Positions 1 to 64,000 of a stretch of DNA of 64,000 nucleotides are shown piece after piece. Where the stretch lies: the NCBI GenBank assembly GCA_963755455.1, contig CAVWJH010000004.1, positions 204,948-268,947 of the forward strand. The letters are read 5' to 3'. The notes under the pieces are model-generated. The model worked only from the letters and a program-made list of their open reading frames with translations, was not told the DNA's origin and made no database searches. Position numbers and translations under genes: made by a program. How positions within the stretch are numbered: position 1 is the first letter of the stretch; the number at the start of each line of letters is the position of its first letter. Source of the DNA: an uncultured Verrucomicrobiae bacterium. Its GTDB lineage: Bacteria > Verrucomicrobiota > Verrucomicrobiia > Limisphaerales > UBA11358.

Positions 1-59
1 ATTGACATCGCCTCCCGAATTGTTCACGGTGGAACCCGCAAAATCATCCAAGCATAAAC

Positions 60-2755
60 ATGAACAAGTATGTCACCACCCGCCGGCATTTTTTGAAGCA
101 AACCTCAATCGGTCTGGGCCTGGCCGGGCTTGCCATGACTGAAATTTCCTGCCGGACTTTTTCCAGAGATGCGAGCGGTGTCACGATTGTCACGTTCGAC
201 AACGATGCCATCGCATCAGGTGTCCCTCCTCAATGGGCGCTCACCCAACTCAAGCAGGCTTTCGAATCCCTGGGCGTCAACGTGCGTCTGGTTTCAGCCG
301 TCTCCCAGGCTTCCGCCGGAGATAACGTGATCGTAGTGGCCTGTGCCAGTCATCCTGTCGCGCAAGAAGTGATGGGCGGCGCGAAAATTACCATGCCCGC
401 GACCGCCGAGGCGCTTCTTCTTGCGCGAGGCACCGCTTCCGGCCGATCGGTGCTGCTGGTGAGCGGCAACGATGCGCGTGGATTGGTTTATGCGCTGCTC
501 GAACTTGCGGATCGTCTGCTTTATTCAGACTCTCTGACGACGGCCCTGACTGTGAATCCGGCGATCGTCGAACAGCCCCACAACAGAACCCGGTCAATGT
601 GCCGCTCGTTTCAGAGCGAGGTGGAGGATAAACCTTGGTTTAATGACCGGTCATTCTGGACGGAATATCTTTCCATGCTGGCGGCAGAACGATTCAACCG
701 CTTTAATTTATGCCTTGGGCTGGCCTACAATTCGACGCCCGGCGGCAGTCCGGAAGTTTATCTTTTCTTTGCCTATCCATTCCTGGTTTCGCTGCCGGAG
801 CACAGCGGGGTTTCCGCCCGGAACCTGCCGCCGCAGAGCGGGATGCCAACTTGCAGATGTTGAAGTTCATCGGCCAGGAGTGCGCGCGGCGGGGACTCGA
901 ATTCCAGTTGGGGCTTTGGTCGCATGCTTATGCCTACGGTGCCGGCGCCAATTATCCGATTGAGGGGTTGTCGAAGGCCAATCATGCGCCCTACTGCCGT
1001 GATGCTTTGGAGGCAATTTTGAAGGCGGTCCCGGAGATCACGGGAGTCACTTTCCGCGTTCACAGCGAGAGCGGCATTCCCACCGGCAGTTATGATTTTT
1101 GGAAAACCCTGTTCGAGGCGTTTCCGAAAACCGGGCGGATTCTTGAAATTGATATGCACGGCAAAGAGTGTTATCAACAACACATTGACGCCGCCGCCGC
1201 GACGGGAATGCGCGTGGTCGTCTCTCCCAAATACGTCGCCGAACATCAGGGGTTGCCCTATCACGAGGCTTCAATTCGCGCGAGCGAACGAAGCAGGAGT
1301 CCGGACACCACGATTCTGAACGGGCAAGCCTCTCGTTACGGATACGCAAATTTCCTGAAGGAGCACCGGAACTTCGGGGTCCTTCATCGTATTTGGCCGG
1401 GAACCCAGCGGATGCTCCTCTGGGCCGACCCGGTCTTCGCGGCTGGTTTCGGTCGCGCCTCCAGTTTTTGTGGCAGTGACGGGGTGGAGTGGTTTGAGCC
1501 GCTGTCGTTCAAAGGCCGCGAGGGTAGTGGAATTCCCGGTGGCCGGTGCGGCTATCTCGATGCCACTTTGAATCCCGCTTACGATTATCAGAAATTCCTT
1601 TATACCTACCGGGTGTGGGGCCGGCTGCTTTACAATCCAGATGCCGATCCTAAAACTTGGCGGCGCTACCTGGCCAAGGAATTTGGCGCGGCGGCCCAAC
1701 AGCCGGTGGAAGATGCCTTGGGCAACGCCAGCCGCGTGCTCCCGCTGGCCCTCATGTATCACGGCGTGGGTGTTGCCAACCAGGTGTATTGGCCGGAGAT
1801 TTATACGAACATCGCGATCGTCGCCGGAGGTGGAATCCTGTCGGACAACAATACGCTGACGGGAGCTTCCACCTCGTTTGATCCCCAACTGTTTCTGGGA
1901 ATTGATGCCTATGCCGAACATCTTCTGAATGGAACCGCCTTTGACCAGAACAAATACTTTCCCATCGAGGTCGCACAGTGGCTCGAAGATTGGGGAAACG
2001 CGGCGATGACGAATCTTGCCAAGGCAAAAAACCGCGCTTCCAAGACAAACGATCCTGCCTTTCGCCGTCTTGAGGCTGACGTCGCCATTCAGGGAGGCAT
2101 GGGTTTGTTCTTTGCCGGCAAATTCCGCAGCGCGGTGTTGTGGGCGATTTACCAAAAGACCGGCGATGTCGCTGCCAAGACGGCGGCACTGGCCCAGTAT
2201 AACCGCGCGCGGCAGGCCTGGTCTGAATTGGCTGCGGTGGCGACACCCATTTACAAAAGCGATCTCACTTATGGCCACGGTGCCCGTCTTCGCGGACACT
2301 GGAAAGATCGGCTACAAGGAATTGACAACGACATTGCGGCCATGAAGCAAGGCGGGGTTGTTGGAACGCCAACTCATCCCGGCTCCGCTTCTGAAGCCAT
2401 CGCCACGATCCAAAGGCGCCTGATGCGGCCAGCCGCCAATTGCCATCATGCGGCACCGGCTACGTTTGCCGCCGGCGAGTCCCTGCCGCTCGTCTTAAAC
2501 ATGGACGGTGCGGACACAAAAGGTGTGAACCTCTATTATCGGCGCGTGAATCAAGCGGACGCCTGGCAGGTTGCGCCCATGGAAGCGGTGAGCGGTCATT
2601 TTCAAGCAACCATCCCGGGTTCTTACACCCATACGGATTACCCGCTGCAATACTATTTTGGTTTGGCCAAAGGAAAGTCCGGGTCGGTTCTGTTTCCCGG
2701 GTTCGACGCGAACCTGGCCAACCAGCCCTATTTTGTCGTGCGACTCAGGACTTGA
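60..2755 (+). pseudogene. Secreted glycoside-hydrolase-like protein with a Tat-type signal; frame broken once near 830-850
   Basis: ORFs 60..863 and 710..2755 read as the N- and C-terminal parts of one protein. The N-terminus MNKYVTTRRHFLKQTSIGLGLAGLA looks like a twin-arginine signal. Sensible sequence changes frame around GAACCTGCCGCCGCAGAGCGG. I cannot assign the family by eye. Confidence 0.5.
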
Positions 2756-2811
2756 GCCTGCAGGAGTTTGGAATGAGAAACTAACCAGGAACGTGAAGGG
2801 GTTCATTCCTC

Positions 2812-3099
2812 ATGCACTGGATTCGCTTCGTGCTGACTGAAGACCAGGCGAACCGGCAGAAACTCGGCAGCACTTCCGGCATCTACGAAGTGGATGAGAC
2901 TTTTGTCGGAAAACCGCGTCCAGGTGATCCGCGAACCGTGCTGCCCGGCTATTCCAAGAAGCTGGAAAATCTGGAGCATAACGTCGCGCTGCATTTTATG
3001 AATTACAACTTTTGCCGGATTCATCATACGCTGCGCGTGATGCCCTCGATGAAAGCGGTGGCACGTTTGGGATTTGTCGGAAGTTGTCGCGCTGATTGA
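2812..3099 (+). pseudogene. Transposase remnant (IS1/IS1595-like, internally deleted)
   Basis: The 95-aa ORF keeps EVDETFVGK and the tail KKLENLEHNVALHFMNYNFCRIHHTLRV, which are typical of DDE transposase fragments. It is far too short to be intact, and no terminal repeats were seen. Confidence 0.45.
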
Positions 3100-3181
3100 C
3101 GCGGCGGAAGAATCGGTCAAATTGGCGGCTTGAAATCCAGCCTTGCAATCGTCCGGCGGCTTCCCGGCGTTGCCATTCAGT

Positions 3182-3850
3182 TCAGCGGCTCGATGAATAT
3201 TTTCGAAGTTCCCACTCGCCGCCTTCGCTCTGCATGGCAATCGCGCCCGAATTGACGTTCAGCCCGGCCACCCCGTTCATCAATTTGCCGTTGACATAAT
3301 TCGTCACCGTGTCGCCGCGGCAAGTGATTTCGAAGGTGTTCCATTCGCCGGCCGGATTCTCGTTTTGCGGCTGATGCATATTGATGAAATGCAATTGCGG
3401 TCCTTTATGGGCGGTGTCGGTCACGCCGCCCGTGAGAATAATATCACCCTGATGATGGTATTGGCCCTGGTTTTCAATCTCTTCCGGCCAGACCGCGTCC
3501 GGCGTGTGCAGATGCACAAACACGCCGCTGTTGTCCGCGCGTGGCGTGACCTTCACGAACCGCCATTCCACCGTGAGCTTGTAGTCGCGATAGCTCTGGT
3601 CCGTGCGCGCGTAGCCGAAGGGCTGGCCGGTGCAGTGCATCAGGCCGTTGGTGACGGAAAACGTGTTCGCCGGTTCGGCATTGCTGCGCAGGCAAAATGT
3701 CCAGCCGGAAAAATCCTTGCCGTTGAAAAGGTCAATGCGCGTCGTCGGCGTGACAGGCGCGGGCAGGTCCGCCGCAAGGCTGTTTGAGGCCAGGGCGGCG
3801 GCCAGGATGAAACCAGCGAAGTTTATTCTGATGACCGTGGAATTTTTCAT
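3182..3850 (-). CDS. Secreted DUF1080 (3-keto-disaccharide hydrolase-like) domain protein
   Basis: There is a signal peptide, then LFNGKDFSGWT...YRDYKLTVEWRF...NSGVF...EIENQ...WNTFEI...NGKLMN, which matches the DUF1080 pattern as I recall it. Confidence 0.7.
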   Translation of the reverse strand: MKNSTVIRINFAGFILAAALASNSLAADLPAPVTPTTRIDLFNGKDFSGWTFCLRSNAEPANTFSVTNGLMHCTGQPFGYARTDQSYRDYKLTVEWRFVKVTPRADNSGVFVHLHTPDAVWPEEIENQGQYHHQGDIILTGGVTDTAHKGPQLHFINMHQPQNENPAGEWNTFEITCRGDTVTNYVNGKLMNGVAGLNVNSGAIAMQSEGGEWELRKYSSSR

Positions 3851-4011
3851 TGGCGCAGTCTGTCATCCTCTGGATGGCGCGTCAAGCGGGCGGCAAGCTT
3901 TCCAAAATGGTTCCACAAAATCATTCCTTCTGCGCGCTGGGAAGGTGCGGTATGGTGCTTTGACCATCATTGCCACTTGACAAATCACGCCTGGTGAACA
4001 AATTTACAACC

Positions 4012-4389
4012 ATGACAAACAGTCTTTTCGGTCGTTATTCAATGCTGCTCGCCACCCTTCTCCTAGCATTTGGCCTCGTGTCTCGCGGGCAGGCGCAATC
4101 TACCGGCAACTTCGCCTTGCTGGATGACGCCTACGCGACCCTTGCCCATGCCGACCATGATTACAAGGGCCATCGCGTAGATGCCATGAAGCAAATCAAG
4201 GCAGCTCTCGGTGAAATCGGTGCGAAAGTCAGCGGCAAAGGCAGGGGACGTGAACCGCAAGGCACTTCCGACGCACAGTTAAGGGCCGCCAAGGAACTGC
4301 TCCAGCAGACATCCGGGCTTCCCGCCAAAGCCCTTAAACATGTCAACAAAGCCATCAGCCAGATCAACGTCGCGCTGGACATAAAATAA
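4012..4389 (+). CDS. Small secreted hypothetical protein
   Basis: The ATG at 4012 gives MTNSLFGRYSMLLATLLLAFGLVSRGQAQ, a signal-like N-terminus. No recognisable domain. Confidence 0.45.
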   Translation: MTNSLFGRYSMLLATLLLAFGLVSRGQAQSTGNFALLDDAYATLAHADHDYKGHRVDAMKQIKAALGEIGAKVSGKGRGREPQGTSDAQLRAAKELLQQTSGLPAKALKHVNKAISQINVALDIK

Positions 4390-4668
4390 GACGCACGCGG
4401 CTTGGTCGTCCTCTCCTGATTTGCAGGATGACGTGAGGAGGCCCTGACTGAAAATCTGAAACCGGGGATTATAAGTTTTCCGCGCGAAATGAACGAAATC
4501 AGGCAGCATGGGCTGACCAGTCGGATTAACTGTAATTCTGCCAAAAAGAGATCAGTCGTTGTCTTTCAAACCAATCCGTTCGCGTGATTGGCGTGGTTTG
4601 CGGTTCAAAATTTGTGTCCATCTGTGGCTGACTTCATCCGGCCTGACGTTGAAGCCATGTAGTCTGCG

Positions 4669-5910
4669 TCACGGCGCGGTAATTAGATAAATTTCGCCAT
4701 CCTGGGTCAGGACATAAAGTTCGCCGTCCGCGTCCTCGGCGAAGCTGGTGATGTTTTTCGGCTGCTCAAGCAGCGTGCCTTCGGTGGTGACTTTGTGCGC
4801 GGCGCGGTCGTAGCGGAAACCCCAGATGGTGCCGAGGTTGTAATCGCCATAAACATAAACGCCGTCGAGCGACGGATATTTTTTGCCGCGATAAACGTAG
4901 CCGCCGATCACGCACAGGCCGATGCTGTGGTCGGGAAACATTCCCTCGGATTGAAGATTTGTCCGGTGCGTGTATTCCATGACGGGATCAACATAGCGGG
5001 CGCGGCCGTCTTGGGACTGGTCTTTGAAGCCATGCGCGCCTTCGCGTTCGCTCCAGCCGTAGTTGCCGCCGTTGGTGACAAGGTCAACTTCCTCCCATAA
5101 ATCCTGTCCGACGTCGCCGACCCACAAATCGCCGGTTTTGCGGTCGAAGCTGTAACGCCACGGATTGCGCAGGCCGTAGGCGAAAATTTCCGGGCGCGCG
5201 TTGGTCGCGTTTGCAAACGGATTGTCGCGCGGGATGCCGTATGTCAGATTTCCAGTGCGCGCATTGACGTCAATGCGCAGCATCTTGGCGAGCAGTGTGG
5301 AACGGTTCTGGCCGTTGTTAACGGGTCGCCGCCGCTGGGTGGGCCGCCGTCGCCGAGGCCGATGTAAAGATAACCGTCCGGGCCGAAAGCAAAGTTCGCC
5401 GCCCTTGTGGTTCCAAAACGGCTCGGGCACTTGCAAAAGGATGCGCTCGGAATTCGTGTCGGCCTTGTCAGGGTCGGTCGCGGAAACTTTCATTTCGCTG
5501 ACGATGCTGCGATAGGGAAAATCCTGCATCTTGGCCTGTTGTTCCGCGCTGTTTTCCTGCGTGTAATAAATGTAAAACAATCCGTTTGTTTTGAAGCCCG
5601 GATGAAACGCGATGCTCAACAGGCCGTCTTCATTGTCGAAATTGGGATTGCGGTCCTCGATGTTCAAAAATTCCTTTGCGCCGCCGCCGTCGGAGCCTTT
5701 TTTCACGATGTAAACGATCCCGGACTGCGTGACGAAGAAAAGACGCCCCGAACCGTCCGGCGCCTCGCTCATCCAGAGGGGGCGGTCCATGATGTTCAAA
5801 TTTGAAAACACCTGCCGGAGTTCGATTTTCGGAAGCGGCTGCGCCGGGGCTGCGCCGGCAAAAACCAGCGAACAAAAAACCTGCGCGAAAAGAAACATGC
5901 GTTTGCTCAT
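4669..5910 (-). CDS. PQQ-dependent sugar dehydrogenase (soluble aldose/sorbosone dehydrogenase family)
   Basis: Signal peptide plus beta-propeller motifs: LLSIAFHP, NGQNRSTLLAKMLRIDV, GLRNPWRYSFD..GDLWVGDVGQDLWEE, NYGWSEREG. The ORF is intact, but codons encoded by about 5318-5392 are read out of frame (see findings). Confidence 0.8.
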   Translation of the reverse strand: MSKRMFLFAQVFCSLVFAGAAPAQPLPKIELRQVFSNLNIMDRPLWMSEAPDGSGRLFFVTQSGIVYIVKKGSDGGGAKEFLNIEDRNPNFDNEDGLLSIAFHPGFKTNGLFYIYYTQENSAEQQAKMQDFPYRSIVSEMKVSATDPDKADTNSERILLQVPEPFWNHKGGELCFRPGRLSLHRPRRRRPTQRRRPVNNGQNRSTLLAKMLRIDVNARTGNLTYGIPRDNPFANATNARPEIFAYGLRNPWRYSFDRKTGDLWVGDVGQDLWEEVDLVTNGGNYGWSEREGAHGFKDQSQDGRARYVDPVMEYTHRTNLQSEGMFPDHSIGLCVIGGYVYRGKKYPSLDGVYVYGDYNLGTIWGFRYDRAAHKVTTEGTLLEQPKNITSFAEDADGELYVLTQDGEIYLITAP

Positions 5911-6012
5911 TTCTCAAATCAAAACGCAACCGGCGAAAAAAGTAAAGCCGGTGTTCGGGATATTTTCAAATCGCGTTGCAACATTTCCGTGCTAACATGA
6001 CCGCCGCAACAA

Positions 6013-7300
6013 TTGAAAGCGCTCGTCCTGACCACTCGCAAACGCTCCGAACGGGTTTTTCTCGTCGGCGTCGAACTCAAGCCGCGCGGCCGCGCGGAAC
6101 GTGCGCGAGTCGCTCGACGAACTTGCCGAACTCGCGCAGACCGCCGGGGCGGAAGTCGCCGGCGACGGGATTCAAAAAATGGAATCGCTCAACGCGGCAA
6201 CCTTCATCGGCAAGGGCAAGGCGGAGGAATTTGCAAAATTTTGCAAGTCGAATGACGTGGACACGGTGATTTTCGATGACGAGCTTTCGCCCGCGCAAAG
6301 CCGAAACCTTGAAAAGATTTTCGACTGCAAAATTCTGGACCGCACGGCGCTCATTCTCGACATTTTCGCGCAGCGCGCCCGCACGCGCGAAGGCAAGATG
6401 CAGATTGAACTCGCGCAATTCCAGCATTTGCTTCCGCGACTCACGAAATTCTGGGGACACCTGTCGCGTCAGGCCGGCGGCATCGGGATGCGCGGCGGCG
6501 AGGGCGAGTCGCAGCTCGAAGCCGACCGCCGGAAAGTCGGCGAGCGCATTGACAAAATTGAAAGTGAACTCGACAAAGTCCGCCGCCAGCGCGCCACCCA
6601 ACGCGCCGGACGCCAGCGCAGCCAGTGGCCGCTCGCCTCGATTGTCGGCTATACGAACGCCGGCAAATCCACGCTGCTCAACGCGCTCACCGGCGCGGAC
6701 GTTCTGGCAAAGGACATTTTGTTCGCCACGCTCGACCCGACGACGCGGCGGCTGAAACTGCCGACGAACCAGAATGTTTTGCTGACGGACACGGTTGGTT
6801 TCATCAAAAAACTGCCGCACGGACTTGTCGAGGCGTTCAAGGCCACGCTTGAGGAAGTCGTGCAGGCGGATTTGCTGCTGCACGTCGTGGACATCAGCCA
6901 TCCGCAGGCCGAGGAACAGATTGCCGCCGTGGATTCCGTTTTGAAGGAAATCGGCGCGGAAGGAAAACCCGTGCTGATGGTTTTCAACAAAATGGACAAG
7001 CTGGACGGCAACGGCGCGCTGAACCGGTTGCAGGAAAAATTTCCCCACGCGGTCGGAATTTCCGCGACGACCGGCGAGGGTGTTTCACATTTGCTCGCCG
7101 AACTCGGAACGCAATTGCGCCCGACGCGCGAATTTCTGGAATTAAAAATCCCGCACGAGCAGTCCGCCGTCATCGCGCGTTTGCACAAAGTCGGGCAGGT
7201 CATCGAACGGCGTTACAACGGCAGGAATGCGCGCTTCAAAGTCCGCATTCCGCCGCAGTTTCACGATGAGTTTGCGCCGTATATTTTGCGCGAAACGTAA
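6013..7300 (+). pseudogene. hflX: GTPase HflX; frame broken once near 6085-6097 (possible assembly indel)
   Basis: The N-terminal ERVFLVGVELKPRG lies in the frame of ORF 6013. The rest lies in ORF 6101..7300: RESLDELAELAQTAG..IGKGKAEE..LILDIFAQRARTREGKMQIELAQ..GYTNAGKSTLLN..DTVGFI. Confidence 0.85.
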
Positions 7301-7302
7301 AG

Positions 7303-7605
7303 TTACTGAACTTCTTCAGTCGTGAATTCTATTCCGCCAGTCCATTTGGCAACCAGATTGTAAATGAAAGCAGCAATCACTCCGCCAATAAATCCGATAA
7401 CCGCGTAAATAATTGGCAGAAAAATCACGAATACACCCGTAAAAATGGCGGGAAGCGCTTGCGCGCCGGTTCGTGCGCTGGCGGCGCCAATTATCGAAAA
7501 AATGAGGAAAAACGGGACGGCAAAAATAAGTGACATAATGCCGTAAATAACCGCCAGCGTAATTCCAAGTTTGAGCGGAGCGATGTAAGCCAGTCTTTTT
7601 TTCAT
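7303..7605 (-). CDS. Small integral membrane protein, hypothetical
   Basis: 100-aa ORF with three hydrophobic helices. It is tightly placed 2 bp after the hflX stop on the opposite strand. Confidence 0.5.
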   Translation of the reverse strand: MKKRLAYIAPLKLGITLAVIYGIMSLIFAVPFFLIFSIIGAASARTGAQALPAIFTGVFVIFLPIIYAVIGFIGGVIAAFIYNLVAKWTGGIEFTTEEVQ

Positions 7606-7755
7606 AGTTTTATCGGGTTAAGATTTTTTTTAACTTCTTAAACAGCGTTTCAGTATTATTGGATGAAGTCAACCGCCGTAAAACAGGGCGGTGATGCGCA
7701 TTTCGTTATCCGGCTTGGCGCGTTTGCTTGCGCTTGCCGCGCAATTCCGTGAAAC

Positions 7756-8628
7756 TTGGCCGTGATGAATGACGCGACACATTGGAAAATTCCAAAATGG
7801 CCGTTTCTGCTCGGCGACGCACTGCTGCTCGCCATCGCGTATTTTTTCATCCTGCACTCGCCACACCCGGTTGGCCGCTGGGAAATCGCCGCCGTTTCCG
7901 CCTGCGTCGCGCTTGGCGCAATTCTTGGTTGCGTGCCGTTCATCTTGGATTATCTCGCGATTGTCAAAGTGATTGAAGCCGGCGCGCTCGGTTCAATTTC
8001 CGAAAAAATCCAGAACCTCGAAAAACTCGCCGCGCAAATCTCCGGCGCGACGAACGAATGGACGAACGCGCAGGCGCAGGCCGATAAAACCTCCGCCGGC
8101 GCGAAGGAAATTTCCGACAAAATGGCCGGGGAAGTCCGGCAATTCACCGCGTTCATGCAGAAAATGAACGACAGCGAGAAATCCGCGTTGCGTCTTGAAA
8201 TTGACAAATTGCGGCGTGGCGAGGCCGAATGGCTGCAAGTCCTCGTGCGGATTCTGGACCACGTTTTTCTGCTGCACGCCGCCGCCGCGCGTTCCAAACA
8301 GCCGAAAGTGGCCGGGCAGATTTCTCAATTTCAGGACGCCTGCCGCGACGCCGTGCGGCGCATCGGGCTGACGCCGTTTGTGGCCGCGCTGGACGAGCCT
8401 TTCAACTCCGAGCGTCATCAGACTGTTGACGAATCAAAACCGCCCGCCGACGCCGTCGTCGCCGAGACCGTTGGCGCAGGCTACACGTTTCAGGGAAAAC
8501 TGCTCCGCCCCGCGCTCGTGAAATTGCGGGAAAAAGCCCCCGTTGCGGAAAATGCAGAATTGCCGGAGCGAACCGGAGAAAAGTCCGACGACGAAGCCCG
8601 TTCTGCGGGACAACCGCCGCCGGATTAA
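7756..8628 (+). CDS. Membrane-anchored coiled-coil protein with a GrpE-like C-terminal region
   Basis: Two N-terminal TM helices, a long coiled coil, then RRIGLTPFVAALDEPFNSERHQTVD...VVAETVGAGYTFQGKLLRPALVKL. That last stretch resembles the GrpE beta-domain. Confidence 0.45.
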   Translation: MAVMNDATHWKIPKWPFLLGDALLLAIAYFFILHSPHPVGRWEIAAVSACVALGAILGCVPFILDYLAIVKVIEAGALGSISEKIQNLEKLAAQISGATNEWTNAQAQADKTSAGAKEISDKMAGEVRQFTAFMQKMNDSEKSALRLEIDKLRRGEAEWLQVLVRILDHVFLLHAAAARSKQPKVAGQISQFQDACRDAVRRIGLTPFVAALDEPFNSERHQTVDESKPPADAVVAETVGAGYTFQGKLLRPALVKLREKAPVAENAELPERTGEKSDDEARSAGQPPPD

Positions 8629-8694
8629 ATTTGCGGGGTTACACCACCGCGCAGCCTCAATTTCACGGACAAGCGGCAGCTTGCGCCCGCCAAT

Positions 8695-11600
8695 TCAAAT
8701 TTCCACGTCCACCGTTTTCCGCGCCGATAAAAAATGCAGCCAGCAGTTCGTGACCGGGCGCAAATAAATTTTCGCCAGCGCGCTTGCGTAAAGTTTTAGC
8801 TGCGGTGCATAAATCCTTGTCTTGTCCGCCAAATCGTTTGAGCGAACCTCGTCCGTCTTGAAATCCACCAGCCAGATTTCATCCGGCAGCAGCACGGCCA
8901 AATCCGCCACGCCCTGCACGACAACGAATTCATCTTCCAGTTCCGGCGATGATTTTGTCCCGGTGATTTCCGACAATTCCTGCCGGACTGAACTTCGCCG
9001 TGAACGCCAGTTCGCGTCTCACGCTCGCCGCGTGTCGCCGGATTTTTTGCCCAGCATCCGAATTCCAAAACGCCGCCAGCGCGTTCAAATCCAAAACCGC
9101 GCGTTCGTCCGCCGACAAAAAATTTTCCCGCTCCAGCCGTTCCGCCCCGGCTTCAAGCGCCGCCAGTTCACCCGCATTTTCCAGCGCGATATGCTGGAGA
9201 AACTTGTGGTGCGCCGTGCCGGAATCCGCCGCGCTCAATTTCCGATTTTGCCCCGGTTTCGGGCGTGCGTCGCCCGCGAGCCATTTTTCCGAAAACTCAA
9301 TACTGAAAATTTGTTCCGCTTCGTCATCCAATTCTTCCGCCGCCTGCCGCCGCAATGCCGTGACCGACGACTTGGCCTTTCGTTCGGTCGCCGCGCCGAA
9401 GCCATATTCCCACGCTCAAAGTTTCCTGAAGCTTTTCGCAAAGTTTCATCGTCGAGCTCCGGCAGTTCCGTTTCTGTTTTCTGCTTTCCACTTTCCGCTT
9501 TTTCCGCCGCAAGTTCCGTGTCGTCCACAATCCGCCAGCGCAGATGCGGCAGTTCGCCTTGCGTTTCGCTTTGGCCTTTGGACTTTGAACTTCGGAGTTG
9601 GTTCGCAAACCACAAGCCCAGCCAGTCCGCGAAACTTTTCGCCGCCAGAATTTTTTGCGGCGTGATTGGCCGGTTTCGATGCAAAACTCCGTCCCATTTT
9701 TTCTCCGTGACGCTGGCGGTCAAAATCAGCTTGTCGCGCGCCCGCGTCATGCGCGACGTAAAGCAGCCGCAGTTCCTCGCCCGCGCAGTTCGCGGCGCTG
9801 CTGCCGTTGCGCGAGCCAGTGCGGCAGACTCGGATAACGCCCGCCCGCGTGCGGCGGTTTCACTTTCGGACAAAGCCCGAATTCCTCGTCAAAAATGATT
9901 TCGCCGCGCAGATCCTGCGTCGTTGAATTTTTTTGCAAGATCGGCGAGGGCGACGACTGGAAATTCCAAGCCCTTTGCTTTGATGAATGCTCATCAGCCG
10001 CACGGCATTTTCGTCCGCGACCGGCGAAACTTCCGGTTCAACTTCCGCCTCGCGCTGCGCCTCGATGAATTTCAAAAAACGGAACAGTCCCTGCCGCTGA
10101 AACTGGTCGAACTTTTGCGCGAGATTCAAAAACCGCTCGAATGTTCGCGCGCCCGCTGCGCGCCGCGCGGACGCGTCCGCAGCCAGTCGGCGTAAAGTGT
10201 TTCCGCCAGCATCGCTTCCAGGCATTGCGAGAGCGAGTATTGCTGCGCCAGTTTCCGCCAGCGCATGAAAACCGTTCGAGAAAATTTCCGGTTTTCGCGC
10301 GCGTGTCATTTTTAATTTTTAATTTTGACTTTTGAATTCGAGTTGAGCGCCGTCCAAAAATGTTCATCCCTTGCCGCCAGCCGGATTTCCGCCAGTTCGT
10401 CCAGCGAGCAGCCGACGAGCGGCGAGCGCAGCACCGCGATGCACGGCACATCCTGCAACGGATTGTCGAGCAGTTGCAGCAGGCTTAACAGATCGAGAAT
10501 TTCGCTGCCGTCGAAAAAACCGCCGCGCTCGACCACGCAGCGGCACGCCGGCCGCTCGAATTGTTTCGCAAAAATTTCCGCCTTGCCCGCCGGCGAACGC
10601 AGCAGCACCGCCACGTCGCGCCATTCGACTGCGCGGAAAATCTTTTGTTTCGTCGTCCCAAATTTCATGCTGTTCTGCGTTTTAGTTCTTTCAGTCGCGC
10701 CGCGAGCAGCCGCGCTTCCTTTTCCGATTCGTCCAAATCCGCCAATTCATTTGCGCCGGATTCATCTTCTGGGTCAACCTCGTCGTTGCGTCCGGCTTTG
10801 AGCCGCAAAAGCAGTTCCGTTCGCGGCGACGGATCTTTTGCCGCGCTGAAATCTTCGCGCGTTTCCGGCGAGCCGAATTTCAATTGTGCGTCCGCGTCAT
10901 AATTCACGCCGCCGATTTCCTCGCGCATGAGCGGCTGGAAAACGGAATTGACGAAATTCAAGCAGCGATTCGCGGCTGCGGAAATTTTCGGCAAGCGGAA
11001 TCGTCTGGCCGTTTTCGTTCGCGCCAGTTTTTTGCGTAGTCGCGGAAGATTTTCGGGTCGGCGAGCCGGAAACGGTAAATGCTCTGCTTCACGTCGCCGA
11101 CAAGGAAACGGTTCGCGTCCGCGCCGTCGCGGGAAAGCGCGGCGATGATTTTGTCCTGCGCGGCGTTGATGTCCTGATATTCGTCCACGAAAACGAAGCG
11201 TAATTTTTCGCGCCAGATTTCGGCGACGGCGGTTGGTTTGTTCGCGGAAAAATCCCAGAGCAGTTTCAGCGCGAACTGTTCGAGGTCGTGAAAATCCAGC
11301 ACGCCGTCGGCGCGTTTGCGCGTCGGAAAAATTTTCCGGCAAATTCCTGCGCCAGCCGCAGCAAAGTTTCCATGTGGCCGCGAACCCAGTTCCAATCTTC
11401 CGCGAGCGGATCGCTGCCGTTTTTGACCGGCGCGAGCGCGGCGAGAAAAGCGGCTTCGTCGAACAAATCTTCCAGCGGCTTGCGCAAAATGGTTTTGCGT
11501 TTGGCCGGCCAGTTGCCGTCGGCGGAAACGATTTGTTCCAGAACTTCCGCCGCAAGTTCGCGCGTGAAGTTTTTTTCAAGACGCGACAAAATGCCCGTCA

Positions 11601-12332
11601 ATTCAGCGGCTTTTTCATTTCCGCTTTTCAGGTTTTCCAGAACCGGCAGCCATTCGTCGCGCCAGTCTTCAATCGCGGCGAGCAGCCAGTTTTGCCATTC
11701 AATGGGTTCAGGCGCGGAGAATTTTTGGATTTGTTCCGCGAGCCAGCCGGCGGCGTCGGGGCGCGTTTGCGAATAATGGTGCAGCCGCAAAATGAGCGTG
11801 CGGATTTTTTCGTCGCGGCCGTTGCCGTGAATTTGGATCAAATTTTGGACGGCCGGCGAAAATTCATCTTCGCCTTCGTAATGCGAATTGAAATTGTTCG
11901 TCCAGCGTTTCGTCGGCGAGCTCGCGTCTTCGCCTTCGTCCAGAATGGCGAGCTGCGGGTCGAGGCCGAGTTCGTGAAAATGTTCGCGCACGAGCTTGAG
12001 GCAAAAACCGTGCAGCGTGCCGATGTGCGCGAGCGTCGAACAGCGCCAGTTGTTCGGCGCAATGAGAATCGTCCGGCGACGCGGCGGATTTTTCTTCCAG
12101 TCGCGCGGCGAAGACGCTGGCGCATTTCGGCGGCGGCGGCTTCGGTGAAGGTGACGATGAGCAATTCGTCGAGCGACGCGCGTTCGCGGTCGAGACAATC
12201 GAGGCAGCGGGCGACGAGCGTCTTGGTTTTGCCGGTGCCGGCACCGGCCATGACGAGGACGTTGCCGCGCGCGGCGACCGCCTGCCGTTGGGACGGCGTG
12301 AGCGAATCAGTTTTTTCTGGCGCGGATTCCAT
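8695..12332 (-). pseudogene. AddA-like UvrD-family helicase with a C-terminal PD-(D/E)XK nuclease, heavily disrupted
   Basis: At least seven consecutive minus-strand ORF fragments carry ordered motifs. These are VLVMAGAGTGKTKTLV (Walker A), FVDEYQDIN, LVGDVKQSIYRFR, VRLMSIHQSKGL, MTRARDKLILT, and the nuclease tail GVADLAVLL..WLVDFKTD. An AT-rich insert at about 10306-10335 carries two in-frame stops. Confidence 0.8.
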
Positions 12333-12339
12333 GCGTGCG

Positions 12340-12350
12340 GAAATTTTAGC
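12340..12350. repeat. 11-bp direct repeat GAAATTTTAGC, left of the DUF6884/GIY-YIG pair
   Basis: It matches 13535-13545 perfectly. Confidence 0.5.
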
Positions 12351-12380
12351 CACAGATGAACACAGATGAAACACAGATTT
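12348..12380. repeat. Repeat family D, half copy
   Basis: AGCCACAGATGAACACAGATGAAACACAGATTT, immediately upstream of the addA-like start. Another right-arm half (TGTGTCCATCTGTGGCTGA) lies at 4613-4631. Confidence 0.6.
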
Positions 12381-12485
12381 GTCGTGCTGGCTCAATCTCG
12401 TCGAAATCCGAAGGAGATTGCCGCCCAATTTTTCAGGGCAAACCATCTTGCCATCGCTTGCGTCGTTTGTTAGCACTAGCAAACC

Positions 12486-12914
12486 TTGAAAAAAGTAGTC
12501 CTGATTACCTGCGTTAAGAAAAAGTTGCCTCATAAAGCGAAGGCTGAACATTTATACATCAGTCCTCTTTTTAAGGGCAACTTGCGATATGCCAGAAGCC
12601 TAAAACCTGACAGCATCTTCATCCTTTCGGCGAAGCACGGGCTGCTCGAACTGGGCAGGGAAATTGAGCATTACAATTCCACGCTCAAGGATATGTCGGT
12701 TGTTCAGGTCAGAGCATGGGCTGACAATGTGCTTGAACAACTCAAACGACAAGCAGATTTACAAAATGACCATTTCATCTTTCTTGCTGGTGAAAAGTAT
12801 CGAAAATTTCTCTTGCCACATTTGAAATCTTTTGAAGTGCCATTTCAAGGAATGTCATTTGGCAAACAACTTCAATATCTTGCGAATCAAACGCATGAGC
12901 CAAATGTGCCATAA
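12486..12914 (+). CDS. DUF6884-like protein of unknown function
   Basis: TTG start. KKVVLITCVKKK...HLYISPLF...IFILSAKHGLL...IFLAGEKY...PFQGMSFGKQLQYL matches my recollection of the DUF6884 family. The gene is AT-rich relative to its flanks. Confidence 0.6.
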   Translation: MKKVVLITCVKKKLPHKAKAEHLYISPLFKGNLRYARSLKPDSIFILSAKHGLLELGREIEHYNSTLKDMSVVQVRAWADNVLEQLKRQADLQNDHFIFLAGEKYRKFLLPHLKSFEVPFQGMSFGKQLQYLANQTHEPNVP

Positions 12915-13536
12915 TCTACATCTTCTTTTTTCAGGACTCTCCCAATTTGCATTTCCCTTTGACGCAAATAGAATCCCCCGAAACGGGATTTATATTCTTT
13001 TTGAAAAGGGTGAGTTCGCTCACAAAACGGACAGGATTGTCCGAGTTGGGACTCACACCGGAAGCAACCAATTGCCATCACGATTGAAACAGCACTCTAT
13101 CAAGGAAAATAAGGATCGAAGTATTTTTCGGAAAAATATAGGCCGGGCAATTCTGAGCAAGGATCAAGATGCTTTTCTTGAACAGTGGGAAATTGACCTG
13201 ACTACAAGAAATGCCAGACAAAAGCATGGGGGGAAAATTGACCGGCGAAAGCTCGTGGAAACAGAGAAACGGGTTACAGAATACATCCGGCAGAATTTCC
13301 GTTTTGTCGCGTTCAGAGTTGATGATAAGTCACAGCGATTACACTGGGAGTCAAAAATAATTTCCACCGTTTCTCGATGTGATGAATGTCGCCCGTCACA
13401 AAATTGGCTTGGGTTACATTCACCCAAAAAGAAAATCCAAGAGAGTGGGCTTTGGCTTGTCAACGAGCTTTACACACAGCCTTTGTCTGAAAGTGATTGC
13501 GAGTTGTTGAAAATAGCCGTCTTGAGCACGGCATGA
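12895..13536 (+). CDS. GIY-YIG nuclease family protein
   Basis: NGIYILFEKGE...RIVRVGTHTG..LPSRLKQH...SIFRKNIGRAIL is a GIY-YIG core. The C-terminal CDECRPSQNWLGLHS..ESGLW region recurs in this family. An ATG at 12895 or 12904 overlaps the stop of the upstream gene (12912-12914). Confidence 0.75.
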   Translation: MSQMCHNLHLLFSGLSQFAFPFDANRIPRNGIYILFEKGEFAHKTDRIVRVGTHTGSNQLPSRLKQHSIKENKDRSIFRKNIGRAILSKDQDAFLEQWEIDLTTRNARQKHGGKIDRRKLVETEKRVTEYIRQNFRFVAFRVDDKSQRLHWESKIISTVSRCDECRPSQNWLGLHSPKKKIQESGLWLVNELYTQPLSESDCELLKIAVLSTA

Positions 13537-13545
13537 AATTTTAGC
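13535..13545. repeat. 11-bp direct repeat GAAATTTTAGC, right of the DUF6884/GIY-YIG pair
   Basis: It matches 12340-12350 perfectly and overlaps the GIY-YIG stop codon. Confidence 0.5.
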
Positions 13546-13589
13546 TTCTTCTTCAATGTTTTCATTTTGAATTCGATTGCAAATCGCTT

Positions 13590-14360
13590 ATGTCTCAAAA
13601 TCTTCGACTTAAAGACCAGCCGGTGAGCGAGCGTCCGCGCGAACGGCTCGTGGCGCGCGGGCCGGATGCGCTGACGCACGCGGAGTTGATCGCGATTCTG
13701 CTGCGGACGGGCTTGCAGGGCGCGAACGTCGTTCAAGTCGCGCAAAACATTTTGCAGAAGTTCGGCTCGTTGAACGCGCTGGCGCTGGCGACGGTGGACG
13801 AGTTGAAGCAGATTGCCGGCGTCGGCCCGGACAAGGCGGCGACGCTGGTGGCGGCGTTCGCGCTGGCGCGGCGGATGGAGCAGGAGCGGCGCGAGGAATC
13901 GCCGGTGCTGGACAATCCGGTGACGGTCGTGAACTTCATGCGCGAAGAGAACCGGCTGGAAAATGTGGAATCGTTTCTGGCGCTGCTGCTCAACGTGCGG
14001 AAAAAACTGATCCGCGTGGAGAAAATTTCCCACGGTTTGCTGGACACGATTTTAGTTCATCCGCGTGAAGTTTTTCGCGCGGCGATTGCGGCGAACGCGG
14101 CGGGAATTGTTTTGGTTCACAATCATCCGAGCGGCGACCCGACGCCGAGCGACGCGGACATCAAGGTGACGCGGGATTTGATCCGCGCCGGGCAGCTTTT
14201 GAAAATCGAGGTGGTGGATCACGTCATCATCGGCCGCGCGACGGCGGAGCGGGCGAAGGATTATTCGTCGTTGCGCGAGCTGGGATATTTTCATGCTGTG
14301 AAGGAACATCCGTTACACCGTGAATCGTTGGATTGTTGCGCCAACAAAGACTGGATTTAA
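13590..14360 (+). CDS. radC: RadC-family JAB-domain protein
   Basis: RPRERL...GPDALTHAELIAILLRTG, the helix-hairpin-helix ELKQIAGVGPDKA, and the JAMM motif LVHNHPSGDPTPSDAD. Confidence 0.85.
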   Translation: MSQNLRLKDQPVSERPRERLVARGPDALTHAELIAILLRTGLQGANVVQVAQNILQKFGSLNALALATVDELKQIAGVGPDKAATLVAAFALARRMEQERREESPVLDNPVTVVNFMREENRLENVESFLALLLNVRKKLIRVEKISHGLLDTILVHPREVFRAAIAANAAGIVLVHNHPSGDPTPSDADIKVTRDLIRAGQLLKIEVVDHVIIGRATAERAKDYSSLRELGYFHAVKEHPLHRESLDCCANKDWI

Positions 14361-14388
14361 CAGTGCAACAATGCGACGATGTGGCGAA

Positions 14389-15189
14389 ATGATTCACAAA
14401 ACAGCGATCATTCATCCGAAGGCGAAGCTGGACGCGACCGTCCAGGTCGGTGCGTATTCCGTGATTGATGAGGGCGTGGAAATCGGCGCGCATTGCGTCA
14501 TCGGGCCTCACACTTATTTCACGGGCAACACAAAAATCGGATCGCACAATCAATTCCACGCCGGCTGCGTCATCGGCGACGCGCCGCAGGACACCAAATA
14601 CAAGGGCGAGCCGACGCGCCTCCGCATCGGCGACCACAATGTTTTCCGCGAACATTTCACGGCGCACCGCTCAACCACGATGGACGGGGAGACGGTCATC
14701 GGCTCGCACAATTTTTTCATGGCCAGCTCGCACGTCGGTCACAACGCCGTCGTCGGCGACCACGTCATCCTGGTGAACGGCGCGCTGCTGGGCGGGCACG
14801 CGCGGTGTTTGACCGCGCGTTCATTTCCGGCAACTGCCTCGTGCATCAGTTTTGCAGCGTCGGCACGCTGGCGATGATGCAGGGCGGCGCGAGCGTCACC
14901 CAGGATTTGCCGCCGTTCACGACGGCGGCATACGGCGTCAACAAGCTGTGCGGGCTGAACATCGTGGGATTGCGGCGCGCGGGCTTCACGCCGGAGCAGC
15001 GGCTGGAATTGAAAAAAATCTACCACCTGATTTTCCGCCGCAAAAATCACTTGGCTGCGGCAATCGAAGATGTGCGGAAAAAATTCTCCAGCCATGAGGC
15101 GAAAGACCATCGTGGATTTCGTCGTCAGGTCAAAACGCGGCGTCTGCACGGGAACGACGCGTTCGATCACCCAGACCAAGGATGAATAG
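14389..15189 (+). pseudogene. lpxA: Acyl-ACP--UDP-GlcNAc O-acyltransferase LpxA; two frame breaks (about 14804 and about 15100), probably assembly indels
   Basis: MIHKTAIIHPKAKL followed by hexapeptide repeats in ORF 14320. It continues as VFDRAFISGNCLVHQFCSVGTLAMMQGGASVTQDLPPF in ORF 14493. The tail AKTIVDFVVRSKRGVC is in the third frame. Confidence 0.85.
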
Positions 15190-15197
15190 GCCAAGCC

Positions 15198-15695
15198 ATG
15201 TATAAAATCATCGGACAGGACGGAAAAGAATACGGGCCGGCCACCGCCGCACAGTTGCGGCAGTGGATTGCGGAAAACCGCGTCGAAAGCCGGACGCCGG
15301 TTTTCGCGGACGGCGCGAAGGACTGGACTTTCGTCGGGCTGCTGCCGGAATTCGCCGGGCTGTTTCCAGCAGGTGCGCCGCAAGTTCCGCCGCCGATTTC
15401 TGGAACTTCTACTGCGGGGCAAACCGGAAGGACAAATTCCCTTGCGATCACCGGTTTTGTTTGCGGCATTTTGTCGCTGACACTTTGCTGGTGTTGTGGC
15501 GGATTTCCATTCAACGTCCTCGGACTGATTTTTTCCATCGTCGTGCTTTTGCAGATCAATGAAAATCCGCAGCTTCATGGCGGGCGCGGCCTCGCCATCG
15601 CCGGGATCATTTTGACCGCCGCCAGCTTCCTGATTTTTCTGGTGTTGCTGTCATCAGGGCACGCGCACGTCAACATCAACAACGGACATTTTTGA
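15198..15695 (+). CDS. GYF_2 (DUF4339) plus DUF4190 membrane protein
   Basis: MYKIIGQDGKEYGPATAAQLRQWIAENRV..TPVFADGAKDWTFVGLLPEF is a GYF-like domain. The C-terminal Cys-rich TM region resembles DUF4190. Confidence 0.6.
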   Translation: MYKIIGQDGKEYGPATAAQLRQWIAENRVESRTPVFADGAKDWTFVGLLPEFAGLFPAGAPQVPPPISGTSTAGQTGRTNSLAITGFVCGILSLTLCWCCGGFPFNVLGLIFSIVVLLQINENPQLHGGRGLAIAGIILTAASFLIFLVLLSSGHAHVNINNGHF

Positions 15696-15704
15696 CCCGA
15701 AACC

Positions 15705-16148
15705 ATGCCCGCCGCGTCACAGGCCGTTCCGCCGAAAATTAGAAGCGCCCCGCCGCCGTCGCTGGCGGTTTTCACGGGCGTCGTTTTGGGAATGGCGATT
15801 GTCGGCGCGAGCGCGGTCATTTTTTTCTTCAATCCCGGCACAAACGGCTTTTATCCCGAATGTCAGTTCCACAAAGTGACCGGCTTGAACTGTCCCGGCT
15901 GCGGCGCGACGCGCGCTCTTTACGAACTGTTGCACGGAAATCTTCCACTCGCGTTGAAGGACAACGCGCTTTTCATTTTATCGCTCTCGGCTCTGGCGGT
16001 GCGCGGCGCGTGGTGCGCGGCGAGGCAATTTTTCCGCAAACCCGCCCGACCATTTCTTCCGCCTTCAATCTTGTGGAGATTCCTTGCCATCGCGCTGGTT
16101 TTCACGGTGGTCAGAAATTTGCCGGGATTTGAATGGCTTTCGCCATAG
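15705..16148 (+). CDS. DUF2752 domain membrane protein
   Basis: CQFHKVTGLNCPGCGATRALYELLHG is the DUF2752 signature, with flanking TM helices. Confidence 0.6.
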   Translation: MPAASQAVPPKIRSAPPPSLAVFTGVVLGMAIVGASAVIFFFNPGTNGFYPECQFHKVTGLNCPGCGATRALYELLHGNLPLALKDNALFILSLSALAVRGAWCAARQFFRKPARPFLPPSILWRFLAIALVFTVVRNLPGFEWLSP

Positions 16149-16326
16149 GAACACGGACAACTTGAAACAGGTTAATTAACACTTCGGAAATGACTGCCGG
16201 CATGGAAGAAATTTTCAATCGAATCGGAAAGACATCTGGAAAACATGAAGCCGGAATTTTGGAGCGATGAATCCCCGCCACCGAATTTGTTTTTCCATCC
16301 GGCATTCTTCCTTCATCATTTTCCCG

Positions 16327-17007
16327 ATGACGCCGCCCAACGCAGAACTGCTCCGCTCGCTTGGCAAACTTGTGCGCGGACTGTCCGCGCTGTTCTGGGG
16401 ACTGCCTGCGTCGCTGATCATCTGCGCGGAAACGGCGCGGATTGAATTGCTCAAACCCGTCGGCATCGTCCCCGCGCTCGTCGTGAACGGGCTTCTGCTC
16501 TTCGGCCTCTGGCAGATGGGCGATTTTCAAAAACAGGAGCGTCCGTGGCGCAACGCGCTCGACCGCGCGAAACTGCTCGGCCTTGTCAACCTCGGCCTCT
16601 CGCCGTTTTTGTTCTGGTTCAGCCGGATGCCCGAACAGCCGTTCTTTCGCGACGCAATTTTCGTTTTGATTCTGTCCGCGCTGCTGTTTCTGTTCAACCT
16701 GAACGTGGTTCTCAAACAGCTCGGCGCGATGCTGCCGGACGAAACATTGCGACATGAAACGCGTCAATTCACCTTGCTCAACCGCTGGCTGCTCGTGGGC
16801 TGGCTGGTTTTCGTCGGCGCTGCCATCGCCGTTCCGCAGATTTTTGACCTGCCGGCGCTGTTCAGTCCGACAATTGTATCATGGATTCAACGCGCGGAAA
16901 TCGCCGGCGTGCTTTTCCTCGGCCTTGCGCCGCTCGCGATCACGATGGCGCTGATCTGGAAGACCAAGGAAACCATCCTCGACGGCGTTTTCGGTTCGCG
17001 GAATTGA
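16327..17007 (+). CDS. Multi-pass membrane protein, hypothetical
   Basis: Several hydrophobic helices. The opposite-strand ORF 16111..16767 is Arg/Gln-rich and looks like an antisense shadow. Confidence 0.45.
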   Translation: MTPPNAELLRSLGKLVRGLSALFWGLPASLIICAETARIELLKPVGIVPALVVNGLLLFGLWQMGDFQKQERPWRNALDRAKLLGLVNLGLSPFLFWFSRMPEQPFFRDAIFVLILSALLFLFNLNVVLKQLGAMLPDETLRHETRQFTLLNRWLLVGWLVFVGAAIAVPQIFDLPALFSPTIVSWIQRAEIAGVLFLGLAPLAITMALIWKTKETILDGVFGSRN

Positions 17008-17086
17008 TTTGAAGCGCGCCCGTTCACTTCGGGCGGTGAAATATTTTTAATCCCGGCGGAATCGTGTTTGGCTGACTGTAAATGAA

Positions 17087-17800
17087 TCAGGCGTGACTGG
17101 CGGCGGATTGCCCGCGCCAGATGCCGGCTCCGCAAATGCCAAGAAGTCCGAAGGCGGAAATCAAGCCCCACCCGGCGGGTTCGGGAATGGGCGCGATGCA
17201 AGCGTCTGCGTTAAATTGGATGTTGTCGAAGTGATCGCTGCCAGTCGAAGATGTGGCTCCTTTCAAGATCAGTTCAATTAAAATTGAAGAATCATTGTCA
17301 ATGGCGGAAGAAAAATCCACAGTCGCCGTTGCAAACCCGCCTGAAATTGAAGTGATTGCGGAGCTTGAATTAAATGTCACCCCGCCGTCCGTGCTGTAGC
17401 TCCAATCCTGTTCGTTAAAACCGTAGCTTGATCTGTCAGTGGCGTAAGTGAGCACAAGGTTTTTGTAGCCGGACATATCCAGCGAAAAAATTACTGATTT
17501 CCCATTTTCAACATTGCCTGTCCCGCCCACGATGAAGAGAGATTCGCCGGTTGCGTCACCGGTGATTCTATTAACGCTTGTTCCGCTGGAGGAGCTTCCT
17601 ATGGTTGCATCGGCACTGGAAGCCAAATGAGACAAATCAAGAGATGCTGTGCCAGCCTCTGCGCCACCTGAAGCCGCTATTGGTGTGGGTGACGGAGCGG
17701 CGGGTGTTTGATTAAAATTCCAATCGGCGACCAGATCGGCTCTGGTCAAAAAAGTTGCGCTCATCAGACACAATGTTAATGCGATTTTTTTCATGGTCAT
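17087..17800 (-). CDS. PEP-CTERM sorting-domain secreted protein
   Basis: Signal peptide MTMKKIALTLCLMSATFL. C-terminal PIPEPAGWGLISAFGLLGICGAGIWR (PEP motif, TM helix, basic tail). AT-richer than neighbours. Confidence 0.65.
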   Translation of the reverse strand: MTMKKIALTLCLMSATFLTRADLVADWNFNQTPAAPSPTPIAASGGAEAGTASLDLSHLASSADATIGSSSSGTSVNRITGDATGESLFIVGGTGNVENGKSVIFSLDMSGYKNLVLTYATDRSSYGFNEQDWSYSTDGGVTFNSSSAITSISGGFATATVDFSSAIDNDSSILIELILKGATSSTGSDHFDNIQFNADACIAPIPEPAGWGLISAFGLLGICGAGIWRGQSAASHA

Positions 17801-18105
17801 ATTCTCCTGATAGGATACGTCAGGGTTCACCTGACTTTATTGATTCTGAAACAATCAATTTGATTCAAAGAACACTCATGCAACTTCCAAACTTCCTGCA
17901 AAAAACGCGAATGAAAGGTCATGCAAAGTGTTTTTTTCAACTTGACATTCAGCATCGTTTTTTTCTCAACACCATTTATCTTCAAACAACGGATGGGAAT
18001 ATGCTCACCATTTCTTGCCAAACACCAAGCGTCAAATGCCATGTAAAACTGTGAAATTCTTGCCTGCCATGTGCAATCCCTGCTAACATTACCGTCCTTT
18101 TTCAC

Positions 18106-19482
18106 ATGAAATCAAACGTCCTGTCCAAATTGGGCCGCCGCACCGCGCTGCCGCCGATCTCGTGGCTCATGCAAGCCGCGCTCACGCGGCCAAAACTCAT
18201 TTCTCTCGCCGCCGGGTTCACGGACAACTCCACTTTGCCGGTCGAAATTTCGCGCAAGCTGCTAAATGAAATTTTGCGTTCGCCAAAAACCGGCCAGCCC
18301 GCGCTGCAATACGGCATCACCGCCGGTGAAATGAATTTGCGCGAACTCACGGCGAAACATCTGCACAAATTGGATTCAGAGTCCTCCTCGTCCTCGTCCC
18401 TCGTCCTCGAACAAATATCGAGGACGAGGACGAGAACGAGGGACGAGGCCGAAAAAAACTATTCGCCGGAACGCGTCATCATCACCGGCGGCTCGCAGCA
18501 GTTGCTTTACATGACGCTCGAAGCGCTCTGCGACGAAAGCGACATCATCCTCGTCGAAGACCCGACGTATTTTGTTTTTTTAAGCATCCTTCAAAGTCGC
18601 GGCATCAAGGCGCGCGGCGTGAAATTGGAACGCGATGGGATTGATTTGTCGCATCTCGAAAAAGTTTTGGAACGGCTGAAAAAATCCGGCGAACTCCGCC
18701 GCGTGAAGGCGCTTTATCTCGTCACCTATTTTCAAAACCCGACCGGCGCGACGACTTCACTCGCGAAAAAATCCGCCGCGCTGAAGTTGTTGAAAAAATT
18801 CGGGCGCGCCGCCGGACATCCGATTTATCTGCTCGAAGACGCCGCGTATCGTGAACTGTCTTTTCCCGGTAGGGCTGACCTGCCGGTCAGCCGGGCGGAG
18901 CCGCAGCTCCGCCCTGCCACGCCGCCTACTGCGCTTACGCTGCCCGGCGCGTCGGAGCGTGTGATTTACACCGGCACTTACAGCAAGCCCTACGCGCCCG
19001 GCGCGCGAATCGGCTTCGGCATTTTGCCGGAACCGATTTTCACGACCGTCCAGCACATCAAGGGCAACCATGATTTCGGCTCGGCGAATTTGCTGCAGCA
19101 ACTTTTGGCGCACGCGCTCGAAACCGGACTTTACGACAAACACGTCGCGAAGGTGCAAAAAAATTACGCCCGCAAGGCGCGCGTGATGAAGCTCGCGCTC
19201 GCGGAACATTTTCCGGCCAGCGTGAAGATCTGGGAATCCGGCGGCGGACTTTATTTCTGGGCGCGATTGCCGAAGGGAATTTCCGCCGGCGTGAAATCAA
19301 AAATGTTTCAGACCGCGCTGAAGAACGACGTGCTCTATGTTCCCGGCGAACTCTGCTACGCCGACGATCCGTCGCGCGCCAAACCGGACAACGAAATGCG
19401 CATCAGCTTCGGCAGCGCGAACGAGGAAAACATCCGCAAAGGAATCGCGCGGCTGGGCAAGGTGTTGAAGAAATTTGTTTGA
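18106..19482 (+). CDS. PLP-dependent aminotransferase (class I/II fold) carrying two in-frame repeat insertions
   Basis: LAAGFTD..LQYG...ITGGSQQLLYM...LVEDPTYF...YLVTYFQNPTG...YTGTYSKPYAPGARIGF...MRISFG. Repeat-derived insertions lie at 18381-18448 and 18868-18918. Confidence 0.8.
   Translation: MKSNVLSKLGRRTALPPISWLMQAALTRPKLISLAAGFTDNSTLPVEISRKLLNEILRSPKTGQPALQYGITAGEMNLRELTAKHLHKLDSESSSSSSLVLEQISRTRTRTRDEAEKNYSPERVIITGGSQQLLYMTLEALCDESDIILVEDPTYFVFLSILQSRGIKARGVKLERDGIDLSHLEKVLERLKKSGELRRVKALYLVTYFQNPTGATTSLAKKSAALKLLKKFGRAAGHPIYLLEDAAYRELSFPGRADLPVSRAEPQLRPATPPTALTLPGASERVIYTGTYSKPYAPGARIGFGILPEPIFTTVQHIKGNHDFGSANLLQQLLAHALETGLYDKHVAKVQKNYARKARVMKLALAEHFPASVKIWESGGGLYFWARLPKGISAGVKSKMFQTALKNDVLYVPGELCYADDPSRAKPDNEMRISFGSANEENIRKGIARLGKVLKKFV
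18381..18448. repeat. Hairpin repeat family F (GTCCTCGTCCTCG type) inside the aminotransferase CDS
   Basis: GTCCTCCTCGTCCTCGTCCCTCGTCCTCGA ACAAATA TCGAGGACGAGGACGAGAACGAGGGACGAGG. It is translated as SSSSSSLVLEQISRTRTRTRDE. Confidence 0.8.
18868..18918. repeat. Repeat family C (GGTAGGGC double hairpin) inside the aminotransferase CDS
   Basis: GGTAGGGCTGACCTGCCGGTCAGCC GGGCGGAGCCGCAGCTCCGCCCTGCC. It is 51 bp, exactly 17 codons, translated GRADLPVSRAEPQLRPA. Confidence 0.75.
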
Positions 19483-19518
19483 TTGCCGCAATCGTGGCCG
19501 CAGGCATTGCAGAGAAAC

Positions 19519-20325
19519 TTACCAGTCTTTCCAATCTACAACACTTTTAACCAAGTCTTGGAATTTTGCCGCGTTCAAAATATTTTCAAAAACCTCGAAC
19601 AAGTCATCTCGTTCAACGGTTTCAATGAAATTTTTGTTTTGGGAATCGAATTCGTTAATTTCTTCTATGCACTTTTTGAGTTCTTTACTGACGAAATTTC
19701 GGTCAAGCGGTTTTTCCGCCCCATCCAAAACACGAATGAATGATTGGATTATTTTTTGACAACCATCTTTGGCCGCTTTAGGTGGATAATCATCCCAAGT
19801 TGGAAACAAATCTTTCGCAAGCAATTCTGAAAAAGAAATTGCGGCGAGATATTTAGTGCGCTTCTGAATCGCTTCTTTTCGTTTTGCCAATTCAAGTTCA
19901 TTTTTTGCTGCATCTTCGGCAAGGACAGCCTCGCGCTCATTGTCCCAACGCCATTGCATTAGCGGTTGCTCCGAAAAATTCCATCCGCCATGCCATGTGC
20001 TATCAATTTTTGTATCCTCCGAAAGCACATCAATAACTCCAAGCAGCCGAAATTCTTTTGGGGGTGGCGATGAGACCCAAATGACTTCTGGCACGTTTTT
20101 CCAATTGTGGTGATTTTTTACAAGGATTTTTCGCACTGCGGGATGGTTTAATGGCGGCGGTTCTTTTGAAATCCAGTCAGAAACAGCAACAAGAGCTACC
20201 GGAATTTCTTTCAACTCTTTTCGTATAACACGACAAACACCTACGCGTCCGCCTTCCGGCGGCATTACAAATACAGTTCCAGCTTCTGGAAAATCTTCGA
20301 GCTTGTATTTTTTACGACGTGCCAT
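19519..20325 (-). CDS. Hypothetical protein in an AT-rich accessory islet
   Basis: Intact 268-aa ORF with no recognisable domain. It is visibly AT-richer than the flanking aminotransferase gene. Confidence 0.5.
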   Translation of the reverse strand: MARRKKYKLEDFPEAGTVFVMPPEGGRVGVCRVIRKELKEIPVALVAVSDWISKEPPPLNHPAVRKILVKNHHNWKNVPEVIWVSSPPPKEFRLLGVIDVLSEDTKIDSTWHGGWNFSEQPLMQWRWDNEREAVLAEDAAKNELELAKRKEAIQKRTKYLAAISFSELLAKDLFPTWDDYPPKAAKDGCQKIIQSFIRVLDGAEKPLDRNFVSKELKKCIEEINEFDSQNKNFIETVERDDLFEVFENILNAAKFQDLVKSVVDWKDW

Positions 20326-20367
20326 ATTAAAATATCTTGCCCGTTAATTTTTCGCACGCCAGCGCGA

Positions 20368-20399
20368 ATTCAACCCGGCGGCCTGGCCATGTGGCGTCC
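20368..20399. repeat. 32-bp direct repeat, copy 1, flanking hicAB
   Basis: ATTCAACCCGGCGGCCTGGCCATGTGGCGTCC differs at 2 of 32 positions from 20888-20919. The minus strand encodes GGRHMARPPG-stop, a HIT-protein tail. Confidence 0.85.
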
Positions 20400-20407
20400 T
20401 CCGTAAA

Positions 20408-20623
20408 TCATAAATCTTCCGGTTCAAGTCCGGTTCGTTTGGCGATGCGGGAAAGCATTTTCGGCCCGATTTCTTCGCCGTCGTGAAATGCAAAAACAAA
20501 ATCCGGCCAGCCTTCCCGCGCAAGTATCCGATGAGATGTGCCGCGCTGTCGTTTGATTGTCCAACCGATGCCAAGCAGCGCAGCCAAAACCTGACGGGAC
20601 TTGCGCGAACCCCATTGGCTCAT
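20408..20623 (-). CDS. hicA: Type II toxin HicA
   Basis: 71 aa. SRKSRQVLAALLGIGWTIKRQRGTSHRIL...HDGEEIGPKMLSRIAKRTGL matches the HicA/YcfA pattern. Confidence 0.8.
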   Translation of the reverse strand: MSQWGSRKSRQVLAALLGIGWTIKRQRGTSHRILAREGWPDFVFAFHDGEEIGPKMLSRIAKRTGLEPEDL

Positions 20624-20823
20624 GCGATGGAAAATAATTCGTCGCCGGCGGGAACCGGCTCGCCGTGTTCAAAACGGTCGGCCAGCACGCGCAGCGCGAG
20701 CGCCTTGGCTTTGGCCAGCGCGTCCGTCCGGGTTTTTCCATAAGCCATGCAGCCGGGCAGTTCCATGACTTCGGCAATCCAGCGGTTGTCCGCTTCGCGC
20801 TCCAGTTCGATTTTCAGATTCAC
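20620..20823 (-). CDS. hicB: Antitoxin HicB (UPF0150-like), GTG start
   Basis: VNLKIELEREADNRWIAEVMELPGCMAYGKTRTDALAKAKALALRVLADRFEHGEP. It overlaps the hicA start by 4 nt. The start codon is inferred. Confidence 0.6.
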   Translation of the reverse strand: MNLKIELEREADNRWIAEVMELPGCMAYGKTRTDALAKAKALALRVLADRFEHGEPVPAGDELFSIA

Positions 20824-20887
20824 GCTTTGATGGTAATTCAAATTTCTGAAATTGTCGAATTCAAACCGCCATCTCCGATTCAACCCG

Positions 20888-20919
20888 GCGGCCAGGCCAC
20901 GTGGCGTCCGTGAGAATGT
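20888..20919. repeat. 32-bp direct repeat, copy 2 (the 3' end of the HIT remnant)
   Basis: ATTCAACCCGGCGGCCAGGCCACGTGGCGTCC. Confidence 0.85.
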
Positions 20920-21038
20920 GGACGTGCAGGTGCGGCACGGTTTCGTCGCCGTCCTCGCCGTTGTTGATGGCGAGCAGGCAGCCAAGATGCGGAAAAGGAA
21001 GCTTTCTCGACAATGCGGCGGCATAGTTTAATTTTTCG
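20890..21038 (-). pseudogene. HIT (histidine triad) family gene remnant, C-terminal half only
   Basis: LGCLLAINNGEDGDETVPHLHVHIL contains the histidine triad. The tail GRHVAWPPG-stop is readable only after a 1-nt shift. The N-terminal half is absent because hemY starts at 21045 on the other strand. Confidence 0.5.
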
Positions 21039-21044
21039 GATTGA

Positions 21045-22424
21045 ATGAAATCCGTCGCAATCATCGGCGCTGGCATCACGGGACTGACCGCCGCGTTTTA
21101 TCTGAAACGCAAAGGTGTGCCAGTCACGGTTTATGAGGCGGGCCGGCGGGCAGGTGGCGTAATTCAATCCGTCCGCAAGGACGGTTTTCTGGCCGAGTCC
21201 GGGCCGAACACAATTCTCGAAACGTCGCCGAAGATCGCGCAGCTTGTCCGCGACGCCGGGCTGGAATCGCGCAAGCTCGCCACCAATCCGAAAGCCGAGG
21301 CGCGCTACGTCGTGCGCGGCGGAAAGCCCGTCGCCATGCCATCATCACAGCTTGGCATTTTCACGTCGGAACTTTTGAGCGCGAAGGCAAAGTTTGCGCT
21401 GGTTCGCGAACCGTTCGTGCCGCCGCGCCGCGATGGAAATGAGGAGAGTGTCGCGGAATTCGTAACGCGCCGGCTGAACCGGGAATTTCTGGATCGCATG
21501 GTGGACGCGCTGGTGGCTGGAATTTACGCGGGCGATCCGCACAGACTTTCCGTCCAGCACGCGCTGCCGAGGTTGAAGGCGCTGGAGGACAAATACGGTT
21601 CGCTCATCAAAGGCCAGATTCGTGGCGCGCGCGAGCGCAAGAAATCTGGCGAAGTGGCGCGCGACCGGGCGCCGAAATTTTCCTTCGACGAAGGCTTGCA
21701 GGTTTTGCCGGACACGCTGGCGGCGCTGCTTGGCGACTCGTTGAAATTGAATTCGCCGGTGACAAAGCTCGCGCAGACGGGCGACGGCTGGCGAGTTTCA
21801 ACTTCGAATGGCGAAGCGGAATTTGGCGCGGTGATTTATTGCGGCACGGCCTACAAACTTGCGGAATTAAAAATCGAATCGCAAAAGGCGTTGGATTTTT
21901 CCGTGTTTTCCGAAATCCGTTATCCGCCGGTGGCGAGCGTGGTGCTGGGTTTTCGCCGCGAAGACGTGGCTCATTCGTGCGAAGGATTCGGGATGTTGAT
22001 TCCGGGAATTGAAGGCTTCAAAATTCTCGGCACGATATTTTCGTCGTCGCTGTTTCCAAATCGCGCGCCTGCCGGCCACGTTTTGCTTTCGATTTACGTC
22101 GGCGGCGAGCGTCAGCCGGAACTGGCGTCGTTGCCGGCGGACGAACTGGTGAAACTGGTCTGCGAAGATTTGCGCGTGCTGCTGGGTGTGCGCGGCCAGC
22201 CGGTTTTCACGCATCACCATTTCTGGCCGCGCGCGATTCCGCAATACAATCTCGGCTACGGCAAATTCAAGGACTTGCTCAACGAAATTGAATCAAAGGC
22301 GCGCGGATTGTTTTTTGCCGGAAGTTTTCGCGACGGCGTTTCGCTGGGCGATTCGATTGTATCTGGCGCGAACATTGCGGAGCGCGTGGGGAAACTTTTT
22401 TTAGCCACAGATGTTCACAGATGA
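21045..22424 (+). CDS. hemY: Protoporphyrinogen/coproporphyrinogen oxidase (HemY type, FAD-dependent)
   Basis: MKSVAIIGAGITGLTAAFYL is the dinucleotide-binding motif, and HemY-like sequence runs throughout. It is followed by hemH. Confidence 0.85.
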   Translation: MKSVAIIGAGITGLTAAFYLKRKGVPVTVYEAGRRAGGVIQSVRKDGFLAESGPNTILETSPKIAQLVRDAGLESRKLATNPKAEARYVVRGGKPVAMPSSQLGIFTSELLSAKAKFALVREPFVPPRRDGNEESVAEFVTRRLNREFLDRMVDALVAGIYAGDPHRLSVQHALPRLKALEDKYGSLIKGQIRGARERKKSGEVARDRAPKFSFDEGLQVLPDTLAALLGDSLKLNSPVTKLAQTGDGWRVSTSNGEAEFGAVIYCGTAYKLAELKIESQKALDFSVFSEIRYPPVASVVLGFRREDVAHSCEGFGMLIPGIEGFKILGTIFSSSLFPNRAPAGHVLLSIYVGGERQPELASLPADELVKLVCEDLRVLLGVRGQPVFTHHHFWPRAIPQYNLGYGKFKDLLNEIESKARGLFFAGSFRDGVSLGDSIVSGANIAERVGKLFLATDVHR

Positions 22425-22486
22425 AACGATGATAAACCGGAAAAGAGTTTTTGAATCTGTGTCCATCTGTGTTTATCTGTGGCTGA
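22401..22486. repeat. Palindromic repeat family D (GCCACAGATG...CATCTGTGGC) between hemY and hemH
   Basis: TTAGCCACAGATGTTCACAGATGAAACG ... GAATCTGTGTCCATCTGTGTTTATCTGTGGCTGAA. It encodes the last residues of HemY (ATDVHR). Confidence 0.8.
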
Positions 22487-22493
22487 ATTTTTT

Positions 22494-23504
22494 ATGAGCA
22501 AGGCAATTCTGCTGGTCAATCTCGGTTCGCCGGACTCCACTTCCGTCGGCGACGTGCGGCGTTACCTCAACGAATTTTTGATGGACGGGCGCGTGATTGA
22601 CACGCCGTGGCTCGTGCGGCGGTTTATCGTCGGAATGATTTTGATCAGCCGCCCGAAAGAGTCCGCGCACGCCTACGAAAAAGTCTGGACGAAGGAAGGC
22701 TCGCCGCTCGTCGTTACCAGCCGTCACGTTCGGGAGCTTTTGCAAAAGCGCGTCAATGCGCCGGTGGAACTGGCGATGCGTTACCAGAATCCGTCCATCG
22801 AATCTGCGGTAAAAAAACTGGCGGCGAAAGGTGCCACGGAAGTTTTGCTCATCCCGCTGTTTCCGCATTATGCGATGTCGAGCTACGAAACCGCCGTCGT
22901 GCGCGTTCAGGAAGTCGTTGCGAAATTTGCGCCGAAAATGAAAGTGGCCGTGCAGCCGCCATATTATGACCGGCCGGATTACATCGTTGCGCTGGCGGCG
23001 AGCGCGACGGACTTTTTGAAAAAAGATTACGATCATTTGCTTTTCAGCTTTCACGGCATCCCGGAGCGGCACGTCAAAAAGTCGGATCCGACCGGCTGCC
23101 ATTGTCTTGTCACGCCGAATTGTTGTGAAACTCCGAGTCCGGCGCACGCGACGTGTTATCGCGCGCAGTGTTTCAAGACGGCGGCTTTGTTCATCGCGAA
23201 AGCCGGCGTGCCGGCGGGAAAATGGTCGGTATCATTTCAATCGCGGCTCGGCAGAGACCCGTGGCTGAAGCCTTACACGGATTACGAACTGCCTCGCCTA
23301 GCGACGGAAGGGAAAAAACGGATGCTCGTCATCTGCCCGGCGTTTGTGTCGGACTGCCTGGAGACGATTGAAGAAATCGGCATCCGCGGCTGCGAACAGT
23401 TCATGGCCGGGAATGGAAAGGAGTTCACGCGCATTCCGTGCATGAACGAGCATCCGCTCTGGATTGAGGCGCTGGAAACAATGGCGCGGAATTTTCTGCG
23501 CTGA
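22494..23504 (+). CDS. hemH: Ferrochelatase
   Basis: MSKAILLVNLGSPDS..VRRYLNEFL.D.RVI...LIPLFPHYAMSSYET...LLFSFHGIPERH...SFQSRLG...WL.PYT. Confidence 0.9.
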   Translation: MSKAILLVNLGSPDSTSVGDVRRYLNEFLMDGRVIDTPWLVRRFIVGMILISRPKESAHAYEKVWTKEGSPLVVTSRHVRELLQKRVNAPVELAMRYQNPSIESAVKKLAAKGATEVLLIPLFPHYAMSSYETAVVRVQEVVAKFAPKMKVAVQPPYYDRPDYIVALAASATDFLKKDYDHLLFSFHGIPERHVKKSDPTGCHCLVTPNCCETPSPAHATCYRAQCFKTAALFIAKAGVPAGKWSVSFQSRLGRDPWLKPYTDYELPRLATEGKKRMLVICPAFVSDCLETIEEIGIRGCEQFMAGNGKEFTRIPCMNEHPLWIEALETMARNFLR

Positions 23505-23505
23505 A

Positions 23506-24111
23506 TCATTCTTCCGTTTTCCCGCGCGGATGGCCGAACTTGAGCTTGACCGTGTCCAGAAACCCGGCGAAACCTTTTTTCTTTTTCAACTGCGCGGCCC
23601 CGATGCGCTCGGCCTTGTGGCTGCACAGTCGGCAAAGAAACAGCGGCTGGCCGCCTTTGCGCCGCATGACCTGGACACATTCGTTGCACATCACGTCAAG
23701 GCAGTGCGTGCATTTGTAGGTCGCCGGCGTTTGCGGGTGGCGCGAGCAGGCGACCATTCCGTCGGGCAGGACGACCGGCGGCTTCGGGCGGTCGCGCTCG
23801 AATTTCGGGATCGCCACATTGACGCCGGTGCTTTCGACGACCAGTTCCACGTCGCCCAGCCGCACTTTCTGTCCGGCAACCAGCCACGCTTCCGTGACGG
23901 GATTTTCGTTGACGAACGTGCCGTTGGTGGAATCGCAATCGCGGATGTAAATGCCGTCGGACGACAGCGCCAGCTCGCAATGGAGGGACGAAACCGTTGG
24001 GTGGTCAATGCGGAATTCGCAGTCGCGGTCGCGGCCGACGCGGCTGACGCCAAGGCGCAATTCCAGAACCTGGTTTTCCAAACCCGCCGTTTTGATGAGC
24101 AGCCTGGCCAT
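23506..24111 (-). CDS. FHA-domain protein with a C-terminal Cys-rich (B-box-like) zinc-binding region
   Basis: RVGRDRDCEFRIDHPTVSSLHCEL..IRDCDSTNGTFVN is an FHA core, followed by CSRHP...YKCTHCLDVMCNEC...CRLCSH. Confidence 0.7.
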   Translation of the reverse strand: MARLLIKTAGLENQVLELRLGVSRVGRDRDCEFRIDHPTVSSLHCELALSSDGIYIRDCDSTNGTFVNENPVTEAWLVAGQKVRLGDVELVVESTGVNVAIPKFERDRPKPPVVLPDGMVACSRHPQTPATYKCTHCLDVMCNECVQVMRRKGGQPLFLCRLCSHKAERIGAAQLKKKKGFAGFLDTVKLKFGHPRGKTEE

Positions 24112-24186
24112 AAATTCTCTGAAATTGCCTGAACTTTGCGCGACGGCAAAATGGAAGTCGAGCGGAAAATAAAAATCGCGAAACCG

Positions 24187-24537
24187 TTATTCCACAGCAG
24201 AAGGCTCTGGAACAACTTCAACTTTTGGACGGAAGACGGGCGTTTTTGGATCAACCTCTCGCTGCGCTTCCACTTCGCAATCATCATTTGCAGGCTGTGG
24301 CACAACGAGAGTCATGGCGTAAGGATAAGTTTGATAAATCCCCGGTTTCAGTGATTGTGCCGGTTGCGCGCCATCAAGCAAAACCGGACCGGCTTTTGAG
24401 AGTTGTAAATTCTGATTTGTCAAAATGATGAAAGGCGGCGGTGAAGCCATTGACGGTTGCCGGTCCGTTTGCGTGGCTGCCTTTTGCAGGAAAACCGTGA
24501 CAAAAGCCGCCGCCAGAACGATCACGACAAATTTCAT
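24187..24537 (-). CDS. Small secreted hypothetical protein
   Basis: Signal-like MKFVVIVLAAAFVTVFL. No recognisable domain. Confidence 0.4.
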   Translation of the reverse strand: MKFVVIVLAAAFVTVFLQKAATQTDRQPSMASPPPFIILTNQNLQLSKAGPVLLDGAQPAQSLKPGIYQTYPYAMTLVVPQPANDDCEVEAQREVDPKTPVFRPKVEVVPEPSAVE

Positions 24538-24574
24538 TTGGATTTAGACCTAGACCTGATTTCCATGTAAATGT

Positions 24575-24937
24575 TCATTCAAGCGGATTTTTTGCGAACG
24601 CAAACTCCTTCACGATTTTTCCGCCGATCAAATGTTCCTGGATGACGCGCTCCAAAACTTCCGGCGCGCACGAATGATACCACACGCCTTCGGGATAAAC
24701 GACGGCAACCGGCCCGCGCACGCAGACGCGCAGACAGTTCGCCTTCGTCCGGTAAACCAGCGGCTCCGCGCCGACCAAATCTAATTCCTTCAGCCGCCGT
24801 TTCAAAAATTCCCATGACTCCAGGGATTTTTCGCGCGGGCAGCATTTCGGCTCCGTCGCGTCGGTGCAAAGAAAAATGTGGCGCCGGAATTTTCCGATGC
24901 CGAGCGTCTCAACGGCGGCCTGTAGTTCGGTTTTCAT
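24575..24937 (-). CDS. Thioredoxin-like [2Fe-2S] ferredoxin family protein
   Basis: HIFLCTD...KCC...[22 protein letters not shown]. The Cys pattern and length fit (2Fe-2S) ferredoxin-like proteins. Confidence 0.6.
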
Positions 24938-25055
24938 AATCTTAATCCTGCTCTTAATTGTAATCGTTTAACTAGGCGGATTAAGATTGGGAAATAAATT
25001 CATCGCCAGAACGCCAGCCCGGTCACTTCGCCGACGGCGATGAGCGCGGCGGCAT

Positions 25056-25385
25056 TTACAATCCGTCGTAAAAATCGTCCGGGGCGAGCGCACCGTCCTC
25101 ACCATCAGGCGCGACGCCGCTTTCCGCGAGGATTTTGGCGATGTCGGGCGAAACCCATTGCGTGTGCTTTTTCTTTCTGGGCACGGGCTTGATGCGAAAA
25201 CGTCCCTGCGAGTCGCTTTCGATGATGCCGCGCTCCTCCATGCGCAGCAAGATCGGCTTGGCCCAGTTCGGGTCGTCGTGGAATTTTCTTTTGCCTCCGG
25301 CGCGGCGGCAAATCTCCGACCCATTGACGTAGTCGGCACCCCAGCTTTTCAGAAACTGGAAAATTTCGCGCTCATCTGTATCCAT
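25056..25385 (-). CDS. Hypothetical protein
   Basis: Intact 109-aa ORF with ordinary composition. No recognisable domain. Confidence 0.45.
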   Translation of the reverse strand: MDTDEREIFQFLKSWGADYVNGSEICRRAGGKRKFHDDPNWAKPILLRMEERGIIESDSQGRFRIKPVPRKKKHTQWVSPDIAKILAESGVAPDGEDGALAPDDFYDGL

Positions 25386-25424
25386 AAATCAAGGCTGGCA
25401 GAATCAAAACCGCAAGTCGAGGAG

Positions 25425-26389
25425 CTAAAGCTTCGCCGCGACGAACCGCGCCAGCTTCACCGCGTCCGCATTGAAAAGACGGATGCCCTCGGAAGTTTTT
25501 TCCGTCGCCATTGCGTCCTCGTTGAGCAGCCAGCGGAATTTCTTTTCGTCCAGCGTCACTTTTTCGATTTTGCTTTCGCGCGCGATTTCGGGACTCAATT
25601 TGCGCGCGAGCGGCGCAGAACTTTTTTGCAATTCGCCGAGCAATTGCGGGCTGATGGTCAGCAGATCGCAGCCGGCCAGTTCCTGGATTTCGCCGACGTT
25701 GCGAAAGCTCGCGCCCATCACCTCCGTCGCGTGGCCGAATTTTTTGTAATACGAATAAATTTCCTTCACGGAAATCACGCCGGGGTCTTCGGCGGGCGCG
25801 AAATCTTTTTTCTCCTTCGCCTTGTGCCAGTCCATGATCCGCCCGACGAACGGCGAGATCAATTTCACCTTCGCCTCGGCGCACGCGACGGCCTGCGCCA
25901 GCGAGAAAAGCAGCGTCATGTTGCAATTGATTCCCTCGCGCTGGAGAATTTCCGCCGCGCGGATGCCTTCCCACGTCGAGGCGATCTTGATGAGGATGCG
26001 CTCGCGCGCGATGCCATGCGCCTTGTAAAGTTCGATGAAGCGATGCGCCTTGGCGACGAGCGCTTCCGTGTCGAAGGACAAATTCGCATCGGTTTCCGTC
26101 GAGACGCGGCCCGGCACGATTTTCAAAATTTCGCAGCCGAACAAGATCAGCAAATCGTCCATGATTTTGCCGATGAGCGCCGCGCCGCCCGCGCCGGAAT
26201 TTTTATTGTCGGCAATCGCCTTGTCCAAAATGAATTTGTATTCCGGCATTGTCCGCCGACTTTCAAAATCAACGACGGATTCGTCGTGGCGTCGCGCGGC
26301 GCATATTGTTTCAGCGTTGCGAAATCGCCGGTGTCGGCGACGACGACGGTGAATTTCTTCAATTGATCCAGTTGATTTTCAGAACTCAT
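25425..26389 (-). pseudogene. tal: Transaldolase; one frame break at about 26249 (likely homopolymer indel)
   Basis: [38 protein letters not shown] lies in ORF 26147..26467. It continues as MPEYKFILD...[36 protein letters not shown] in ORF 25425..26249. Confidence 0.9.
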
Positions 26390-26523
26390 AAATTTTATAC
26401 TCCTCAAAATACGCCGCCGCCGCCCGTTGGCAAATTTTTTTGACGGCGATCTGCGCCGGATGTTCAATCAGGGAACGTTTTTGACACGGCGCGTTCTTGC
26501 CTTAAACTGCGCCGGATTTCATT

Positions 26524-27991
26524 ATGCCCACACATTATCTCGCCTGCGACCTCGGCGCGGACAGCGGACGCCTCATGCTCGGCACGCTCGCCGACGGGAA
26601 AATTGTCCTTCGAGGAACTGCACCGTTTTCCCAACGGCCCGGTCGAAGACTTCCGGCGCGTTGCACTGGAACATTGACGCGCTGTTCAACGAATTGAAAA
26701 ACGGCCTCAAAAAGGCCGCCGCGAAAAATCTGACCATCGCCAGCATCAGCACCGATTCCTGGGGCGTGGATTATGTGCTTTACGACGAGCGCGGACTCAT
26801 CATGCAGCCGGTCTGGTGCTATCGCGATTCGCGCACGGCCGGCGGCGTCGAAAACGTTCGGGCAAAAGTGGACTGGCCGGCGATTTTTTCCGAAACCGGA
26901 ATCCAGTTCATGGCGCTCAACACCATTTACCAGCTCGCCGCCGAGCCGCCCGAACGTCTCGCCCGCGCAAAACAACTGCTGCTCATCGGCAACGCATTCA
27001 ATTATTTCTGTTCCGGCGTCGCGCAAAAATGAAATGTCACTCGCCAGCACCACGCAACTTTACAATCCGCAAACCAAAACGTGGTCGAAGAAACTGCTTG
27101 ACGCGCTGAAATTGCGCGAGGATATGTTCGCGCCGATTTGTGCCAGCGGCACGAAACTCGGCCCGATGAAAAAAAATCTCGCCACGGAAGTCGGCCTGCC
27201 GCAAATCGAAGTCATCGCCAGTTGTTCGCACGACACCGGCGCGGCGGTCGCCGCCGTTCCCGCGAGCGGCGAGAATTGGGCTTATTTGAGTTCCGGCACA
27301 TGGTCGCTCATGGGCGTCGAATGGCCGCAGCCCGTCATCAACGACCAGGCGCGTTCGCTCGCGCTTCACGAACGAAATCGGCTACGGCGATTCCGTTCGC
27401 CTGCTGAAAAACATCGTCGGCCTTTGGATCGTGCAGGAATGTCGCCGGCAATGGGAAAAGGAAGGCAAAAAATATGATTTTCGCGCAGCTCGAACAAATG
27501 GCCGCCGCCGCGCCGCCGTTCGTTTCGCTCATCAATCCCGACGACCCGCGCTTTTTCAGCCCCGACGATATGCCGGAAAAAATCGCCGAGTTTTGCGAAG
27601 AAACCGGCCAGCCTGTTCCTGCAAATCACGCCGCGTTCATGTCCGCTGCATTTACGAAAGCCTCGCGCTATTTTATCGCGCGACGTTGCGCCGGCTCGAA
27701 CGGCTCATCGGCAAAAAAATCGAAAAACTTCACATCGTCGGCGGCGGCAGCAAGGACGCGACGCTCAATCAATTCACCGCCAACGCGCTGAAAATTCCCG
27801 TCCTCGCCGGGCCGACTGAATGCGCCGCGCTCGGAAACATTTTCGTGCAGGCGATTGCGCTTGGCCATTTGCCGTCGCTCGCCGCCGCGCGCGAAGTCGT
27901 TCGCAATTCGTTTGAATTGAAAACTTTCACGCCGCAGGACTCCGCGCAATGGGACGCCGCCGCCGCGCGGTTTGAAAATCTGTTGAGCTAA
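26524..27991 (+). pseudogene. rhaB: Rhamnulokinase-like FGGY carbohydrate kinase with at least four frame breaks
   Basis: MPTHYLACDLGADSGR, SISTDSWGVDYVLYDERG..YRDSRT, TGIQFMALNTIYQL, SLASTTQLYNPQTKTW, SCSHDTGAAVAAVP, YLSSGTWSLMG and HIVGGGSKDATLNQFTANA are spread over three frames. Confidence 0.75.
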
Positions 27992-27996
27992 AATTT

Positions 27997-28022
27997 GGTG
28001 GGGCGAGCGTCCTCGCGAGCCG
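27997..28022. repeat. Repeat family E, single arm between convergent rhaB and the aminotransferase
   Basis: GGTGGGGCGAGCGTCCTCGCGAGCCG is the reverse complement of the right arm at 55083-55108. Confidence 0.65.
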
Positions 28023-28027
28023 TCTCA

Positions 28028-29203
28028 TTATTTCTGCGCGGCGAGATTTTGCACGTGCCGCTCAATGCGGTTGCTCGCTTCGATCAGTTGCTCGTAGCTC
28101 GTCGCAAAACAGGCACGGCAAAAACCTTTGCCGTTTTCGCCAAAGGCCGAGCCGGGAACAATCGCCACTTTTTCCGCTTGCAACAGACCAATGGCAAAAT
28201 CTTTTTCGTTCAGCCCGGACTTGCTCACGTCAGGAAACGCGTAAAACGAGCCGCGCGGCAGATGGCATTTCAATCCGATTTCATTGAACCGGCGCACGAT
28301 GAAATCGCGGCGGCGATGATACTGGTCGCGCATCTTTTTCATCGCGTCCTCGCCGCGCACGAGCGCTTCGATGGCGGCTTCCTGCGCGATGATGGACGCG
28401 CAGAGCATCGAGTATTGATGCACCTTCATCATCGCCTCGATGAGCGCCGCCGGGCCGCACGCGTAGCCGATGCGCCAGCCGGTCATGGAAAACGCCTTGG
28501 AAAATCCGTGCAGAAAAATCGTGCGCTCCTTCATGCCGGGCAAACTCGCGATGCTCGTGTGAACGCCCTCGAACGTCAGCTCGGAATAAATTTCGTCGCT
28601 CAACACGATGAGATCTTTTTCCACCGCGAATTTCGCGATGGCCTCGATCTGCGCGCGGTCGCATGTGCCGCCGGTGGGATTGCACGGCAGATTGAGCATC
28701 AGAATTTTGCAGCCGGGCTGCCACGCGGCGCGGAGCGCGTCCACGGTGAGCGCGAAGCCATCTTTCGCGAACGTCGGCACGGGCACGGCGATGCCATGCG
28801 CGAGCGTGATGCTCGGCGAATAGCTGACGTAGCACGGCTGGTGATACATCACCTTGTCGCCGGGATTGATGAGCGCGCGGCAGGCGAGGTCGAGACCTTC
28901 GCTGACGCCGACGGTGATGATGACTTCGTTTTCCGGCGCGTAGCTGACGGAATAATTTTTCTCGACGTATTTATTGATGGCGCGGCGCAATTCGATGAGG
29001 CCGAGGTTGGACGTGTAATGCGTCTTGCCCTTTTCGAGCGCGTAGATGCCGGCCTCGCGGATGTGCCAGGGCGTGTCGAAATCCGGTTCGCCGACGCCGA
29101 GCGAGATGGCGTCCTTCATCTTGGCAACGATGTCAAAAAAGTCGCGGATGCCCGACTTGGGCAGGTTGACGACGTGCTTGGCGATGAAACGTGATTGGTC
29201 CAT
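28028..29203 (-). CDS. Class I PLP aminotransferase (aspartate/alanine aminotransferase-like)
   Basis: LGVGEPDFDTP, YTSN.G, NPGDKVM, NLPCNPTGG, LSDEIYSEL, FSKAFSMTGWRIGY and the tail RACFATS. Confidence 0.85.
   Translation of the reverse strand: MDQSRFIAKHVVNLPKSGIRDFFDIVAKMKDAISLGVGEPDFDTPWHIREAGIYALEKGKTHYTSNLGLIELRRAINKYVEKNYSVSYAPENEVIITVGVSEGLDLACRALINPGDKVMYHQPCYVSYSPSITLAHGIAVPVPTFAKDGFALTVDALRAAWQPGCKILMLNLPCNPTGGTCDRAQIEAIAKFAVEKDLIVLSDEIYSELTFEGVHTSIASLPGMKERTIFLHGFSKAFSMTGWRIGYACGPAALIEAMMKVHQYSMLCASIIAQEAAIEALVRGEDAMKKMRDQYHRRRDFIVRRFNEIGLKCHLPRGSFYAFPDVSKSGLNEKDFAIGLLQAEKVAIVPGSAFGENGKGFCRACFATSYEQLIEASNRIERHVQNLAAQK
29157..29203. repeat. Direct repeat copy 1: the authentic 5' end of the aminotransferase gene
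   Basis: TTGGGCAGGTTGACGACGTGCTTGGCGATGAAACGTGATTGGTCCAT. The minus strand encodes MDQSRFIAKHVVNLPK. Confidence 0.8.
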
Positions 29204-29281
29204 TTAATTTTTCGAGGATAAAAAACTTAACCGCATTCAGCAAACGAATTGAAAAATCCTGGGTGTTACGCGCTTTGGGAT

Positions 29282-30115
29282 TTAATCCTTCTTCGCGCCC
29301 GGCAATGCCTTCAGATTGGATGAAGTCAAAACCTGCATCTGGCGGATGGCGATTTGGTTCAGCCGTTTCAGCCGTTCACCTTGCGGCAACCCCATGTGGA
29401 TGAATTCCGCATTCATCCCTTCCATGTTCGCGAGCACCAGCAACTGGTCGATGCTCGCATAATCACGGACATTGCCTTCCAACTTGGGATTGGCGTCACG
29501 CCACTGCTTCGCCGTCTGGCCGAAGAGCGCGACGTTGAGCAAATCCGCCTCGGTCGCGTAGGTGATGGCTGTCTGGGTCGGCGTGATTTCCGGCGGCATC
29601 AGGTGCGCCTTCACCGCACCGGTGTGGATGCGGTAATTCAACTTCGACAACGTGCGGTTGAGATTCCACGCGAGCGAGAGCCGACGGTTTTCGTCGTCCT
29701 TCAATCGCTGGAATTCTTTGATGAGGTAGATTTTGAATTCCGCGCTGATCCACATGCCGAACTCGAAGGCGATGTCTTTGTGCGCGAAAGTGCCGCCATA
29801 CCGGCCAGCCGTGGCTTTGAGTCCGATGGCATTGGTCTTTTCCACCCAATCCTTGACGCTGATTTTGTAGCTGTTCAGCCCGGCCTGACTTTTAATTATG
29901 GCGAATTCGCCATAATTAAAACGTGGGTTGTGAACGGATTCCCAAACACCGAGGAATTCCACGGTATTCCGATTGCGCAGCCAGTCGGAAATGAAAAAGT
30001 CGCCGTCTTTGGCCTTGAGTATGTCCGTCAGCGAAATGAAATCCTCGTCTTTGTAAGACAAGACGGCGATGGCCGTGCCTTGCACTTCAATGACGGTTTT
30101 CTTTGGTTTGCTCAT
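29282..30115 (-). CDS. KilA-N domain-containing protein
   Basis: ISLTDILKAK...ISDWLRNRNTVEFLGVWE..NPRFNYGEF...GRYGGTFAHKDIAFEFGMWISAEFKIYLIKEFQRLK matches the KilA-N family as I recall it. AT-richer than the flanks. Confidence 0.7.
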   Translation of the reverse strand: MSKPKKTVIEVQGTAIAVLSYKDEDFISLTDILKAKDGDFFISDWLRNRNTVEFLGVWESVHNPRFNYGEFAIIKSQAGLNSYKISVKDWVEKTNAIGLKATAGRYGGTFAHKDIAFEFGMWISAEFKIYLIKEFQRLKDDENRRLSLAWNLNRTLSKLNYRIHTGAVKAHLMPPEITPTQTAITYATEADLLNVALFGQTAKQWRDANPKLEGNVRDYASIDQLLVLANMEGMNAEFIHMGLPQGERLKRLNQIAIRQMQVLTSSNLKALPGAKKD

Positions 30116-30126
30116 GGCAAAATTTT

Positions 30127-30174
30127 TTGGGCAGGTTGACAGAGTGCTTGGCAATGAAAATAGGATTAGTCTGG
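30127..30174. repeat. Direct repeat copy 2: a diverged duplicate of the aminotransferase 5' end, upstream of KilA-N
   Basis: TTGGGCAGGTTGACAGAGTGCTTGGCAATGAAAATAGGATTAGTCTGG. The minus strand reads QTNPIFIAKHSVNLPK. About 36 of 48 nt match copy 1. Confidence 0.75.
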
Positions 30175-30177
30175 AAA

Positions 30178-31017
30178 TTAGATGCTCGTGAAATAATCTT
30201 TTTGAACTTTAATTTCTTCGACAACTTTCTGCTTCACCTCAACTCCAATTCCCAATTCTTTCAGCTTTTGAACCAGTTCTTCTCCGTCAATTAAATCAAT
30301 CGGCATAGCACCGTCTCTTTGAGCTTCAGCCCGAGCGTCGCGAGAAAATCTTCCGGTAGTTATCAGCAATCCCTTATCAGCCCGACCGTCCATCGCACCT
30401 CGAAAATCTCGCACTGTAGATGGAGGAACAGTTCCTTTATATCTTTTGCACTGAAAACTTACTCGAAAAGTTAATAATCCTCCGATTCGCAAAACTCCTT
30501 TTCCATCAATGCCGCCATCGCCAGATTTGCCGGTTACTTCAACTTGGATAAATCCAGATTCGCGCAATAGTAATTGGCAAAGCCGTTCAAAACTTTCAGC
30601 CGGCATTTCTTTCACAACTGAAAGTAATTCGTCCTGCCAACTATCACGTTCTGGCTCAATTTCAAATTCAGTTTGTTCGACTTTTAATTTTCGCTCTGCC
30701 TTGTCTTGATTTCTGACCGCACGTTTAACTTCCTCAATATTGACTGGATATTTTTTGCGGCCTTCAAGTGTCAGCGTCCAGACTCCACGCGCAGAATTTT
30801 CGAGAAGCCCGAAGCGCTTCATGTAATTTCGCGCCCAAGCCAAACGGTAACTCAATTTCGTTGTGCTGCCGCGATGGATTTCAGCGATGTCCTTCTCGGT
30901 GAGTTTCAAAATCGAAGCTACGGCATCTTCTTGTTCTGAAACAGAAGCAGAGCCACCCAATTGATTCACCGCCTGCAAAAGCGGATTGATCAATTCATCG
31001 TATTTTGGAACAGGCAT
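30178..31017 (-). CDS. mrr: Mrr-family type IV restriction endonuclease
   Basis: Mrr_N-like N-terminus (MPVPKYDELINPLLQAV...YRLAWARNYMKRFGLLE). Catalytic domain FERLCQLLLRESGF..VEVTGKSGDGGIDG...FQCKRY...VRDFRGAM...GLLITTGRFS. Confidence 0.85.
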   Translation of the reverse strand: MPVPKYDELINPLLQAVNQLGGSASVSEQEDAVASILKLTEKDIAEIHRGSTTKLSYRLAWARNYMKRFGLLENSARGVWTLTLEGRKKYPVNIEEVKRAVRNQDKAERKLKVEQTEFEIEPERDSWQDELLSVVKEMPAESFERLCQLLLRESGFIQVEVTGKSGDGGIDGKGVLRIGGLLTFRVSFQCKRYKGTVPPSTVRDFRGAMDGRADKGLLITTGRFSRDARAEAQRDGAMPIDLIDGEELVQKLKELGIGVEVKQKVVEEIKVQKDYFTSI

Positions 31018-31044
31018 AACTGAAGTCGTCGTATTCTAAATTTT

Positions 31045-31527
31045 TCACGGCGCGACCTTTAGCCGTTCCGTTTCCTCGACTTTGCCGCCGAGCAGGAAGC
31101 CGTGTTCCTTGTAGGAGCGCAGCATGAAATGCGTGGCCGTCGAAAGCACGCCCTCGATGGTGGACAGTTTTTCCGAGACGAACGCCGCGACCTTTTGCAG
31201 GCTCGCGCCGTTGACGAACACCAGCAGGTCGTAGCCGCCGGACATGAGATAGCAGGATTCCACCTCGTCGAACTTGCTGATGCGCTCGGCCAGGCGGTTG
31301 AAGCCGCCGCCGCGCTCGGGCGTGATCCGCACCTCAATGACGGCGCGGACGATGCCGGAATCTTCCTCCGCCAGGTTCAGCACGGGCCGGAAGCCCAGCA
31401 GCACGCCGTCGTGTTTCAGCGCGTCGAGCTGGCGGACGATTTCGGCCTCGGACAGATTGAGCACCTGCGCCATCTGCGCCGTGTTCAGGCTGCCGCCTTC
31501 GAGCAAAAGTTTTAGCACCGGATTCAT
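31045..31527 (-). CDS. Lrp/AsnC family transcriptional regulator
   Basis: HTH N-terminus (LLLEGGSLNTAQMAQVLNLSEAEIVRQL) and an AsnC-type ligand-binding domain (RAVIEVRITPE...VESCYLMSGGYDLLVFV). Confidence 0.85.
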   Translation of the reverse strand: MNPVLKLLLEGGSLNTAQMAQVLNLSEAEIVRQLDALKHDGVLLGFRPVLNLAEEDSGIVRAVIEVRITPERGGGFNRLAERISKFDEVESCYLMSGGYDLLVFVNGASLQKVAAFVSEKLSTIEGVLSTATHFMLRSYKEHGFLLGGKVEETERLKVAP

Positions 31528-31734
31528 GGGACGTGAAGTGTCGCAGAAACTGCGGTTAAATCCACACCAAACTTCCCGGCCAAACACGAAGGCAAGTGCA
31601 GGCACAATTGCGGAGTTTAAGTAATTTCAATAAACCAGCACCAGCACCGCCGCTGTTGGTTTCAATAAGGAAAGCATGAAATCAGGAAAAACTTTCCGTT
31701 CCTTGTTTCCTGCCTTCCTTATTCAATAATTTTG

Positions 31735-31793
31735 GTAGGACTCGAGGTGACGAGACTCAAATCAAGTCAGAGACTCCTCACGTCGTCCCCTAC
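31735..31793. repeat. Hairpin repeat family A (GTAGGAGCCGAGGTGACGAG..CTC / GAGACTCCTTACGTCGTCTCCTAC)
   Basis: GTAGGACTCGAGGTGACGAGACTC, a loop, then GAGACTCCTCACGTCGTCCCCTAC. The arms pair over about 24 nt with a few mismatches. Confidence 0.8.
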
Positions 31794-31922
31794 TCAATAA
31801 CGAGCACCAGCACTGCCGCCTCCTGCGCCGACCTCACCACATCCTCAAACTTCGGGGTGGCCGTCTGCAAAGACTTCGGCGCTTTGAGCTTGGCGTCCAC
31901 CTCCGGCACGGATTCCAGAAAT

Positions 31923-31982
31923 GGTAGGGCTGCGGTGCTCCGCAGCCCAAATATCAGGGTGGCGCGGCAGCACCGCCCTACC
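31923..31982. repeat. Repeat family C, intergenic copy
   Basis: GGTAGGGCTGCGGTGCTCCGCAGCCC AAATATCA GGGTGGCGCGGCAGCACCGCCCTACC. Confidence 0.8.
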
Positions 31983-32068
31983 GGCTCTTGACCGCGTAAT
32001 TCAATTGGTGGCCGTCCGCAAGGATCTCCGGCAACGCCCCGCTCGTGCCAGCGCCACCGACTAAAAAA

Positions 32069-32153
32069 TTAACGCAAAGACGCAAAGATGCCAGGGCGCA
32101 AAGAACAGACGGTATTTGCCTTGCGTCTTTGCCGCTTTGCGCCTTTGCGTTAA
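32069..32153. repeat. Palindromic repeat family B (TTAACGCAAAGACGCAAAG...CTTTGCGTTAA)
   Basis: TTAACGCAAAGACGCAAAGATGCCAGGGCGCAAAG...GCCTTGCGTCTTTGCCGCTTTGCGCCTTTGCGTTAA. This copy is on the left flank of the R-M pair. Confidence 0.8.
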
Positions 32154-32320
32154 ATCCGGCCAGCTTGGGCGAAAATCCCTGCAACGACGGGTCGGGAAAA
32201 CCAATCGTCGCCACCGTGCCGCCCAGATGCGCCGTGCGGCTGGGCAAAATGGGCAACAGGGCGAACCGCCAAATGAATACCGGGCGTGACATTCAAATCA
32301 ATATCCGGTTTCATCTCGCC

Positions 32321-33157
32321 ATGAGCGCATATCAAGATTTTACAACGCGGTTGAAACTGCTGATTAGCAAGAATCCGCAGCTCATCACAACCACATTGAG
32401 CAATATCTTCACGATGCGGCTGATTGGGAATAAAACCCATGGTGATTTGGCGGAGATAGCGATTGCGGAGTTCATCAACCAATATATGTATGACTTCAAA
32501 TCTCTTCATGTTGGAAAAGACCTTTATCGCGCCAAACAACATGAGGAGGACATCACAATAACCAATGAAATAACAAAGGCCACATTTCCAGTGAGCTTGA
32601 AAGCTTACGGCGATGGCCCACTCCAATTATCCACGGACAAGAACTTCCAAATGTTCCCGGTGCTCAAAGCGATTGGAGCTGCGATCGAGCATAAGGATGA
32701 CATTGCGCGAATCTGGGCGCACGAAGCGTTTTCAGAATTCAGCACCATGAATGTGCTTCCACTGATTTACGACGAGAAAAAGCAAAGATGCAACATTCTC
32801 GTTTTTAATGCCGAGGCAGCCAAAGCCAATGTCGCCCGCGTCGCTTACGAGGAGGCGGGACGTGGACGGAAACACCCGGTTTTCCGTTTTTATGATGCGG
32901 AAGGTGCCTACATTTGTGAGGTGCGCTATGGCAGCGGAACTGCCAATGCGCTGCAACGCGGTCTCTGGACACATACCAAAAATGGCCTGAAGTATTTCGA
33001 CAGCGTCACCGCTGGCTGGATTGATTACTCGCACAATCATGTGCTGGTGAAATTGTTTTCACACGCGCTGCTTTCCACCAGCAAAGGCCATGAGGCGGCT
33101 TTGCTGAAGTTGAAAGAGGACATCGAAGAACAGAAGCAAAATGCCAGGCTCCGCTAA
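32321..33157 (+). CDS. Putative type II restriction endonuclease (cognate of the adjacent methyltransferase)
   Basis: 278-aa ORF ending 2 bp before the methylase ATG. Possible PD..(D/E)xK-like elements are GDLAEIAI...EEDITI...VSLK. No family recognised, so the role is inferred from context. The ORF-track start at 32045 lies in repeats. Confidence 0.5.
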   Translation: MSAYQDFTTRLKLLISKNPQLITTTLSNIFTMRLIGNKTHGDLAEIAIAEFINQYMYDFKSLHVGKDLYRAKQHEEDITITNEITKATFPVSLKAYGDGPLQLSTDKNFQMFPVLKAIGAAIEHKDDIARIWAHEAFSEFSTMNVLPLIYDEKKQRCNILVFNAEAAKANVARVAYEEAGRGRKHPVFRFYDAEGAYICEVRYGSGTANALQRGLWTHTKNGLKYFDSVTAGWIDYSHNHVLVKLFSHALLSTSKGHEAALLKLKEDIEEQKQNARLR

Positions 33158-33159
33158 TT

Positions 33160-34293
33160 ATGCAGACTTTGAATCTCTTTGATGACTTGGTTGTGGACGC
33201 CCCGGGAACGCAGGGGATTAAATATGCCGGCTCGAAACTCAAGCTGCTCCCTTACATTCTTCAACTCGTTCAAAAAGTGAAGCCGCTTACTGTGCTCGAT
33301 GGGTTTGCCGGCACGACGCGGGTTTCTCAAGCTCTGGCGCAAACTGGGCACTGCGTCATTGCCAATGACATTGCCGTCTGGTCGAAGATTTTTGGAACCT
33401 GCTATCTGCTCAACCCGCATCAAGCCGAACATTACCAATCGCTCATTGACCATCTCAACGCGCTGCCGGGAAAAGACGGCTGGTTCACGGAGAATTATGG
33501 TGGCGATCCCAATAGCGGTTGTTCCGTGGGCGAAGATAATCTCAAGAAGCCCTGGCAAAAGCACAACACACGCCGGCTGGATGCCATCCGCGAGGAAATC
33601 GAGCGGCTCGCGCTCCCGGAAGTTGAAAAGGCAGTTGCGCTGACCAGCCTGATTCTTGCCTTGGATGAAGTGGACAGCACCTTGGGACATTTCGTTTCCT
33701 ATTTGAATGATTGGTCGCCGCGTTCGCACAAGAAGCTGCATCTCAAAATTCCCCGGCTCATTCCGCAAACGGAATCGCATCGCGTGACTCACGGGAGTAT
33801 TTTTGATTTGCTGCCGCAGGTGGAAGTGGATCTCGCCTACTTCGATCCGCCGTATGGCTCGAACAACGAGAAGATGCCGCCATCACGCGTGCGTTACTCC
33901 GCTTATTATCATCTTTGGACGACCGTTTGCCTGAACGACAAACCGCCGCTGTTCGGCAAAGCAAAACGGCGAGAAGACACCTCGGACACGGTGGTTAATT
34001 CCGAGTTCGAGGAATTTCGGAAAAATCCAGCGGGGCGTTTCATCGCGTTGGAGGCAATCGAGAAGTTGCTCGCCGCAACGCGGGCACCACACATCATTCT
34101 TTCCTACAGTTCCGGTGGGCGAGCGACGGCGGAACAGTTACACGACCTTATTGCATCTGTTGGTCGTGTCGTTGAGGTTTTGGAAATTGATTACCGCAAA
34201 AACGTCATGGCTGGCATGAGTTGGACAAACGAATGGATTGCTGATGCTTCAATTCCAAACAGGGAATTCCTCTTCTTGATCGAAAAACATTGA
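33160..34293 (+). CDS. D12-class (Dam-like) N6-adenine DNA methyltransferase
   Basis: IKYAGSKLKLLPYI, the SAM-binding-like LDGFAGTTRV, and the catalytic DLAYFDPPYG. Confidence 0.8.
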   Translation: MQTLNLFDDLVVDAPGTQGIKYAGSKLKLLPYILQLVQKVKPLTVLDGFAGTTRVSQALAQTGHCVIANDIAVWSKIFGTCYLLNPHQAEHYQSLIDHLNALPGKDGWFTENYGGDPNSGCSVGEDNLKKPWQKHNTRRLDAIREEIERLALPEVEKAVALTSLILALDEVDSTLGHFVSYLNDWSPRSHKKLHLKIPRLIPQTESHRVTHGSIFDLLPQVEVDLAYFDPPYGSNNEKMPPSRVRYSAYYHLWTTVCLNDKPPLFGKAKRREDTSDTVVNSEFEEFRKNPAGRFIALEAIEKLLAATRAPHIILSYSSGGRATAEQLHDLIASVGRVVEVLEIDYRKNVMAGMSWTNEWIADASIPNREFLFLIEKH

Positions 34294-34413
34294 ACGGCAC
34301 GCCTTCGCTCCGCGATTACAGACTCCAATCACTCCAATCGTCCATCACTAAACGATTTTGGCACGGCGTTCGTCCCCAGCGCCGTCGGCGCGGCATATTC
34401 GGCGGGGAAATTT

Positions 34414-34502
34414 TCAACGCAAAGACGCAAAGGCGCGAAGTCGCAAGGAATTTTTGCTTTGCGCTCATTGCGTCTTGGCGTCTTTGCGTTAATTCTTTCA
34501 CT
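34414..34502. repeat. Palindromic repeat family B, right flank of the R-M pair
   Basis: TCAACGCAAAGACGCAAAGGCGCGAAGTCGCAAGG...GCTTTGCGCTCATTGCGTCTTGGCGTCTTTGCGTTAA. Confidence 0.8.
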
Positions 34503-34618
34503 GATGATTCCGCTCCTACGGAGCTTGATTCATTTACGCTGCCGTTTCTACAAATATGCCAGTCCTACGGACTTCGCCGCCTTCGCGTCCTTCGCGCGAC
34601 CCGTTGCCCTGGCGTTTT

Positions 34619-34711
34619 GTAGGAGTCGAGGTGACGAGACTCATTTCAATCTTGGACCGGCGAATGCGGATTGCGGATTTTCAATCAGAGACTCCTCACG
34701 TCGTCCCCTGC
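34619..34711. repeat. Hairpin repeat family A, long-loop copy
   Basis: GTAGGAGTCGAGGTGACGAGACTC ... GAGACTCCTCACGTCGTCCCCTGC. The loop itself carries another short motif (TGCGGATTGCGGATTTTCAATC). Confidence 0.8.
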
Positions 34712-34770
34712 AATAAAAAGCCCGCGCATCCTGTGACGCGCGGGCGTGTTCTTCCCGACCCTTCAGCGGC

Positions 34771-35199
34771 TTATGCCGCCTTCTTGATCTGCGCTATTTT
34801 CACGGCGGCTTTGGCCGCTTTCAGCGCGGCCTTGGCTTCCGGCGTGGCTTGCGCGGACGCATCCACGACGTAGCCCCAGTCGCCCAGCTTGTGCTCGCTG
34901 CCCTTGTTCTGCGCCGCCAGCAGGTCGCGCGAGGCGGTCACAATAAACCGCACGGTGCCGGGCGTGTTCGTGTCCGGCCCCAGCGCGTTGTCGCGGGTTT
35001 CGGTCGCCGTCTCCGCCTGACTGGCGAAGTCCTTGGCGTCCGCCTGGCTGCTGTCGGCGGTGTCCACCAGCGCACTGAATCCGGCAATGCCGTCAATGGT
35101 GTTGAGCGGACTGGCCGTGCCCAGCGCGACGTGCTTGTCCCGAACCGCCTTCGCGAGCTTGATCAACTCTTCCGGATTTTTTGGAATTGGTATTCGCAT
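34771..35199 (-). CDS. Hypothetical protein
   Basis: The ATG at 35199 gives MRIPIPKNPEELIKLAK.... There is an Ala/Lys-rich C-terminal helix and no recognisable domain. Confidence 0.4.
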   Translation of the reverse strand: MRIPIPKNPEELIKLAKAVRDKHVALGTASPLNTIDGIAGFSALVDTADSSQADAKDFASQAETATETRDNALGPDTNTPGTVRFIVTASRDLLAAQNKGSEHKLGDWGYVVDASAQATPEAKAALKAAKAAVKIAQIKKAA

Positions 35200-35382
35200 A
35201 AAATCAAAAGTTTGATGGTGATGTTTGTTCCGGCATCCTGTCGCCCGGCGTTCGACCCCGCCCGCAATGGCAGAATGTCCCAATGAGAATTGATTGAACC
35301 GCCGCTGCCAGCGATGAACTCACCGTTTTTTGGCAAAAAGGTGCGTTTTCTTGTCAAAATTGCGGTTTTTAGCGTTTGGCGG

Positions 35383-35634
35383 CTCAATCGGCGCGTCGGA
35401 AGATTGAATCGGCGCGTCCGCCGGCTCAACCGGCGGATGCAATTGTTCAATAGTTGCGTCCGAATATTGAACCGGCGAATGCGATTATTGAGATGGCGGA
35501 CCTGATTGTTGAACATCCCGAACCGGCGTTTGAACCGGCGAATCGGGAAATTGAACCGGCGGATGCGAATGTTGAGTCGCCGGAGCCGCCGGTGGAATCT
35601 GCAAACGCAAATCTTGAGGTGTCGGATGCAAATG
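35383..35634. repeat. Tandem array of a degenerate 21-bp unit (about 12 copies)
   Basis: Units such as TTGAACCGGCGAATGCGATTA / TTGAACCGGCGGATGCGAATG / TTGAATCGGCGCGTCCGCCGG. All six frames are open, giving heptad pseudo-peptides (LNRRxRR, IEPANxx). Confidence 0.85.
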
Positions 35635-35640
35635 AGCGGG

Positions 35641-36262
35641 TCATCCTTCCACCAATTCGCATTCCGCACCCGACAATTGCCGCCACTGACCGGTCGGCAA
35701 TTCCGACAGCCAGAAATGCCCAATCCGCACGCGCAGCAAACGCAATGTCGGATGGCCGATGGCCGCCGTCATTTTACGAACCTGACGGTTCTTGCCCTCG
35801 ATCAATTCCAGACCGATCCAGCAATCAGGAACGCTCTTGCGAAAACGGATGGGCGGATTGCGCGGCGGAATGATGCAGTGTCGGCGCTGTGCGCCGATTG
35901 TTTCGAGACCACAGGCTCGACGCTGCAATTTCCGGCTGCGGCTCCAGCAACCACGCACGGCACGGCAACGTCTTCCGGCCCTGAATCAAAATTCCTCTTT
36001 CCAGTTTCCGCAAACTTTCCGGCGACGGAATTTTTTCGATCTGCGCCCAATACTCGCGCTCGTGCGCGTGGCGCGGGTGCAGCAGTTTTTCGTTCCACTC
36101 CGGTTCGTCGCTCAAGAGCAAAAGGCCTTCCGAATCTGCGTCGAGCCGTCCGATGGGATAAACATTTTTTGGTAAACCAAATTCAGCCAGTGCGCGATTA
36201 GGAGAGCCGTCGCCGGTGAATTGCGACAGCACGCCGAACGGTTTGTTGAATGCGATGAGCAT
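35641..36262 (-). pseudogene. Pseudouridine synthase (RluE/RsuA family); one frame break near 35940
   Basis: MLIAFNKPFGVLSQFT...YPIGRLDADSEGLLLLS...REYWAQIE lies in ORF 35825..36262. The C-terminal [31 protein letters not shown] lies in ORF 35641..35958. Confidence 0.75.
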
Positions 36263-36277
36263 TACGCCGATATTTTT

Positions 36278-36345
36278 GCCACAGAGTCACAGAGAACACA
36301 GGGAAAAATGTCTTGTTTTGCTCCGCGTCTCTGTGTCTCTGTGGC
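36278..36345. repeat. Palindromic repeat family D variant (CACAGAG type)
   Basis: GCCACAGAGTCACAGAGAACACAGGG ... GTCTCTGTGTCTCTGTGGC, between the rluE-like gene and the HAD-Nudix gene. Confidence 0.75.
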
Positions 36346-36394
36346 TGATTTTCCTTTCTGTTGCCTTGAAGCTATTCGCGGTTAAACTGCTGGC

Positions 36395-37477
36395 GTGATC
36401 CGCAACATCATCTTCGACTGGTCCGGCACTTTGGTTGACGATCTGCCCGCCGTTTTGAAGGCGTCGAATTTTGTCCTGACGCAGGCCGGCAAACCCGAAA
36501 TGTCGCTGGAACAATTCCGCGCGGAATTTTCACTGCCGTTCACGAAATTCTACGACCGCCACACGCCGGACGTGCCGATGCCGCAGCTCGAAGAATGGTT
36601 CCACACGGAATTTCGCCGCGCGCAAACCTCGGTCTGTGAATTGCCGCACGCGCGGGCATTCCTGGAATTTTGCCGCGAGAAAAAGTTCCGCACGTTTCTG
36701 CTCAGCACCGTCCACGGCGACCATTTCAAAGCGCAGTGCGCCGTCACCGGCTTCGACGCCTTTCTCGAAAAACCTTACACGGATGTCTGGGACAAGCGGA
36801 AAAAAATCCACGACATTCTGCGCGAAAATAATCTGCTGCCGGAGGAAACGCTGTTCATCGGCGACATGGAGCACGACATCGAGACAGCGCATCACGGCGG
36901 CGTGCATTCGTGCGCCGTGCTGACCGGTTACAACACGCTGGGGCAGTTGCGCGCCGCGCAGCCGGATTTGATCGTCGAGCATCTTTCGGAACTGCGCGGC
37001 CTGCTGGAGAAGAATGATTTCAACCTCAAGCCGCTGATAAAAAAGCTTGAAGAATCGCAGCCGCCGCTCGCGACCGTCGGCGCGCTGGTTTTTAATTCCA
37101 AAAACGAGGCGCTGATGATCCGCACGCACAAATGGTCGGACAAATGGGGAATTCCCGGCGGGAAAATCAAATGGGGCGAAACTTCTGAAAATGCCTTGCG
37201 CCGGGAAATCCTGGAGGAAACCGGCCTGAAAATCTCCGGCATCAAATTCGTGCTCGTGCAGGATTGCATCCACTCGAAGGAGTTTTACCGCGACGCGCAT
37301 TTTGTGCTGCTGAATTACACCTGCCGCTGCACCGGAAAAAATCCGCGCGTGACATTGAACGACGAAGGCCGCGAATTCCGCTGGCTCAAACCGGCCGACG
37401 CGAAGAAATTAAAATTGAACAAGCCGACGCGAATCTTGATTAACGCCGTGCTGACGCGCAAACCTCATAAATCGTAA
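36395..37477 (+). CDS. HAD-superfamily phosphatase fused to a Nudix hydrolase
   Basis: GTG start. The HAD motifs are IIFDWSGTLVDD and FIGDMEHDIETAHHGG. The C-terminal Nudix box is GGKIKWGETSENALRREILEETGL. Confidence 0.75.
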   Translation: MIRNIIFDWSGTLVDDLPAVLKASNFVLTQAGKPEMSLEQFRAEFSLPFTKFYDRHTPDVPMPQLEEWFHTEFRRAQTSVCELPHARAFLEFCREKKFRTFLLSTVHGDHFKAQCAVTGFDAFLEKPYTDVWDKRKKIHDILRENNLLPEETLFIGDMEHDIETAHHGGVHSCAVLTGYNTLGQLRAAQPDLIVEHLSELRGLLEKNDFNLKPLIKKLEESQPPLATVGALVFNSKNEALMIRTHKWSDKWGIPGGKIKWGETSENALRREILEETGLKISGIKFVLVQDCIHSKEFYRDAHFVLLNYTCRCTGKNPRVTLNDEGREFRWLKPADAKKLKLNKPTRILINAVLTRKPHKS

Positions 37478-37494
37478 ATCGCATATCGTAAATC
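37466..37494 (+). repeat. AAATCGT-heptamer motif directly upstream of the folB ATG
   Basis: CATAAATCGTAAATCGCATATCGTAAATC, then TAAA, then the ATG at 37499. It also contains the stop codon of the HAD-Nudix gene. Confidence 0.7.
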
Positions 37495-37498
37495 TAAA

Positions 37499-37843
37499 AT
37501 GTCCAAAATATCCATCGTTGAACTTGGAGTCCTTTATTGCGTCGGCGTGCCGGATGAAGAGCGCGCCAGGCCGCAGCGGCTGCTGCTGACGGTTGAAATG
37601 GAATGCGATTTCTCCGCCGCCGCGCAGACAGATACAATCACCGACACGATTGATTATTTTGCCGTTTCGCAGCGGCTGCTGGGTTTTGGCGAAGGACGCA
37701 GTTGGAAATTGATCGAGAAACTCGCCGACGACATTTGTGAAATGATCCTGGCCGAATTCAAACCGCAAAGCGTCACGGTCGAAGTCAAAAAATTCCCCAT
37801 CCAGCAGGCGCGGCACGTTTCCGTCATCGCCAAGAAATCGTAG
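37499..37843 (+). CDS. folB: Dihydroneopterin aldolase
   Basis: 114 aa. LYCVGVPDEERARPQRLLLTVEM...DTIDYFAVSQRLL....EKLADDI...VTVEVKKF fits the FolB pattern. The stop codon TAG lies inside a hairpin repeat. Confidence 0.75.
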   Translation: MSKISIVELGVLYCVGVPDEERARPQRLLLTVEMECDFSAAAQTDTITDTIDYFAVSQRLLGFGEGRSWKLIEKLADDICEMILAEFKPQSVTVEVKKFPIQQARHVSVIAKKS

Positions 37844-37907
37844 GAGCCGAGGTGACGAGGCTCTGACTAAATTATTTTGAAGTGAGACTCCTTACGTCGT
37901 CTCCCAC
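37840..37907. repeat. Hairpin repeat family A between convergent folB and comEC
   Basis: GTAGGAGCCGAGGTGACGAGGCTC ... GAGACTCCTTACGTCGTCTCCCAC. It contains the folB stop (TAG, 37841-37843) and the last 11 codons plus the stop of comEC. Confidence 0.85.
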
Positions 37908-40307
37908 AAACTTCCGTCCGTCCATCGCCCGCAATTTCCAGCCGTTCGCGTCAGTGACAATTGTCACCGCGCCGGAATCGCGCGTGTAAATGGTTGGAAT
38001 TTCTTTTTGTGCCAACCGCTCCTTTAATTCGCGGCTTGCGCGCCGGTCTGCTGGAAATTCTGAATCGGCAATGACAATTATTTTCGGCCGGATCGCATCA
38101 ATCAACACATTTGCAAGCGGCTCGCCTTCGTTCGGCAAACCTGCGACGACAATGTCCGCGTGCAAATCATTTGTCGTCGCCAGCAACCCGCTTTGTCCGG
38201 CGCGGCTCAAGTCGGAAAGCAGCAGAATCTTTGCGCCGGAAAAATTTCCCAGCAGCACGAGCGCGCCATCGTCGGCGCGTGAAAAATTATTCGTCGCCAC
38301 CGGCCACAAAATTTGCCAGCAGCCGGATTTGTCGCCGCAATCGAAAATTTTGCGGCGCGACGATTTTTCAAATGTGGTAACAATTCCATTGTAAGCACCG
38401 GAGCGAAAATGAACCGGGCTGGTCCAAAGCTCGCCGACACCAAAAAGCCGGTCGAGCAAATCCGCGCCGCCGTAATTTTTCAAATCGCCTTCGGTTAAAA
38501 CGAGTCGCGGAATTGTGTTCACGCCCTGTGCCCGGAGAAAATTCTTGAGCGTGAAATTGACGGCGTCCTCGTTGCCGCAATCAATAAGCCAGTCGTTTTT
38601 GCGTCCGGCGGCGTCCACGAAAACCGAATGACCGCCGTTCAGCGGCAAAACGGTCAGTTTGGTTTCGTCGCGCGAACTTTCCCATTGCCACAAATAAGGC
38701 GCGGCGATAAAAATCAAAGCCGCCGCGCCAAATGCTTTTCTTCGCGCCGTTTTTAACCAGCCGCTCAAGGCAACAATCAGAATCGCGTAATAAATTCCAA
38801 TCGAAATCCACGACGGCGCGGGAACGTAAAAATACGAGCCGGGCATTTGGGTGAACCATTCGCTCACGTCCGTCATTGCCGACATGAAAAACCACGCGGC
38901 GTTGTTGAACAGTTCCGTTGCGAACGGAAACCACGCGCCGCAGATCAGCGCGCCGAGATTGCTCATCAGCGCCAGCGTGCCGAGCGGGACGGCGATGAGG
39001 TTGGCGAACGGTGAAACCGGGCTGAACAAATGGAAATACAGCGCGCTCAACGGAATCGAGCCGAGCCACGCGGCAAGCGAGAGCGAAAAATAACGCGCGA
39101 GAATCCTCGATGTGGAAATGAGAATGCGACGCCATTTCGGAATCAAATCGTCCGGAACCAGCGGATCGTGGCGCAACAGCCCGTCGGAAATTTTATTCAT
39201 TCGCGGCAGCAGCAGGCCGATGACGAGCATGACGGAAAATGACAGTTGGAAGCTGGCTTCAAAAAGCTGGCGCGGTTCCCAAAGCAAAATCACGAAGGCG
39301 GCGGCGGCGAGGGAATTGAGCAGATCGCCCGGACGCTTCAACGCCCAGCCGCCGAGCACGATGGTCATCATCACCGACGCGCGGATGGCGGACGATTCCC
39401 AGCCGGTCGCGGCGGTGTAAAACCAGATGAGCGGAATGGCGATGATGCCGCACCACGCGCGCGAGACTTGCAGCACGCGCAGCAGCGCGACGAGCATTCC
39501 CGCGATGAGCGCGATGCGCAGGCCGTCAATCGCAAACAGGTGCATCGTGCCGGCGCGCAGAAACGGATCGCCGATGTCGCCGGTGAACGCGGTGCGCCAG
39601 CCGAGCGTCATCGCCCAAAGCAGTTGCAATGGCTGGTCTTCGACGGGCAGACCCAATGCGAGCGTGCGTTTTGCCCAGCTTAAAAAGCGGTCGGTGAGCG
39701 GCGGCTGTTGCAAAACCGGCGCGTGCAGCCGCCAGTCGTTCGTGGACGAAGTTTTAAGTTCGTAATAAATGCCGCGCGTTTGGAGATAGCTGCGGTCGTC
39801 GAAAAGCCCTTCGGCCAGAGGCGTTGGCGGTTTTGAAATGACTCCTGAAATTTCAACGGACTGCCCGGCGAAAAAATCCGGCGGAAGTTCGTCCGGCGTT
39901 GCCACGATGATTTTGCCGGGCGCGGGACGCCATTCATCACCGAGCCGGATTTCTGAAACACGAACCTGCGTGAGTGAGTGTTCGGACTGTTCGCCGCCGC
40001 GTTCGGAAATTTTCAGTTGCGGCGTCTGGACCAAGGTTCCACGCACGGCGGCGATTTGAGGTTCGTTGCCGGTCAACTTCCGCAGGTCATCCGGCGAAAT
40101 GTCCGCCGTGTGGACAACCAGATTGATCCAGCCGGCGAGCGCGAGAAGCAGGCAAATCAAAACCGGCCGGAATTTTTCGAGGGCGAGGGCGAGGATGAGG
40201 ACGAAAAAAGAAACGGAAAACAATACAGCAAGCGGCGGCTGGAAAATTTCCGCGAGCAGCAGGCCGGTCGCGTAAAAGGAAACGACGGCGGCAAGCGGGC
40301 GTTTCAT
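37872..40307 (-). CDS. comEC: DNA internalization competence protein ComEC/Rec2 with a C-terminal metallo-beta-lactamase domain
   Basis: 811 aa. It has an N-terminal DUF4131-like region, a polytopic competence domain, and a C-terminal LPLNGGHSVFVD...DCG lactamase-fold region. The last 11 codons are repeat-derived. Confidence 0.9.
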   Translation of the reverse strand: MKRPLAAVVSFYATGLLLAEIFQPPLAVLFSVSFFVLILALALEKFRPVLICLLLALAGWINLVVHTADISPDDLRKLTGNEPQIAAVRGTLVQTPQLKISERGGEQSEHSLTQVRVSEIRLGDEWRPAPGKIIVATPDELPPDFFAGQSVEISGVISKPPTPLAEGLFDDRSYLQTRGIYYELKTSSTNDWRLHAPVLQQPPLTDRFLSWAKRTLALGLPVEDQPLQLLWAMTLGWRTAFTGDIGDPFLRAGTMHLFAIDGLRIALIAGMLVALLRVLQVSRAWCGIIAIPLIWFYTAATGWESSAIRASVMMTIVLGGWALKRPGDLLNSLAAAAFVILLWEPRQLFEASFQLSFSVMLVIGLLLPRMNKISDGLLRHDPLVPDDLIPKWRRILISTSRILARYFSLSLAAWLGSIPLSALYFHLFSPVSPFANLIAVPLGTLALMSNLGALICGAWFPFATELFNNAAWFFMSAMTDVSEWFTQMPGSYFYVPAPSWISIGIYYAILIVALSGWLKTARRKAFGAAALIFIAAPYLWQWESSRDETKLTVLPLNGGHSVFVDAAGRKNDWLIDCGNEDAVNFTLKNFLRAQGVNTIPRLVLTEGDLKNYGGADLLDRLFGVGELWTSPVHFRSGAYNGIVTTFEKSSRRKIFDCGDKSGCWQILWPVATNNFSRADDGALVLLGNFSGAKILLLSDLSRAGQSGLLATTNDLHADIVVAGLPNEGEPLANVLIDAIRPKIIVIADSEFPADRRASRELKERLAQKEIPTIYTRDSGAVTIVTDANGWKLRAMDGRKFVGDDVRSLTSK

Positions 40308-40309
40308 TG

Positions 40310-40771
40310 TTATATTTGCGGCTTCAGTTTCCGGCGGTGAATGATCCAGAGTGCAAACAGGCCGGCTGCGCCGCCGATGGTGTCAATCACAACGTCGTGG
40401 ATGCGCGGCGTGCGAGTGGGCACGAAAATCTGATGGAATTCATCGCTCGACGCATAGAGAAAAACGACCAGCAAAGTGCCGCCGACTTTCGGCCAGGACC
40501 ACGGCGCGAGATGGTTTCTTGAATGGTTCAACGCGCGCCAGACCAGAAACGCGAACACGGCGTATTCCGTCAGGTGCGCGCACTTGCGGGCGATGAAAAC
40601 GATGAGATGCACGGTGTCACCGGACATTTTCGGAAAGAGCCAGTGCAGCAGTGGCGCGATGAGCCGCGAGGAATGTTCAAAGGATTTGGCGTCGCTTGAC
40701 GCCGTGAAAATCACGGCCATCCAAAAGAGAACCGGCAGCCAGTATTTGAGAAATGCGCGCAGTCTGGGCAT
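40310..40771 (-). CDS. VanZ-like family membrane protein
   Basis: MPRLRAFLKYWLPVLFWMAVIFTASS...ARKCAHLTEYAVFAFL...SDEFHQIFVPTRTP...DVVIDTIGGAAG. Confidence 0.7.
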   Translation of the reverse strand: MPRLRAFLKYWLPVLFWMAVIFTASSDAKSFEHSSRLIAPLLHWLFPKMSGDTVHLIVFIARKCAHLTEYAVFAFLVWRALNHSRNHLAPWSWPKVGGTLLVVFLYASSDEFHQIFVPTRTPRIHDVVIDTIGGAAGLFALWIIHRRKLKPQI

Positions 40772-40885
40772 GACGAATGAAAACGAATCTCCGGCGGCGC
40801 GGCAACAAGAAATTCCGTTTGCATTTGCAAATTGCCGTCGCATTTGGCACAGAAAAGCCTCCGATGGAAAAATCATTTTCATTTT

Positions 40886-41701
40886 ATGCTCAAGCTCGGC
40901 GTCAACATTGACCACGTCGCGACTCTGCGCGAGGCGCGGTATCGCGGGCGCGGGTTCGGCGAGCCGAGTCCGGTTGAGGCCGCGCGCATTTGTGAGGCGG
41001 CGGGCGCGCACGGCATCACCGCGCATTTGCGCGAAGACAGGCGGCACATTCAAGACCGCGACATTCTGGAATTGCGCGAGAAAATCGAAACGCGGCTGAA
41101 CCTGGAAATGGCCAACGCGCCGGAAATCATTTCCATTGCGCTAAAATTGAGGCCGGAGATTGTCTGCATCGTCCCCGAACGCCGGCTTGAAGTGACGACC
41201 GAAGGCGGACTGGATGTTGTCGCCGCCGAAAAATCTTTGACCGAGACGCGCAAGAAAATGAACGACGCGAACATCGAAGTCAGTTTGTTCATCACGCCGG
41301 ATGAAAAGCAGATTGAGGCGGCGGCGCGGGTTGGAAGCCAGTTCATTGAATTGCACACCGGCGCGTTTGCGGAGGAATTTTTTAGAAAATGGATTTGTAG
41401 GAGCCGAGGTGACAAGACTCTGACTGAAAAACAGAAAACCGATCAGAGACTCCTTACGTCGTCTCCTACGGATGAAATTGAATTGCAGCGCTTAATTTCT
41501 GGCGCAGAGCAGGCACACGCGCTGGGTTTGAAGGTGAACGCCGGGCACGGATTAAATTTGGAAAATCTTCCGACACTTTTCCGCGTGCCGCATCTGGTGG
41601 AATTGAACATTGGTCACAGCATCGTGAGCCGCGCGGTTTTTGTCGGGATGGAAAAAGCCGTGCATGAAATGCTGGCGTTGATGAAAGATTACTGCGGGTA
41701 A
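40886..41701 (+). CDS. pdxJ: Pyridoxine 5'-phosphate synthase with an in-frame repeat insertion
   Basis: MLKLGVNIDHVATLREAR, GITAHLREDRRHI, LNLEMA, VPERRLEVTTEGGLDV, IELHTG, LGLKVNAGHGL, ELNIGHSIV. An extra segment of about 29 codons coincides with the hairpin repeat at 41397-41469. Confidence 0.9.
   Translation: MLKLGVNIDHVATLREARYRGRGFGEPSPVEAARICEAAGAHGITAHLREDRRHIQDRDILELREKIETRLNLEMANAPEIISIALKLRPEIVCIVPERRLEVTTEGGLDVVAAEKSLTETRKKMNDANIEVSLFITPDEKQIEAAARVGSQFIELHTGAFAEEFFRKWICRSRGDKTLTEKQKTDQRLLTSSPTDEIELQRLISGAEQAHALGLKVNAGHGLNLENLPTLFRVPHLVELNIGHSIVSRAVFVGMEKAVHEMLALMKDYCG
41397..41469. repeat. Hairpin repeat family A inserted inside pdxJ
   Basis: GTAGGAGCCGAGGTGACAAGACTC ... GAGACTCCTTACGTCGTCTCCTAC lies within the pdxJ reading frame. 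Confidence 0.85.
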
Positions 41702-41845
41702 AAGACGTCTCTTGGTTTGGCGTTTTGCGGAGCGCGGCTGTGCGCGAAGCGTCAGCCGCAGCGCGATGAGAATGCTGCGGCTGGTCTCCGACACAGCCGC
41801 GCTCCTTTTACGCCGCGCGGTGCAGCGAGTTTGCTTGCTCCTCAA

Positions 41846-41867
41846 TCATAAATCGTAAATCGTAAAT
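41846..41867 (+). repeat. AAATCGT-heptamer motif directly upstream of the acpS ATG
   Basis: CATAAATCGTAAATCGTAAATC, then AAAA, then the ATG at 41873. Confidence 0.7.
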
Positions 41868-41872
41868 CAAAA

Positions 41873-42250
41873 ATGATTCTCGGCACCGGCATAGACATCA
41901 TCGAAGTGGCGCGCATCCGCGCGTCGCTGGAAAAGTTTGGCGAACGGTTCGGGCAGCGGGTCTTGCTGCCGGACGAGACCGCCTATTGCCTCTCGCACAA
42001 GGATTCCGCGCCATTCGTCGCCGCGCGGTTTGCGGCCAAGGAGGCGGTCTCGAAGGCGTTCGGCACGGGCATCGGCGCGCAACTGGGCTGGCAGGACATC
42101 GAGATTTGCAAAAAGGAATCCGGCGAGCCGTTCGTGGTCTTGCACGGCAAGGGGAAAAAACTTTTTGAATCGCGCGGCGCGAAGGGTTTGCTCATCAGCT
42201 TGAGCCACACGGAACATTACGCGGCGGCCACGGCGGTTTTGGAAGGATGA
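41873..42250 (+). CDS. acpS: Holo-[acyl-carrier-protein] synthase
   Basis: MILGTGIDIIEVARI...AARFAAKEAVSKAFGTG....SLSHTEHYAAATAVLE. The classic pdxJ-acpS adjacency is present. Confidence 0.9.
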   Translation: MILGTGIDIIEVARIRASLEKFGERFGQRVLLPDETAYCLSHKDSAPFVAARFAAKEAVSKAFGTGIGAQLGWQDIEICKKESGEPFVVLHGKGKKLFESRGAKGLLISLSHTEHYAAATAVLEG

Positions 42251-42643
42251 TTATTTCTCCAGCGCCGCGAGCATTGAATCCAGTTGCTTCCGTTCGATGT
42301 CCGTCGCCGTTCCCGCGACGATGTGTCCGGCGATGCTCCGCAAAATGAAAGACTTGTTGGCCGCAAGTTGCAACTCTTCGATTAAATCGCGCGCGATGGC
42401 GGCAAAAGTGTTTCCGTTGTAAAAACAAAATGGCGCGAGCCGGTGACATTGCAGGCAGACTTGAAGCGCGTCGGTCAAGGAAAGTTCCGCAAATTGATTT
42501 TTCTCCCAGAGAATTTTTGCAGGTTCGTGGCCGTCAGAAGTTGGCTTGTGCAGCGCATTTTTCTGGCTGCAAAGGCCGCGATTGATTTCAGTGACAATTT
42601 TCCAGTCAAACGGGGCGAGCCAGGGTTTGACAAGGCGCGACAT
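42251..42643 (-). CDS. Hypothetical protein with a degenerate Fic/Doc-like motif
   Basis: 130 aa. CHRLAPFCFYNGNTFAAIARDLIEEL followed by ...IAGHIVAGTAT...LDSMLAAL resembles the helix layout around the Doc motif HxFxDxNKRTA. The catalytic His and the K/R are replaced. Confidence 0.35.
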   Translation of the reverse strand: MSRLVKPWLAPFDWKIVTEINRGLCSQKNALHKPTSDGHEPAKILWEKNQFAELSLTDALQVCLQCHRLAPFCFYNGNTFAAIARDLIEELQLAANKSFILRSIAGHIVAGTATDIERKQLDSMLAALEK

Positions 42644-42649
42644 GGAAGA

Positions 42650-42826
42650 TTAATGCGCGGCGGATTTTCTCAAGCCGGCGTTGATGCGCTGCAATGTCCC
42701 GACGCCCTCGCTTTTGAGGTAGCCTTTGCCGGTGCGCGCGAGAACCGGCTCGGCGGCAAAACGGTCTTGAATGCGCAGCGCATCCTTCATGATTCGCTTC
42801 AACCGCTTCTGTTGAGCTTCCGTCAT
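42650..42826 (-). CDS. Unlisted 58-aa ORF, possible antitoxin-like partner
   Basis: My own translation is MTEAQQKRLKRIMKDALRIQDRFAAEPVLARTGKGYLKSEGVGTLQRINAGLRKSAAH. Its stop lies 6 bp upstream of the 130-aa gene start. It is below the 60-aa cutoff of the ORF track. Confidence 0.3.
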   Translation of the reverse strand: MTEAQQKRLKRIMKDALRIQDRFAAEPVLARTGKGYLKSEGVGTLQRINAGLRKSAAH

Positions 42827-42895
42827 GGTTCAAAGATAACTAATCATTTCCAAAATCGCAAATCGAAAAGCTTGCGTTGAAGATTCTCGGATTCG

Positions 42896-43624
42896 TCAAA
42901 TTTCGTTGGATTGTTTGTTTAAGATTGTTTCAATATTGCTGTGAATTTTCTTGTTGCACGCCTCAAATAACTTTTGAATTTCATTATACAACCATCCTCC
43001 AGCCTTTCCGGTTCGGTTTGCTTGTTCATCTGTGACGCAGAATGTCAAAAACGATTTTGGGTGCATCAACTGATGCCTTAATTCAAATGTCTCACAAAGT
43101 GAGGAAAATCCATCCTGGTTAAAATCGGTTGGACATTGGAAATTATTAACTTGAGCAAATAGTCTGAAAGTTTGCTTAAAATTATCCTTAAAAACTAGAT
43201 GCTTTGACCTTTCTCCAATTTGTAAATTCGCCTTACCCTCAAGAAGAAATTTATTTTCATCGTCATTTAATTCAAATTTATTGAACCCTGCTGAAGCATG
43301 GGTCAATTCTTTCAAACAAAAAACAATTCCATCAACGGCTGCGGCAAACGCTCGTATTGCTGTCCTTCGCCAAAATTGATTATTAAAATTCTTGTGTAGT
43401 TCGACACTTACTTCTTTCAAATCAGACATCAATACGACTTGTAATAGTTTTGCATTTTGTATCCTTTTTAGAAAAATTTTCGCGTCTTCTTGGACATCTT
43501 TTGCTAATGCAGCGATGGCTTTTTCACGAACCGACGAATCATCACTAAATACGCCAAGTTCTCTGAATTGTTCTCTTAATTCAGCAATTTTTTCCTGTGT
43601 TTCGATTTCATTCATAACAACCAA
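42896..43624 (-). CDS. Hypothetical protein with an Rx4H (HEPN-like) motif; passenger of the IS1595-family transposase
   Basis: Very AT-rich 242-aa ORF that begins 5 bp after the transposase stop. The C-terminal FELRHQLMHP fits the HEPN R-x4-6-H signature. Otherwise unrecognised. Confidence 0.45.
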   Translation of the reverse strand: MVVMNEIETQEKIAELREQFRELGVFSDDSSVREKAIAALAKDVQEDAKIFLKRIQNAKLLQVVLMSDLKEVSVELHKNFNNQFWRRTAIRAFAAAVDGIVFCLKELTHASAGFNKFELNDDENKFLLEGKANLQIGERSKHLVFKDNFKQTFRLFAQVNNFQCPTDFNQDGFSSLCETFELRHQLMHPKSFLTFCVTDEQANRTGKAGGWLYNEIQKLFEACNKKIHSNIETILNKQSNEI

Positions 43625-43629
43625 TGTGC

Positions 43630-44586
43630 TTATCCCGTTGGCTCCCGTCCAATCATTTTCTCGAAACCGACCGGGGCTTTGTGAGCAGCCAAGCCCAATA
43701 ACGTTTGGAATGCTGCCATCGGGGTCTTGCGGCGGTTGAAGCGAAAGACAAATTCATCGAGATAGTTTTGTAAATACTTCGGGTCAACTCCATGGTGCGT
43801 GCCGTTGAGCCACGTCTTGAGATTGCCGAAAGCGCGGTGAATATGCAGCGCATGAGTCGCGATCGGCTGCAATGCGTGGCGGTAGTCGGCCAAAGCGGTT
43901 TTGGAATAGCCTTTCCAACCATCCGTATAAATTTCACTGCCCGGCTCCACATGGGTCGTAAGAAAATGGCGAATCGAAAGGGCGTCTGCCCGTTGCGTCA
44001 CCGCCAGCCGCAGCCGCCCAGCTTTCTCCAAACGGCCTCCCCGCTTGTCGGTAAACGCCACCACTTCTACTGCGCCAAAGACCAGCGTGCTCTTTTCATC
44101 CTTGGTAACGCCACGGCCGGTCTTGCCGCTGACAGGCCCGCCAATAATGACCTCATCAGCTTCCACACGCCCGCTGAGTAGCGCCCGCTTTTCATTCACC
44201 ATGCTGCGTCGCAGCCGGTGGAGCAAATACCAAGCAGTCTTATAGCTGCAGCCCATCTGCCGTTGTAGTTGGGTGCCGCTCATGCCTGGGGTATGTGTGG
44301 CTACCAAGTAAGCGGCCCAAAACCACTCGCGGAGCGAAAAGTGTGTGCCGTGAAGGAGGGTTCCGGCCGTAACGGAAGTTTGCTGACCACATTCGGAGCA
44401 TTCGTAAACATACCGCCGAGCTTTGACCCAATACTTCCTGCCGGAGCATCGTGGACAAGCAAAGCCAGCGGGCCAACGACTTTGCCCCAGATATTCAAAA
44501 CAAGCCGCTTCCTCTGAAAATTGCTCACGAAACTCTTTCAAAGTTGTTGGAAACTTCAGCTTGTCCATCAACCAAACTCGCGCCAA
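43630..44586 (-). CDS. IS1595-family (ISXO2-like) transposase
   Basis: N-terminal zinc ribbon (RWPAGFACPRCSGRKYW...YECSECGQQTSVTAGT), then VEADEVIIGG....TDGWKGY and the C-terminal HRAFGNLKTWLNGTHHGVDPKYLQNYLDEFVFRFNRR. Confidence 0.85.
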   Translation of the reverse strand: MARVWLMDKLKFPTTLKEFREQFSEEAACFEYLGQSRWPAGFACPRCSGRKYWVKARRYVYECSECGQQTSVTAGTLLHGTHFSLREWFWAAYLVATHTPGMSGTQLQRQMGCSYKTAWYLLHRLRRSMVNEKRALLSGRVEADEVIIGGPVSGKTGRGVTKDEKSTLVFGAVEVVAFTDKRGGRLEKAGRLRLAVTQRADALSIRHFLTTHVEPGSEIYTDGWKGYSKTALADYRHALQPIATHALHIHRAFGNLKTWLNGTHHGVDPKYLQNYLDEFVFRFNRRKTPMAAFQTLLGLAAHKAPVGFEKMIGREPTG

Positions 44587-44726
44587 ATACTACGGGAGTC
44601 AACGGGATAAGCATAACAACCAAATACCTTTTTCAAATCCGCATTCAAGACTAGAGTGACGATTAAGTTAATCGTTTCGGCTGCTTTCTCCTTTTTCCCG
44701 CGCCGTTTTTCCGGCACACTCCGCGC

Positions 44727-45947
44727 GTGGAAACGGCGATAACGGCGATTTTTGTCTTCGCGGGCGCGAGTTTCTTTTTCGCGCTGGCGGAAACGGCGCT
44801 GTTTTCGCTCGGCAAATGGCAGGTGGCGCTCCTCGCGGAAAAAAATCCGCGCGCGGGCAAAACCGTCGCCCGGCTGCTGGAACATCCGCAGGATTTGCTG
44901 GCCACGCTCGCGCTCGGCAACACCTTCGCCAACGCCGCGATGCTCGCCGTCGCGCTCCGCATGGTCTTCAACGCGCACTGGACAATAATTTTATTGACGA
45001 TGACTGCGCTGGCGGCGCTGGTGCTGCTCGGCTGCGAGGTTTTTCCGAAAACCCTTGCCGTGCGTCAGCCGGAACGCTGGGCGTTGCGCGTCGCGTGGCT
45101 GCTTTCCATTTTCCAGAAAATTTCCAAGCCGCTGTATCGCGCGGCGCAATGGCTGAACGCGGCGCTCCTGAAAAAAGCCGCGTCGCAGGCCGCCGCGCCG
45201 CCGACGATGACGGACGCGGAATATCACGAACTGCTCGACATGGCTTTCCGCCAGGGCACGCTCGCGGAATCTGAAAAGGAAATCATCCTGCAAATCATCA
45301 GCCTCGACCAGCGCACGGCGCGCGACGTGATGCGCCCGCGCGCGACGATGTCGTGCATTTCCGACGACGCGACGGTGGATGAAATGATTTCTGCCGCGAA
45401 AAAATTCAAGCATCGCCGCCTGCCAATCTTCGATGAAACGCCAGACACAATCGTCGGCATTTTGAACACGCGCGCGTTGCTGCTCGACCCGAAAATTGAT
45501 CTGTCGGAGGTGATTGAATTTCCGTCGTTCGTGCCGGAGACGATGAACTTGCTCCAGCTTTTTCACAGTTTGCAGAAACAGCGTCGCGGCCTCGCCGTCG
45601 TGCTGGATGAATTTGGCGGCGTCGCGGGTTTGGTGACGATGGAGGACATTCTCGGCGAACTCGTCGGGAAAATCCGCGCCGAATCGCAGCCGGAAGGTTT
45701 CGTGATGGAAAAAATCGCGCCCGGCCGCTGGCGCGTGAATGGCACGATGCGGCTGGATGATTTCCGCCGCGAATTTCCCGCGCTCGGCGACGTTGCCGAA
45801 GTGGAAACGATGGGCGGATTGCTGACGCATCTGCTCGGCGTTGTGCCGGAATCCGGCGCGTCGGCAAATTTTTCCGGCTTGAAACTGACCGCGCAAATCG
45901 CGGACGAGCGGCGCGTGCGCGAATTGCTGGTGCAACGGATGAAATAA
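44727..45947 (+). CDS. CNNM/HlyC-CorC family transporter (DUF21 + CBS pair + CorC_HlyC), paralog 1
   Basis: GTG start. The DUF21 TM region contains AETALFSL...LGNT, followed by CBS-pair sequence and the C-terminal RVNGTMRLDDF...GGLL. Confidence 0.8.
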   Translation: METAITAIFVFAGASFFFALAETALFSLGKWQVALLAEKNPRAGKTVARLLEHPQDLLATLALGNTFANAAMLAVALRMVFNAHWTIILLTMTALAALVLLGCEVFPKTLAVRQPERWALRVAWLLSIFQKISKPLYRAAQWLNAALLKKAASQAAAPPTMTDAEYHELLDMAFRQGTLAESEKEIILQIISLDQRTARDVMRPRATMSCISDDATVDEMISAAKKFKHRRLPIFDETPDTIVGILNTRALLLDPKIDLSEVIEFPSFVPETMNLLQLFHSLQKQRRGLAVVLDEFGGVAGLVTMEDILGELVGKIRAESQPEGFVMEKIAPGRWRVNGTMRLDDFRREFPALGDVAEVETMGGLLTHLLGVVPESGASANFSGLKLTAQIADERRVRELLVQRMK

Positions 45948-45948
45948 A

Positions 45949-46938
45949 ATGGAAACGGGAATTTTCAACGGATTGATTTTGATTTTTTGCCTGCTGCTGT
46001 CGTTTTTGCTGTCGGGCATGGAGGCGGGCGTATTTGCGCTGAACCGGCTGCGCGTGCGGCGGCTCGCGCGCTCGGGCAAGCCATCGGCAAAACTGCTGAA
46101 CGGCTTCCTCGAAAAGCCGGAGAAATTTCTGTGGACGATCCTTGTCGGGAACACGCTCGCTAATTTTTTGATCCTTGGTTTTACGCTCGTGAAGATTCAC
46201 GAGTGGCTTTTCGGCAATACAATTTTAATTGTCGCAATTTTCGCCGTCGCAGTTTTTTTATTTTATGCGTTCTTCGATTTGTTGCCGAAAATACTTTTTC
46301 GGACGTTTCCAAACCGGTTATGCCTTGCCGCCGCGCGCATTTTCCGGCTCGTGAATTTTATTTTGGGCCCGCTCGTTTCGATTGTCGAAGGCGTTTCGCA
46401 GGCGATTTTGCGAGTGACCGGCGGGCAGGCTTTCACCGGGCGGCTGTTCGGCAACCGCGAGGAAATGCGCGCGGTGATGCGCGAATCCGCGCCGCAATTC
46501 ACGAGCGCCGAACACGCGATGATCAACCGCGTGCTGGATTTGCAAAATTTCACCGTGCGTCAAATCACAACGCCGCTCGCGCAACTCGTGACCGTCGAAT
46601 CCCCAGTGCCGCTCGGCATCGCGTTGAATCTGGCGCGCGAACGGAAATTTTCGCGTCTGCCCGTCTGGGAAATGCGCGACGGGAAAAATCGCATCGCCGG
46701 ACTGCTGATGATCGGCCCGCTGCTTTTCCGCGACGATCTGGATTTGCAAAAACCCGCCGCCGCGCAAATGACGCCCGCATTGTTTATTGGCGAAGACACG
46801 CGGCTGGAAGTTGCGCTGCGCCGGATGCAGCGGGCAGGGGAACGATTGGCGATTGTGCTCGCGCGCGACGGAAAAGAAATCGGCGTCGCGTCGCTCGAAG
46901 ACATTTTGAAAGTCATGTTCGGCGAGGTGAAATTGTGA
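45949..46938 (+). CDS. CNNM-like DUF21 + CBS-pair protein, paralog 2 (no CorC_HlyC tail)
   Basis: SGMEAGVFALNRLRV...LVGNTLAN, then a CBS region. It starts 1 bp after the paralog 1 stop. Confidence 0.75.
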   Translation: METGIFNGLILIFCLLLSFLLSGMEAGVFALNRLRVRRLARSGKPSAKLLNGFLEKPEKFLWTILVGNTLANFLILGFTLVKIHEWLFGNTILIVAIFAVAVFLFYAFFDLLPKILFRTFPNRLCLAAARIFRLVNFILGPLVSIVEGVSQAILRVTGGQAFTGRLFGNREEMRAVMRESAPQFTSAEHAMINRVLDLQNFTVRQITTPLAQLVTVESPVPLGIALNLARERKFSRLPVWEMRDGKNRIAGLLMIGPLLFRDDLDLQKPAAAQMTPALFIGEDTRLEVALRRMQRAGERLAIVLARDGKEIGVASLEDILKVMFGEVKL

Positions 46939-48245
46939 ACAGCTTCATTTTAATCGCGTTGAAAATCCTGGCCGTGCTCGCGCTCGTGCTGTTGAACGGA
47001 TTTTTCGTGGCGGCGGAATTCTCGCTCGTGCGAATCCGCGAAACGCAGCTCGAAACGCTTGTCGCCAAAAACTGGCGGCGCGCGAAGATGGCGCGGCACA
47101 TCGTCCGTCATCTCAATTCTTATTTGAGCGCGACGCAGCTCGGCATCACGATGGTCAGCCTTGGCCTCGGCTATCTGGGCGAGCCGATTTTTTCTTCGCT
47201 GCTTGGGCCGGTTTTTAATCTGTTCGGCCTGGAATCCACAGAATGGATAAAAACAATTTCGCTCGTCGTCGGCTTCAGCGTGCTGACATTTTTGAGCGTC
47301 GTCGCGGGCGAACTCGCGCCGAAATGGCTGACGATCCAGAAGCCTTTGCCCATTGCGCTGTGGTCGGCGTATCCGCTGCACTGGTTTTACATCGCGCTGT
47401 ATCCGTTCAACCGGCTGCTCAATCACGCCGCGCGGTTTCTTCTGGAACAAATCGGCATCTCGCCCGACGACAAGGCGGATGGCGCGCATTCCGAGGAGGA
47501 ATTGCGCCTCGTGCTCGCGTCCACGCAAAACACGGCGGGCGGGCGCAACATTGTCATGAACGCGCTCGACCTGCGCCATCGCGTCGTGCGCGAAATCATG
47601 CGCCCGCGAAATGAAATCACCGCGCTCAACGACGAGGCGAGCTTTGCAGAATGCCTGGAAATCGCGGAGAAGACGCGCTACTCGCGCTTTCCGATCTGCG
47701 ACGGCGGCGACCTGGACAAAACGCTCGGCGTCGTCCACATCAAGGACATTTATCCGCTGCGGCAAAAGGCGCAATCGGCGGCGGACTTGCTGTTCGTCGC
47801 GCGAAAATTGATTTTTGTTCCCGAAACCGCGCGGCTGGAGAAATTGTTGCAATTGTTTCTGGAGCGGAAATTGCATTTTGCCATTGTCGTGGACGAATTT
47901 GGCGGAACGCTCGGAATCGTCACGCTCGAAAACGCGCTGGAAACGCTCGTCGGCCAGATTCAGGACGAGTTTGATTCGGAAAAATCAGATTTGGTTCGGC
48001 TCGGCGAAAATATATGGGAAGCCGCCGGCACTTTGGCGCTGCACGATCTGGAAAAAATCACCGGCGAAGTGGCGCACGACGAAAATGTGACGACCGCGAG
48101 CGGCTGGCTGACGGAAAAGCTCGGAGGCTTTCCGAAGGCCGGCGATTTGCTGACGGTTGGAAATTTTGAATTGCGCGTGGAGGAAATGGACGGCCCGCGC
48201 GTGGCGCGGCTGAAAATAATGAAAGGCACGTCAAAAAACCAATAG
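46935..48245 (+). CDS. CNNM/HlyC-CorC family transporter, paralog 3
   Basis: The GTG at 46935 overlaps the paralog 2 stop (GTGA). NGFFVAAEFSLVRIR...QLGITMVSLGLG, a CBS pair, then WEAAGTLALHDL...GWL...VEEMDGPRVARLKI. Confidence 0.8.
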   Translation: MNSFILIALKILAVLALVLLNGFFVAAEFSLVRIRETQLETLVAKNWRRAKMARHIVRHLNSYLSATQLGITMVSLGLGYLGEPIFSSLLGPVFNLFGLESTEWIKTISLVVGFSVLTFLSVVAGELAPKWLTIQKPLPIALWSAYPLHWFYIALYPFNRLLNHAARFLLEQIGISPDDKADGAHSEEELRLVLASTQNTAGGRNIVMNALDLRHRVVREIMRPRNEITALNDEASFAECLEIAEKTRYSRFPICDGGDLDKTLGVVHIKDIYPLRQKAQSAADLLFVARKLIFVPETARLEKLLQLFLERKLHFAIVVDEFGGTLGIVTLENALETLVGQIQDEFDSEKSDLVRLGENIWEAAGTLALHDLEKITGEVAHDENVTTASGWLTEKLGGFPKAGDLLTVGNFELRVEEMDGPRVARLKIMKGTSKNQ

Positions 48246-48358
48246 GTAAACGTAGAAATTAGTGGCCAAACATAAATTTAATTACCATCAGAAATTAAAT
48301 TAAACATTTTGAGAAGTCCCACGAATAGGCAATTTTAGGAATGGTAGTCGTCATTAGA

Positions 48359-49258
48359 TTATTTCTCCCGCTTCAATAAAAATTCCGCCAGCGCTTCAAG
48401 CGCAACCGCCTTGCCTTTGAAAATTTTCAGCGCGGCAAACGCCCTGGCCGTCAGTTGCGCCGCGATCTGCCGCGATTTTTCCAGCCCGACAATCGCCGGG
48501 TAGGTCGCCTTTTGGACGGCCACGTCCTTGCCCGCCGTCTTGCCGAGCTGCTCGCTGGTCTGCGTCACGTCCAGGATGTCGTCAATCACCTGGAACGCGA
48601 GGCCGACGTGATGGCCGAAATCCGTGAGCGCGCGGAGTTGCGCGGGCGTGCAGTTCGCGCTCATGCCGCCGAGCCGCACGGAACAGCACAGCAGCGCGGA
48701 GGTCTTGCGCTCGTGGATGAATTTCAATTCGGCGATGGAAAGTTTTTTGCCTTCGCCTTCCAAATCGGCAACTTGCCCGGCAATCAATTGCAGCGAGCCG
48801 GATGCTTTGGCGATTTCCAGAATGATTTGGTCGTGCGGATAGCGCGGAAATTTTTTGCATTGCGCGGCGATCTCAAACGCCTGCGTCAGCAGCGCGTCGC
48901 CGGCGAGCACGGCGACGCCTTCGCCGAAGACTTTGTGGCTGGTCGGCTTGCCGCGGCGGAAATCGTCGTTGTCCATCGCCGGCAAATCGTCGTGGATGAG
49001 CGAATAAGTGTGGATGCACTCGACGGCACAGGCGAGCGGAATGGCGTCGGCTTCCTTGCCGCCGCATGCCGCCGCCGCCGCGAGCAGCACGGCGGGGCGC
49101 ATCCGCTTGCCACCGGCAAAAAGCGAGTAGCGCATCGCCTTGTGAATCGTGGCGGGTTTGGTTTTTTCGCGGGGCAGGAATTTATCGAGCGCGCGGTTGA
49201 CGGTTTCGGTGCGCGTGGCGAGGAACTGGTTCAAATCGAATTTGGTTTTCGCGGGCAT
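48359..49258 (-). CDS. Polyprenyl (farnesyl/geranylgeranyl) diphosphate synthase
   Basis: GGKRMRP, the first DDxxD IHTYSLIHDDLPAMDNDDFRRGKPT, and the second GLAFQVIDDILD. The ATG at 49258 is the plausible start. The ORF-track N-terminal extension is antisense to rpoZ. Confidence 0.85.
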   Translation of the reverse strand: MPAKTKFDLNQFLATRTETVNRALDKFLPREKTKPATIHKAMRYSLFAGGKRMRPAVLLAAAAACGGKEADAIPLACAVECIHTYSLIHDDLPAMDNDDFRRGKPTSHKVFGEGVAVLAGDALLTQAFEIAAQCKKFPRYPHDQIILEIAKASGSLQLIAGQVADLEGEGKKLSIAELKFIHERKTSALLCCSVRLGGMSANCTPAQLRALTDFGHHVGLAFQVIDDILDVTQTSEQLGKTAGKDVAVQKATYPAIVGLEKSRQIAAQLTARAFAALKIFKGKAVALEALAEFLLKREK

Positions 49259-49369
49259 AAAATTAAACCCAGAAAATGCCCGAAAGCAGGGCAAGTTTGA
49301 AGGGAATTTTTGTTGTTGCCTTCGCGCGTGCAACACATAAACTATGCGGCTTGATTTGAACAGAAAAAC

Positions 49370-49624
49370 ATGAACGCTGAACTCTGCAAAAAAGCCAATG
49401 AAAAAGTTGGCAACCCGAATGTCCTCGTGAACCTCGTGTCGCGGCGCGTGCGCCAGTTGAATTCCGGCGGCGGCGGCTTGAGCCGTCCGCTGATTGACAA
49501 CGTGGGCAACCTCGGCGCGGCGGATATCGCGTTGCGGGAAATCATCGAGGACAAAATCGGCTGGGATATGCCGGAGATCGTCGCCCTGACCCGCCCGCAG
49601 GCCAAGAAGCGCAAGAAACGGTAA
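49370..49624 (+). CDS. rpoZ: DNA-directed RNA polymerase subunit omega
   Basis: 84 aa. NPNVLVNLVSRRVRQL......ADIALREI matches the RpoZ-like pattern in this kind of genome. Confidence 0.65.
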   Translation: MNAELCKKANEKVGNPNVLVNLVSRRVRQLNSGGGGLSRPLIDNVGNLGAADIALREIIEDKIGWDMPEIVALTRPQAKKRKKR

Positions 49625-49665
49625 AAAAACCATCCGCAGATTGCGAAGGTTTACGCAGATTCAAA

Positions 49666-49692
49666 AGCCCGCTTCACGGCGGGTTTTTATTT
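49666..49692 (+). terminator. Rho-independent terminator downstream of rpoZ
   Basis: AGCCCGC-TTCAC-GGCGGGT stem-loop followed by TTTTTATTT. It is embedded between inverted CGCAGAT-type repeat arms. Confidence 0.55.
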
Positions 49693-49753
49693 CATCTGTC
49701 GCGCGCCATTTTTTATCTGTGAAATCTGCGTAATCTGCGCATAGACTTGAATC

Positions 49754-50209
49754 ATGGCCGACATCGTGACCAACCACAAAGCCCGGCGCGATTACCACAT
49801 CCTCGAAACCTTCGAGGCGGGCATCGTGCTGCACGGCACGGAGGTCAAGGCGTTGCGCGCGGGCAAGGGGCAGATCGCCGACGCCTTTGCGCGCGTCGAG
49901 AAGGACGAAGTCTGGCTGCACAACGCGCACATTGACGAATACTCGCACGGCAATCTCCAGAACCACGTTCCCAAAGCGTCGAGAAAATTGCTGCTCCACA
50001 AATCCGAAATCCGTAAATTATTCGGGCTGATCGCGGTCAAGGGCAATGCGCTGATCCCGCTTTCGTTTTACTGGAAGAACGGAAAAGTGAAGGTCGCGCT
50101 CGGCGTCGGCAAGGGCAAGCACGAATTCGACCGGCGCGACGACATCAAGAAGCGCGACTCCGACCGTGAACTCAAACGCGCGACGATGAAATTCTCCAAA
50201 GGAAGGTAA
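49754..50209 (+). CDS. smpB: SsrA-binding protein SmpB
   Basis: NHKARRDYHILETFEAGIVLHGTEVKALR.GK..I.DAFA......WLHNAHI..Y.....N.....RKLLLHK.EI. Confidence 0.9.
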   Translation: MADIVTNHKARRDYHILETFEAGIVLHGTEVKALRAGKGQIADAFARVEKDEVWLHNAHIDEYSHGNLQNHVPKASRKLLLHKSEIRKLFGLIAVKGNALIPLSFYWKNGKVKVALGVGKGKHEFDRRDDIKKRDSDRELKRATMKFSKGR

Positions 50210-50212
50210 AAT

Positions 50213-51079
50213 TTGGAAAATTCGATCCGAAAAAGAGAATTCGTGAAATCGCCGCCGCCGCTTTCAAATGCGGAGTCGAACTCGAAACTGGCGGCGTGGA
50301 CTTATTGGCTGGTCAACGCATTGCTCGCGGCGGCATTTGCGCTCGTGCTCGCGGCCATTCTTGTGCCGTCGCTGCATTTTCCAGGCAATTCCAGCGCGCC
50401 GGAAGCCGTGCTGCTTTTGACGGCGACAGCCGGCACGATTCTTTCGCTGGAACGGCAACTGCCGCTGCAAAATGTTTTGCTCGCATCGTCTGTCATCGCG
50501 CTCATCGGCGGCGCAATATCGGCAATCGGCGCAACCGGCGGAATTCCATTCGGCCCGTTCACGTTCACCGGCGAACTCGGCCCGGAACTTTTCAAAACGC
50601 TTCCGTGGGCGATGCCATTGATCTGGGTTGTCGTTGTTTTGAACTCGCGCGGCGCGGCGCGGCTGATTTTGCGTCCATGGCGGAAGATAAAAACCTACGG
50701 CTTCTGGCTCATCGGCTTGACGGCGGTGCTGACGATGCTGTTCGCCCTTGCGTTCGACCCGTTCGCATCGCGTGTGAAACATTACTGGTTCTGGACGCTG
50801 ATGAAATTTCCGCTGACTTGGCAGGGCACGCCGCTCGTGAATTTTTTAAGCTGGGGAATCGTGACGCTGTTGATCCTCGCGTTCGTCACGCCCGCGCTCA
50901 TCAACAAACAATTGAGCAGGCCCAGCACGCCGGATTTTCATCCGCTGTGTGTCTGGCTCGGAGGCATTTTGATTTTTGGAATCGCGTGCGCACGGAACGG
51001 ACTCTGGCTCGCGGTCGTCGTTGATACGGCGATTGGAATTATCACAATTGTATTCGCCATTCGCGGGGCGCGGTGGTGA
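50213..51079 (+). CDS. Polytopic membrane protein, possibly DUF422 (carotenoid biosynthesis protein family)
   Basis: GATGGIPFGPFTFTGELGPELF..LPWAMPLIWVV resembles the DUF422 core. TTG start inferred. Confidence 0.45.
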   Translation: MENSIRKREFVKSPPPLSNAESNSKLAAWTYWLVNALLAAAFALVLAAILVPSLHFPGNSSAPEAVLLLTATAGTILSLERQLPLQNVLLASSVIALIGGAISAIGATGGIPFGPFTFTGELGPELFKTLPWAMPLIWVVVVLNSRGAARLILRPWRKIKTYGFWLIGLTAVLTMLFALAFDPFASRVKHYWFWTLMKFPLTWQGTPLVNFLSWGIVTLLILAFVTPALINKQLSRPSTPDFHPLCVWLGGILIFGIACARNGLWLAVVVDTAIGIITIVFAIRGARW

Positions 51080-51227
51080 AATTTATTTTTGAAAGTGTTG
51101 TGCGTGCGTATTAGGCATTTCTGATTTGGAAAGACGTCTTTGGTAGAGGATGCTAGCCCCGCCGTTAAATTGCTGTTTGCAGCAAATCTTTTCCATGATA
51201 TTTTTGGTGACTGTTCATTATTTTGCC

Positions 51228-52070
51228 ATGAAGAAATTCTTATTGTTTGCGGTTACAGCGGCGGTCTTGCTGTCCGGCCTGAACGGATTTGCCGACGGGA
51301 CCAACGCCGTCATCACCGACCTCACCGCGCTGGTCTCCAAAGTCAACGCGGAGATTAAGAAAGGCGGGACGACGGAAAAGGATTATGCGGACGAACTGAA
51401 GGACTTCGACGTTTTATACGCCAAATACAAACACCTCAAGACGGAGGACGTGGCGCAGATTCTGATGATGAAAGCCCAGTTATACCTTCAGGTGATAAAC
51501 GCGCCCATCGGCGATCCTGAAAAAGCGGCGGAAGCGCTCCAGCAAATCAAGCGCGACTTGCCCGAAACGGAATCCGGCAAAAGGGTGGACGCAATCCTCG
51601 ATTCGCTGAAAGGGCCGATCGAGGCGGAACGGATCCGGGACACGCTCGTCGTGGGCGCGAAATTTCCGGGCTTCGACGAGAAGGACGTGGCGGGCAAGCC
51701 GCTTTCGCTCTCCAGTTACAAGGGCAAGGTCGTGCTGGTTGATTTCTGGGCGACATGGTGCGGGCCGTGCGTGGCGGAACTGCCCAATGTCATCGCCACC
51801 TATCAAAAATATCACGACAAGGGATTCGATATCATCGGCGTGAGCCTGGATACTGACCAGGCGACGCTCGAAAGATTCCTCAAGGAGAACAACATTTCAT
51901 GGCAGCAGTTTTACGACGGGAAAAAGTGGGACAACAAACTGGCTGTGAAATATGGCGTGAACGCCACGCCCACCGACTACCTGCTGGACGGCGACGGCAA
52001 AATCATCGGCATGAACCTGCGCGGCCCGGACTTGGAAGCCGCCGTCGCCAAGGCCCTGGCCAAAAAATAA
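51228..52070 (+). CDS. TlpA-family thiol:disulfide oxidoreductase (thioredoxin fold) with an N-terminal helical domain
   Basis: Signal peptide MKKFLLFAVTAAVLL. GKVVLVDFWATWCGPCVAELP...GFDIIGVSLD...YGVNATPTDYLLDGDGKI. Confidence 0.8.
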   Translation: MKKFLLFAVTAAVLLSGLNGFADGTNAVITDLTALVSKVNAEIKKGGTTEKDYADELKDFDVLYAKYKHLKTEDVAQILMMKAQLYLQVINAPIGDPEKAAEALQQIKRDLPETESGKRVDAILDSLKGPIEAERIRDTLVVGAKFPGFDEKDVAGKPLSLSSYKGKVVLVDFWATWCGPCVAELPNVIATYQKYHDKGFDIIGVSLDTDQATLERFLKENNISWQQFYDGKKWDNKLAVKYGVNATPTDYLLDGDGKIIGMNLRGPDLEAAVAKALAKK

Positions 52071-52254
52071 ACTTCGCGGCGCAAAATCGCGCCCGGCTGC
52101 TTCATCATTTCGCCGGGCGCGGGGTTCATCGCGTCCGCCAAAATTTGCGTTCGGATGCAGCAGACCCGGCATGACGGCTTCGGGCACGCGCTTTTCACGA
52201 CGAATCCGGAAAATAATCTGTTCGCTTTTCGCGCCGGTGTAAATATACCTGTAA

Positions 52255-53868
52255 ATGATGAGCGATGACGCGACGCTGCTGCGGGAATATGCCGGGCGCA
52301 ATTCCGAGGAGGCATTCTCCGCGCTCGCGTCCCGCCACGTCAACCTGGTTTATTCCGTCGCCCTGCGCCGCGTCCGCGACCCGCATCTGGCGGAAGAAAT
52401 CACGCAGGCGGTTTTCATCATTCTGACGCGCAAGGCGAAATCACTTGGCGACAAAACCATTTTGCCCGGCTGGCTTTGCCGCACGGCGCGGTATATTTCC
52501 GCCAACGCATTGACAATCCAGCGCCGCCGCCGGCACCGCGAACAGGAGGCTTATATGCAATCCATTTTGAACAGTGGCGGCGACGCCCCGTCGCAACCAG
52601 TTGACGAAGAAATTTGGAATCAAATCGCGCCGTTGCTGGACGACGCGCTGTCGCAACTCGGACAAAAAGATCACGACGCCATTGTGCTGCGATTTTTTGA
52701 AAACAAAACTCTCGGCGAAGTCGGCGCGGCCATCGGCGCGAGCGAGGACACGGCGCGGATGCGGGTCAACCGCGCGCTGGAAAAATTGCGGAAAATTTTC
52801 ACGAAGCGCGGCGTTGTTTCCACGACCGCAATCATCGCCGGGGCGATTTCCACCAATTCCGTTCAAGCCGCGCCGGTTGGACTGGCGAAAACAATTTCCG
52901 CCGTTGCAATTGCCAAAGGCGCGGCGGCTTCAACTTCAACCTTAACCCTCATCAAAGGAGCATTGAAAATTATGGCATGGACAAAAGCAAAAATGGCAAT
53001 CGTCGTCGGTGTGGGCGTTTTGCTCGCAGTCGGAACCACAACCGTCACCGTCAAAGAATATCAGGAGCACCGGACTTATCCGTGGCAACTTCCCAATTTC
53101 GTTTACAAAGCTGACAACTCACGTGTCGTTGCCCCAAGCGTTATAGAGAAAACACCACCTCAAGTTCGGATTGTGCCGACCATTCATCCTCGAGGCGTAA
53201 ATGGCTTTCCCTTTTCGGAGGGGGATTCTGCGGATTGGATCGGTGGAAAATGGCTGGTTCACACCAATCAATCGAAAAGCATCGGGCTTGGTGCCACCCT
53301 GGACGAAATGATTCAGACTGCATACGGCAGTGAACGCCGGAACACGATTTATTTAACGCAACTGCCCACCGGCCGATATGATTACATCGCAAATTTGCCT
53401 CATGGCGCGTTTCAAGTCTTGCAAGAACAGATTAAAAAGAAATTTCGTGTGATCGGAAGGTGGCAGCCTGTGGAAACAAATGTCCTCTTGCTCAAACTCG
53501 CAAATCCAGACGCTCGGGCATTCAAGCCGGCCGGCAGTCTGATGCGCAGCATGGACATTACGAATATAGAACCCCGTTTCGTGTCGGTTTACGGCGGCGC
53601 AGTCGTTGGCGATGCGTATTTAAATCAGACCATGGCTCATTTTATAGAGGGGCTGCAGGGCACCTTTCAACTTCCAATTGTTGATGACACCGGAATCACA
53701 AACCAGTTCGATTGCATTTACAAAGCCCCGCAATGGAATCGCAGTTGGACTGGCAACCCCGATGCTCCCAAACAAGCCACAAGAGATGCTTTATACAATC
53801 AGCTTGGTTTGGAACTGGTTCCCGGCACCGCGCCGGTTGAATTTTTCGTGGTCGAAAAGTCAAAATAA
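52255..53868 (+). CDS. ECF-type sigma-70 factor fused to a TM helix and a TIGR03435-like extracytoplasmic domain
   Basis: Region 2 (LVYSVALRRVRDPHLAEEITQAVFI) and region 4 (AIVLRFFENKTLGEVGAAIGASEDTARMRVNRALEKLR). These are followed by a hydrophobic helix and a tail ending LYNQLGLELVPGTAPVEFFVVEK. Confidence 0.7.
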   Translation: MMSDDATLLREYAGRNSEEAFSALASRHVNLVYSVALRRVRDPHLAEEITQAVFIILTRKAKSLGDKTILPGWLCRTARYISANALTIQRRRRHREQEAYMQSILNSGGDAPSQPVDEEIWNQIAPLLDDALSQLGQKDHDAIVLRFFENKTLGEVGAAIGASEDTARMRVNRALEKLRKIFTKRGVVSTTAIIAGAISTNSVQAAPVGLAKTISAVAIAKGAAASTSTLTLIKGALKIMAWTKAKMAIVVGVGVLLAVGTTTVTVKEYQEHRTYPWQLPNFVYKADNSRVVAPSVIEKTPPQVRIVPTIHPRGVNGFPFSEGDSADWIGGKWLVHTNQSKSIGLGATLDEMIQTAYGSERRNTIYLTQLPTGRYDYIANLPHGAFQVLQEQIKKKFRVIGRWQPVETNVLLLKLANPDARAFKPAGSLMRSMDITNIEPRFVSVYGGAVVGDAYLNQTMAHFIEGLQGTFQLPIVDDTGITNQFDCIYKAPQWNRSWTGNPDAPKQATRDALYNQLGLELVPGTAPVEFFVVEKSK

Positions 53869-53871
53869 ACC

Positions 53872-53948
53872 GTAGCAGCCGACGTGAGGAGGCTCTGACT
53901 TTCTTCCTTTTCACTTTTCAATTTGAGCCTCGTCACCTCGGCTGCTAC
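53872..53948. repeat. Hairpin repeat family A, inverted orientation, just after the sigma-fusion gene stop
   Basis: GTAGCAGCCGACGTGAGGAGGCTC ... GAGCCTCGTCACCTCGGCTGCTAC. Confidence 0.8.
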
Positions 53949-54063
53949 GAAACCAAAGCACTCGAAGATTCTGACCGAGATGTCCGTCGTCAAGCTGCCG
54001 CCGCGCTCAAACGCATCAATTCTGGAACTTTCGTAGAATAAATCCAATTGCACAAAATAATTC

Positions 54064-54868
54064 TTATGTGCTCGCGCTCGTGTAGCGGCTCAACGAAAAA
54101 CGCCAGAACCATTCCGAAATTGCCGCCCAAACAATTCCGAGGCGCGAGCAGCAGCAGCCACATCGACGGCGAAGTCAGCTTGTCCGCCAGCACGCGCACC
54201 GGCACGTTGCTCACCAGCAGCATCGGCAGCGCGAACGTGAACACCGCCTTGAACGCGCCGCTTGAAACGCCTCGTCCGGCATCCGCGCGATGTTGAACAG
54301 ATTGTAGTAGCCATAAACAATTCCCTGCGCCCGCACCGTCCAGAAACTGATCGCCGCCAGCATGAACATCAGCGAGTAATGGATCAAAATTCCCGCGACG
54401 CACAGCCCGGCGAAACCGGCCAGTTGCCCGAACGATCGGATGCAAATTTAATTTCACCGCCGCAATAAACCATCACGCACACGGCGAAAAGCGCGTTGAC
54501 AAACGCGCCCAAATCCACCTGCCGCGTGCGAGACGATGAAGCGCGTGTTGACCGGCAGCGCCAGCAGGAAATCCATCTTGCCCGTGCGGACGAGTTCCGA
54601 AAGGCCCGTGCAGTTCGTCAGGAAAAACGCCTGGTAGATTTGCTGGATGAAATTGCTCGCGCCGACCAGCAGCACCATCTGCCATTTCGTCCACGTGCCG
54701 ACGGAATTCGTCTGCGAATAAACGCACGCCGACAAAAGCCAGTTGCAAACCGAACCAGAGCAGCTCGACGACGATCCACAAGATGAAATTGCCCTTGAAC
54801 GACATCTCGCGCGCGACGGAATTTTTCCACAGCGCGGCGTAAATGGTGAGGTAGCGTTTCAGGTTCAT
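54064..54868 (-). pseudogene. ABC-2 type transporter permease (DUF990-like) with at least two frame breaks
   Basis: MNLKRYLTIYAALWKNSVAREMSFKGNFILWIVVELLWFGLQ is the N-terminus. The middle (GKMDFLLALPVNTRF) and the C-terminal parts (FALPMLLVSNVPVRVL, tail LSRYTSAST-stop at 54064) are in other frames. Confidence 0.55.
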
Positions 54869-55027
54869 CGTGCCGCGTCAATTTAACACGACAAAAAATC
54901 GAGGCAAGGCCACCGAGTCGAGAACTTTTTGGGAATTTTCAATCCAATACGTTCAGCGCCGTAGGCGCGGAATCTTTGTAGAAACCGGAGCCAATCAAAT
55001 CCCAAGCCCCGTCGGGGCGGCATATCC

Positions 55028-55108
55028 GGTGGGGCGAGGCTGCTGACGAGCCGGGGCTTGCACGCGGACGCCATTTTATTTTCGGCCCGCGAGGACGCTC
55101 GCCCCACC
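55028..55108. repeat. Palindromic repeat family E (GGTGGGGCGAGCGTCCTCGCGGGCCG type)
   Basis: GGTGGGGCGAGGCTGCTGACGAGCCGGGG ... CGGCCCGCGAGGACGCTCGCCCCACC. Confidence 0.7.
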
Positions 55109-55386
55109 TAATTTGCGGATGATGTCGCTCCTAAACGGAGCTTGGGCAATGTTTTTCGTTTGTGGTCTGTCTATAACGATTCCGCACCTACGGTGCTTGG
55201 AAAAACAAAGTCGAGATTGCCAAACAAATGAAAATTCCGCCACTTCACGCTTCGACGGCTTCCATGTCCGTCAATTCACCGGCGAATTCCAGGCAGGCGC
55301 GGATGTCGGGCTGAATACGCCCGATTCAAAACCGAGTCGGGAATTTTTTGACGGCAACATCAACTTTGTTCCGCATATTTGTCGTT

Positions 55387-55444
55387 GGTAGGGCGGTGCT
55401 GCCGCGCCGCCCAAATATGGGCTGACCGGCAGGTCAGCCCTACC
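55387..55444. repeat. Repeat family C, intergenic copy
   Basis: GGTAGGGCGGTGCTGCCGCGCCGCCC AAATAT GGGCTGACCGGCAGGTCAGCCCTACC. It shares both sub-hairpin types with the other two copies. Confidence 0.8.
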
Positions 55445-55930
55445 GTCATTTGCTTCACCACCAAGACATCGAAATCAAAACTTGCTGTCTTCGTGCCTTG
55501 GTGGTTGAAAATTCAAGGCCAATGCGCCAGAGGACTGGCGCACTACAAGACGCTTCGCGCAATCCGGTTGCCATCTAAAGAGCGCGCCAGCGTCTTGGAC
55601 TGCGGCGGCCCTCCGCCGCTCTTCCCCCGGGTGCATCTGGACATTGTTCTTATTTCTGAACCAGTAGCGCAGATTTGCAATCTGCTGTATCGCGGATTTT
55701 CAATCCGCAAGGCGTCGGCGGTTCAATGGGCTTGGGCTTGGCGGCGCGCTGCCGAATGCAATTCGGCGATACGGCAGATTTCAAATCTGCGCTACCTCTG
55801 CTGGCCGCAAGAACAGTGTCCAGATGCACCCTCTTCCCCAAGAAGCCGGAAAACCCCGCCGGACGGCAAATATCCCTTAAATCGCTCATTTTGAACCCAT
55901 ACGAGCCGTTCCAGCCCATTTTTGTCGGCC

Positions 55931-56414
55931 TAAAAACTGCCGTCGAACCGTTCGACGGGTATCAAAAACTTATTTTAGGTGGCGTCGAACAGCCCGGCCT
56001 CCCCTAAAAACTCTTTTTGAGAGGCGTCGAAGGCTTCGACAGTGTTCCGAGGCTTCCAAAAAAGCCGTCGAACGCTTCGATGGGTCTAAAAAACTTATTT
56101 TGGAAGGCATCGAAGGCGTCGAACAAGCCCCAAAACTCCTTAAAATAGCCATCGAACGGTTCGACGGGTATCAAAAACTTATTTTGGAAGGCGTCGAACG
56201 GTCCGAGCAAGTCCCGAGGCTCCCCAAAAAGCCATCGAACGGCTCGACGGGTCTGAAAAACTTATTTTGGGAGGCATCGAACGGTTCGACGGGGTTGAAA
56301 ATATCCTTTTGAAAGGTGTCGAACAGCCCGGTCTCATATAAAAACTCTTTTTCATGGCCGTCGAATGCTTCGACGTGCTCAAAAAACTTGTTTCAGGAGG
56401 CGTTGGACGGCGGT
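55931..56414. repeat. Tandem array of a unit of about 42 bp (about 11 copies) with a dyad-symmetric GC core and an A/T spacer
   Basis: Units such as GCCGTCGAACGGTTCGACGGGTATCAAAAACTTATTTTGGAAG. Palindromic cores include CGTCGAACCGTTCGACG (55941-55957) and GTCGAAGGCTTCGAC (56026-56040). Stops occur in every frame. Confidence 0.85.
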
Positions 56415-56503
56415 TATTCCATTCCAAGAAGCTTTCGGGATGCCCGTCTCCACCACGCACACCAACAGGACTTCCATCATGGGCACCGGTTGCGCGAAAG
56501 GCT

Positions 56504-57436
56504 TCAATCCAGCCGCCCGCCCTGTTTCAGCGGATGTCCGGCTAAAAATTCCTGCGCGCCCATGCGCCGTCCGCCTTCGCGCTGCAATTCCAGAATCCGC
56601 AGCGCGTTTTTCCCGCAGGCGACAACAATTCCATTTTTGTCCGCCGACAAGACCGTGCCGGGCTGGCCATTATCTCCGGCGACTTCCGCTTTCCAGATTT
56701 TCAGCAATTGCAACTTTGATTCAGTTTTCAAAAATGTGAACGCGCCCGGCCACGGCGTGAACGCACGCAGACGGTTCAAGATTTTCTCCGCCGGCTCGCT
56801 CCAGTCAATCCTGCCGTCCTCCCGTTTTATCTTCGCCGCGTAGCTCGCGCCCTCGGCAGGCTGCGGCTTTGGCGGGATTTTCCCGGCGACGTAATCTGGA
56901 ATTGTCTCAACCAGCAATTCCGCGCCGAGTTGCGCCAGACGGTCGTGGAGCGTTTGCGAGTTGTCTTCGGGCAAAATCGGTGTGCGCGCCTGTGAAATGA
57001 TTTCGCCGGTGTCCAAGCCCGCGTCCATTTTCATGATCGTCACGCCGGTTTCGGTTTCGCCGTTGAGGATTGCGGACTGGATCGGCGCCGCGCCGCGATA
57101 TTTCGGCAGCAGCGACGTATGGACGTTCACGCAGCCAAACTTCGGCAAATCCAGAATCGCTTGCGGCAAAATCTGTCCGTAAGCAACGACGACAATCAAA
57201 TCCGGCTGCAACCCGCGCAGTTCGGAGATGAATTTTTCGTCGCGTGCTTTCACGGGCTGCACAACCGGCAGATTCAATTTCTCCGCCAGAATTTTCACCG
57301 GCGAGAATTGCAATTTAAGATCGCGGCCTCTGGGTTTGTCCGGCTGCGTGACGACGGCAGCGACGGAAAATGTTCCCGCCAGCTTTTCCAGACTGGCGCA
57401 GGACAGTTCCGCCGTGCCCATGAAAACAATCTTCAT
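56504..57436 (-). CDS. fmt: Methionyl-tRNA formyltransferase
   Basis: MKIVFMGTAE...VVTQPDKPRGR........VVVAYGQILP......GCVNVHTSLLPKYRGAAPIQ.AI..G...TGVTIM.MD.G.DTG. Confidence 0.9.
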   Translation of the reverse strand: MKIVFMGTAELSCASLEKLAGTFSVAAVVTQPDKPRGRDLKLQFSPVKILAEKLNLPVVQPVKARDEKFISELRGLQPDLIVVVAYGQILPQAILDLPKFGCVNVHTSLLPKYRGAAPIQSAILNGETETGVTIMKMDAGLDTGEIISQARTPILPEDNSQTLHDRLAQLGAELLVETIPDYVAGKIPPKPQPAEGASYAAKIKREDGRIDWSEPAEKILNRLRAFTPWPGAFTFLKTESKLQLLKIWKAEVAGDNGQPGTVLSADKNGIVVACGKNALRILELQREGGRRMGAQEFLAGHPLKQGGRLD

Positions 57437-57461
57437 TGATGATTTGCGATTTACGATTGAT
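57437..57461 (-). repeat. AAATCGT-heptamer motif directly upstream of the fmt ATG
   Basis: The minus strand reads ATCAATCGTAAATCGCAAATCATCA, followed by the ATG at 57436. An inverted partner (CGTAAATCATAAACCGCAAATC) lies at about 57491-57512. Confidence 0.65.
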
Positions 57462-57523
57462 GATTTTTGCCGCCGCAAAGACCGGCAAAGCGTAAATCAT
57501 AAACCGCAAATCTTAAATCCAAT

Positions 57524-58108
57524 TCAGCCGAGCTTGACGATTTGGCGGAGGACTTTGAGGAAGGTCTGCGGCGGCGTGCCGTCGGTGTTGATGCGGTGGA
57601 CGATTTCCTTGCCGTAAAAATTCAGCACGGGCTTGGTCTCGGCCTCGTAGGTTTTGAGCCGTGCGCGGATGACGTCCATGTTCGCGTCGTCGAGGCGGTT
57701 GTCCTTGAGCGCGCGGCGTTGCAGGCGCTTGACGAGGTTCTCGAAGTTTGCGCTGCACATATAAAACACGGCGACGACGTCGAGAAATTTGTCCAGCATT
57801 TCGGCCTGATGGACGTTGCGCGGGATGCCGTCGAGGACAAGCATGTTGCGTTTGTGGTCGAGGCGTCCGGCGGCGGCGAGGCCGTGCGTGTAATTTTTCC
57901 AAAGCTCGATGGTCGGCTCGTCGGGCACGAGTCCGCCGGTGCTGGAATGTTCGAGAAAAGTTTTTCCCAGCGGCGTTTCGGGGCTGAGGCTGCGGAAGAC
58001 TTCGCCGCAACTGCAATGGACGAAGCCCGGAATCGAGCCGAGGATTTTCCCGTGCGTGCCCTTGCCCGAACCGGGCGCGCCGAACATGAGGATCGTGCGG
58101 TATTTCAA
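57524..58108 (-). CDS. Adenylate kinase family nucleoside-monophosphate kinase
   Basis: P-loop ILMFGAPGSGKGTHG, then LVPDE...VLDGIPRN..QAE and LKTYEAETKPVLNFY. Confidence 0.7.
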   Translation of the reverse strand: MKYRTILMFGAPGSGKGTHGKILGSIPGFVHCSCGEVFRSLSPETPLGKTFLEHSSTGGLVPDEPTIELWKNYTHGLAAAGRLDHKRNMLVLDGIPRNVHQAEMLDKFLDVVAVFYMCSANFENLVKRLQRRALKDNRLDDANMDVIRARLKTYEAETKPVLNFYGKEIVHRINTDGTPPQTFLKVLRQIVKLG

Positions 58109-59044
58109 GCGTCCTTGTGTTTGAGCTGGATTTCCTGGATTTCGGCGAACGGCACCATCTCCTCGCAGCTCGCCTCGCCCTTGACAATCTGAAAATGCAC
58201 ATCGTCCTGCGCGATGCGCGAGATGCGCTGCACGACAAATTCGCCGCGCATCGTTTTCACGGCGAGCACCATGTCCTTGTCAATGTCGCGGCGGACGACG
58301 CTGAAAAATCCGGGGAACTTCGTCTCGAAAAACCGGCGGTTGAACGTGAACTGTCCGCGCTGGAAAACCTGCGCCGGCGGCGCTCCGGACGCGGTCCCCG
58401 CTGCCTGCCACGACGCGGCGGTGATTGTGATTTCTTCTTTCGTCGGCGTGCCCGGCACGCTGAACTTTTGCTCCTCGGACTCGATCACCGACTCGGCCGG
58501 CGCGGCTTGAGGCTGCACAACCGTCGGCAGCGAAAGGATGATGACCGGCCCCAAAACCGGCAGCACCGCCGCCACGCCCATTCCCATGCCCGATTGGGCG
58601 CACGCGGAAAATGGCCGCTTCAAATCCCGCGTAAATGTTCGCCGCGTAAATCAGCAGCAGCGCCACCAGCCCGACCGACGACGAAAACAGCGCGCCAATC
58701 AGGGATTGTTTCGGTGGCAAGTCCAGCCGCGTCACGTCGTTGACTTTGATTTCCGGCCTGGGCGGGCGCTCCGACGCCGGAATTTCGATGAACGGCTCCA
58801 CGAGCGGTTCAATTTTCGGATCCGCCGCCGACAATTGCTTCAGCCCGTCCTGTGAAAATTTCGTCCACGGCATCCGTTCCGTGTATTTGTCGTCCGGCGT
58901 GCGGAAGATGATGCCGACGTCGTTGAACTGCACGATGTCGCCCGTCAGCGACGTGCCGTCGGCCAGCGAGAACGTGGCCGCGTGAACCGCCGCGAGCAGC
59001 CCGCACAGCCAGAGGCCGGAAATTGTCCAAATGAGTTTGCGCAC
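58105..59044 (-). pseudogene. Hypothetical membrane protein; one frame break near 58610
   Basis: ORF 58280..59044 has a signal peptide and a sensible N-terminal half up to the TM segment LIGALFSSSVGLVALLLIY. ORF 58105..58623 reads as its continuation. Confidence 0.4.
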
Positions 59045-59133
59045 GGAAACTTTCTAGCAAAACCCGGCGCGGTGCGAAAGAAAATTCAACGCCCTTCCAT
59101 TGGGCACCTGGCCGGAGACGCGCATTTTTGATT

Positions 59134-59209
59134 TCGTCCTCGTGCTCATTCTCGTCCTCGTCCTCGAAAATAAAGGGAGAATCGAGAACGAGGAGGAGGA
59201 GGAGAAGGA
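59134..59209. repeat. Hairpin repeat family F, intergenic copy
   Basis: TTCGTCCTCGTGCTCATTCTCGTCCTCGTCCTCGAAAATAAAGGGAGAATCGAGAACGAGGAGGAGGAGGAGAAGGA. Confidence 0.7.
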
Positions 59210-59311
59210 TTGGATTTCAGTTGGTTCCGACCAGACACTGCTGAACGGACTTTGCCCTGTTGAAAGCATCGTGCGCTTCACGCCGGTTTGATGACGCTTT
59301 CGACACCCGCC

Positions 59312-61044
59312 TCAAACATCCTCCTTGGAACGCTGGGCCATCATGCTCTGGGCGCGCAGCAAATCGTGCAGGGTCACCAGGCCGACGACCTGTCCGTCCG
59401 GGCGGTCAAGCACCACGACAAACTGCGTGTCCGATTCAATGAGCAACTGCTGCAATTTGCCGATGGTCTGGTCGCGCAGGCAGCCGGTTGCCGGTTTCAG
59501 TTTCACGGGCGCTTTTCGGCGAAGGCTTCTTCCGCCTCCTCGCGCGTGAGCACGCCCGCAATTTATTTTCCAGCACGACGGGAAATTGCCGATACGGATG
59601 GGCGGCCAGCATTTTGCGGAGTTCAGCTTCGGCCAGACTGGAAATGATCACCGGCTGAAAATTGGCGATGGCGGAGACGGGAAACTGCTCCCAGCTTTGC
59701 AGATCGCGCGGCGGGCGGACGTGTTCGATGCGGTGGCCGTCCTGTTCCAGCAGCGCGTCGTAAAAATTGTGCGTGTTCATCCGGCGCGCAATCGTCTGGC
59801 TCACCAGCGCGCCCAGCATGAGCGCCGGGACATAGGAAAATTCCTGCGTCATCTCGAACACGATCAGGATGCCGGTCACGGGCGCCCACACGACCGCGCC
59901 GAGGCACGCGCTCATGCCCACGACCGCCAGCGTCAAAAAATCGCCGCGCGTCACGTCGAACTCCAGGTTCAACAATCCGGCGATGATCATCCCGATCATG
60001 CCGCCGAAAAACAGCGCCGGTGAAAAAATTCCGCCGCAGCCGCCAAAGCCGTAGCAACTGAACGTGGCGACGAACTTGGTGACCAGCAGCACCGCCGCCA
60101 GTTGCCAGCCGATGTCGCCCGCGAGCGCGCTGGACAAGATCGCCGTAACCCAGACCGAACACGCCGAGCTGTCCTGTGCGCCAGAAAATCGCGACGCCCA
60201 AAATCCAGGTGATCAATGCGCCGGCCAAACGGCATCGAGCCACGCCGGAATTTTTTTGATTTGCGTCACTCGCCGGCGCAAGCCGAGCGACGAACGCTGA
60301 AAATAAACGCCGGCCAGGCTGGCAATCGCCGCGACAACCGGCGTCAGCAGATAACCGAGCCACGTCGGCGCTTCCACGCCGGTCAAGGTGAACGACGGCT
60401 GCTTGCCGATGATGCCATGCACGACCAGCGCGCCAAGCACCGAAGCCAGCAGCACGGAGCCGAGCAGCCGGCTGTTCAGGTCGCCGATGATTTCTTCCAG
60501 CACAAAAGTCGTCGCGGCCAGCGGCGCGTTGAAGGCTGCGGCCAGGCCCGCCGCCGCGCCCGCCGCCGAAGCCGCGCGCCGGTTTTGTTTCGCTTCGCCG
60601 GTCAGCCCGGCAAGATTGGAGGCGAGCGTTCCGCCGACTTGCACGCTGGGGCCTTCGCGTCCGAGGCTCGAACCGCCGCCGACGCTGATGATTCCGGCCA
60701 GAAATTTAACCCACGCCACGCGCCACGGCATGAAGCCGAAATCTTTCCAGAAGGCGAGCTTGAGCTGCGGGATGCCGCTGCCGGCGGCTTCCTTGCAAAA
60801 TGAATTCAACAGCCAGCCGACCAGCAGCGATGATCCCGACCAGAATGCCCAGGCTGCCGAAAAGAAAAATGATTTTCGACTGATGCGACAGTTGCACGAG
60901 TCCGAGCCGGTAAAGCCAGTTGATGCCGAGTTGAAACGCGACCGCAGCCGCGCCCGCGCCCAGACCATAAACGCAGGAAATTAAAACCGTCCGGCCGCGC
61001 GTGGGCAGCCGCTGCACCAGATGTTGCAGCTTGGAAAAGCTCAT
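59312..61044 (-). pseudogene. ClC-family chloride channel/antiporter with a C-terminal CBS pair; at least three frame breaks
   Basis: GSGIPQLK, GGSSLGREGPSVQVG, AAFNAPLAATTFVLEEI, GGCGGIFSPALFFG and FEMTQ lie in ORFs 60706.., 60213.. and 59436... The CBS tail lies in ORF 59312..59506. Confidence 0.8.
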
Positions 61045-61319
61045 GAAATGTTCCGCCGCCGGAAACCGGCGCAGGCAGACCCGAAATCCGCCGTCCGCTC
61101 CAAGTCGTCCATTTGTTTGAATTCCGCCCGGGAAAAGTCCGGCAATCCGAAGGACAAACGCCGGCGTGTCCGTCCAATTTTTCCTTCGTGGCATCCGCCC
61201 CCGGTGATTTGGGTTCGCGGATTGAAGCGCGACAACAACACCTTGACAATTAAAATCATGACGAGCTTATCTTACTCCTGAAAGCAGCCAGCGCCAGCAA
61301 GAATTAAGATTGTTGCCCG

Positions 61320-62087
61320 TCAAAGCCCCGGACTGCTCTGCATGATGCCGCCGTCGGCAAAGATGGTCGTGGCCGTGATGTAACTGGCGCCGTCACCGGC
61401 GAGAAACGCCACGACGCTCGCGATTTCTTCCGGCTTGGCCATGCGGCCCAGCGGAATGGCGTTGTCCAACTTTTTCAGCAGCTCCGGATTTTGCATCGTG
61501 GACAAATTGATCGGCGTCGCAACCGCGCCGGGCCCGACGCCGACGACGAGAATGTTGTGCGGCGCGAGTTCCACGCCCGCCGTGCGCGTCAACATCCGCA
61601 TCCCGCCTTTCGACAGGCAATACGCGGTGTTGCCGGGCATCGGCCAGTCTTCGTGGACCGAGGTGATGTTGATGATGCGTCCGCCGCCGCCCTGCTTGAT
61701 CATCTGCTGCGCGGCGAGCTGCGTGCCGAAAAACGCGCTCTTGAGATTGATGTTCATCACCTTTTCATATTGCGCCTCGGTCGTGTCGAGAATGGACGTG
61801 CGCGTCTCGACGCCGGCGTTGTTGACCATGATGTCCACGCGGCCAAATTCCTTCACGGCGGCGGCGAACAGGTTTTGCAGATCGGCGACCTGGCTGACGT
61901 CGGCCTTCACGCCGATGACGCAATCGCCCAGCGCGTGGACTTGTTTTTCCAGTTCCTCCGTCGCCTCGGGATGCGCGACGTAATCAATGACGATGTTCGC
62001 GCCCTGCCGCGCGAGTTCCAGCACGATGGCCATGCCGATGCCGCTGTTGCCGCCGGTGACGATGGCGACTTTGCCTTTCAGACTCAT
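61320..62087 (-). CDS. Short-chain dehydrogenase/reductase (glucose 1-dehydrogenase-like)
   Basis: MSLKGKVAIVTGGNSGIG, NNAG and the catalytic S...YCLSK. 255 aa from the ATG at 62087. The ORF-track extension to 62516 is an out-of-frame read of the MFS gene. Confidence 0.85.
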   Translation of the reverse strand: MSLKGKVAIVTGGNSGIGMAIVLELARQGANIVIDYVAHPEATEELEKQVHALGDCVIGVKADVSQVADLQNLFAAAVKEFGRVDIMVNNAGVETRTSILDTTEAQYEKVMNINLKSAFFGTQLAAQQMIKQGGGGRIINITSVHEDWPMPGNTAYCLSKGGMRMLTRTAGVELAPHNILVVGVGPGAVATPINLSTMQNPELLKKLDNAIPLGRMAKPEEIASVVAFLAGDGASYITATTIFADGGIMQSSPGL

Positions 62088-63313
62088 AATTTTTCTCCTT
62101 GGTTGATGATGTTGATGGTTGAATTGAAATTTAATCCGTCGCGTGCAATTTTCTGCGTGACGACGAAAGACAACACGGCCATCGCGAGCGCGACAACTGC
62201 CGTTCCGCCGTAAATGGCGCTCAAATCCAGTCCCGCCCGCGATTGCAACGGGCCGACGCCGAACGCGGCAATGCCGTAGCCAATTTGATAAAACGCGATC
62301 AGTCCGCCCGCCACCGACGCGGCGATGGTCGTCAGTTCTTTCTGGCCAAAACTGATGGTCAGCGGCAGCAGCGCCGAACAGCCGAGTCCGGCCAGACCAA
62401 AACTGAACAAACCCAGCAACGGATTGGTTTTCGGCACCAGCGCGCTGGCAACGAAAGCAGCCGTGACCACGAGCGGCAAAACCGGCAGACCAGTTGTTCC
62501 GGAAACCATTTTTCAATGGCGGCGAACAGAATGCGTCCGCCGGTCACCGTCGCCCAAAAAATTGTGAGCGCGAGCGATGCCACCGATGTGTTCGCGCCAA
62601 AATGTTTCGTCAGGTAAAGCGCCGCCCAGTTGCCGTTCATGGTTTCGCACACGCCGTAGAGCAGCGCGAACGCGGCGAAAATCCAGAACCGCGCCGGGAA
62701 TTTCATTTTCTGCTTTTGGACGGCGGGTGGCTCACCTTCGTTCAATTGTTGACTGAAACTAAACAGCAGCAGCCCAAGAATCAGCGCGCCGACCAGCACA
62801 GGCAATCCCCACCAAATGCCGAAGCCGACAAAAATCGCGACAAAAACCGGGGCCAGCGCCGTGCCCAATCCGAGCAGCGCGTTCAGCGCCAGCACGGCCT
62901 TGTCCACTTTCTGCGGAAAAAATGCGGCGGCAAATGTGTTGAGTGCCGGCACCGTCAGGCCAAATCCGATTCCCATGCAACTCGTGGCGGCCAGCAGAAT
63001 TCCGTAAGCCACGGAATGATTTCGTCATCGCAAACCGGCTTACGACGAGCAGTGTCATTGCCAGCAGATTGGCGAACAGTCCCAGCAGATAAATGCGTTT
63101 GGTGCCGAGCCGGTTTCGCAGTCCCGCGCCCGCCAGCGACGCCACGATGGCCATGATCGCCTGCGGCACAAACATGCCGCCGTATTCCGTGCTCGACAGG
63201 CCATATTCGCCGGGACTCGTGAACACCGCGCTCGCCGCCGGAAACGTGACCAGCGCCATGCCTTGCACCACGCCGGCGGCATACACGGTCAAAATTTCGC
63301 TGCGTTGCGCCAT
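62084..63313 (-). pseudogene. MFS transporter with two frame breaks (about 62500 and about 63000)
   Basis: Three consecutive hydrophobic ORFs (62759..63313, 62359..63012, 62084..62509) read as one 12-TM protein. Its stop overlaps the SDR start (ATGA). Confidence 0.7.
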
Positions 63314-63314
63314 T

Positions 63315-64000
63315 TTATTTGAGGCGCTCGAGCAGGTGGTCGCCGACGCGCAGCGCGTTGGCGATGGCGGTCAGCGAAGGATTCACCGCGCCGATGCTGG
63401 GGAAAAAACTTGTGTCCACGACGTAGAGATTGTCCAGTTCGTGCGCCTTGCAGTTCACGTCCAGCACGGAAGTTTTCGGATCGGCACCGAAGCGGCAGGT
63501 GCCGGATTGATGGCCGACACCGGCGAGAGGAATATGTTTTTTCATGTAGGCATTATTTGGAATGAGATGCGGATGCAATTCGAGATGATCCAGCATGGAT
63601 TCCAATTTTTTCCGCAGCCGGTTGAGCGGTTCCAAATTGTTGAATTCGTAGTGCAGTTGAATTTCGCCCTTGTCATTCCTCAACGTCACGCGGTTTTGCG
63701 GCAGCGGCAAATCTTCGCCGGTGAGCCAGAAATCCACGGAATGCTTCGCCATTTCGCCGAGCAAAAATCCCGGCGCAAATTTCGGCGCGTCGTCGTGAAA
63801 CATCGGCCCTTTGGACTTGCCGAGCATCTGGATGTTGCCGAGCGGAAATTCGTAGTCCGGCGCGCACAAATAAAAATCATTCACCGTGAGCGTTTTTTGA
63901 AACACGGTCGGATTCTCGCGCTTGGACAGCGCCACCAGCGCGATGGCGTTGTGAAACATGTAATTCCGGCCGACCATATCGGAGCCGTTCGCGAGGCCGC
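63315..64000 (-). CDS. GMC-family oxidoreductase, C-terminal part (5' end beyond the window)
   Basis: HQSGTCRFG.DP..SVLD..CKAHELDNLYVVDTSFFPSIGAVNPSLTAIANALRV is the GMC C-terminal signature. The frame is open to the window edge. Confidence 0.8.
   Translation of the reverse strand, partial: GLANGSDMVGRNYMFHNAIALVALSKRENPTVFQKTLTVNDFYLCAPDYEFPLGNIQMLGKSKGPMFHDDAPKFAPGFLLGEMAKHSVDFWLTGEDLPLPQNRVTLRNDKGEIQLHYEFNNLEPLNRLRKKLESMLDHLELHPHLIPNNAYMKKHIPLAGVGHQSGTCRFGADPKTSVLDVNCKAHELDNLYVVDTSFFPSIGAVNPSLTAIANALRVGDHLLERLK

Follow-up and report, generated by a model that had tools for sequence, protein, structure and literature searches.

Gene content between addA and radC

Within the window, by which we mean the whole 64,000-nt stretch of Verrucomicrobiae DNA analysed here, two genes that we call A and B lie between the remains of an addA-like gene and radC (Table 1). 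As the original prediction had it, they are co-oriented and overlapping, and they form a block of about 1.05 kb, measuring 1051 nt from the start of A to the stop of B. Two in-frame ATGs, at 12895 and 12904, could open ORF-B and would give an overlap of 20 or 11 nt with the ORF-A stop. Because the PDC-M57B profile and the alignment of homologues both start at the methionine at 12895, we take the overlap to be 20 nt.

Table 1. Features of the addA-radC interval and its flanks, in window coordinates
Feature	Coordinates	Strand	Basis or remarks
addA/UvrD-PDDEXK helicase-nuclease pseudogene	8698..12332	-	Flank, outside the module; indels relative to the L001 orthologue
Low-divergence tract relative to L001	12244..13700		Cassette and the adjoining 5' ends of addA (~90 nt) and radC (~100 nt)
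Left GAAATTTTAGC copy	12340..12350	+	Terminus of a dispersed host repeat; readings in relatives
Leader 5' of gene A	12351..12485	+	DNA-level conservation, by-eye alignment (window, L001, L169, L089)
Gene A, DUF6884 (PDC-M57A)	12486..12914	+	142 aa, TTG start; PF21818 and PDC-M57A profiles
Gene B, divergent GIY-YIG superfamily (PDC-M57B / GIY_YIG_3)	12895..13536	+	213 aa; PDC-M57B profile
Right GAAATTTTAGC copy	13535..13545	+	Starts within the TGA stop of B; 3' end of the cassette
radC	13590..14297	+	Flank, outside the module; Pfam UPF0758_N, HhH and RadC JAB domains

The block differs in composition from its surroundings. The interval 12334-13589 has a GC content of 42.8%, against a window mean of 55.4% (standard deviation 3.6%, 1.2-kb windows), and GC3 is 0.43 in the AT-rich interval compared with 0.77 in radC. 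The predicted AT-richness relative to the flanks was therefore correct, whereas the figures given for it, 37% and 67%, correspond only to local extremes (0.375 and 0.70 in 200-nt windows). The leader upstream of A is conserved in relatives that carry the cassette in the same orientation, and it is presumably a promoter or regulatory region; a scan for sigma-70-type promoters and terminators over 12200-13700 was uninformative.

The two flanking genes are also those that had been predicted, a decayed AddA-like gene on one side and radC on the other. The addA pseudogene carries 34 indels relative to the intact 1205-amino-acid orthologue in L001, and tblastn recovers it as pieces in three frames. 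Sequencing error fits these insertion-biased frameshifts poorly: all 34 indels fall within the 3.6 kb of addA, the following 2 kb has none, and only 7 of them are in homopolymers. Orthologues of radC were found at 65-97% identity.

The 11-nt sequence GAAATTTTAGC occurs exactly twice in the window, as a perfect direct repeat at the two edges of the AT-rich block, just as had been reported. A match of at least 11 nt between two 100-nt boundary zones arises in ~0.2% of shuffles, and such a repeat could be the target-site duplication of a small transposable or site-specifically integrated element. This origin is already contradicted, and we find it hardly credible. The left copy forms the terminus of TTTTAGCCACAGATGnnCACAGATGAAAC, a dispersed host repeat that occupies 12344-12372 at this edge and whose family recurs at 22399, 36273, and 4610. 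At the corresponding left site, the three relatives L001, L169, and L089 read G(A/G)AAACTTTAGC, with GAAAACTTTAGC in place of the 11-mer, which makes the perfect match a peculiarity of this window. The right copy instead moves with the cassette: AAATTTTAG directly follows the B stop in the window, in the same three relatives, and in L170, where the cassette is inverted, and it is absent 3' of B in other phyla. Exact direct pairs of 11-mers at a spacing of 800-1600 nt number 94 in the window, and the block has no transposase, integrase, or terminal inverted repeat. We rejected a target-site duplication, given that the left copy differs in these relatives and that no recombinase ORF is present. 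The 11-mer is thus not the insertion scar it was taken for; at its left copy, the alternative that had been named, part of a repeat terminus, is what we found.

Two protein families and their association

Gene A matches Pfam DUF6884 (PF21818) with an E value of 2.5e-43 and 147.9 bits, against a cut-off of 30, which places it in the uncharacterised family proposed for it. Its residues 1-136 also align with positions 1-136 of the 138-position PDC-M57A profile (E value of 4.6e-60). The family motifs of DUF6884, CxxxK and LSAxxG (PMC11701544), are both intact, as C9-V-K-K-K13 and L47-S-A-K-H-G52, and are invariant across an alignment of 29 homologues and also in 5 viral homologues. Weak direct matches link gene A to DpdC profiles (E value of 0.02), and its score against PF03883 (DUF328), 13.6 bits, lies far under the cut-off of 29.6. 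For structural comparison we used a model of P0047, a natural fusion homologue and not the window protein, for whose DUF6884 domain the best PDB match is E. coli YaaA (5caj_A; probability 0.99, E value of 0.011, TM 0.20-0.27 over 120 columns). Gene A is predicted to encode a YaaA-like DNA-binding, base-flipping protein, and its invariant cysteine and lysine suggest an enzyme more than a passive reader.

Gene B matches the PDC-M57B profile from the methionine at 12895 onward, over profile positions 1-207 of 211 (E value of 5.5e-97). It had been described as a clear GIY-YIG nuclease. The GIY-YIG assignment appears to hold, for a divergent member of the superfamily, but the protein is not a clear one: it scores 11.5 bits against PF01541 (cut-off 22.6) and 14.1 bits against DUF123 (cut-off 25), and neither sequence profiles nor Foldseek gave a PDB match, solved GIY-YIG domains included. 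The assignment is based on the precomputed PF26468 (GIY_YIG_3) match of gene B homologues at 60-98% identity, on sub-threshold clan matches within the B family (DUF123 in 22 of 25 members, PF01541 in 10 of 25), and on motifs that fit. Invariant across 25 B sequences are N30-G31-x-Y33, R50-x-G52, R63-x3-H67, E152, and N190, together with a further set, C5/H9/C162/C165. The GIY motif (G31-I-Y33) is invariant, while the second motif reads R50-V-G52, with the tyrosine of YIG replaced; E152 and N190 are putative catalytic residues, assigned by position only. An AF2 model of the protein (pLDDT 83.9, pTM 0.83) shows a beta-hairpin, helices, and a third strand. Since no solved GIY-YIG domain matches significantly and PF01541 remains below threshold, we infer nuclease activity from the motifs.

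The adjacent, co-oriented arrangement of A followed by B is the order of PDC-M57 (FAM_03160>>FAM_00294), and both proteins match the two PDC-M57 profiles of PADLOC-DB. This cassette, CAS_00183, has a count of 46 in the published cassette table and is one of 145 predicted candidates that were detected inside BREX, DISARM, and type I restriction-modification (R-M) loci (Payne et al., bioRxiv 10.1101/2024.01.29.577857). A literature search found no main-text mention of PDC-M57. As judged from its profile matches, the block is a new copy of this catalogued candidate module and not the undescribed system that had been proposed, with PADLOC-DB profiles (PDC-M57A and PDC-M57B) and Pfam families available for both proteins. 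The same catalogue provides an independent source for the suggested association of the pair with defence.

Relatives of gene B were found in 439 of 185,579 species genomes, in both Bacteria and Archaea. The best 80 loci, at 58-81% identity, span Verrucomicrobiota, Chloroflexota, Bacteroidota, Desulfobacterota, CPR, DPANN, Methanosarcina, and others. In 71 of these 80, A lies directly upstream of B in the same orientation, at intergenic distances from -16 to +23 nt, and a divergent DUF6884 gene or a fusion accounts for two further loci. Among ten longer B-family proteins scanned, nine have DUF6884 immediately N-terminal to B; five of these nine add a C-terminal DUF7662 (DUF6884-B-DUF7662), and two add N-terminal Pif1-helicase domains (Pif1-DUF6884-B). 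The gene-neighbourhood comparison, in which A adjoins B in many phyla, and the fusions identify the pair as a genuine conserved two-gene module, as anticipated. Because A and B are translationally coupled here and fused in many other organisms, they probably act as one unit. The model of the fusion P0047 has a pTM of 0.59 and so provides no confident A-B interface.

No third partner gene emerged: 145 flanking ORFs matched 188 Pfam families, none of them present in more than three loci. The immediate neighbours of the pair across phyla are mostly housekeeping genes. Defence families form a small minority of the 145 neighbours (raw counts: MTase_I 3, specificity subunit 2, mad2 4, and BrxL 1), and some pairs elsewhere lie beside type I R-M, BrxL, MADS, or PIN genes. 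The ~60% identity between archaeal and bacterial copies points to frequent transfer of the pair. None of 50,697 phage records contained gene B, and plasmids seldom carry it.

History of the cassette at this locus

Relative to L001, its closest relative, the window shows a tract of low divergence that includes the whole cassette, with ~24 differences over 1.45 kb, compared with 8-30 per 100 nt outside it. Synonymous divergence gives the same picture: A and B have dS values of 0.033 and 0.030, ten-fold below the 0.31 of radC. Compared with L169, on the other hand, the cassette has a dS of ~0.25-0.45, like that of radC. This does not agree with the recent one-off insert that had been envisaged. 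The divergence pattern shows that the pair has been resident between addA and radC since before the window and L169 lineages split, with an exchange of alleles later, and the tract is the footprint of a recent homologous-recombination exchange with a close relative via the flanking genes. Both genes are under purifying selection, with dN/dS of 0.24-0.34 for the cassette and ~0.27 for gene A.

In this Limisphaerales-like genome and its relatives, the gap between addA and radC is a variable site with hotspot behaviour. In L019 it holds a different small AT-rich ORF, which is one of 36 proteins in a small orphan family and has no Pfam, PADLOC, or NCBIfam match; NCBIfam likewise has no family for gene A or gene B. 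A PD-(D/E)xK reading of the L019 ORF was made by eye only. In L170 and L171, the gap holds the pair in inverted orientation. The 80 radC loci examined included no empty addA-radC allele, and the addA/radC adjacency of the pair is confined to one clade. The alternative cargo, the inversions, and the recombination tract bear out the view of the pair as accessory and laterally exchanged.

These observations also bear on a selfish origin, in which the pair would be a free-standing cassette similar to a homing endonuclease: B would cut cassette-free addA-radC alleles, repair would copy in the cassette together with its flanks, and A would assist as a specificity factor or in a maturase-like role. 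Among homing endonucleases, GIY-YIG is a classic fold, the same intergenic site is occupied in several Limisphaerales lineages, no integrase or transposase is present, and the low-divergence tract reaches into both flanking genes much as a co-conversion tract would. Ordinary homologous recombination, however, explains this tract equally well. The cassette is as old as radC in the comparison with L169, which indicates vertical residence, and the cassette-free alleles that B would attack are missing from the radC loci surveyed. The flanks are unrelated across phyla, so no conserved homing target is evident, and no intron or intein context was seen. Taking into account also the distribution of B among phages and plasmids, we regard homing as rather improbable.

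A candidate sensor-nuclease module and related systems

The reading that we favour, and to which we give roughly even credence, is that PDC-M57 is a widespread, self-contained two-gene nuclease module in which A would be the sensor and B the cutter of foreign DNA. In this mechanism, A, as a member of the YaaA/DUF328 superfamily, would bind duplex DNA and flip a base into the pocket formed by CxxxK and LSAxxG, recognising a non-canonical base in incoming DNA. B, presumably in physical contact with A, would then cleave that DNA, and the two together would constitute a modular modification- or lesion-dependent restriction endonuclease.

The same two activities could instead serve the host. As an accessory DNA-repair module, A would read a host lesion (abasic site, ribonucleotide, or damaged base) and B would nick beside it, an alternative excision route comparable to incision by the GIY-YIG domain of UvrC, or to UVDE and Endo V. 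GIY-YIG is the 3'-incision domain of UvrC, the pair lies here between two repair-associated genes, and some fusions include a Pif1 helicase. YfjM of B. subtilis, a DUF6884 member, was enriched on abasic and ribonucleotide DNA baits, and YaaA has a link to oxidative stress and binds DNA (PMC11701544). The mostly housekeeping neighbours in other phyla speak for repair and against defence, and the lesion binding of YfjM, which also favours A as a reader of DNA bases in the sensor-nuclease reading, fits repair equally well. Set against repair are the very patchy distribution of the pair, its transfer between Archaea and Bacteria, its foreign composition, the variability of the locus with its alternative cargo and inversion, and the embedding of the pair in BREX, DISARM, and R-M loci; the proximity to addA and radC is itself a feature of a single clade. 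Repair is in our view unlikely.

A different division of labour would make the pair resemble an R-M system, with A marking host bases as self, as DpdC does, and B cutting unmarked DNA. The invariant Cys/Lys pocket of DUF6884 is suggestive of catalysis, its superfamily counts among its members DpdC, the enzyme that turns dPreQ0 into dADG within DNA in the Dpd system, and the order of A before B, with coupling, fits a scheme that protects first. But A is only 142 amino acids long and has no cofactor-binding domain, and DpdC-type chemistry needs preQ0 in DNA, while no dpdA, dpdB, or que genes lie beside the pair. Moreover, Rosebush phage, which carries a DUF6884 homologue, has dPreQ0 DNA and yet negligible dADG. 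We see very little chance that A is a self-marking enzyme.

For the sensor-nuclease module that we favour, viral DUF6884 proteins suggest a possible target. The invariant pocket residues of A are retained in its viral homologues, and these adjoin DpdA in viruses of three unrelated groups: Fusobacterium phage phiFN37, with the gene order ParB-TGT-DUF6884-preQ transporter, Mycobacterium Rosebushvirus, with 28% dPreQ0 in its DNA, and the haloarchaeal Dpdavirus HRTV-29. With an HMM made from three viral DpdA sequences, no DpdA was detected within 4-7 kb of DUF6884 in Bradyrhizobium, Caulobacter, Myxococcus, Halobacterium, and Streptomyces phages, and DpdA is clearly absent from Microbacterium phage Naby (17 kb). 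Since some phages have DUF6884 without DpdA, the deazaguanine link is not general. DUF6884 might represent an unrecognised class of flipped-base sensors in the YaaA/DpdC superfamily, and PDC-M57 a modification-dependent restriction system against 7-deazaguanine phage DNA or, more broadly, hypermodified-purine or abasic DNA. This is a speculative extension that we consider unlikely as it stands. If true, viruses would use a base-binding fold to make or handle deazaguanine DNA, and hosts would use it to find and cut that DNA.

Several groups of known proteins allow the two genes to be placed. GIY-YIG enzymes include the UvrC N-terminal domain, the homing endonucleases I-TevI and Seg, and the restriction enzymes Eco29kI and Hpy188I. 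The gene B model keeps their motif order (GIY...xxG...R-x3-H...E...N) and their beta-beta-alpha-alpha-beta-alpha core; it differs from them in having RVG for YIG, ~45 residues inserted ahead of strand 3, an additional helix at the N terminus, and a C-terminal region that contains the invariant C/H/C/C set. Gene A is predicted to share the 'cantaloupe' alpha/beta fold family of DUF6884 with E. coli YaaA (PDB 5CAJ) and B. subtilis YfjM. Those two are stand-alone chromosomal proteins (oxidative stress and lesion binding) with no nuclease partner, whereas gene A is paired. DpdC (DUF328, PF03883) is a superfamily relative of DUF6884 whose target is a base within DNA, but A is half its size, and no TGT or ParB genes adjoin the pair in the window or its relatives.

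The closest likeness is to PDC-M57 itself, as described by Payne et al.: the block has the same two profiles, the same gene order, and the same two-gene cassette, with no difference in kind. The catalogued candidates are embedded in BREX, DISARM, or R-M loci, and the copy here lies outside any such locus, between addA and radC. With PDC-M57 in the catalogue already, the present copy contributes little as an entry. The family is nevertheless worth testing, given its wide spread at ~60% identity, its pairing and fusions, the purifying selection, the hotspot, and the viral deazaguanine link. Should it turn out to serve repair, a new lesion-incision pathway would be defined. Should it prove to be a restriction system, the YaaA-type domain would join the known sensors of non-canonical DNA, and the DUF6884/YaaA superfamily would gain its first defined molecular role outside DpdC.

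In its logic, the candidate module resembles the modification-dependent (type IV) endonucleases, which couple a repair-type or base-flipping sensor to a nuclease (PD-DExK, HNH, PLD, or GIY-YIG) without a methyltransferase. We compared it with END nucleases, in which an iEndoIII sensor accompanies a PLD nuclease, and with fusions of SRA, EVE, or YTH domains to nucleases. The A-B pair and its fusions have this sensor-plus-nuclease architecture, and the cassette contains no methyltransferase; here too, sensor and nuclease can be encoded by separate genes or joined in one protein. PDC-M57 differs from these enzymes in that its putative sensor belongs to the YaaA/DUF328 superfamily, which is absent from the sensors in the literature searched, and may itself be catalytic.

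A catalogued candidate pair between addA and radC

Both proteins encoded between addA and radC, the DUF6884 protein (here A) and the GIY-YIG-type protein (here B), gave full-length matches in PADLOC-DB v2, A to PDC-M57A (E 4.6e-60) and B to PDC-M57B (E 5.5e-97). The cassette is a new member of the catalogued, uncharacterised candidate family PDC-M57. The original prediction had described the sequence details of a real pair accurately, and its suggestion of an undescribed system falls away because both proteins already have PDC-M57 profiles. The PDC set in PADLOC comprises 145 untested candidates, of one or several genes, that were identified by their location within BREX, DISARM and type I R-M loci; PDC-M57 is cassette CAS_00183 (FAM_03160>>FAM_00294), with a cassette-table count of 46 (Payne et al., bioRxiv 2024.01.29.577857). 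The main texts of the searched literature do not mention PDC-M57.

Since the PDC-M57B profile and an alignment of 25 homologues both begin at the 12895 methionine (MSxICH...), B is 213 aa long and overlaps A by 20 nt. GC content is 42.8% between the flanking start codons (12334-13589), against a window mean of 55.4% (sd 3.6%, 1.2-kb windows), and GC3 is 0.43 in the cassette versus 0.77 in radC.

Features of the cassette, its flanks and other AT-rich segments of the window
Feature	Position	Strand	Remarks
addA, UvrD/AddA-type helicase-nuclease gene	8698-12332 (start at 12332)	-	34 indels vs intact 1205-aa orthologue
ORF-A	12486-12914	+	TTG start, 142 aa
ORF-B	12895-13536	+	in-frame ATGs at 12895 and 12904
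radC	start at 13590	+	
AT-rich ORF	19519-20325	-	268 aa; C-terminal DUF5713 match, E 1.3e-6
KilA-N protein gene	within 29282-31017	-	AT-rich island; PADLOC candidate PDC-S22, E 7e-129
Mrr_N + Mrr_cat type IV restriction enzyme gene	within 29282-31017	-	adjoins KilA-N gene; mREase_IV, E 7.5e-29
ORF without family match	42251-42643	-	in 42100-44600 island
ORF without family match	42896-43624	-	in 42100-44600 island
IS1595-family transposase gene	43630-44586	-	in 42100-44600 island

Several other features of the window deserve mention. Measured against the intact orthologue, 26 of the 34 indels in the addA remnant are insertions of one base, and homopolymers account for only 7 of the 34; the adjacent 2 kb (12334-14296) has none. 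Natural gene decay seldom shows such an insertion bias. At 14297, a +1 insertion alters the RadC C-terminus (256 aa vs 236 aa in relatives), and a -1/+1 pair 300 nt apart (14803 and 15102) puts about 100 codons of an lpxA-like acyltransferase gene out of frame. The KilA-N and Mrr genes form another defence-type pair on a second AT-rich island, and the most AT-rich island of the window (41% GC) carries the transposase. The ORF with the DUF5713 match has no counterpart in the defence databases.

A belongs to Pfam DUF6884 (E 2.5e-43, 147.9 bits in a profile search). This family is a distant relative of Escherichia coli YaaA (DUF328), a DNA-binding protein of the "cantaloupe" fold, and has the conserved motifs CxxxK and LSAxxG (Pfam 2024 paper, PMC11701544). 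Both motifs are present in A and invariant across an alignment of 29 homologues. A natural A-B fusion, a homologue rather than the window protein, was modelled with AlphaFold, and the A part of that model has YaaA (5caj_A) as its top PDB match (probability 0.99, E 0.011).

We assign B to the GIY-YIG superfamily as a divergent member. Three lines of evidence support this placement: precomputed tables assign PF26468 (GIY_YIG_3) to homologues of 60 to 98% identity; of 25 family members, 22 gave sub-threshold matches to DUF123 and 10 to the GIY-YIG family PF01541 (residues 31-107 on profile positions 3-61); and residues invariant in 25 homologues fall in GIY-YIG order (N30-G31-I-Y33, R50-V-G52, N58-x-L60, R63-x3-H67, E152 and N190). 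The original prediction's "clear" nuclease thus keeps its superfamily but loses the adjective, since B exceeded the threshold for no family in the local Pfam copy, NCBIfam or PHROGs. Nor did the PDB return a match above threshold, by sequence or by fold. The B model (pLDDT 83.9, pTM 0.83) has a beta-hairpin with both motifs, helices, a third strand and then a helix with E152. C5, H9, C162 and C165 are also invariant, a set that may bind metal.

Pairing and fusion of A and B across genomes

With 185,579 species represented by one genome each, a profile scan identified B relatives in 439 genomes. The best 80 loci (58 to 81% identity), in which we assessed pairing, span Verrucomicrobiota, Chloroflexota, Bacteroidota, Desulfobacterota, Acidobacteriota, Betaproteobacteria, Actinomycetota and CPR among the bacteria and DPANN, Methanosarcinales and Thermoplasmatota among the archaea. 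A lies directly upstream and co-oriented in 71 of them, the distance between alignment ends being -16 to +23 nt. Among the remaining nine, L154 encodes a fusion to a divergent DUF6884 domain, L111 has a divergent DUF6884 gene in the upstream position, and in L156 the upstream ORF is type II REase-like (E 8.7e-15, with a weak EVE match).

Fusions are common in the wider family. In a 50%-clustered protein library, the B profile recovered 1,759 clusters (E <= 1e-3), many with representatives of 450 to 470 aa in which B occupies the middle. Among ten longer proteins scanned, DUF6884 is directly N-terminal to B in nine, five of these nine fusions end in DUF7662, and two of the ten carry Pif1-helicase domains at the front. 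The arrangement DUF6884-GIY_YIG_3-DUF7662 is common in the B family; examples of fusions are P0300, P0327, P0294, P0305, P0291, P0336 and P0368. DUF7662 is a 72-residue domain of unknown function. A conserved third component is lacking: the 145 directly flanking ORFs match 188 Pfam families, none in more than three loci. This near-constant adjacency, the fusions and the lack of a recurrent neighbor indicate that A and B are a self-contained unit, often a single polypeptide. The pairing or fusion is obligate, and the possibility raised at the outset, that the two families lie apart in other genomes, is decisively contradicted.

An accessory hotspot between addA and radC

The site between addA and radC is variable among relatives. 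The metagenome contigs L001-L008 (RadC 96.6% identical at the amino acid level in L001-L004) carry an intact addA, then A and B (both 97%) upstream of radC, and L169 (RadC 92%) has the same order as the window, with A 85% and B 78% identical. L089, a locus in which radC is not present, has addA, A and B (B 81%) followed by a different downstream gene. In two independent assemblies (L170 and L171; RadC 69%), the pair lies between radC and addA but is inverted relative to both. Other relatives have something else upstream of radC: L019 (RadC 91%) has, instead of the pair, an AT-rich segment of 581 bp with another ORF, of 147 aa, L053 (RadC 95% over the first 99 aa) has tyrS upstream of radC, and L010 (RadC 84%) has another gene there. 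L009 (RadC 85%) shares the radC-proximal leader of L053 in the 134 nt available. Among the relatives' loci compared, we found no cassette-free addA-radC junction. The L019 ORF (3552-3995) is a member of a small orphan family (36 proteins) that extends to CPR bacteria. Neither Pfam nor PADLOC has a match for it, and inspection by eye alone suggests a D...E-x-K motif.

Compared with L001, the window has 8 to 30 nucleotide differences per 100 nt outside the interval 12244-13700 and about 1.6% within it; this tract takes in about 90 nt of addA and about 100 nt of radC. Between these two, dS is 0.033 for A and 0.030 for B versus 0.31 for radC, while against L169 it is 0.25, 0.45 and 0.43, respectively. 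Cassette dN/dS is 0.24 to 0.34 in both comparisons. We read these values as purifying selection on the cassette, with protein-level evolution faster than in radC. In our reading, the cassette was in place at this variable site before these lineages diverged, and homologous recombination through the flanks recently carried one allele between the window and L001 lineages. Neither a fresh one-off insertion nor conserved core therefore describes the pair. Of the proposed horizontally acquired insert, a laterally exchanged accessory element survives and the fresh insertion does not.

The cassette had also been described as bracketed by an 11-bp direct repeat, GAAATTTTAGC; the only two exact copies in the window lie at 12340 and 13535. 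The left one overlaps TTTTAGCCACAGATGnnCACAGATGAAAC, a host repeat that is dispersed and recurs in the window as hairpin pairs (22399-22489 and 36273-36351) and a single arm (4610). In three same-orientation relatives, the left site reads G(A/G)AAACTTTAGC-CACAGATGG rather than GAAATTTTAGC. The right copy starts within the TGA of B. All Limisphaerales copies have AAATTTTAG after the B stop, even the inverted L170 cassette, so the right copy is a property of the cassette; in other phyla, B is not followed by this motif. A target-site duplication is ruled out, as relatives differ at the left and the right copy moves with the cassette. The window holds 94 exact 11-mer direct pairs at 800- to 1,600-nt spacing. 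The perfect repeat is a window-specific coincidence of a host-repeat terminus, an origin that the original prediction had allowed for, with the cassette 3' end, and the bracketing carries no meaning. The dispersed repeat, which is intergenic, consists of CACAGATG units arranged either as hairpins of inverted repeats or as single arms (12344-12372, 22399-22489, 36273-36351 and 4610-4634). A second family (ATTTACG/TAAATCG units) occurs at 37465, 41846 and 57433-57518 and upstream of the L170 cassette.

Clues to function

We consider a sensor-plus-cutter nuclease the best-supported reading of the cassette: A would bind DNA and interrogate a flipped base, and B would cleave DNA. The comparisons establish family membership, obligate pairing or fusion, selection and the accessory dynamics of the site, and from there we infer contact between A and B, base flipping, catalysis by B, a trigger and a role in defense; the model of the natural A-B fusion has a pTM of only 0.59. 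The DUF6884 member YfjM of Bacillus subtilis is enriched by abasic and ribonucleotide DNA baits and has been modelled with a base flipped into the motif pocket, which bears both on a sensor and on the rival reading of a lesion-specific repair module. Further rivals are a homing-type selfish cassette, an R-M-like pair and a transposon. B has no match among 50,697 phage records, and on plasmids only seven distant ones (29 to 35% identity), all haloarchaeal. Across phyla, the immediate neighbors are mostly housekeeping genes, with a defense-related minority (type I R-M methylase, specificity and HsdR genes, BrxL, MADS "mad2" and PIN). These neighborhoods are therefore weak evidence for defense; the embedding described by Payne et al. 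is stronger.

A second clue concerns 7-deazaguanine. DpdC of the Dpd system, a DUF328 protein, converts dPreQ0 to dADG in DNA, and A has weak matches to DpdC profiles (E 0.02). Homologues of A occur in 159 phage records, and DUF6884 genes adjoin 7-deazaguanine machinery in three unrelated virus groups: Fusobacterium phage phiFN37 (L172, 3501-3935; 44% identical to A), with ParB-like, TGT, DUF6884 and preQ transporter genes in that order; Mycobacterium Rosebushvirus (L174, 5980-6450), with gp8 beside gp1-6 (ParB, DpdA, QueC, QueD, QueE and FolE); and Halorubrum virus HRTV-29 of the genus Dpdavirus (L177, 7001-7402), in which gp32 overlaps the DpdA gene gp33. The viral proteins retain C9, K13, LSA, G52 and Y63. 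We found no discussion of this viral linkage to DpdA or preQ0 in the searched literature, where the terms DpdA and YaaA occurred together only in an archaeal-virus survey (bioRxiv 2021.05.26.445827). Rosebush DNA contains dPreQ0 and negligible dADG, DpdA was not found near the DUF6884 gene in five other phage lineages, and it is absent from the entire genome of the 17-kb Microbacterium phage Naby. These observations argue against a simple DpdC-like role for A and leave the deazaguanine link as a lead, not a conclusion.

PDC-M57 is a compact, widely distributed family that lends itself to experiment, and it carries a testable hypothesis, that of a new class of DNA-base sensor. The proposed sensor-plus-cutter design matches the modular one of modification-dependent restriction enzymes, in which a repair-type or reader domain is joined to a PD-DExK, HNH, PLD or GIY-YIG nuclease.

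What the first reader, a model, noticed from the sequence alone, without database searches (positions are those of the whole stretch)
18381..18918. One aminotransferase gene carries two different repeat families in-frame
Within the intact 458-aa aminotransferase ORF, 18381-18448 is a near-perfect hairpin of about 30 bp arms from family F, translated SSSSSSLVLEQISRTRTRTRDE. A second copy of that family is intergenic at 59134-59209. The segment 18868-18918 is a 51-bp (17-codon) family-C element translated GRADLPVSRAEPQLRPA, with intergenic copies at 31923 and 55387. Two independent insertions are both tolerated in-frame in one enzyme. That argues for either strong filtering for frame-preserving insertions or elements adapted to be translatable.
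Basis: partly seen in the sequence, partly recalled or inferred. Interest (0 to 1): 0.68.

Follow-up and report, generated by a model that had tools for sequence, protein, structure and literature searches.

The report
Translated palindromic repeats in aminotransferase loops
A working aminotransferase gene of a soil Verrucomicrobium carries two short palindromic DNA repeats that are translated as extra surface loops; this kind of event is already known, but here the same two loops carry different repeat families in related species.

Summary
ORF 18106-19482 is an intact LysN/kynurenine-aminotransferase-II-like PLP enzyme. It carries a 66-nt hairpin (family F, 18382-18447) and a 51-nt element (family C, 18868-18918), both in frame. 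Neither segment exists in PDB homologs, in about 98 diverse family members or in deep-branching orthologs. The core is under purifying selection (dN/dS 0.14-0.22) and the catalytic residues are invariant. In a confident AlphaFold model the only low-confidence stretches are the two inserts. Family C is a tail-to-tail dimer of GTAG-headed REP units: 25+1+25 nt, exactly 17 codons.

In a metagenome sample of the same unit, 16 Pfam-confirmed host genes carry it. Intragenic dimer lengths are multiples of three in 39 of 40 copies, and every one is read in a single phase (GGT-AGG-G).

Across 80 related species the same two loops carry at least five (site 1) and three (site 2) unrelated palindromic families. 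There are nested and decayed copies and different junctions. No other internal site is hit.

In-frame REPs and palindromic elements are already documented (Rickettsia RPEs; GTAG REPs in Opitutus terrae). This is therefore a new member of a known kind. The multi-family hot spot and the single reading phase are the extensions of interest.

The parts
18106..19482 (+). Host gene: a 458-aa PLP-dependent fold-type I aminotransferase of the LysN / kynurenine aminotransferase II-like group. It is intact and under purifying selection.
   Evidence: Pfam PF00155, E = 1.4e-25. Best PDB sequence matches are 1x0m/3aov and 2egy. AlphaFold pLDDT 93.8; Foldseek TM-score (target-normalised) 0.89-0.92 to 3aov and 2zyj. 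dN/dS 0.14-0.22.
18382..18447 (+). Family-F palindromic insert at site 1, codons 93-114 (SSSSSSLVLEQISRTRTRTRDE). The left arm is (TCC/TCG)n, the loop is ACAAATA and the right arm is (CGA/GGA)n.
   Evidence: Inverted repeat. Fold z = -5.7. Absent from 48 of 81 orthologs and from all distant homologs. pLDDT 65-77. No stop codon in any of the six frames.
18868..18892 (+). Family-C unit 1: a GTAG-headed REP-like hairpin, GGTAGGG-CTGACC-TGCC-GGTCAG-CC.
   Evidence: The exact 25-mer recurs at window 55419-55444(-) (read). It also occurs on at least 120 metagenome contigs.
18894..18918 (+). Family-C unit 2 in inverted orientation (GGCGGAGC-CGCA-GCTCCGCC-CTGCC). With unit 1 and the single spacer base G at 18893 it forms a 51-nt tail-to-tail dimer, which is codons 255-271 (GRADLPVSRAEPQLRPA).
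   Evidence: pLDDT 53-69. PDB homologs show a 13-residue gap at this position.
31923..31982 (.). Intergenic family-C dimer, 60 nt, with an AAATATCA spacer and different hairpin modules.
   Evidence: z = -4.2.
55387..55444 (.). Family-C dimer outside any confirmed gene, 58 nt, with an AAATAT spacer. Its second unit is the reverse complement of unit 18868-18892. The only ORF overlapping it is a 171-aa TTG ORF (55379-55894) that starts 8 nt upstream; I judge this a probable spurious extension but did not test it.
   Evidence: z = -4.5.
59134..59209 (-). Intergenic family-F copy in inverted orientation relative to the genic copy, with one arm decayed.
   Evidence: Fold z = -2.65.

Best explanation
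Both segments are copies of dispersed palindromic (REP-type) repeats that landed inside the coding sequence of a functional aminotransferase. They are translated as extra, poorly ordered surface loops.

Family C is a tail-to-tail dimer of two GTAG-headed REP-like hairpins, which is a REPIN-like structure. Family F is a long triplet-periodic hairpin.

What is shown:
- They are lineage-specific insertions at two loops of an otherwise conserved and selected enzyme.
- The same family-C unit sits in frame in at least 16 other housekeeping genes.
- In those genes it is always a multiple of three in length and always read in the phase GGT-AGG-G.
- In related species the same two loops carry other, unrelated palindromic families. 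These have different junctions, and nested and decayed copies occur.

What is inferred:
- The elements spread by a REP-type copy mechanism. For the GTAG families this is probably a RAYT-like HUH tyrosine transposase acting on single-stranded hairpins.
- Insertions into coding DNA survive only if they keep the frame, avoid the TAG phase, encode a harmless Gly/Pro/Arg/Asp-rich peptide and hit a loop that tolerates length change.
- Once a hairpin occupies a loop, that site stays a landing pad. Later elements insert into or beside the resident hairpin, arms are lost by slippage, and modules are exchanged with dispersed copies by gene conversion. That would explain the turnover of families at fixed positions.
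For: Insert status:
- Of the 120 closest homologs, 76-100% identical and 414-483 aa long, the baseline form is about 422-424 aa and lacks both segments.
- Internal length variation occurs at only two places in the whole protein.
- PDB homologs are gapped at exactly these places.
- Diverse representatives have 8-23 aa at site 1 and 18-23 aa at site 2.

Gene function.

Hot spot:
- Among 81 orthologs, site 1 carries F in 21, G in 8, H in 2 and other inserts in 2. Site 2 carries C in 12, Q in 4, P in 3 and one scar-like remnant.
- Fitch parsimony on the core tree requires at least 21 changes at site 1 and 18 at site 2.
- Families defined from these inserts hit the aminotransferase genes 48 times in 105 kb, against 16 times in 487 kb of flanking DNA; 13 of those 16 are intergenic.
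- A family-blind hairpin scan placed 33 of 87 strong windows in the aminotransferase genes.

Junctions differ between events:
- C elements start 0, 1 or 5 codons after F253.
- P elements start 1 or 10 codons after F253.

Nested copies occur in L046, L048, L051 and L034. Truncated or scar-like copies occur in L004, L019, L028 and L060.

Filter:
- For length and phase statistics.
- For host gene identities.

L021 carries a G element 91-95% identical to those of another clade. Yet its flanks match its own clade (0.79-0.86 identity) better than that other clade (0.71-0.74).
Against: - No RAYT-like gene was found in the window or in 1.24 Mb of related loci. The test was weak: tblastn with an E. coli YafM sequence recalled from memory. 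The mobilising enzyme is therefore unverified.
- No target-site duplication is visible. The filled and empty alleles differ by more than a clean insertion: 6 loop codons are replaced by 20, and R252 is usually changed.
- Family F was found almost only in this gene, at 20 loci plus one intergenic copy. It may not be a mobile high-copy family.
- Among close relatives, flanks next to site 1 co-vary with the presence of F. Part of the patchy distribution is therefore allele exchange rather than new insertion.
- The through-ORF criterion can only detect frame-preserving copies, so the length result is partly circular.
- The NJ tree is approximate, so the event counts are rough.
Confidence: 0.78

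Rival explanations
1. The hot spot is purely a product of selection. Repeats insert at random along the gene, and only the two loops that tolerate extra residues keep them. No targeting or landing-pad effect is needed.
For: Site 1 is the most length-variable loop of the whole family (sd 2.9 aa among 98 diverse members). Both inserts have low pLDDT and are probably peripheral. The same unit sits in linkers and loops of many other proteins.
Against: - Site 2 (sd 1.5) is no more variable than five other loops: 190-198, 233-240, 371-375, 389-400 and 418-428. None of those is ever hit in about 200 orthologs.
- Neighbouring genes in 487 kb carry almost no intragenic copies.
- Nested insertions into resident hairpins occur.
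Confidence: 0.3
2. The inserts are kept because they are useful. Either mRNA or DNA hairpins modulate expression or translation pace, or the added peptides serve the enzyme.
For: - Inserts evolve more slowly than synonymous sites of the host gene. G elements are 91-97% identical where flanking third codon positions are 50-88% identical.
- The C insert has dS 0-0.06 against a core dS of 0.3-0.8.
- The same sites are occupied repeatedly.
Against: - Unrelated sequences substitute for each other at the same loop.
- 48 of 81 orthologs at site 1 and about 60 of 81 at site 2 do without an insert.
- The C peptide shows dN at least as high as dS.
- The same elements are intergenic elsewhere.
- Slow divergence is equally explained by homogenisation with dispersed copies.
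Confidence: 0.1
3. Each site received one ancient insertion. The present diversity and patchiness come from vertical descent, loss, and homologous exchange of alleles between related species, not from repeated insertion.
For: - Each family uses a single phase and orientation in this gene, and G has an identical junction everywhere.
- Filled site-2 alleles share flanking markers: loss of R252 and an extra Pro.
- Near site 1 the window gene is closer to F-bearing relatives than the rest of the gene predicts.
Against: - Families F, G, H and C, P, Q are unrelated in sequence.
- C and P elements have several different left junctions.
- L021 has native flanks around a G element typical of another clade.
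- The deep outgroups are empty at both sites.
Confidence: 0.2
4. Family F is not a mobile repeat. It is a gene-specific palindrome that arose locally, by fold-back or template switching plus triplet slippage, and has been inherited with the gene.
For: In 1.24 Mb surveyed, paired F arms occur only in the aminotransferase gene. Arm lengths vary in steps of three bases between species.
Against: An intergenic copy shares about 25 nt of near-identical arm at 59134-59209. F alternates with other families within shallow clades.
Confidence: 0.25

Closest known systems
Intragenic GTAG REPs, especially in Opitutus terrae (Di Nocera, De Gregorio and Rocco 2013, BMC Genomics, PMC3733652)
   Same: - Both are short GTAG-headed palindromic units found singly or as dimers.
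- Tail-to-tail dimers have spacers of only 1-2 bp.
- Units are translated in frame inside known proteins, and dimers encode about 20 aa.
- Some ORFs are hit twice.
- Hosts include UvrA, helicases, tRNA synthetases and tRNA-modifying enzymes.
- The host organism is a Verrucomicrobium.
- The paper also notes one case (recB in Xanthomonas) of different REPs at about the same site.
   Different: - The repeat sequences and the order differ: Limisphaerales/Pedosphaera-like rather than Opitutales.
- Here the comparison spans about 80 species and shows at least 5 and at least 3 families alternating at two fixed loops.
- The dimer is strictly 17 codons long and is read in a single phase.
- None of these three points is reported in the passages of that paper that I read.
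Rickettsia palindromic elements, RPE (Ogata et al. 2000 Science; Ogata et al. 2002, as cited in PMC10969869)
   Same: Both are selfish palindromic repeats inserted in frame into many unrelated housekeeping genes. They are translated, and they are judged compatible with the fold and function of the host protein.
   Different: RPEs are about 100-150 bp, AT-rich and confined to Rickettsia, which is an obligate intracellular bacterium with weak selection. Here the elements are 51-114 nt and GC-rich, in free-living soil and peat bacteria. There is no sequence relationship.
REPIN/RAYT systems (Bertels and Rainey 2011, PMC3116915)
   Same: Two inverted REP units form one hairpin-forming doublet with GTAG ends. 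Sub-families have compensating stem changes. The element sequence is highly conserved compared with neutral sites.
   Different: REPINs are described as extragenic. The partner RAYT was not found in the sequence available here.
In-frame MITEs of enterobacteria and cyanobacteria (Delihas 2007, and the review PMC10969869)
   Same: Both are small non-autonomous repeats that carry open frames and create translational fusions when they are intragenic.
   Different: Those elements have classical terminal inverted repeats and target-site duplications from DDE transposases. No duplication is seen here.

Membership tests
GTAG-type REP / REPIN | A short palindromic unit of 20-40 nt with a conserved GTAG at one end | tested here: met
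   The units are GGTAGGG-stem-loop-stem-CC, 25 nt long. Unit 2 of the genic copy has a degenerate end, CCCTGCC.
GTAG-type REP / REPIN | Two units in inverted orientation forming one doublet | tested here: met
   The tail-to-tail dimer is 25+1+25 nt. Intergenic copies have an AAATAT spacer.
GTAG-type REP / REPIN | Many dispersed copies per genome | tested here: inconclusive
   There are 3 dimers in this 64-kb window. No complete genome was available for a per-genome count.
GTAG-type REP / REPIN | A cognate RAYT (HUH tyrosine transposase) gene flanked by the repeats | tested here: inconclusive
   tblastn with E. coli YafM, recalled from memory, gave no hit in the window or in 1.24 Mb of loci. 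RAYTs are single-copy genes, so absence from this sample says little.
GTAG-type REP / REPIN | Extragenic location | tested here: not met
   The copy at 18868-18918 is inside a CDS. Of 126 sampled units, 45 passed the through-ORF test; removing the 6 copies in clusters without a confirmed gene leaves 39 in Pfam-confirmed genes. The literature already lists such exceptions (PMC3733652).
Rickettsia palindromic elements (RPE) | Sequence membership in RPE families 1-10, about 100-150 bp, in Rickettsia | not tested
   No alignment to RPE sequences was made. The size (51-66 nt), the GC-rich composition and the host phylum differ from what is described for RPEs (PMC10969869; own knowledge). I therefore do not file it as an RPE; it resembles RPEs only in behaviour.
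MITE (DDE-transposase derived) | Terminal inverted repeats plus a target-site duplication | tested here: not met
   The ends GGTAGGG and CCCTACC are inverted repeats, but no direct duplication flanks any copy inspected.
Fold-type I aminotransferase, class I/II (PF00155), LysN/KAT-II-like | The PLP-binding Lys, the Asp that binds the pyridine N, the Asn/Tyr that contact O3', the C-terminal Arg, and the overall fold | tested here: met
   K294, D245, Y248, N211 and R432 are invariant in 108 sequences; their roles are assigned from established knowledge of the family. Foldseek gives TM-score (target-normalised) 0.89-0.92 to 3aov and 2zyj. Substrate specificity was not tested.

The most novel reading that the evidence does not exclude
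In Limisphaerales, REP-type hairpin repeats may act as a systematic source of protein loop variation.

One REP dimer family appears co-adapted to coding DNA.
- It is exactly 17 codons long.
- About a third of the sampled copies are intragenic.

A loop that is once occupied may become a persistent landing pad. Unrelated hairpin families would then replace each other in place, through hairpin-targeted insertion, arm loss and gene conversion. The element DNA would be held more constant than the synonymous sites of the host gene.
Probability: 0.3. Interest if true: 0.65.

Novelty: new member of a known kind. Interest (0 to 1): 0.45.

Why it matters
The case extends protein-coding palindromes well beyond reduced intracellular genomes. 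In free-living soil and peat Verrucomicrobiota with large populations, a REP dimer is read through in at least 16 housekeeping genes. These include UvrA, RecQ, LeuRS, TilS, MiaB, the CCA-adding enzyme and a Ser/Thr kinase activation loop.

The aminotransferase gives a natural series of about 80 species with empty, filled, nested and decayed states at two fixed loops. That series can be used in three ways.
- It can separate insertion bias from selection.
- It can measure how proteins absorb random peptides.
- It can test whether resident hairpins attract further elements.

There are also practical consequences. These repeats produce spurious low-complexity segments in protein databases, split HMM hits and cause chimeric metagenome contigs such as L152.

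Tried and rejected
- AlphaFold with only close homologs (alignment A1) gave an unusable model with pLDDT 57. I replaced it with a model built on a diverse alignment.
- RNAalifold on 18 family-F inserts was uninformative. The triplet-periodic arms cannot be aligned unambiguously, so I make no covariation claim for F.
- The RAYT search by tblastn found nothing.
- The exact-protein look-ups did not reveal the source organism. The lineage is inferred from the relatives, which are Verrucomicrobiota / Limisphaerales MAGs.
- Rfam found no family in the window at gathering thresholds.
- I considered that the empty site-1 alleles are scars of family G. The similarity is only marginal (p about 0.006-0.07 over 18 tests) and is also present in outgroups, so I left this as unexplained.
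- I considered a pseudogene with a paralog doing the job. This is rejected by dN/dS, the invariant catalytic residues and intact ORFs in 79 of 80 species.
- I considered ancestral segments lost elsewhere. This is rejected by the outgroups and by the diverse family members.
- Phase xxG-GTA-GGG hits (L189, L096) and two odd ORFs (clusters 13 and 14) turned out to be non-coding or unsupported by Pfam. I excluded them.
Full report
THE OBSERVATION

The ORF 18106-19482(+) encodes 458 aa and matches Pfam Aminotran_1_2 with E = 1.4e-25.

Codons 93-114 (18382-18447) read SSSSSSLVLEQISRTRTRTRDE. They form an imperfect palindrome whose stem of about 25 pairs is interrupted by three small mismatches or bulges, around a 7-nt loop. 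As single-stranded DNA the stretch folds at -25.6 kcal/mol. Shuffles average -12.5, z is -5.7, and 0 of 200 shuffles fold as well.

Codons 255-271 (18868-18918) read GRADLPVSRAEPQLRPA. They consist of two 25-nt hairpin units joined by one base, with the outer ends GGTAGGG and CCCTGCC.

- 31923-31982 and 55387-55444 are GGTAGGG...CCCTACC doublets with an AAATAT(CA) spacer.
- Unit 55419-55444(-) is identical to 18868-18892.
- GGTAGGGC occurs 5 times in the window against 0.27 expected.
- The F-like copy at 59134-59209 aligns best in reverse orientation and shares about 25 nt of one arm.
- No ORF of 90 aa or more crosses 31923-31982 or 59134-59209. At 55387-55444 the only overlapping ORF is a 171-aa TTG ORF that starts 8 nt upstream, which I take to be a spurious extension.

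ARE THEY INSERTIONS?

The 120 closest database proteins are 76-100% identical and 414-483 aa long. The shortest common form, about 422-424 aa, lacks both segments. In that alignment, internal length variation occurs at only two places, after residue 90 and after residue about 253.

PDB relatives confirm this. These are PH0207 (1x0m/3aov), LysN (2egy) and others. They have 8 residues where the query has 34, and a 13-residue gap opposite the second segment.

Among about 98 diverse family representatives, 30-60% identical, the two regions are 8-23 aa and 18-23 aa long. There is one unrelated exception.

IS THE GENE ALIVE?

- In 80 species-representative genomes, all Verrucomicrobiota / Limisphaerales-type MAGs, the ORF is continuous in 79.
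- Core dN/dS between the window gene and eight relatives is 0.14-0.22.
- N211, D245, Y248, K294 and R432 are invariant across 108 sequences. From established knowledge of fold-type I aminotransferases these are the PLP and substrate-carboxylate ligands.
- An AlphaFold model built on a diverse alignment has mean pLDDT 93.8 and pTM 0.93. The only weak 10-residue blocks are 91-110 (pLDDT 77 and 65) and 251-270 (pLDDT 69 and 53), which are the two inserts.
- Foldseek places the model on kynurenine aminotransferase and LysN structures with target-normalised TM-scores of 0.89-0.92.

The second refutation condition is also not met.

WHAT THE ELEMENTS ARE

Family C has the anatomy of a GTAG-headed REP doublet. 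Each unit is GGTAGGG, a 6-9 bp stem, a 3-4 nt loop, the return stem and CC. The two units lie tail to tail with the GTAG heads outside. In orthologs and in other loci the hairpin modules are exchanged as whole stems between the constant ends. Examples are CTGACC/GGTCAG, CGGAGC/GCTCCG, ACGCGC/GCGCGT and CCGACC/GGTCGG.

Family F is a long hairpin with triplet-periodic arms. It has no stop codon in any of its six frames.

Other families seen at the same loops in relatives are these.
- G is a 58-nt near-perfect palindrome, GGGAGGGACGCCGTGTCGGCGTCCC-AAAAATCA-GGGACGGCGGCACGCCGTCCCTCCC.
- H has GTGG heads.
- Q has the ends cTGTAGCGG...CCGCTACAg.
- P is about 110 nt long.

THE RECURRENT-TARGET RESULT

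Among 81 orthologs the states are as follows.
- Site 1 carries F in 21, G in 8, H in 2, two other inserts, and is empty in 48.
- Site 2 carries C in 12, Q in 4, P in 3, one scar-like remnant, and is empty in the rest.
- All four presence/absence combinations occur.
- The deep-branching orthologs (58-62% identical) are empty at both sites, except L078, which has an unrelated insert at site 1.

States are interleaved on a neighbour-joining tree of the masked core. Fitch parsimony needs at least 21 changes at site 1 and 18 at site 2. The tree is rough, so these are order-of-magnitude figures.

Independent events are also shown by different junctions.
- C-type elements start 0, 1 or 5 codons after F253.
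- P elements start 1 or 10 codons after it.

Nested copies exist. A small hairpin sits inside F in L046, L048 and L051, and another sits inside the loop of C hairpin 2 in L034. The same composite occurs at an unrelated locus, L113. Truncated or scar-like copies occur in L004, L019, L028 and L060.

No other position of the protein carries a repeat in about 200 orthologs.

As a control I used the 487 kb flanking these genes.
- It holds only 16 hits to the same families, 13 of them intergenic. The 105 kb of aminotransferase genes hold 48. This comparison is biased because the families were defined from the inserts.
- A family-blind scan for 70-nt windows folding below -38 kcal/mol still placed 33 of 87 windows in the aminotransferase genes. 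Most of the remaining true palindromes are intergenic.

SELECTION OR TARGETING?

- Site 1 is the most length-variable loop of the wider family (sd 2.9 aa).
- Site 2 (sd 1.5) is no more variable than five other loops that are never hit. Tolerance alone does not obviously explain site 2.
- L021 carries a G element 91-95% identical to those of a different clade, with the same junction. Its flanks match its own clade (0.79-0.86 identity) better than that other clade (0.71-0.74).
- Near site 1 the window gene is closer to F-bearing relatives than the rest of the gene predicts. Allele exchange among close lineages therefore also contributes.
- Inserts change more slowly than neutral sites. G elements are 91-97% identical where flanking third codon positions are 50-88% identical. 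The C insert has dS 0-0.06 against a core dS of 0.3-0.8, while its dN is at least as high as its dS.

I read this as homogenisation with dispersed copies, or re-insertion, rather than selection on the peptide. This is an inference.

- 45 matches lie in a frame that stays open for at least 100 codons on both sides.
- They fall into 20 gene clusters. Pfam confirms 15 of them as real genes, and the aminotransferase cluster makes 16.
- The confirmed hosts are UvrA, pyrimidine-nucleoside phosphorylase, a short-chain dehydrogenase, an MFS transporter, a Ser/Thr kinase (in the activation loop), a GH20 hydrolase, RecQ, TilS, LeuRS, a B12-radical-SAM protein, an ABC-F ATPase, a MiaB-like protein, a SIS-domain protein, a pyridine-nucleotide-disulfide oxidoreductase and a CCA-adding enzyme.
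- Intragenic dimers measure 51 nt (32 copies), 54, 57, 60 or 66 nt, with one of 59 nt. Copies outside ORFs measure 50, 51, 52, 58, 59, 60, 63, 68 or 95 nt. The criterion can only see frame-preserving copies, so this result is expected in part. The canonical intragenic form is nonetheless exactly 17 codons.
- The more telling result concerns phase. All 16 confirmed hosts read the dimer as GGT-AGG-G, giving GRADLPVS... in one orientation and GRDALPRV...ADRQVSPT in the other. The phase xxG-GTA-GGG is equally free of stops. Under an even split between the two phases this has probability about 2^-16.
- The only hits in that other phase proved to be non-coding (L189, upstream of a prepilin-type start) or unsupported (L096).
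- The third phase contains the TAG of the GTAG head.

COMPARISON WITH WHAT IS KNOWN

In-frame palindromic repeats were first described as Rickettsia palindromic elements (Ogata et al. 2000 and 2002, as summarised in PMC10969869).

Di Nocera et al. 2013 (PMC3733652) catalogued intragenic GTAG and CGTC REPs.
- Tail-to-tail dimers there have 1-2 bp spacers, and dimers encode 20-30 aa.
- Some ORFs are hit twice.
- Repair genes and RNA-related genes are prominent hosts.
- In one case, recB of Xanthomonas, different REPs lie at about the same site.

The present case therefore belongs to a described kind. It is not an RPE: size, composition and taxon all differ, though I made no direct sequence comparison. 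It has the REP/REPIN anatomy, but the defining RAYT partner could not be checked in the sequence available.

What I did not find in the papers I read is threefold: the breadth of the multi-family turnover at fixed loops, the nested copies inside coding DNA, and the single-phase rule.

VERDICT

The finding is a new member of a known kind. The hot spot and the phase exclusivity are worth a genome-wide follow-up.

Noticed in passing
window 52574-52594, inside ORF 52255-53868(+): A single GTGG-headed REP-like unit (GTGGCGGCGACGCCCCGTCGC) lies in frame in the linker between sigma-70 regions 2 and 4 of an ECF sigma factor fused to DUF3738. The identical 21-mer is intergenic in another species (L018 2837-2857).
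   Followed up: partly
window 55936-56374: A tandem array of a 42/84-nt unit (AAGCCATCGAACGGTTCGACGGGTCT.AAAAACTTATTTTGG) lies in the region just downstream of the family-C copy at 55387-55444.
   Followed up: no
window 24932-24994; L004 2875-2923: An AT-rich palindrome (..AATCTTAATC...GATTAAGATT..) is present in the window and, in similar form, next to the aminotransferase locus of another species. It is probably a further repeat family.
   Followed up: no
L086 about 11078-11847 (UvrA); L178 (ABC-F ATPase): Other housekeeping genes also carry two inserts. UvrA has a family-C dimer between its interaction and DNA-binding domains, plus a family-P element further on. An ABC-F ATPase has two C-type dimers.
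   Followed up: partly
L149 1967-1991, L160 3995-4019 (also L083): A 60-nt family-C dimer is translated inside the activation loop of a Hanks-type Ser/Thr kinase (DFGIAK..[insert]..GTPxY). L083 has a 59-nt version with a disrupted downstream frame.
   Followed up: partly
L152 (1643 nt): This contig joins the 3' end of an unrelated gene (..RMAKKAAVQN) to the aminotransferase gene exactly at the family-C element. It looks like an assembly chimera formed through the repeat.
   Followed up: no
aminotransferase residue 252 (window 18859-18861) across L001-L080: Arg252 of RELRF is kept in 59 of 61 alleles with an empty site 2 but in only 3 of 20 filled alleles, where it is mostly Ser. Filled alleles also share an extra Pro before TAL/SAL. 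This may be a compensatory change or a haplotype marker.
   Followed up: partly
site 1 of empty alleles (e.g. L004 3268-3303, L068): The empty loop DNA (CTCGACGGCGG.CACGACCG) resembles the right arm of family G (GACGGCGGCACGCCG), with p about 0.006-0.07 against shuffles over 18 tests. It could be microhomology at the target or chance.
   Followed up: partly
L091/L164 versus L114 (GH20 hydrolase): The same gene at the same site carries the family-C dimer in opposite orientations and with different partner units in different contigs. In-place turnover is therefore not limited to the aminotransferase.
   Followed up: no

Follow-up and report, generated by a model that had tools for sequence, protein, structure and literature searches.

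A 47-nt element situated between the KilA-N and Mrr genes of an uncultured member of the Verrucomicrobia is probably the dead upstream copy of an aminotransferase 5' end, left behind by an insertion with long target duplication at a hotspot for gene cassettes. The element (30126-30172, minus strand) was detected by a repeat search and gapped alignment in a DNA stretch of 64,000 nucleotides, referred to here as the window. It corresponds to codons 1-16 of the neighboring class I/II aminotransferase gene (28028-29203, minus strand; Pfam Aminotran_1_2, E=3e-70), whose intact copy of the same codons was located by repeat search and alignment at 29156-29203 (minus strand). The remnant thereby constitutes the left direct repeat of an insertion of 923 nt that encodes only a KilA-N domain protein of 277 amino acids (29282-30115, minus strand; Pfam KilA-N, E=4e-21). 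Next to the remnant lies the gene for an Mrr-type (type IV) restriction endonuclease (30178-31017, minus strand; Pfam Mrr_cat and Mrr_N; PADLOC mREase_IV), a second and independent cassette, followed by that for an Lrp/AsnC-family regulator (31045-31527, minus strand; Pfam AsnC_trans_reg). The regulator and aminotransferase genes are core genes that serve as the left and right flanks of the hotspot; aminotransferase homologues with 73-96% identity are present in 80 genome loci, and nearly all of them have Lrp as a neighbor.

Our repeat search paired positions 29157-29189 with 30127-30159, a segment of 33 nt of which 29 (88%) are identical at a spacing of 970 nt, and the in-frame minus-strand readings of the two copies are FIAKHVVNLPK and FIAKHSVNLPK. 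When the first 60 nt of the aminotransferase gene were compared with the 2.4 kb upstream of it, the best ungapped local score was 21; 300 composition-preserving shuffles yielded a mean of 8.3, a standard deviation of 1.0 and a maximum of 13, which places the real score 13 standard deviations above the shuffles. The duplicate pointed out by the initial annotation is thus real and exceeds chance. In the gapped alignment, the homology of the remnant reaches codon 2 of the aminotransferase gene. The ATG has been lost through a 2-nt deletion, and further 1-nt indels shift the reading frame. The 3' end of the remnant is found 10 nt before the KilA-N start codon (30115) and its 5' end 5 nt after the Mrr stop codon (30178). 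We also considered the element as a homologue of the aminotransferase promoter motif and rejected this, as the coding 5' end matches much better.

The divergence of the remnant looks like the result of decay in place and not like a sign of foreign origin: the loss of the start codon, the frameshifting indels and the changes towards A/T give it the appearance of a dead copy. The initial annotation had taken the divergence as a sign that the copy came from a relative, a view at odds with our survey of 76 aminotransferase 5' ends, none of which carries the remnant-specific changes (ATT, TCT and CCTAT) and among which the core of the remnant finds its best matches (28/33) in the window's own clade. 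It is nevertheless conceivable, if unlikely, that the remnant was already diverged on arrival, having been part of a distant relative's aminotransferase gene that came in together with KilA-N or Mrr through a single homology-facilitated illegitimate recombination. Import of foreign aminotransferase 5' ends does take place at this hotspot, since the remnant of locus L050 is 88% identical to the gene of another lineage versus 78% to the resident one, and that of L023 is 95% versus 91% identical; in addition, the codons of the window's remnant are rich in A and T, like the adjoining Mrr gene (43.9% GC), from which only 5 nt separate it. On the other hand, indels and a destroyed ATG are not expected in any functional donor gene, and the substitutions, all of them towards A or T, are what mutational decay predicts. 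Furthermore, an independent lineage (L100-L104) possesses this decayed copy too: its version reads GATCAATC and that of the window GACTAATC, each with one mismatch, at different positions, to the aminotransferase gene (GACCAATC). Over the 61-nt spacer between Mrr and KilA-N, the window and L100 share 58 nt; as these three differing sites compare with differences of 17-32% at fourfold sites, the spacer is not simply drifting; acquisition of a function or a recent exchange may account for this. The spacer is also the candidate for the sequence that drives KilA-N. Mosaic identity profiles do not single out which of the aminotransferase 5' copies is the native one. At other loci, younger remnants show 91-100% identity with the resident gene.

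The two copies bracket an inserted cassette, as the initial annotation had proposed, and relatives without KilA-N possess a single aminotransferase 5' end. With a GC content of 51.8%, the insert is indeed A/T-richer than the aminotransferase (58.5%) and Lrp (62.7%) genes. Over its full length (residues 5-267 on positions 3-268 of a profile of 281), the KilA-N protein matches the PADLOC family PDC-S22 (E=6e-129), a candidate single-gene phage defense of which it is a member; it also matches phrog_2657 (E=2e-55). A role of the protein in defense is thus suggested by its similarity to what is itself a candidate family, whose protection against phages is putative. A PDB sequence search returned nothing below E=0.1 for the protein, and an AlphaFold model built from a shallow alignment of 16 sequences reached a pLDDT of 44. 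Within the KilA-N coding sequence, the repeat search uncovered a perfect 32-nt palindrome (29890-29921, identical on both strands; TTTTAATTATGGCGAA|TTCGCCATAATTAAAA) that encodes FNYGEFAIIK and is kept in diverged homologues with compensatory changes in its stem. A search of Rfam (E up to 1) and for tRNAs gave no match in or near the locus.

The leader between KilA-N and the aminotransferase gene (29204-29281, minus strand) harbors a conserved sigma-70-like promoter element with a -35 region TTGCTG (29238-29243), a -10 region TATCCT (29215-29220) and a spacer of 17 nt. About two dozen distinct sequences contain the pattern TTGCNN-17-TATNCT at a fixed distance from the aminotransferase start, whatever cassette precedes it. 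A scan of the minus strand of the region for the sigma-70 consensus reported no promoter, the TTGCTG/TATCCT element falling below its threshold, so that it is conservation that marks this element as a putative promoter. KilA-N does not sit in place of the aminotransferase promoter, as had been assumed, but upstream of a promoter-like element that has been retained.

To place the window into context, we compared 67 related Verrucomicrobia genome loci and metagenome contigs, mostly MAG or metagenome sequences in which repeats can cause misassembly; our counts refer to 68 loci with both flanks. The gap between Lrp and the aminotransferase gene is at most 250 nt in 44 of these loci (9-83 nt in 38), and the remaining 24 contain inserts of 0.45-4.9 kb. 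The cargo comprises HigB (HigBA), ParE-like, PIN, HepT with MNT, HNH_2 and an HSDR_N nuclease, as well as Dcm with HATPase and Vsr, Mrr, and KilA-N (PDC-S22). Even genomes whose aminotransferase gene is 91-94% identical to that of the window at the nucleotide level mostly have other contents, and a few are empty. The interval is hence a hypervariable hotspot for small defense and toxin-antitoxin cassettes in this clade of uncultured Verrucomicrobia (subdivision 3/Limisphaerales-type MAGs). These cassettes move between lineages: Mrr of the window and of L081 is 95% identical at the nucleotide level, as opposed to 83% for Lrp and 88% for the aminotransferase gene. In L081-L090 and L210, the order is Lrp, Mrr, promoter and aminotransferase with a single aminotransferase 5' end, and KilA-N is absent from the locus in L081-L091. 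As to misassembly, the architecture of the window is repeated in five independent contigs, which stem from different samples. What the initial annotation had envisaged as a single event is one instance of a locus-wide process, in which Mrr is another mobile cassette; Mrr is present at an unrelated locus as well.

Three further features of the neighborhood deserve mention. The gene for a ComEC competence channel is found at 37872-40307. An FGGY kinase gene (26524-27991) is split across several frames, suggestive of possible sequence errors or pseudogenes nearby. A type II restriction-modification pair (32321-34293) is flanked by direct repeats of 25-35 nt, and we rejected it as a second case of insertion with long target duplication because these repeats are part of dispersed hairpin elements, of which the window contains four copies.

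Duplications of gene ends recur throughout the hotspot. Direct repeats enclose many of the cassettes and derive either from the aminotransferase 5' end (16-51 codons) or from the Lrp 3' end (about 123 nt); HigBA, for instance, is flanked by repeats of the Lrp 3' end of 122-126 nt. KilA-N occupies the same place in L002, L023, L092-99, L100-104 and L215-217. In each of these, as in the window, it is preceded by an aminotransferase remnant, so that the comparison across relatives suggested by the initial annotation revealed the association in all six locus groups. KilA-N without a flanking repeat, which the initial annotation had regarded as evidence against its proposal, does exist at an unrelated locus; at the Lrp-aminotransferase locus, the remnant is always there. 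The remnants preceding KilA-N form a series from copies with 97-100% identity down to the decayed copy of the window: KilA-N modules related to that of the window have repeats of 60-65 nt at 97-100% identity, among them L215 with 65-nt repeats (97% identical) that are 1083 nt apart. KilA-N with its remnant is found behind four different upstream contexts, which renders plausible that part of the initial proposal in which a homology-based process created the remnant and the remnant travels with the cassette; a foreign source of its divergence is not supported.

Several junctions are shared across contexts. The junction CGCGA|TTAAT is common to L023, L002 and L215, although their three upstream contexts differ (native spacer, membrane ORF, Mrr); the HigBA junction is repeated with three different downstream contexts, and that of ORF78-86, at aminotransferase codon 34, is present in both L007 and L050. 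An alternative reading is site-specific integration, with an integrase attachment site in the first aminotransferase codons and the repeats representing attL and attR; the KilA-N modules would then be remnants of integrase elements or have been mobilized in trans. It is true that integrative elements rebuild their target gene's end and leave a displaced copy, that exactly the same junction exists in three lineages, and that a conserved palindrome, present inside and upstream of PDC-S22/KilA-N genes, is positioned directly at this shared junction. However, we consider this explanation very improbable. Pfam scans that covered the cassette together with genes and larger ORFs up to about 9 kb away detected no recombinase domain, and the crossover point is not constant: aminotransferase remnants end at codons 16, 20, 21, 34, about 36, 38, 41 and about 42, other cassettes use the Lrp 3' end, and the cargo is heterogeneous and lacks a common end sequence. 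The shared junctions are explained equally well by one event that was spread by homologous recombination. The palindrome may be a cis-acting site that promotes cassette joints. The breakpoint of the window, at codon 16 and devoid of upstream palindromes, is unlike the junctions at codons 20 and 21 elsewhere and would stem either from an event of its own or from a deletion that followed later.

Other mobile elements were considered and rejected as well. In agreement with the initial annotation, the repeats are not a target-site duplication made by a transposon or insertion sequence: the repeat measures 47 nt and varies in length elsewhere, breakpoints differ between lineages, the repeat search identified no terminal inverted repeats around the 923-nt insert, and the scans of genes and larger ORFs up to about 9 kb away revealed neither a transposase nor an integrase, a result that also speaks against an integron. 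That the similarity is a mere chance match or an assembly artifact can practically be dismissed, for although the element is short and the split kinase gene hints at sequence errors, the shuffle control, the occurrence of the same element at the same position in independent metagenome contigs, and longer, fresher versions in four further locus groups all refute it.

Insertion with long target duplication, a process reportedly described by Nobusato and colleagues in 2000, is the known system that fits best, given that no integrase or transposase is nearby and that the breakpoints vary. The class was described on the basis of restriction systems of types I-IV, most of them in naturally competent bacteria (Furuta, Abe & Kobayashi, 2010; PMC2853133). 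As in that class, a small defense unit is enclosed by long direct repeats of variable length (>30 bp), the repeated sequence is single-copy in insert-free relatives, no mobility gene is present, and the insert is shorter than 20 kb, with the qualification that the 33-nt core of the window's repeat is close to the lower limit of 30 bp. There are also differences from the published cases. What the repeats enclose here is KilA-N (PDC-S22) and not a restriction-modification pair, and Mrr (type IV) is located outside them; toxin-antitoxin pairs and solitary nucleases make up the other cargo of the hotspot; duplication always affects the coding end of one of the two flanking core genes; and several events are stacked into arrays. 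Verrucomicrobiota is a new phylum for this class.

With the minimal mobile elements of Neisseria, in which whole-gene cassettes between conserved flanking genes are swapped by homologous recombination (PMC3787668, PMC1797815), and with defense hotspots between conserved core genes, the locus shares two conserved flanks and strain-variable cassettes. The Neisseria elements are described as clean replacements, whereas many cassettes here bear a partial copy of the flanking gene end, which suggests that a single conserved gene would be enough as a target. Like integron arrays, the hotspot holds ordered, promoter-poor cassettes of one or two genes, often for toxin-antitoxin or defense functions, at a fixed chromosomal point, but neither IntI nor attI was found and the cassette boundaries are copies of flanking gene ends; inspection of these ends by eye disclosed no attC-like element or common sequence.

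Homology-facilitated illegitimate recombination, which de Vries and Wackernagel are said to have reported in 2002, likewise combines one homologous anchor with one illegitimate joint and requires no dedicated recombinase. In its classical form, it usually deletes recipient DNA and does not duplicate it; it could still have made the first duplication. At the junction of L023, L002 and L215, the aminotransferase sequence is CGCGACTTTT and the KilA-N interior is CACGTTTTAAT; clear microhomology cannot be defined at the junction of the window, and microhomology at the hotspot junctions is suggestive at best.

From these data, we infer the following course of an insertion with long target duplication. 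Mrr would have arrived first and KilA-N second. The KilA-N module would have entered within the first 16-21 codons of the aminotransferase gene and have brought or regenerated both the promoter and an intact 5' end, while the displaced 5' end stayed upstream as a dead fragment and subsequently decayed. Homologous recombination of the RecA type within the conserved flanking gene, coupled either to one illegitimate joint or to a circular Campbell-type intermediate, might have given rise to the first duplication; the same product would be expected from circular intermediates, from one-sided illegitimate joints and from unequal sister exchange. Later on, the remnant would serve as the left homology arm, a short one, and the intact aminotransferase gene as the right arm, and the module could then be transferred by an ordinary double crossover into any relative bearing the aminotransferase gene, whatever lies upstream. 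By extension, and as a tentative proposal that we regard as less likely than the insertion mode itself, the Lrp-aminotransferase locus might be a recombinase-free analogue of an integron, whose cassettes carry part of a core-gene end as a portable homology arm. RecA and DNA uptake would then suffice for insertion at the end of one conserved gene, and cassettes could be stacked into arrays and removed again by looping out through the repeats.

The locus provides a clear multi-genome example, from an uncultured phylum, of small defense and toxin-antitoxin genes that spread without a dedicated mobility enzyme. Its scars show repeated insertion inside the ends of two core genes whose ends were restored, and its remnants, which range from 100% identical to heavily decayed, represent a natural time series of such events. 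Should the cassettes indeed carry portable homology arms, a single conserved gene would turn a chromosomal site into an exchange point for accessory genes, and this would help to explain why defense hotspots are stable in position and variable in content.

Four genes follow one another on the minus strand of the window: those for an Lrp/AsnC regulator (31045-31527; 62.7% GC), an Mrr-type restriction endonuclease (30178-31017; 43.9% GC), a KilA-N domain protein (29282-30115; 53.5% GC) and a class I/II aminotransferase (AT; 28028-29203; 58.5% GC). The duplicate of the AT 5' end that the initial annotation had described upstream of KilA-N is real. Our repeat search of the window recovered it as a direct repeat of 33 nt with 88% identity (29157-29189 and 30127-30159; spacing 970 nt), with the in-frame peptides FIAKHVVNLPK in the AT gene and FIAKHSVNLPK in the copy. 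When the first 60 nt of AT were compared with the 2.4 kb upstream, the top ungapped score was 21, while block shuffles gave 8.3 +/- 1.0 and a maximum of 13. In a gapped alignment, the homology of this remnant spans codon 2 to codon 16 (30126-30172), so that 5 nt separate it from the Mrr stop codon and 10 nt from the KilA-N ATG; its own ATG has been lost via a 2-nt deletion, and additional 1-nt indels are present. Nearby, an FGGY-family, rhamnulokinase-like sugar kinase gene (26524-27991, plus strand) is broken across at least three reading frames, which marks it either as a pseudogene or as the product of indel errors in a long-read assembly; in the latter case, caution is due for any other single-base indel in the window.

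Our AT protein scan, with one genome per species, yielded 80 loci with AT identities of 73-96%, essentially all of them from Verrucomicrobia MAGs; Lrp and AT are both present in the same orientation in 68 loci, the window included. The gap between the two genes measures no more than 250 nt in 44 of the 68 loci (9-83 nt in 38) and 0.45-4.9 kb in the remaining 24. Genomes whose AT is 91-94% identical to that of the window at the nucleotide level mostly differ in what they carry there, and a few have nothing in the gap. Where it is filled, it holds small genes of the defence or toxin-antitoxin type: a HigB toxin with its partner, a ParE-like toxin with its partner, a PIN protein, a HepT and nucleotidyltransferase pair, two kinds of HNH_2 nuclease, an HSDR_N-type nuclease, a Dcm methylase with HATPase and Vsr, Mrr (PADLOC mREase_IV), and KilA-N, a full-length match to PDC-S22, a candidate defence family of PADLOC (E=6e-129), that also matches phrog_2657. 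In view of these varied contents in relatives, the Mrr and KilA-N genes of the window are two cassettes of a hypervariable hotspot. Transfer of cassettes between lineages is directly visible at the sequence level, as Mrr is 95% identical at the nucleotide level between the window and the related locus L081, while Lrp is only 83% and AT only 88% identical for the same pair. The Mrr cassette occupies unrelated sites as well: in two further contigs, an 88-89% identical gene (L211, 2152-2991; L213, 2501-3340) is wedged between a xanthine-dehydrogenase-type gene and btpA, with spacers of merely 9 nt and 19 nt.

By looking up close homologues of Mrr and KilA-N as exact proteins, we obtained further states of this locus. 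L081-L090 and L210 have the order Lrp-Mrr-66 nt-AT, lack KilA-N and carry only one AT 5' end, and L091 reads Lrp-Mrr-ORF78-ORF86-AT. Five contigs from different samples (L100-L104) reproduce the layout of the window exactly, Lrp-Mrr-remnant-KilA-N-AT, and carry its decayed remnant, with 58 of 61 nt matching across the spacer. In L092-L099, a remnant of AT codons 1-20 (60/60 nt identical to the resident AT) is followed by one palindrome, KilA-N and AT, and in L215-L217 the order is Lrp-Mrr-15 nt-AT codons 1-21 with an intact ATG, two palindromes, KilA-N, a promoter and AT, the 65-nt repeats being 97% identical at a spacing of 1083 nt. The AT 5' remnant directly precedes KilA-N in every case at the Lrp-AT locus (six locus groups), in a series that descends from 97-100% identity to the truncated copy of the window at about 75%. 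The KilA-N of another, unrelated locus (L105-L112; 92% amino acid identity) is accompanied by neither an AT remnant nor a flanking repeat.

Such gene-end duplications are the rule at the Lrp-AT hotspot. Searching the inserts for partial AT and Lrp copies at the DNA and protein level, we found AT 5' copies that end at codon 21 (L002, L023), 34 (L007, L050), about 36 (L014), 38 (L071), 41 (a second copy in L002) and about 42 (L027); the Lrp 3' end, too, occurs in partial copies. Their homology usually begins at the ATG on the AT side because the sequence upstream of it is entirely cassette-specific; in L071, it takes in the promoter-like element too. Direct repeats of the Lrp 3' end, 122-126 nt long and terminating exactly at the stop codon, bracket HigBA, whose junction is identical in L001, L012 and L014 with a different downstream neighbour in each. 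The KilA-N junction, GGCATCCGCGA directly followed by TT(T)AAT, is identical in L023, L002 and L215; upstream of the remnant lies a native-looking spacer of 108 nt in L023, a membrane-protein cassette in L002 and Mrr in L215. L047 (2106-3014) has a larger second partial AT copy (approximately residues 32-135), some 4.7 kb upstream of its intact AT, which shows that the duplicated stretch at this hotspot can far exceed the 16-51 codons found elsewhere.

The initial annotation had explained the duplicate by homology-related recombination without a transposase, the copy arriving together with the cassette, and this much is supported. It had also read the divergence of the copy as a sign of foreign import, and KilA-N as sitting in place of the AT promoter; neither of these agrees with our data. 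The core of the remnant most closely resembles the window's own clade, its changes occur in none of 76 AT 5' ends, the start codon is lost, indels are present, all substitutions are towards A/T, and the same decayed copy was already present in the source from which the window and L100 lineages both derive. Decay consequently explains the divergence better than a foreign origin. As to the promoter, TTGCTG-17 nt-TATCCT (putative -35 at 29238-29243 and -10 at 29215-29220) is found on the minus strand of the 78-nt interval that separates KilA-N from AT (29204-29281). A TTGCNN-17 nt-TATNCT element recurs in about two dozen distinct sequences (about 25 loci) at a fixed distance from the AT start with variable spacer sequence, behind many different cassettes, in cassette-bearing loci but not in all of them. 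The assignment rests on this conservation, since a consensus promoter scan did not call the element. It is absent from the loci with a short Lrp-AT gap of 9-83 nt, and AT may therefore be co-transcribed with Lrp there.

Only TTTCC separates the Mrr stop codon from the remnant, and ATTTCC-type sequence is commonly found directly before native AT starts, so the ancestral arrangement was probably Lrp-Mrr-AT. The module of KilA-N, promoter and AT 5' end would then have arrived second, at about codon 16-21. The palindromes that other lineages possess between remnant and KilA-N are missing from the window and L100, owing either to later deletion or to a separate insertion event. While fourfold-degenerate sites differ by 17-32% between the window and L100 across the four genes, the 61-nt spacer between Mrr and KilA-N that holds the remnant (window 30116-30177; L100 3940-4000) has 3 differences (binomial P about 8e-4 at 20%). 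Such near-identity between diverged lineages suggests, in a comparison of two sequences, constraint or a recent exchange: the dead AT fragment may have been co-opted as the 5' regulatory region of KilA-N, or the spacer block may have been exchanged recently.

A perfect 32-nt palindrome lies within the KilA-N coding sequence (29890-29921), where it encodes FNYGEFAIIK. In the diverged alleles of L023 (6273-6304) and L002 (5210-5241), a palindrome with other, compensating stem sequences occupies the corresponding position; it is retained despite differing encoded residues (YG..AI, PI..DG, SP..EG, CT..GT). One to three extra palindromes occur upstream of KilA-N in L092 (about 3922-3953), L023 (5981-6060), L002 (4866-5010) and L215 (3418-3500), the first of them right at the AT-remnant junction and some about 46-50 nt upstream of KilA-N starts. 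Scanning viral contigs with TTTAAT-N5-CGAATTCG-N5-ATTAAA (a 30-32-nt palindrome) gave 97 matches. Against a chance expectation of 1.25 complementary positions out of 5, the two unconstrained N5 blocks pair at 5/5 in 35 matches, at 4/5 in 42 and at 3/5 in 20, with at least 10 different fully complementary stems. Within KilA-N homologues (46-68% amino acid identity) lie 69 of the matches, centred near codon 70; the other 28 are outside open reading frames, in stretches without a KilA-N match. As sense-strand stem mismatches are mainly C.A and not G.U, the sequences favour a site that works at the DNA level over a hairpin in the sense RNA. Our literature search found no report of this palindrome; it could serve the KilA-N DNA-binding domain as an operator, be prone to recombination, or have some other role.

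A type II restriction-modification pair is located just past Lrp (32321-34293; PADLOC REase_II, E=4e-139, and D12-class MTase_II, E=1e-157). It is flanked on both sides by a hairpin element of about 85 nt (TTAACGCAAAG...; 32069-32153 and 34407-34499) and by a second repeat (31731-31791 and 34615-34709) with more copies at 37884 and 41446. Both are dispersed elements, and we rejected them as a target duplication.

How did the cassettes enter? Our scan of the cassettes, and of genes and larger ORFs out to about 9 kb, found no integrase, transposase or other recombinase domain, and breakpoints differ from cassette to cassette; this excludes both a fixed att site and a target duplication of the transposase type. 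The first duplication could have been generated by a homologous crossover in a conserved flank gene combined with one illegitimate joint, or by a looped-out circle followed by Campbell-type integration. Once made, the module [AT codons 1-n]-cassette-promoter-AT would enter any relative through an ordinary double crossover, the remnant pairing with the recipient AT 5' end and the intact copy further downstream. Such a model would account for identical junctions with different upstream (KilA-N) or downstream (HigBA) neighbours, and for remnants that are nearer to the AT of another lineage than to the resident gene (88% vs 78% in L050; 95% vs 91% in L023). A gene for a ComEC-type DNA-uptake channel, 7 kb away (37872-40307, minus strand; Pfam Competence, E=1e-51), is compatible with the DNA uptake needed by this model, without being proof of natural transformation.

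Insertion with long target duplication is operationally recognized by direct repeats of more than 30 bp, a target present once in an insert-free relative, an insert below 20 kb and the absence of mobility genes; the class was established with type I-IV restriction systems, most of them from competent bacteria (PMC2853133). The pattern in the window corresponds to this definition, but its cargo is not a restriction-modification system and the phylum is new for the class. The element is a recombinase-free insertion of a known kind, set in a well-defined defence and toxin-antitoxin hotspot.
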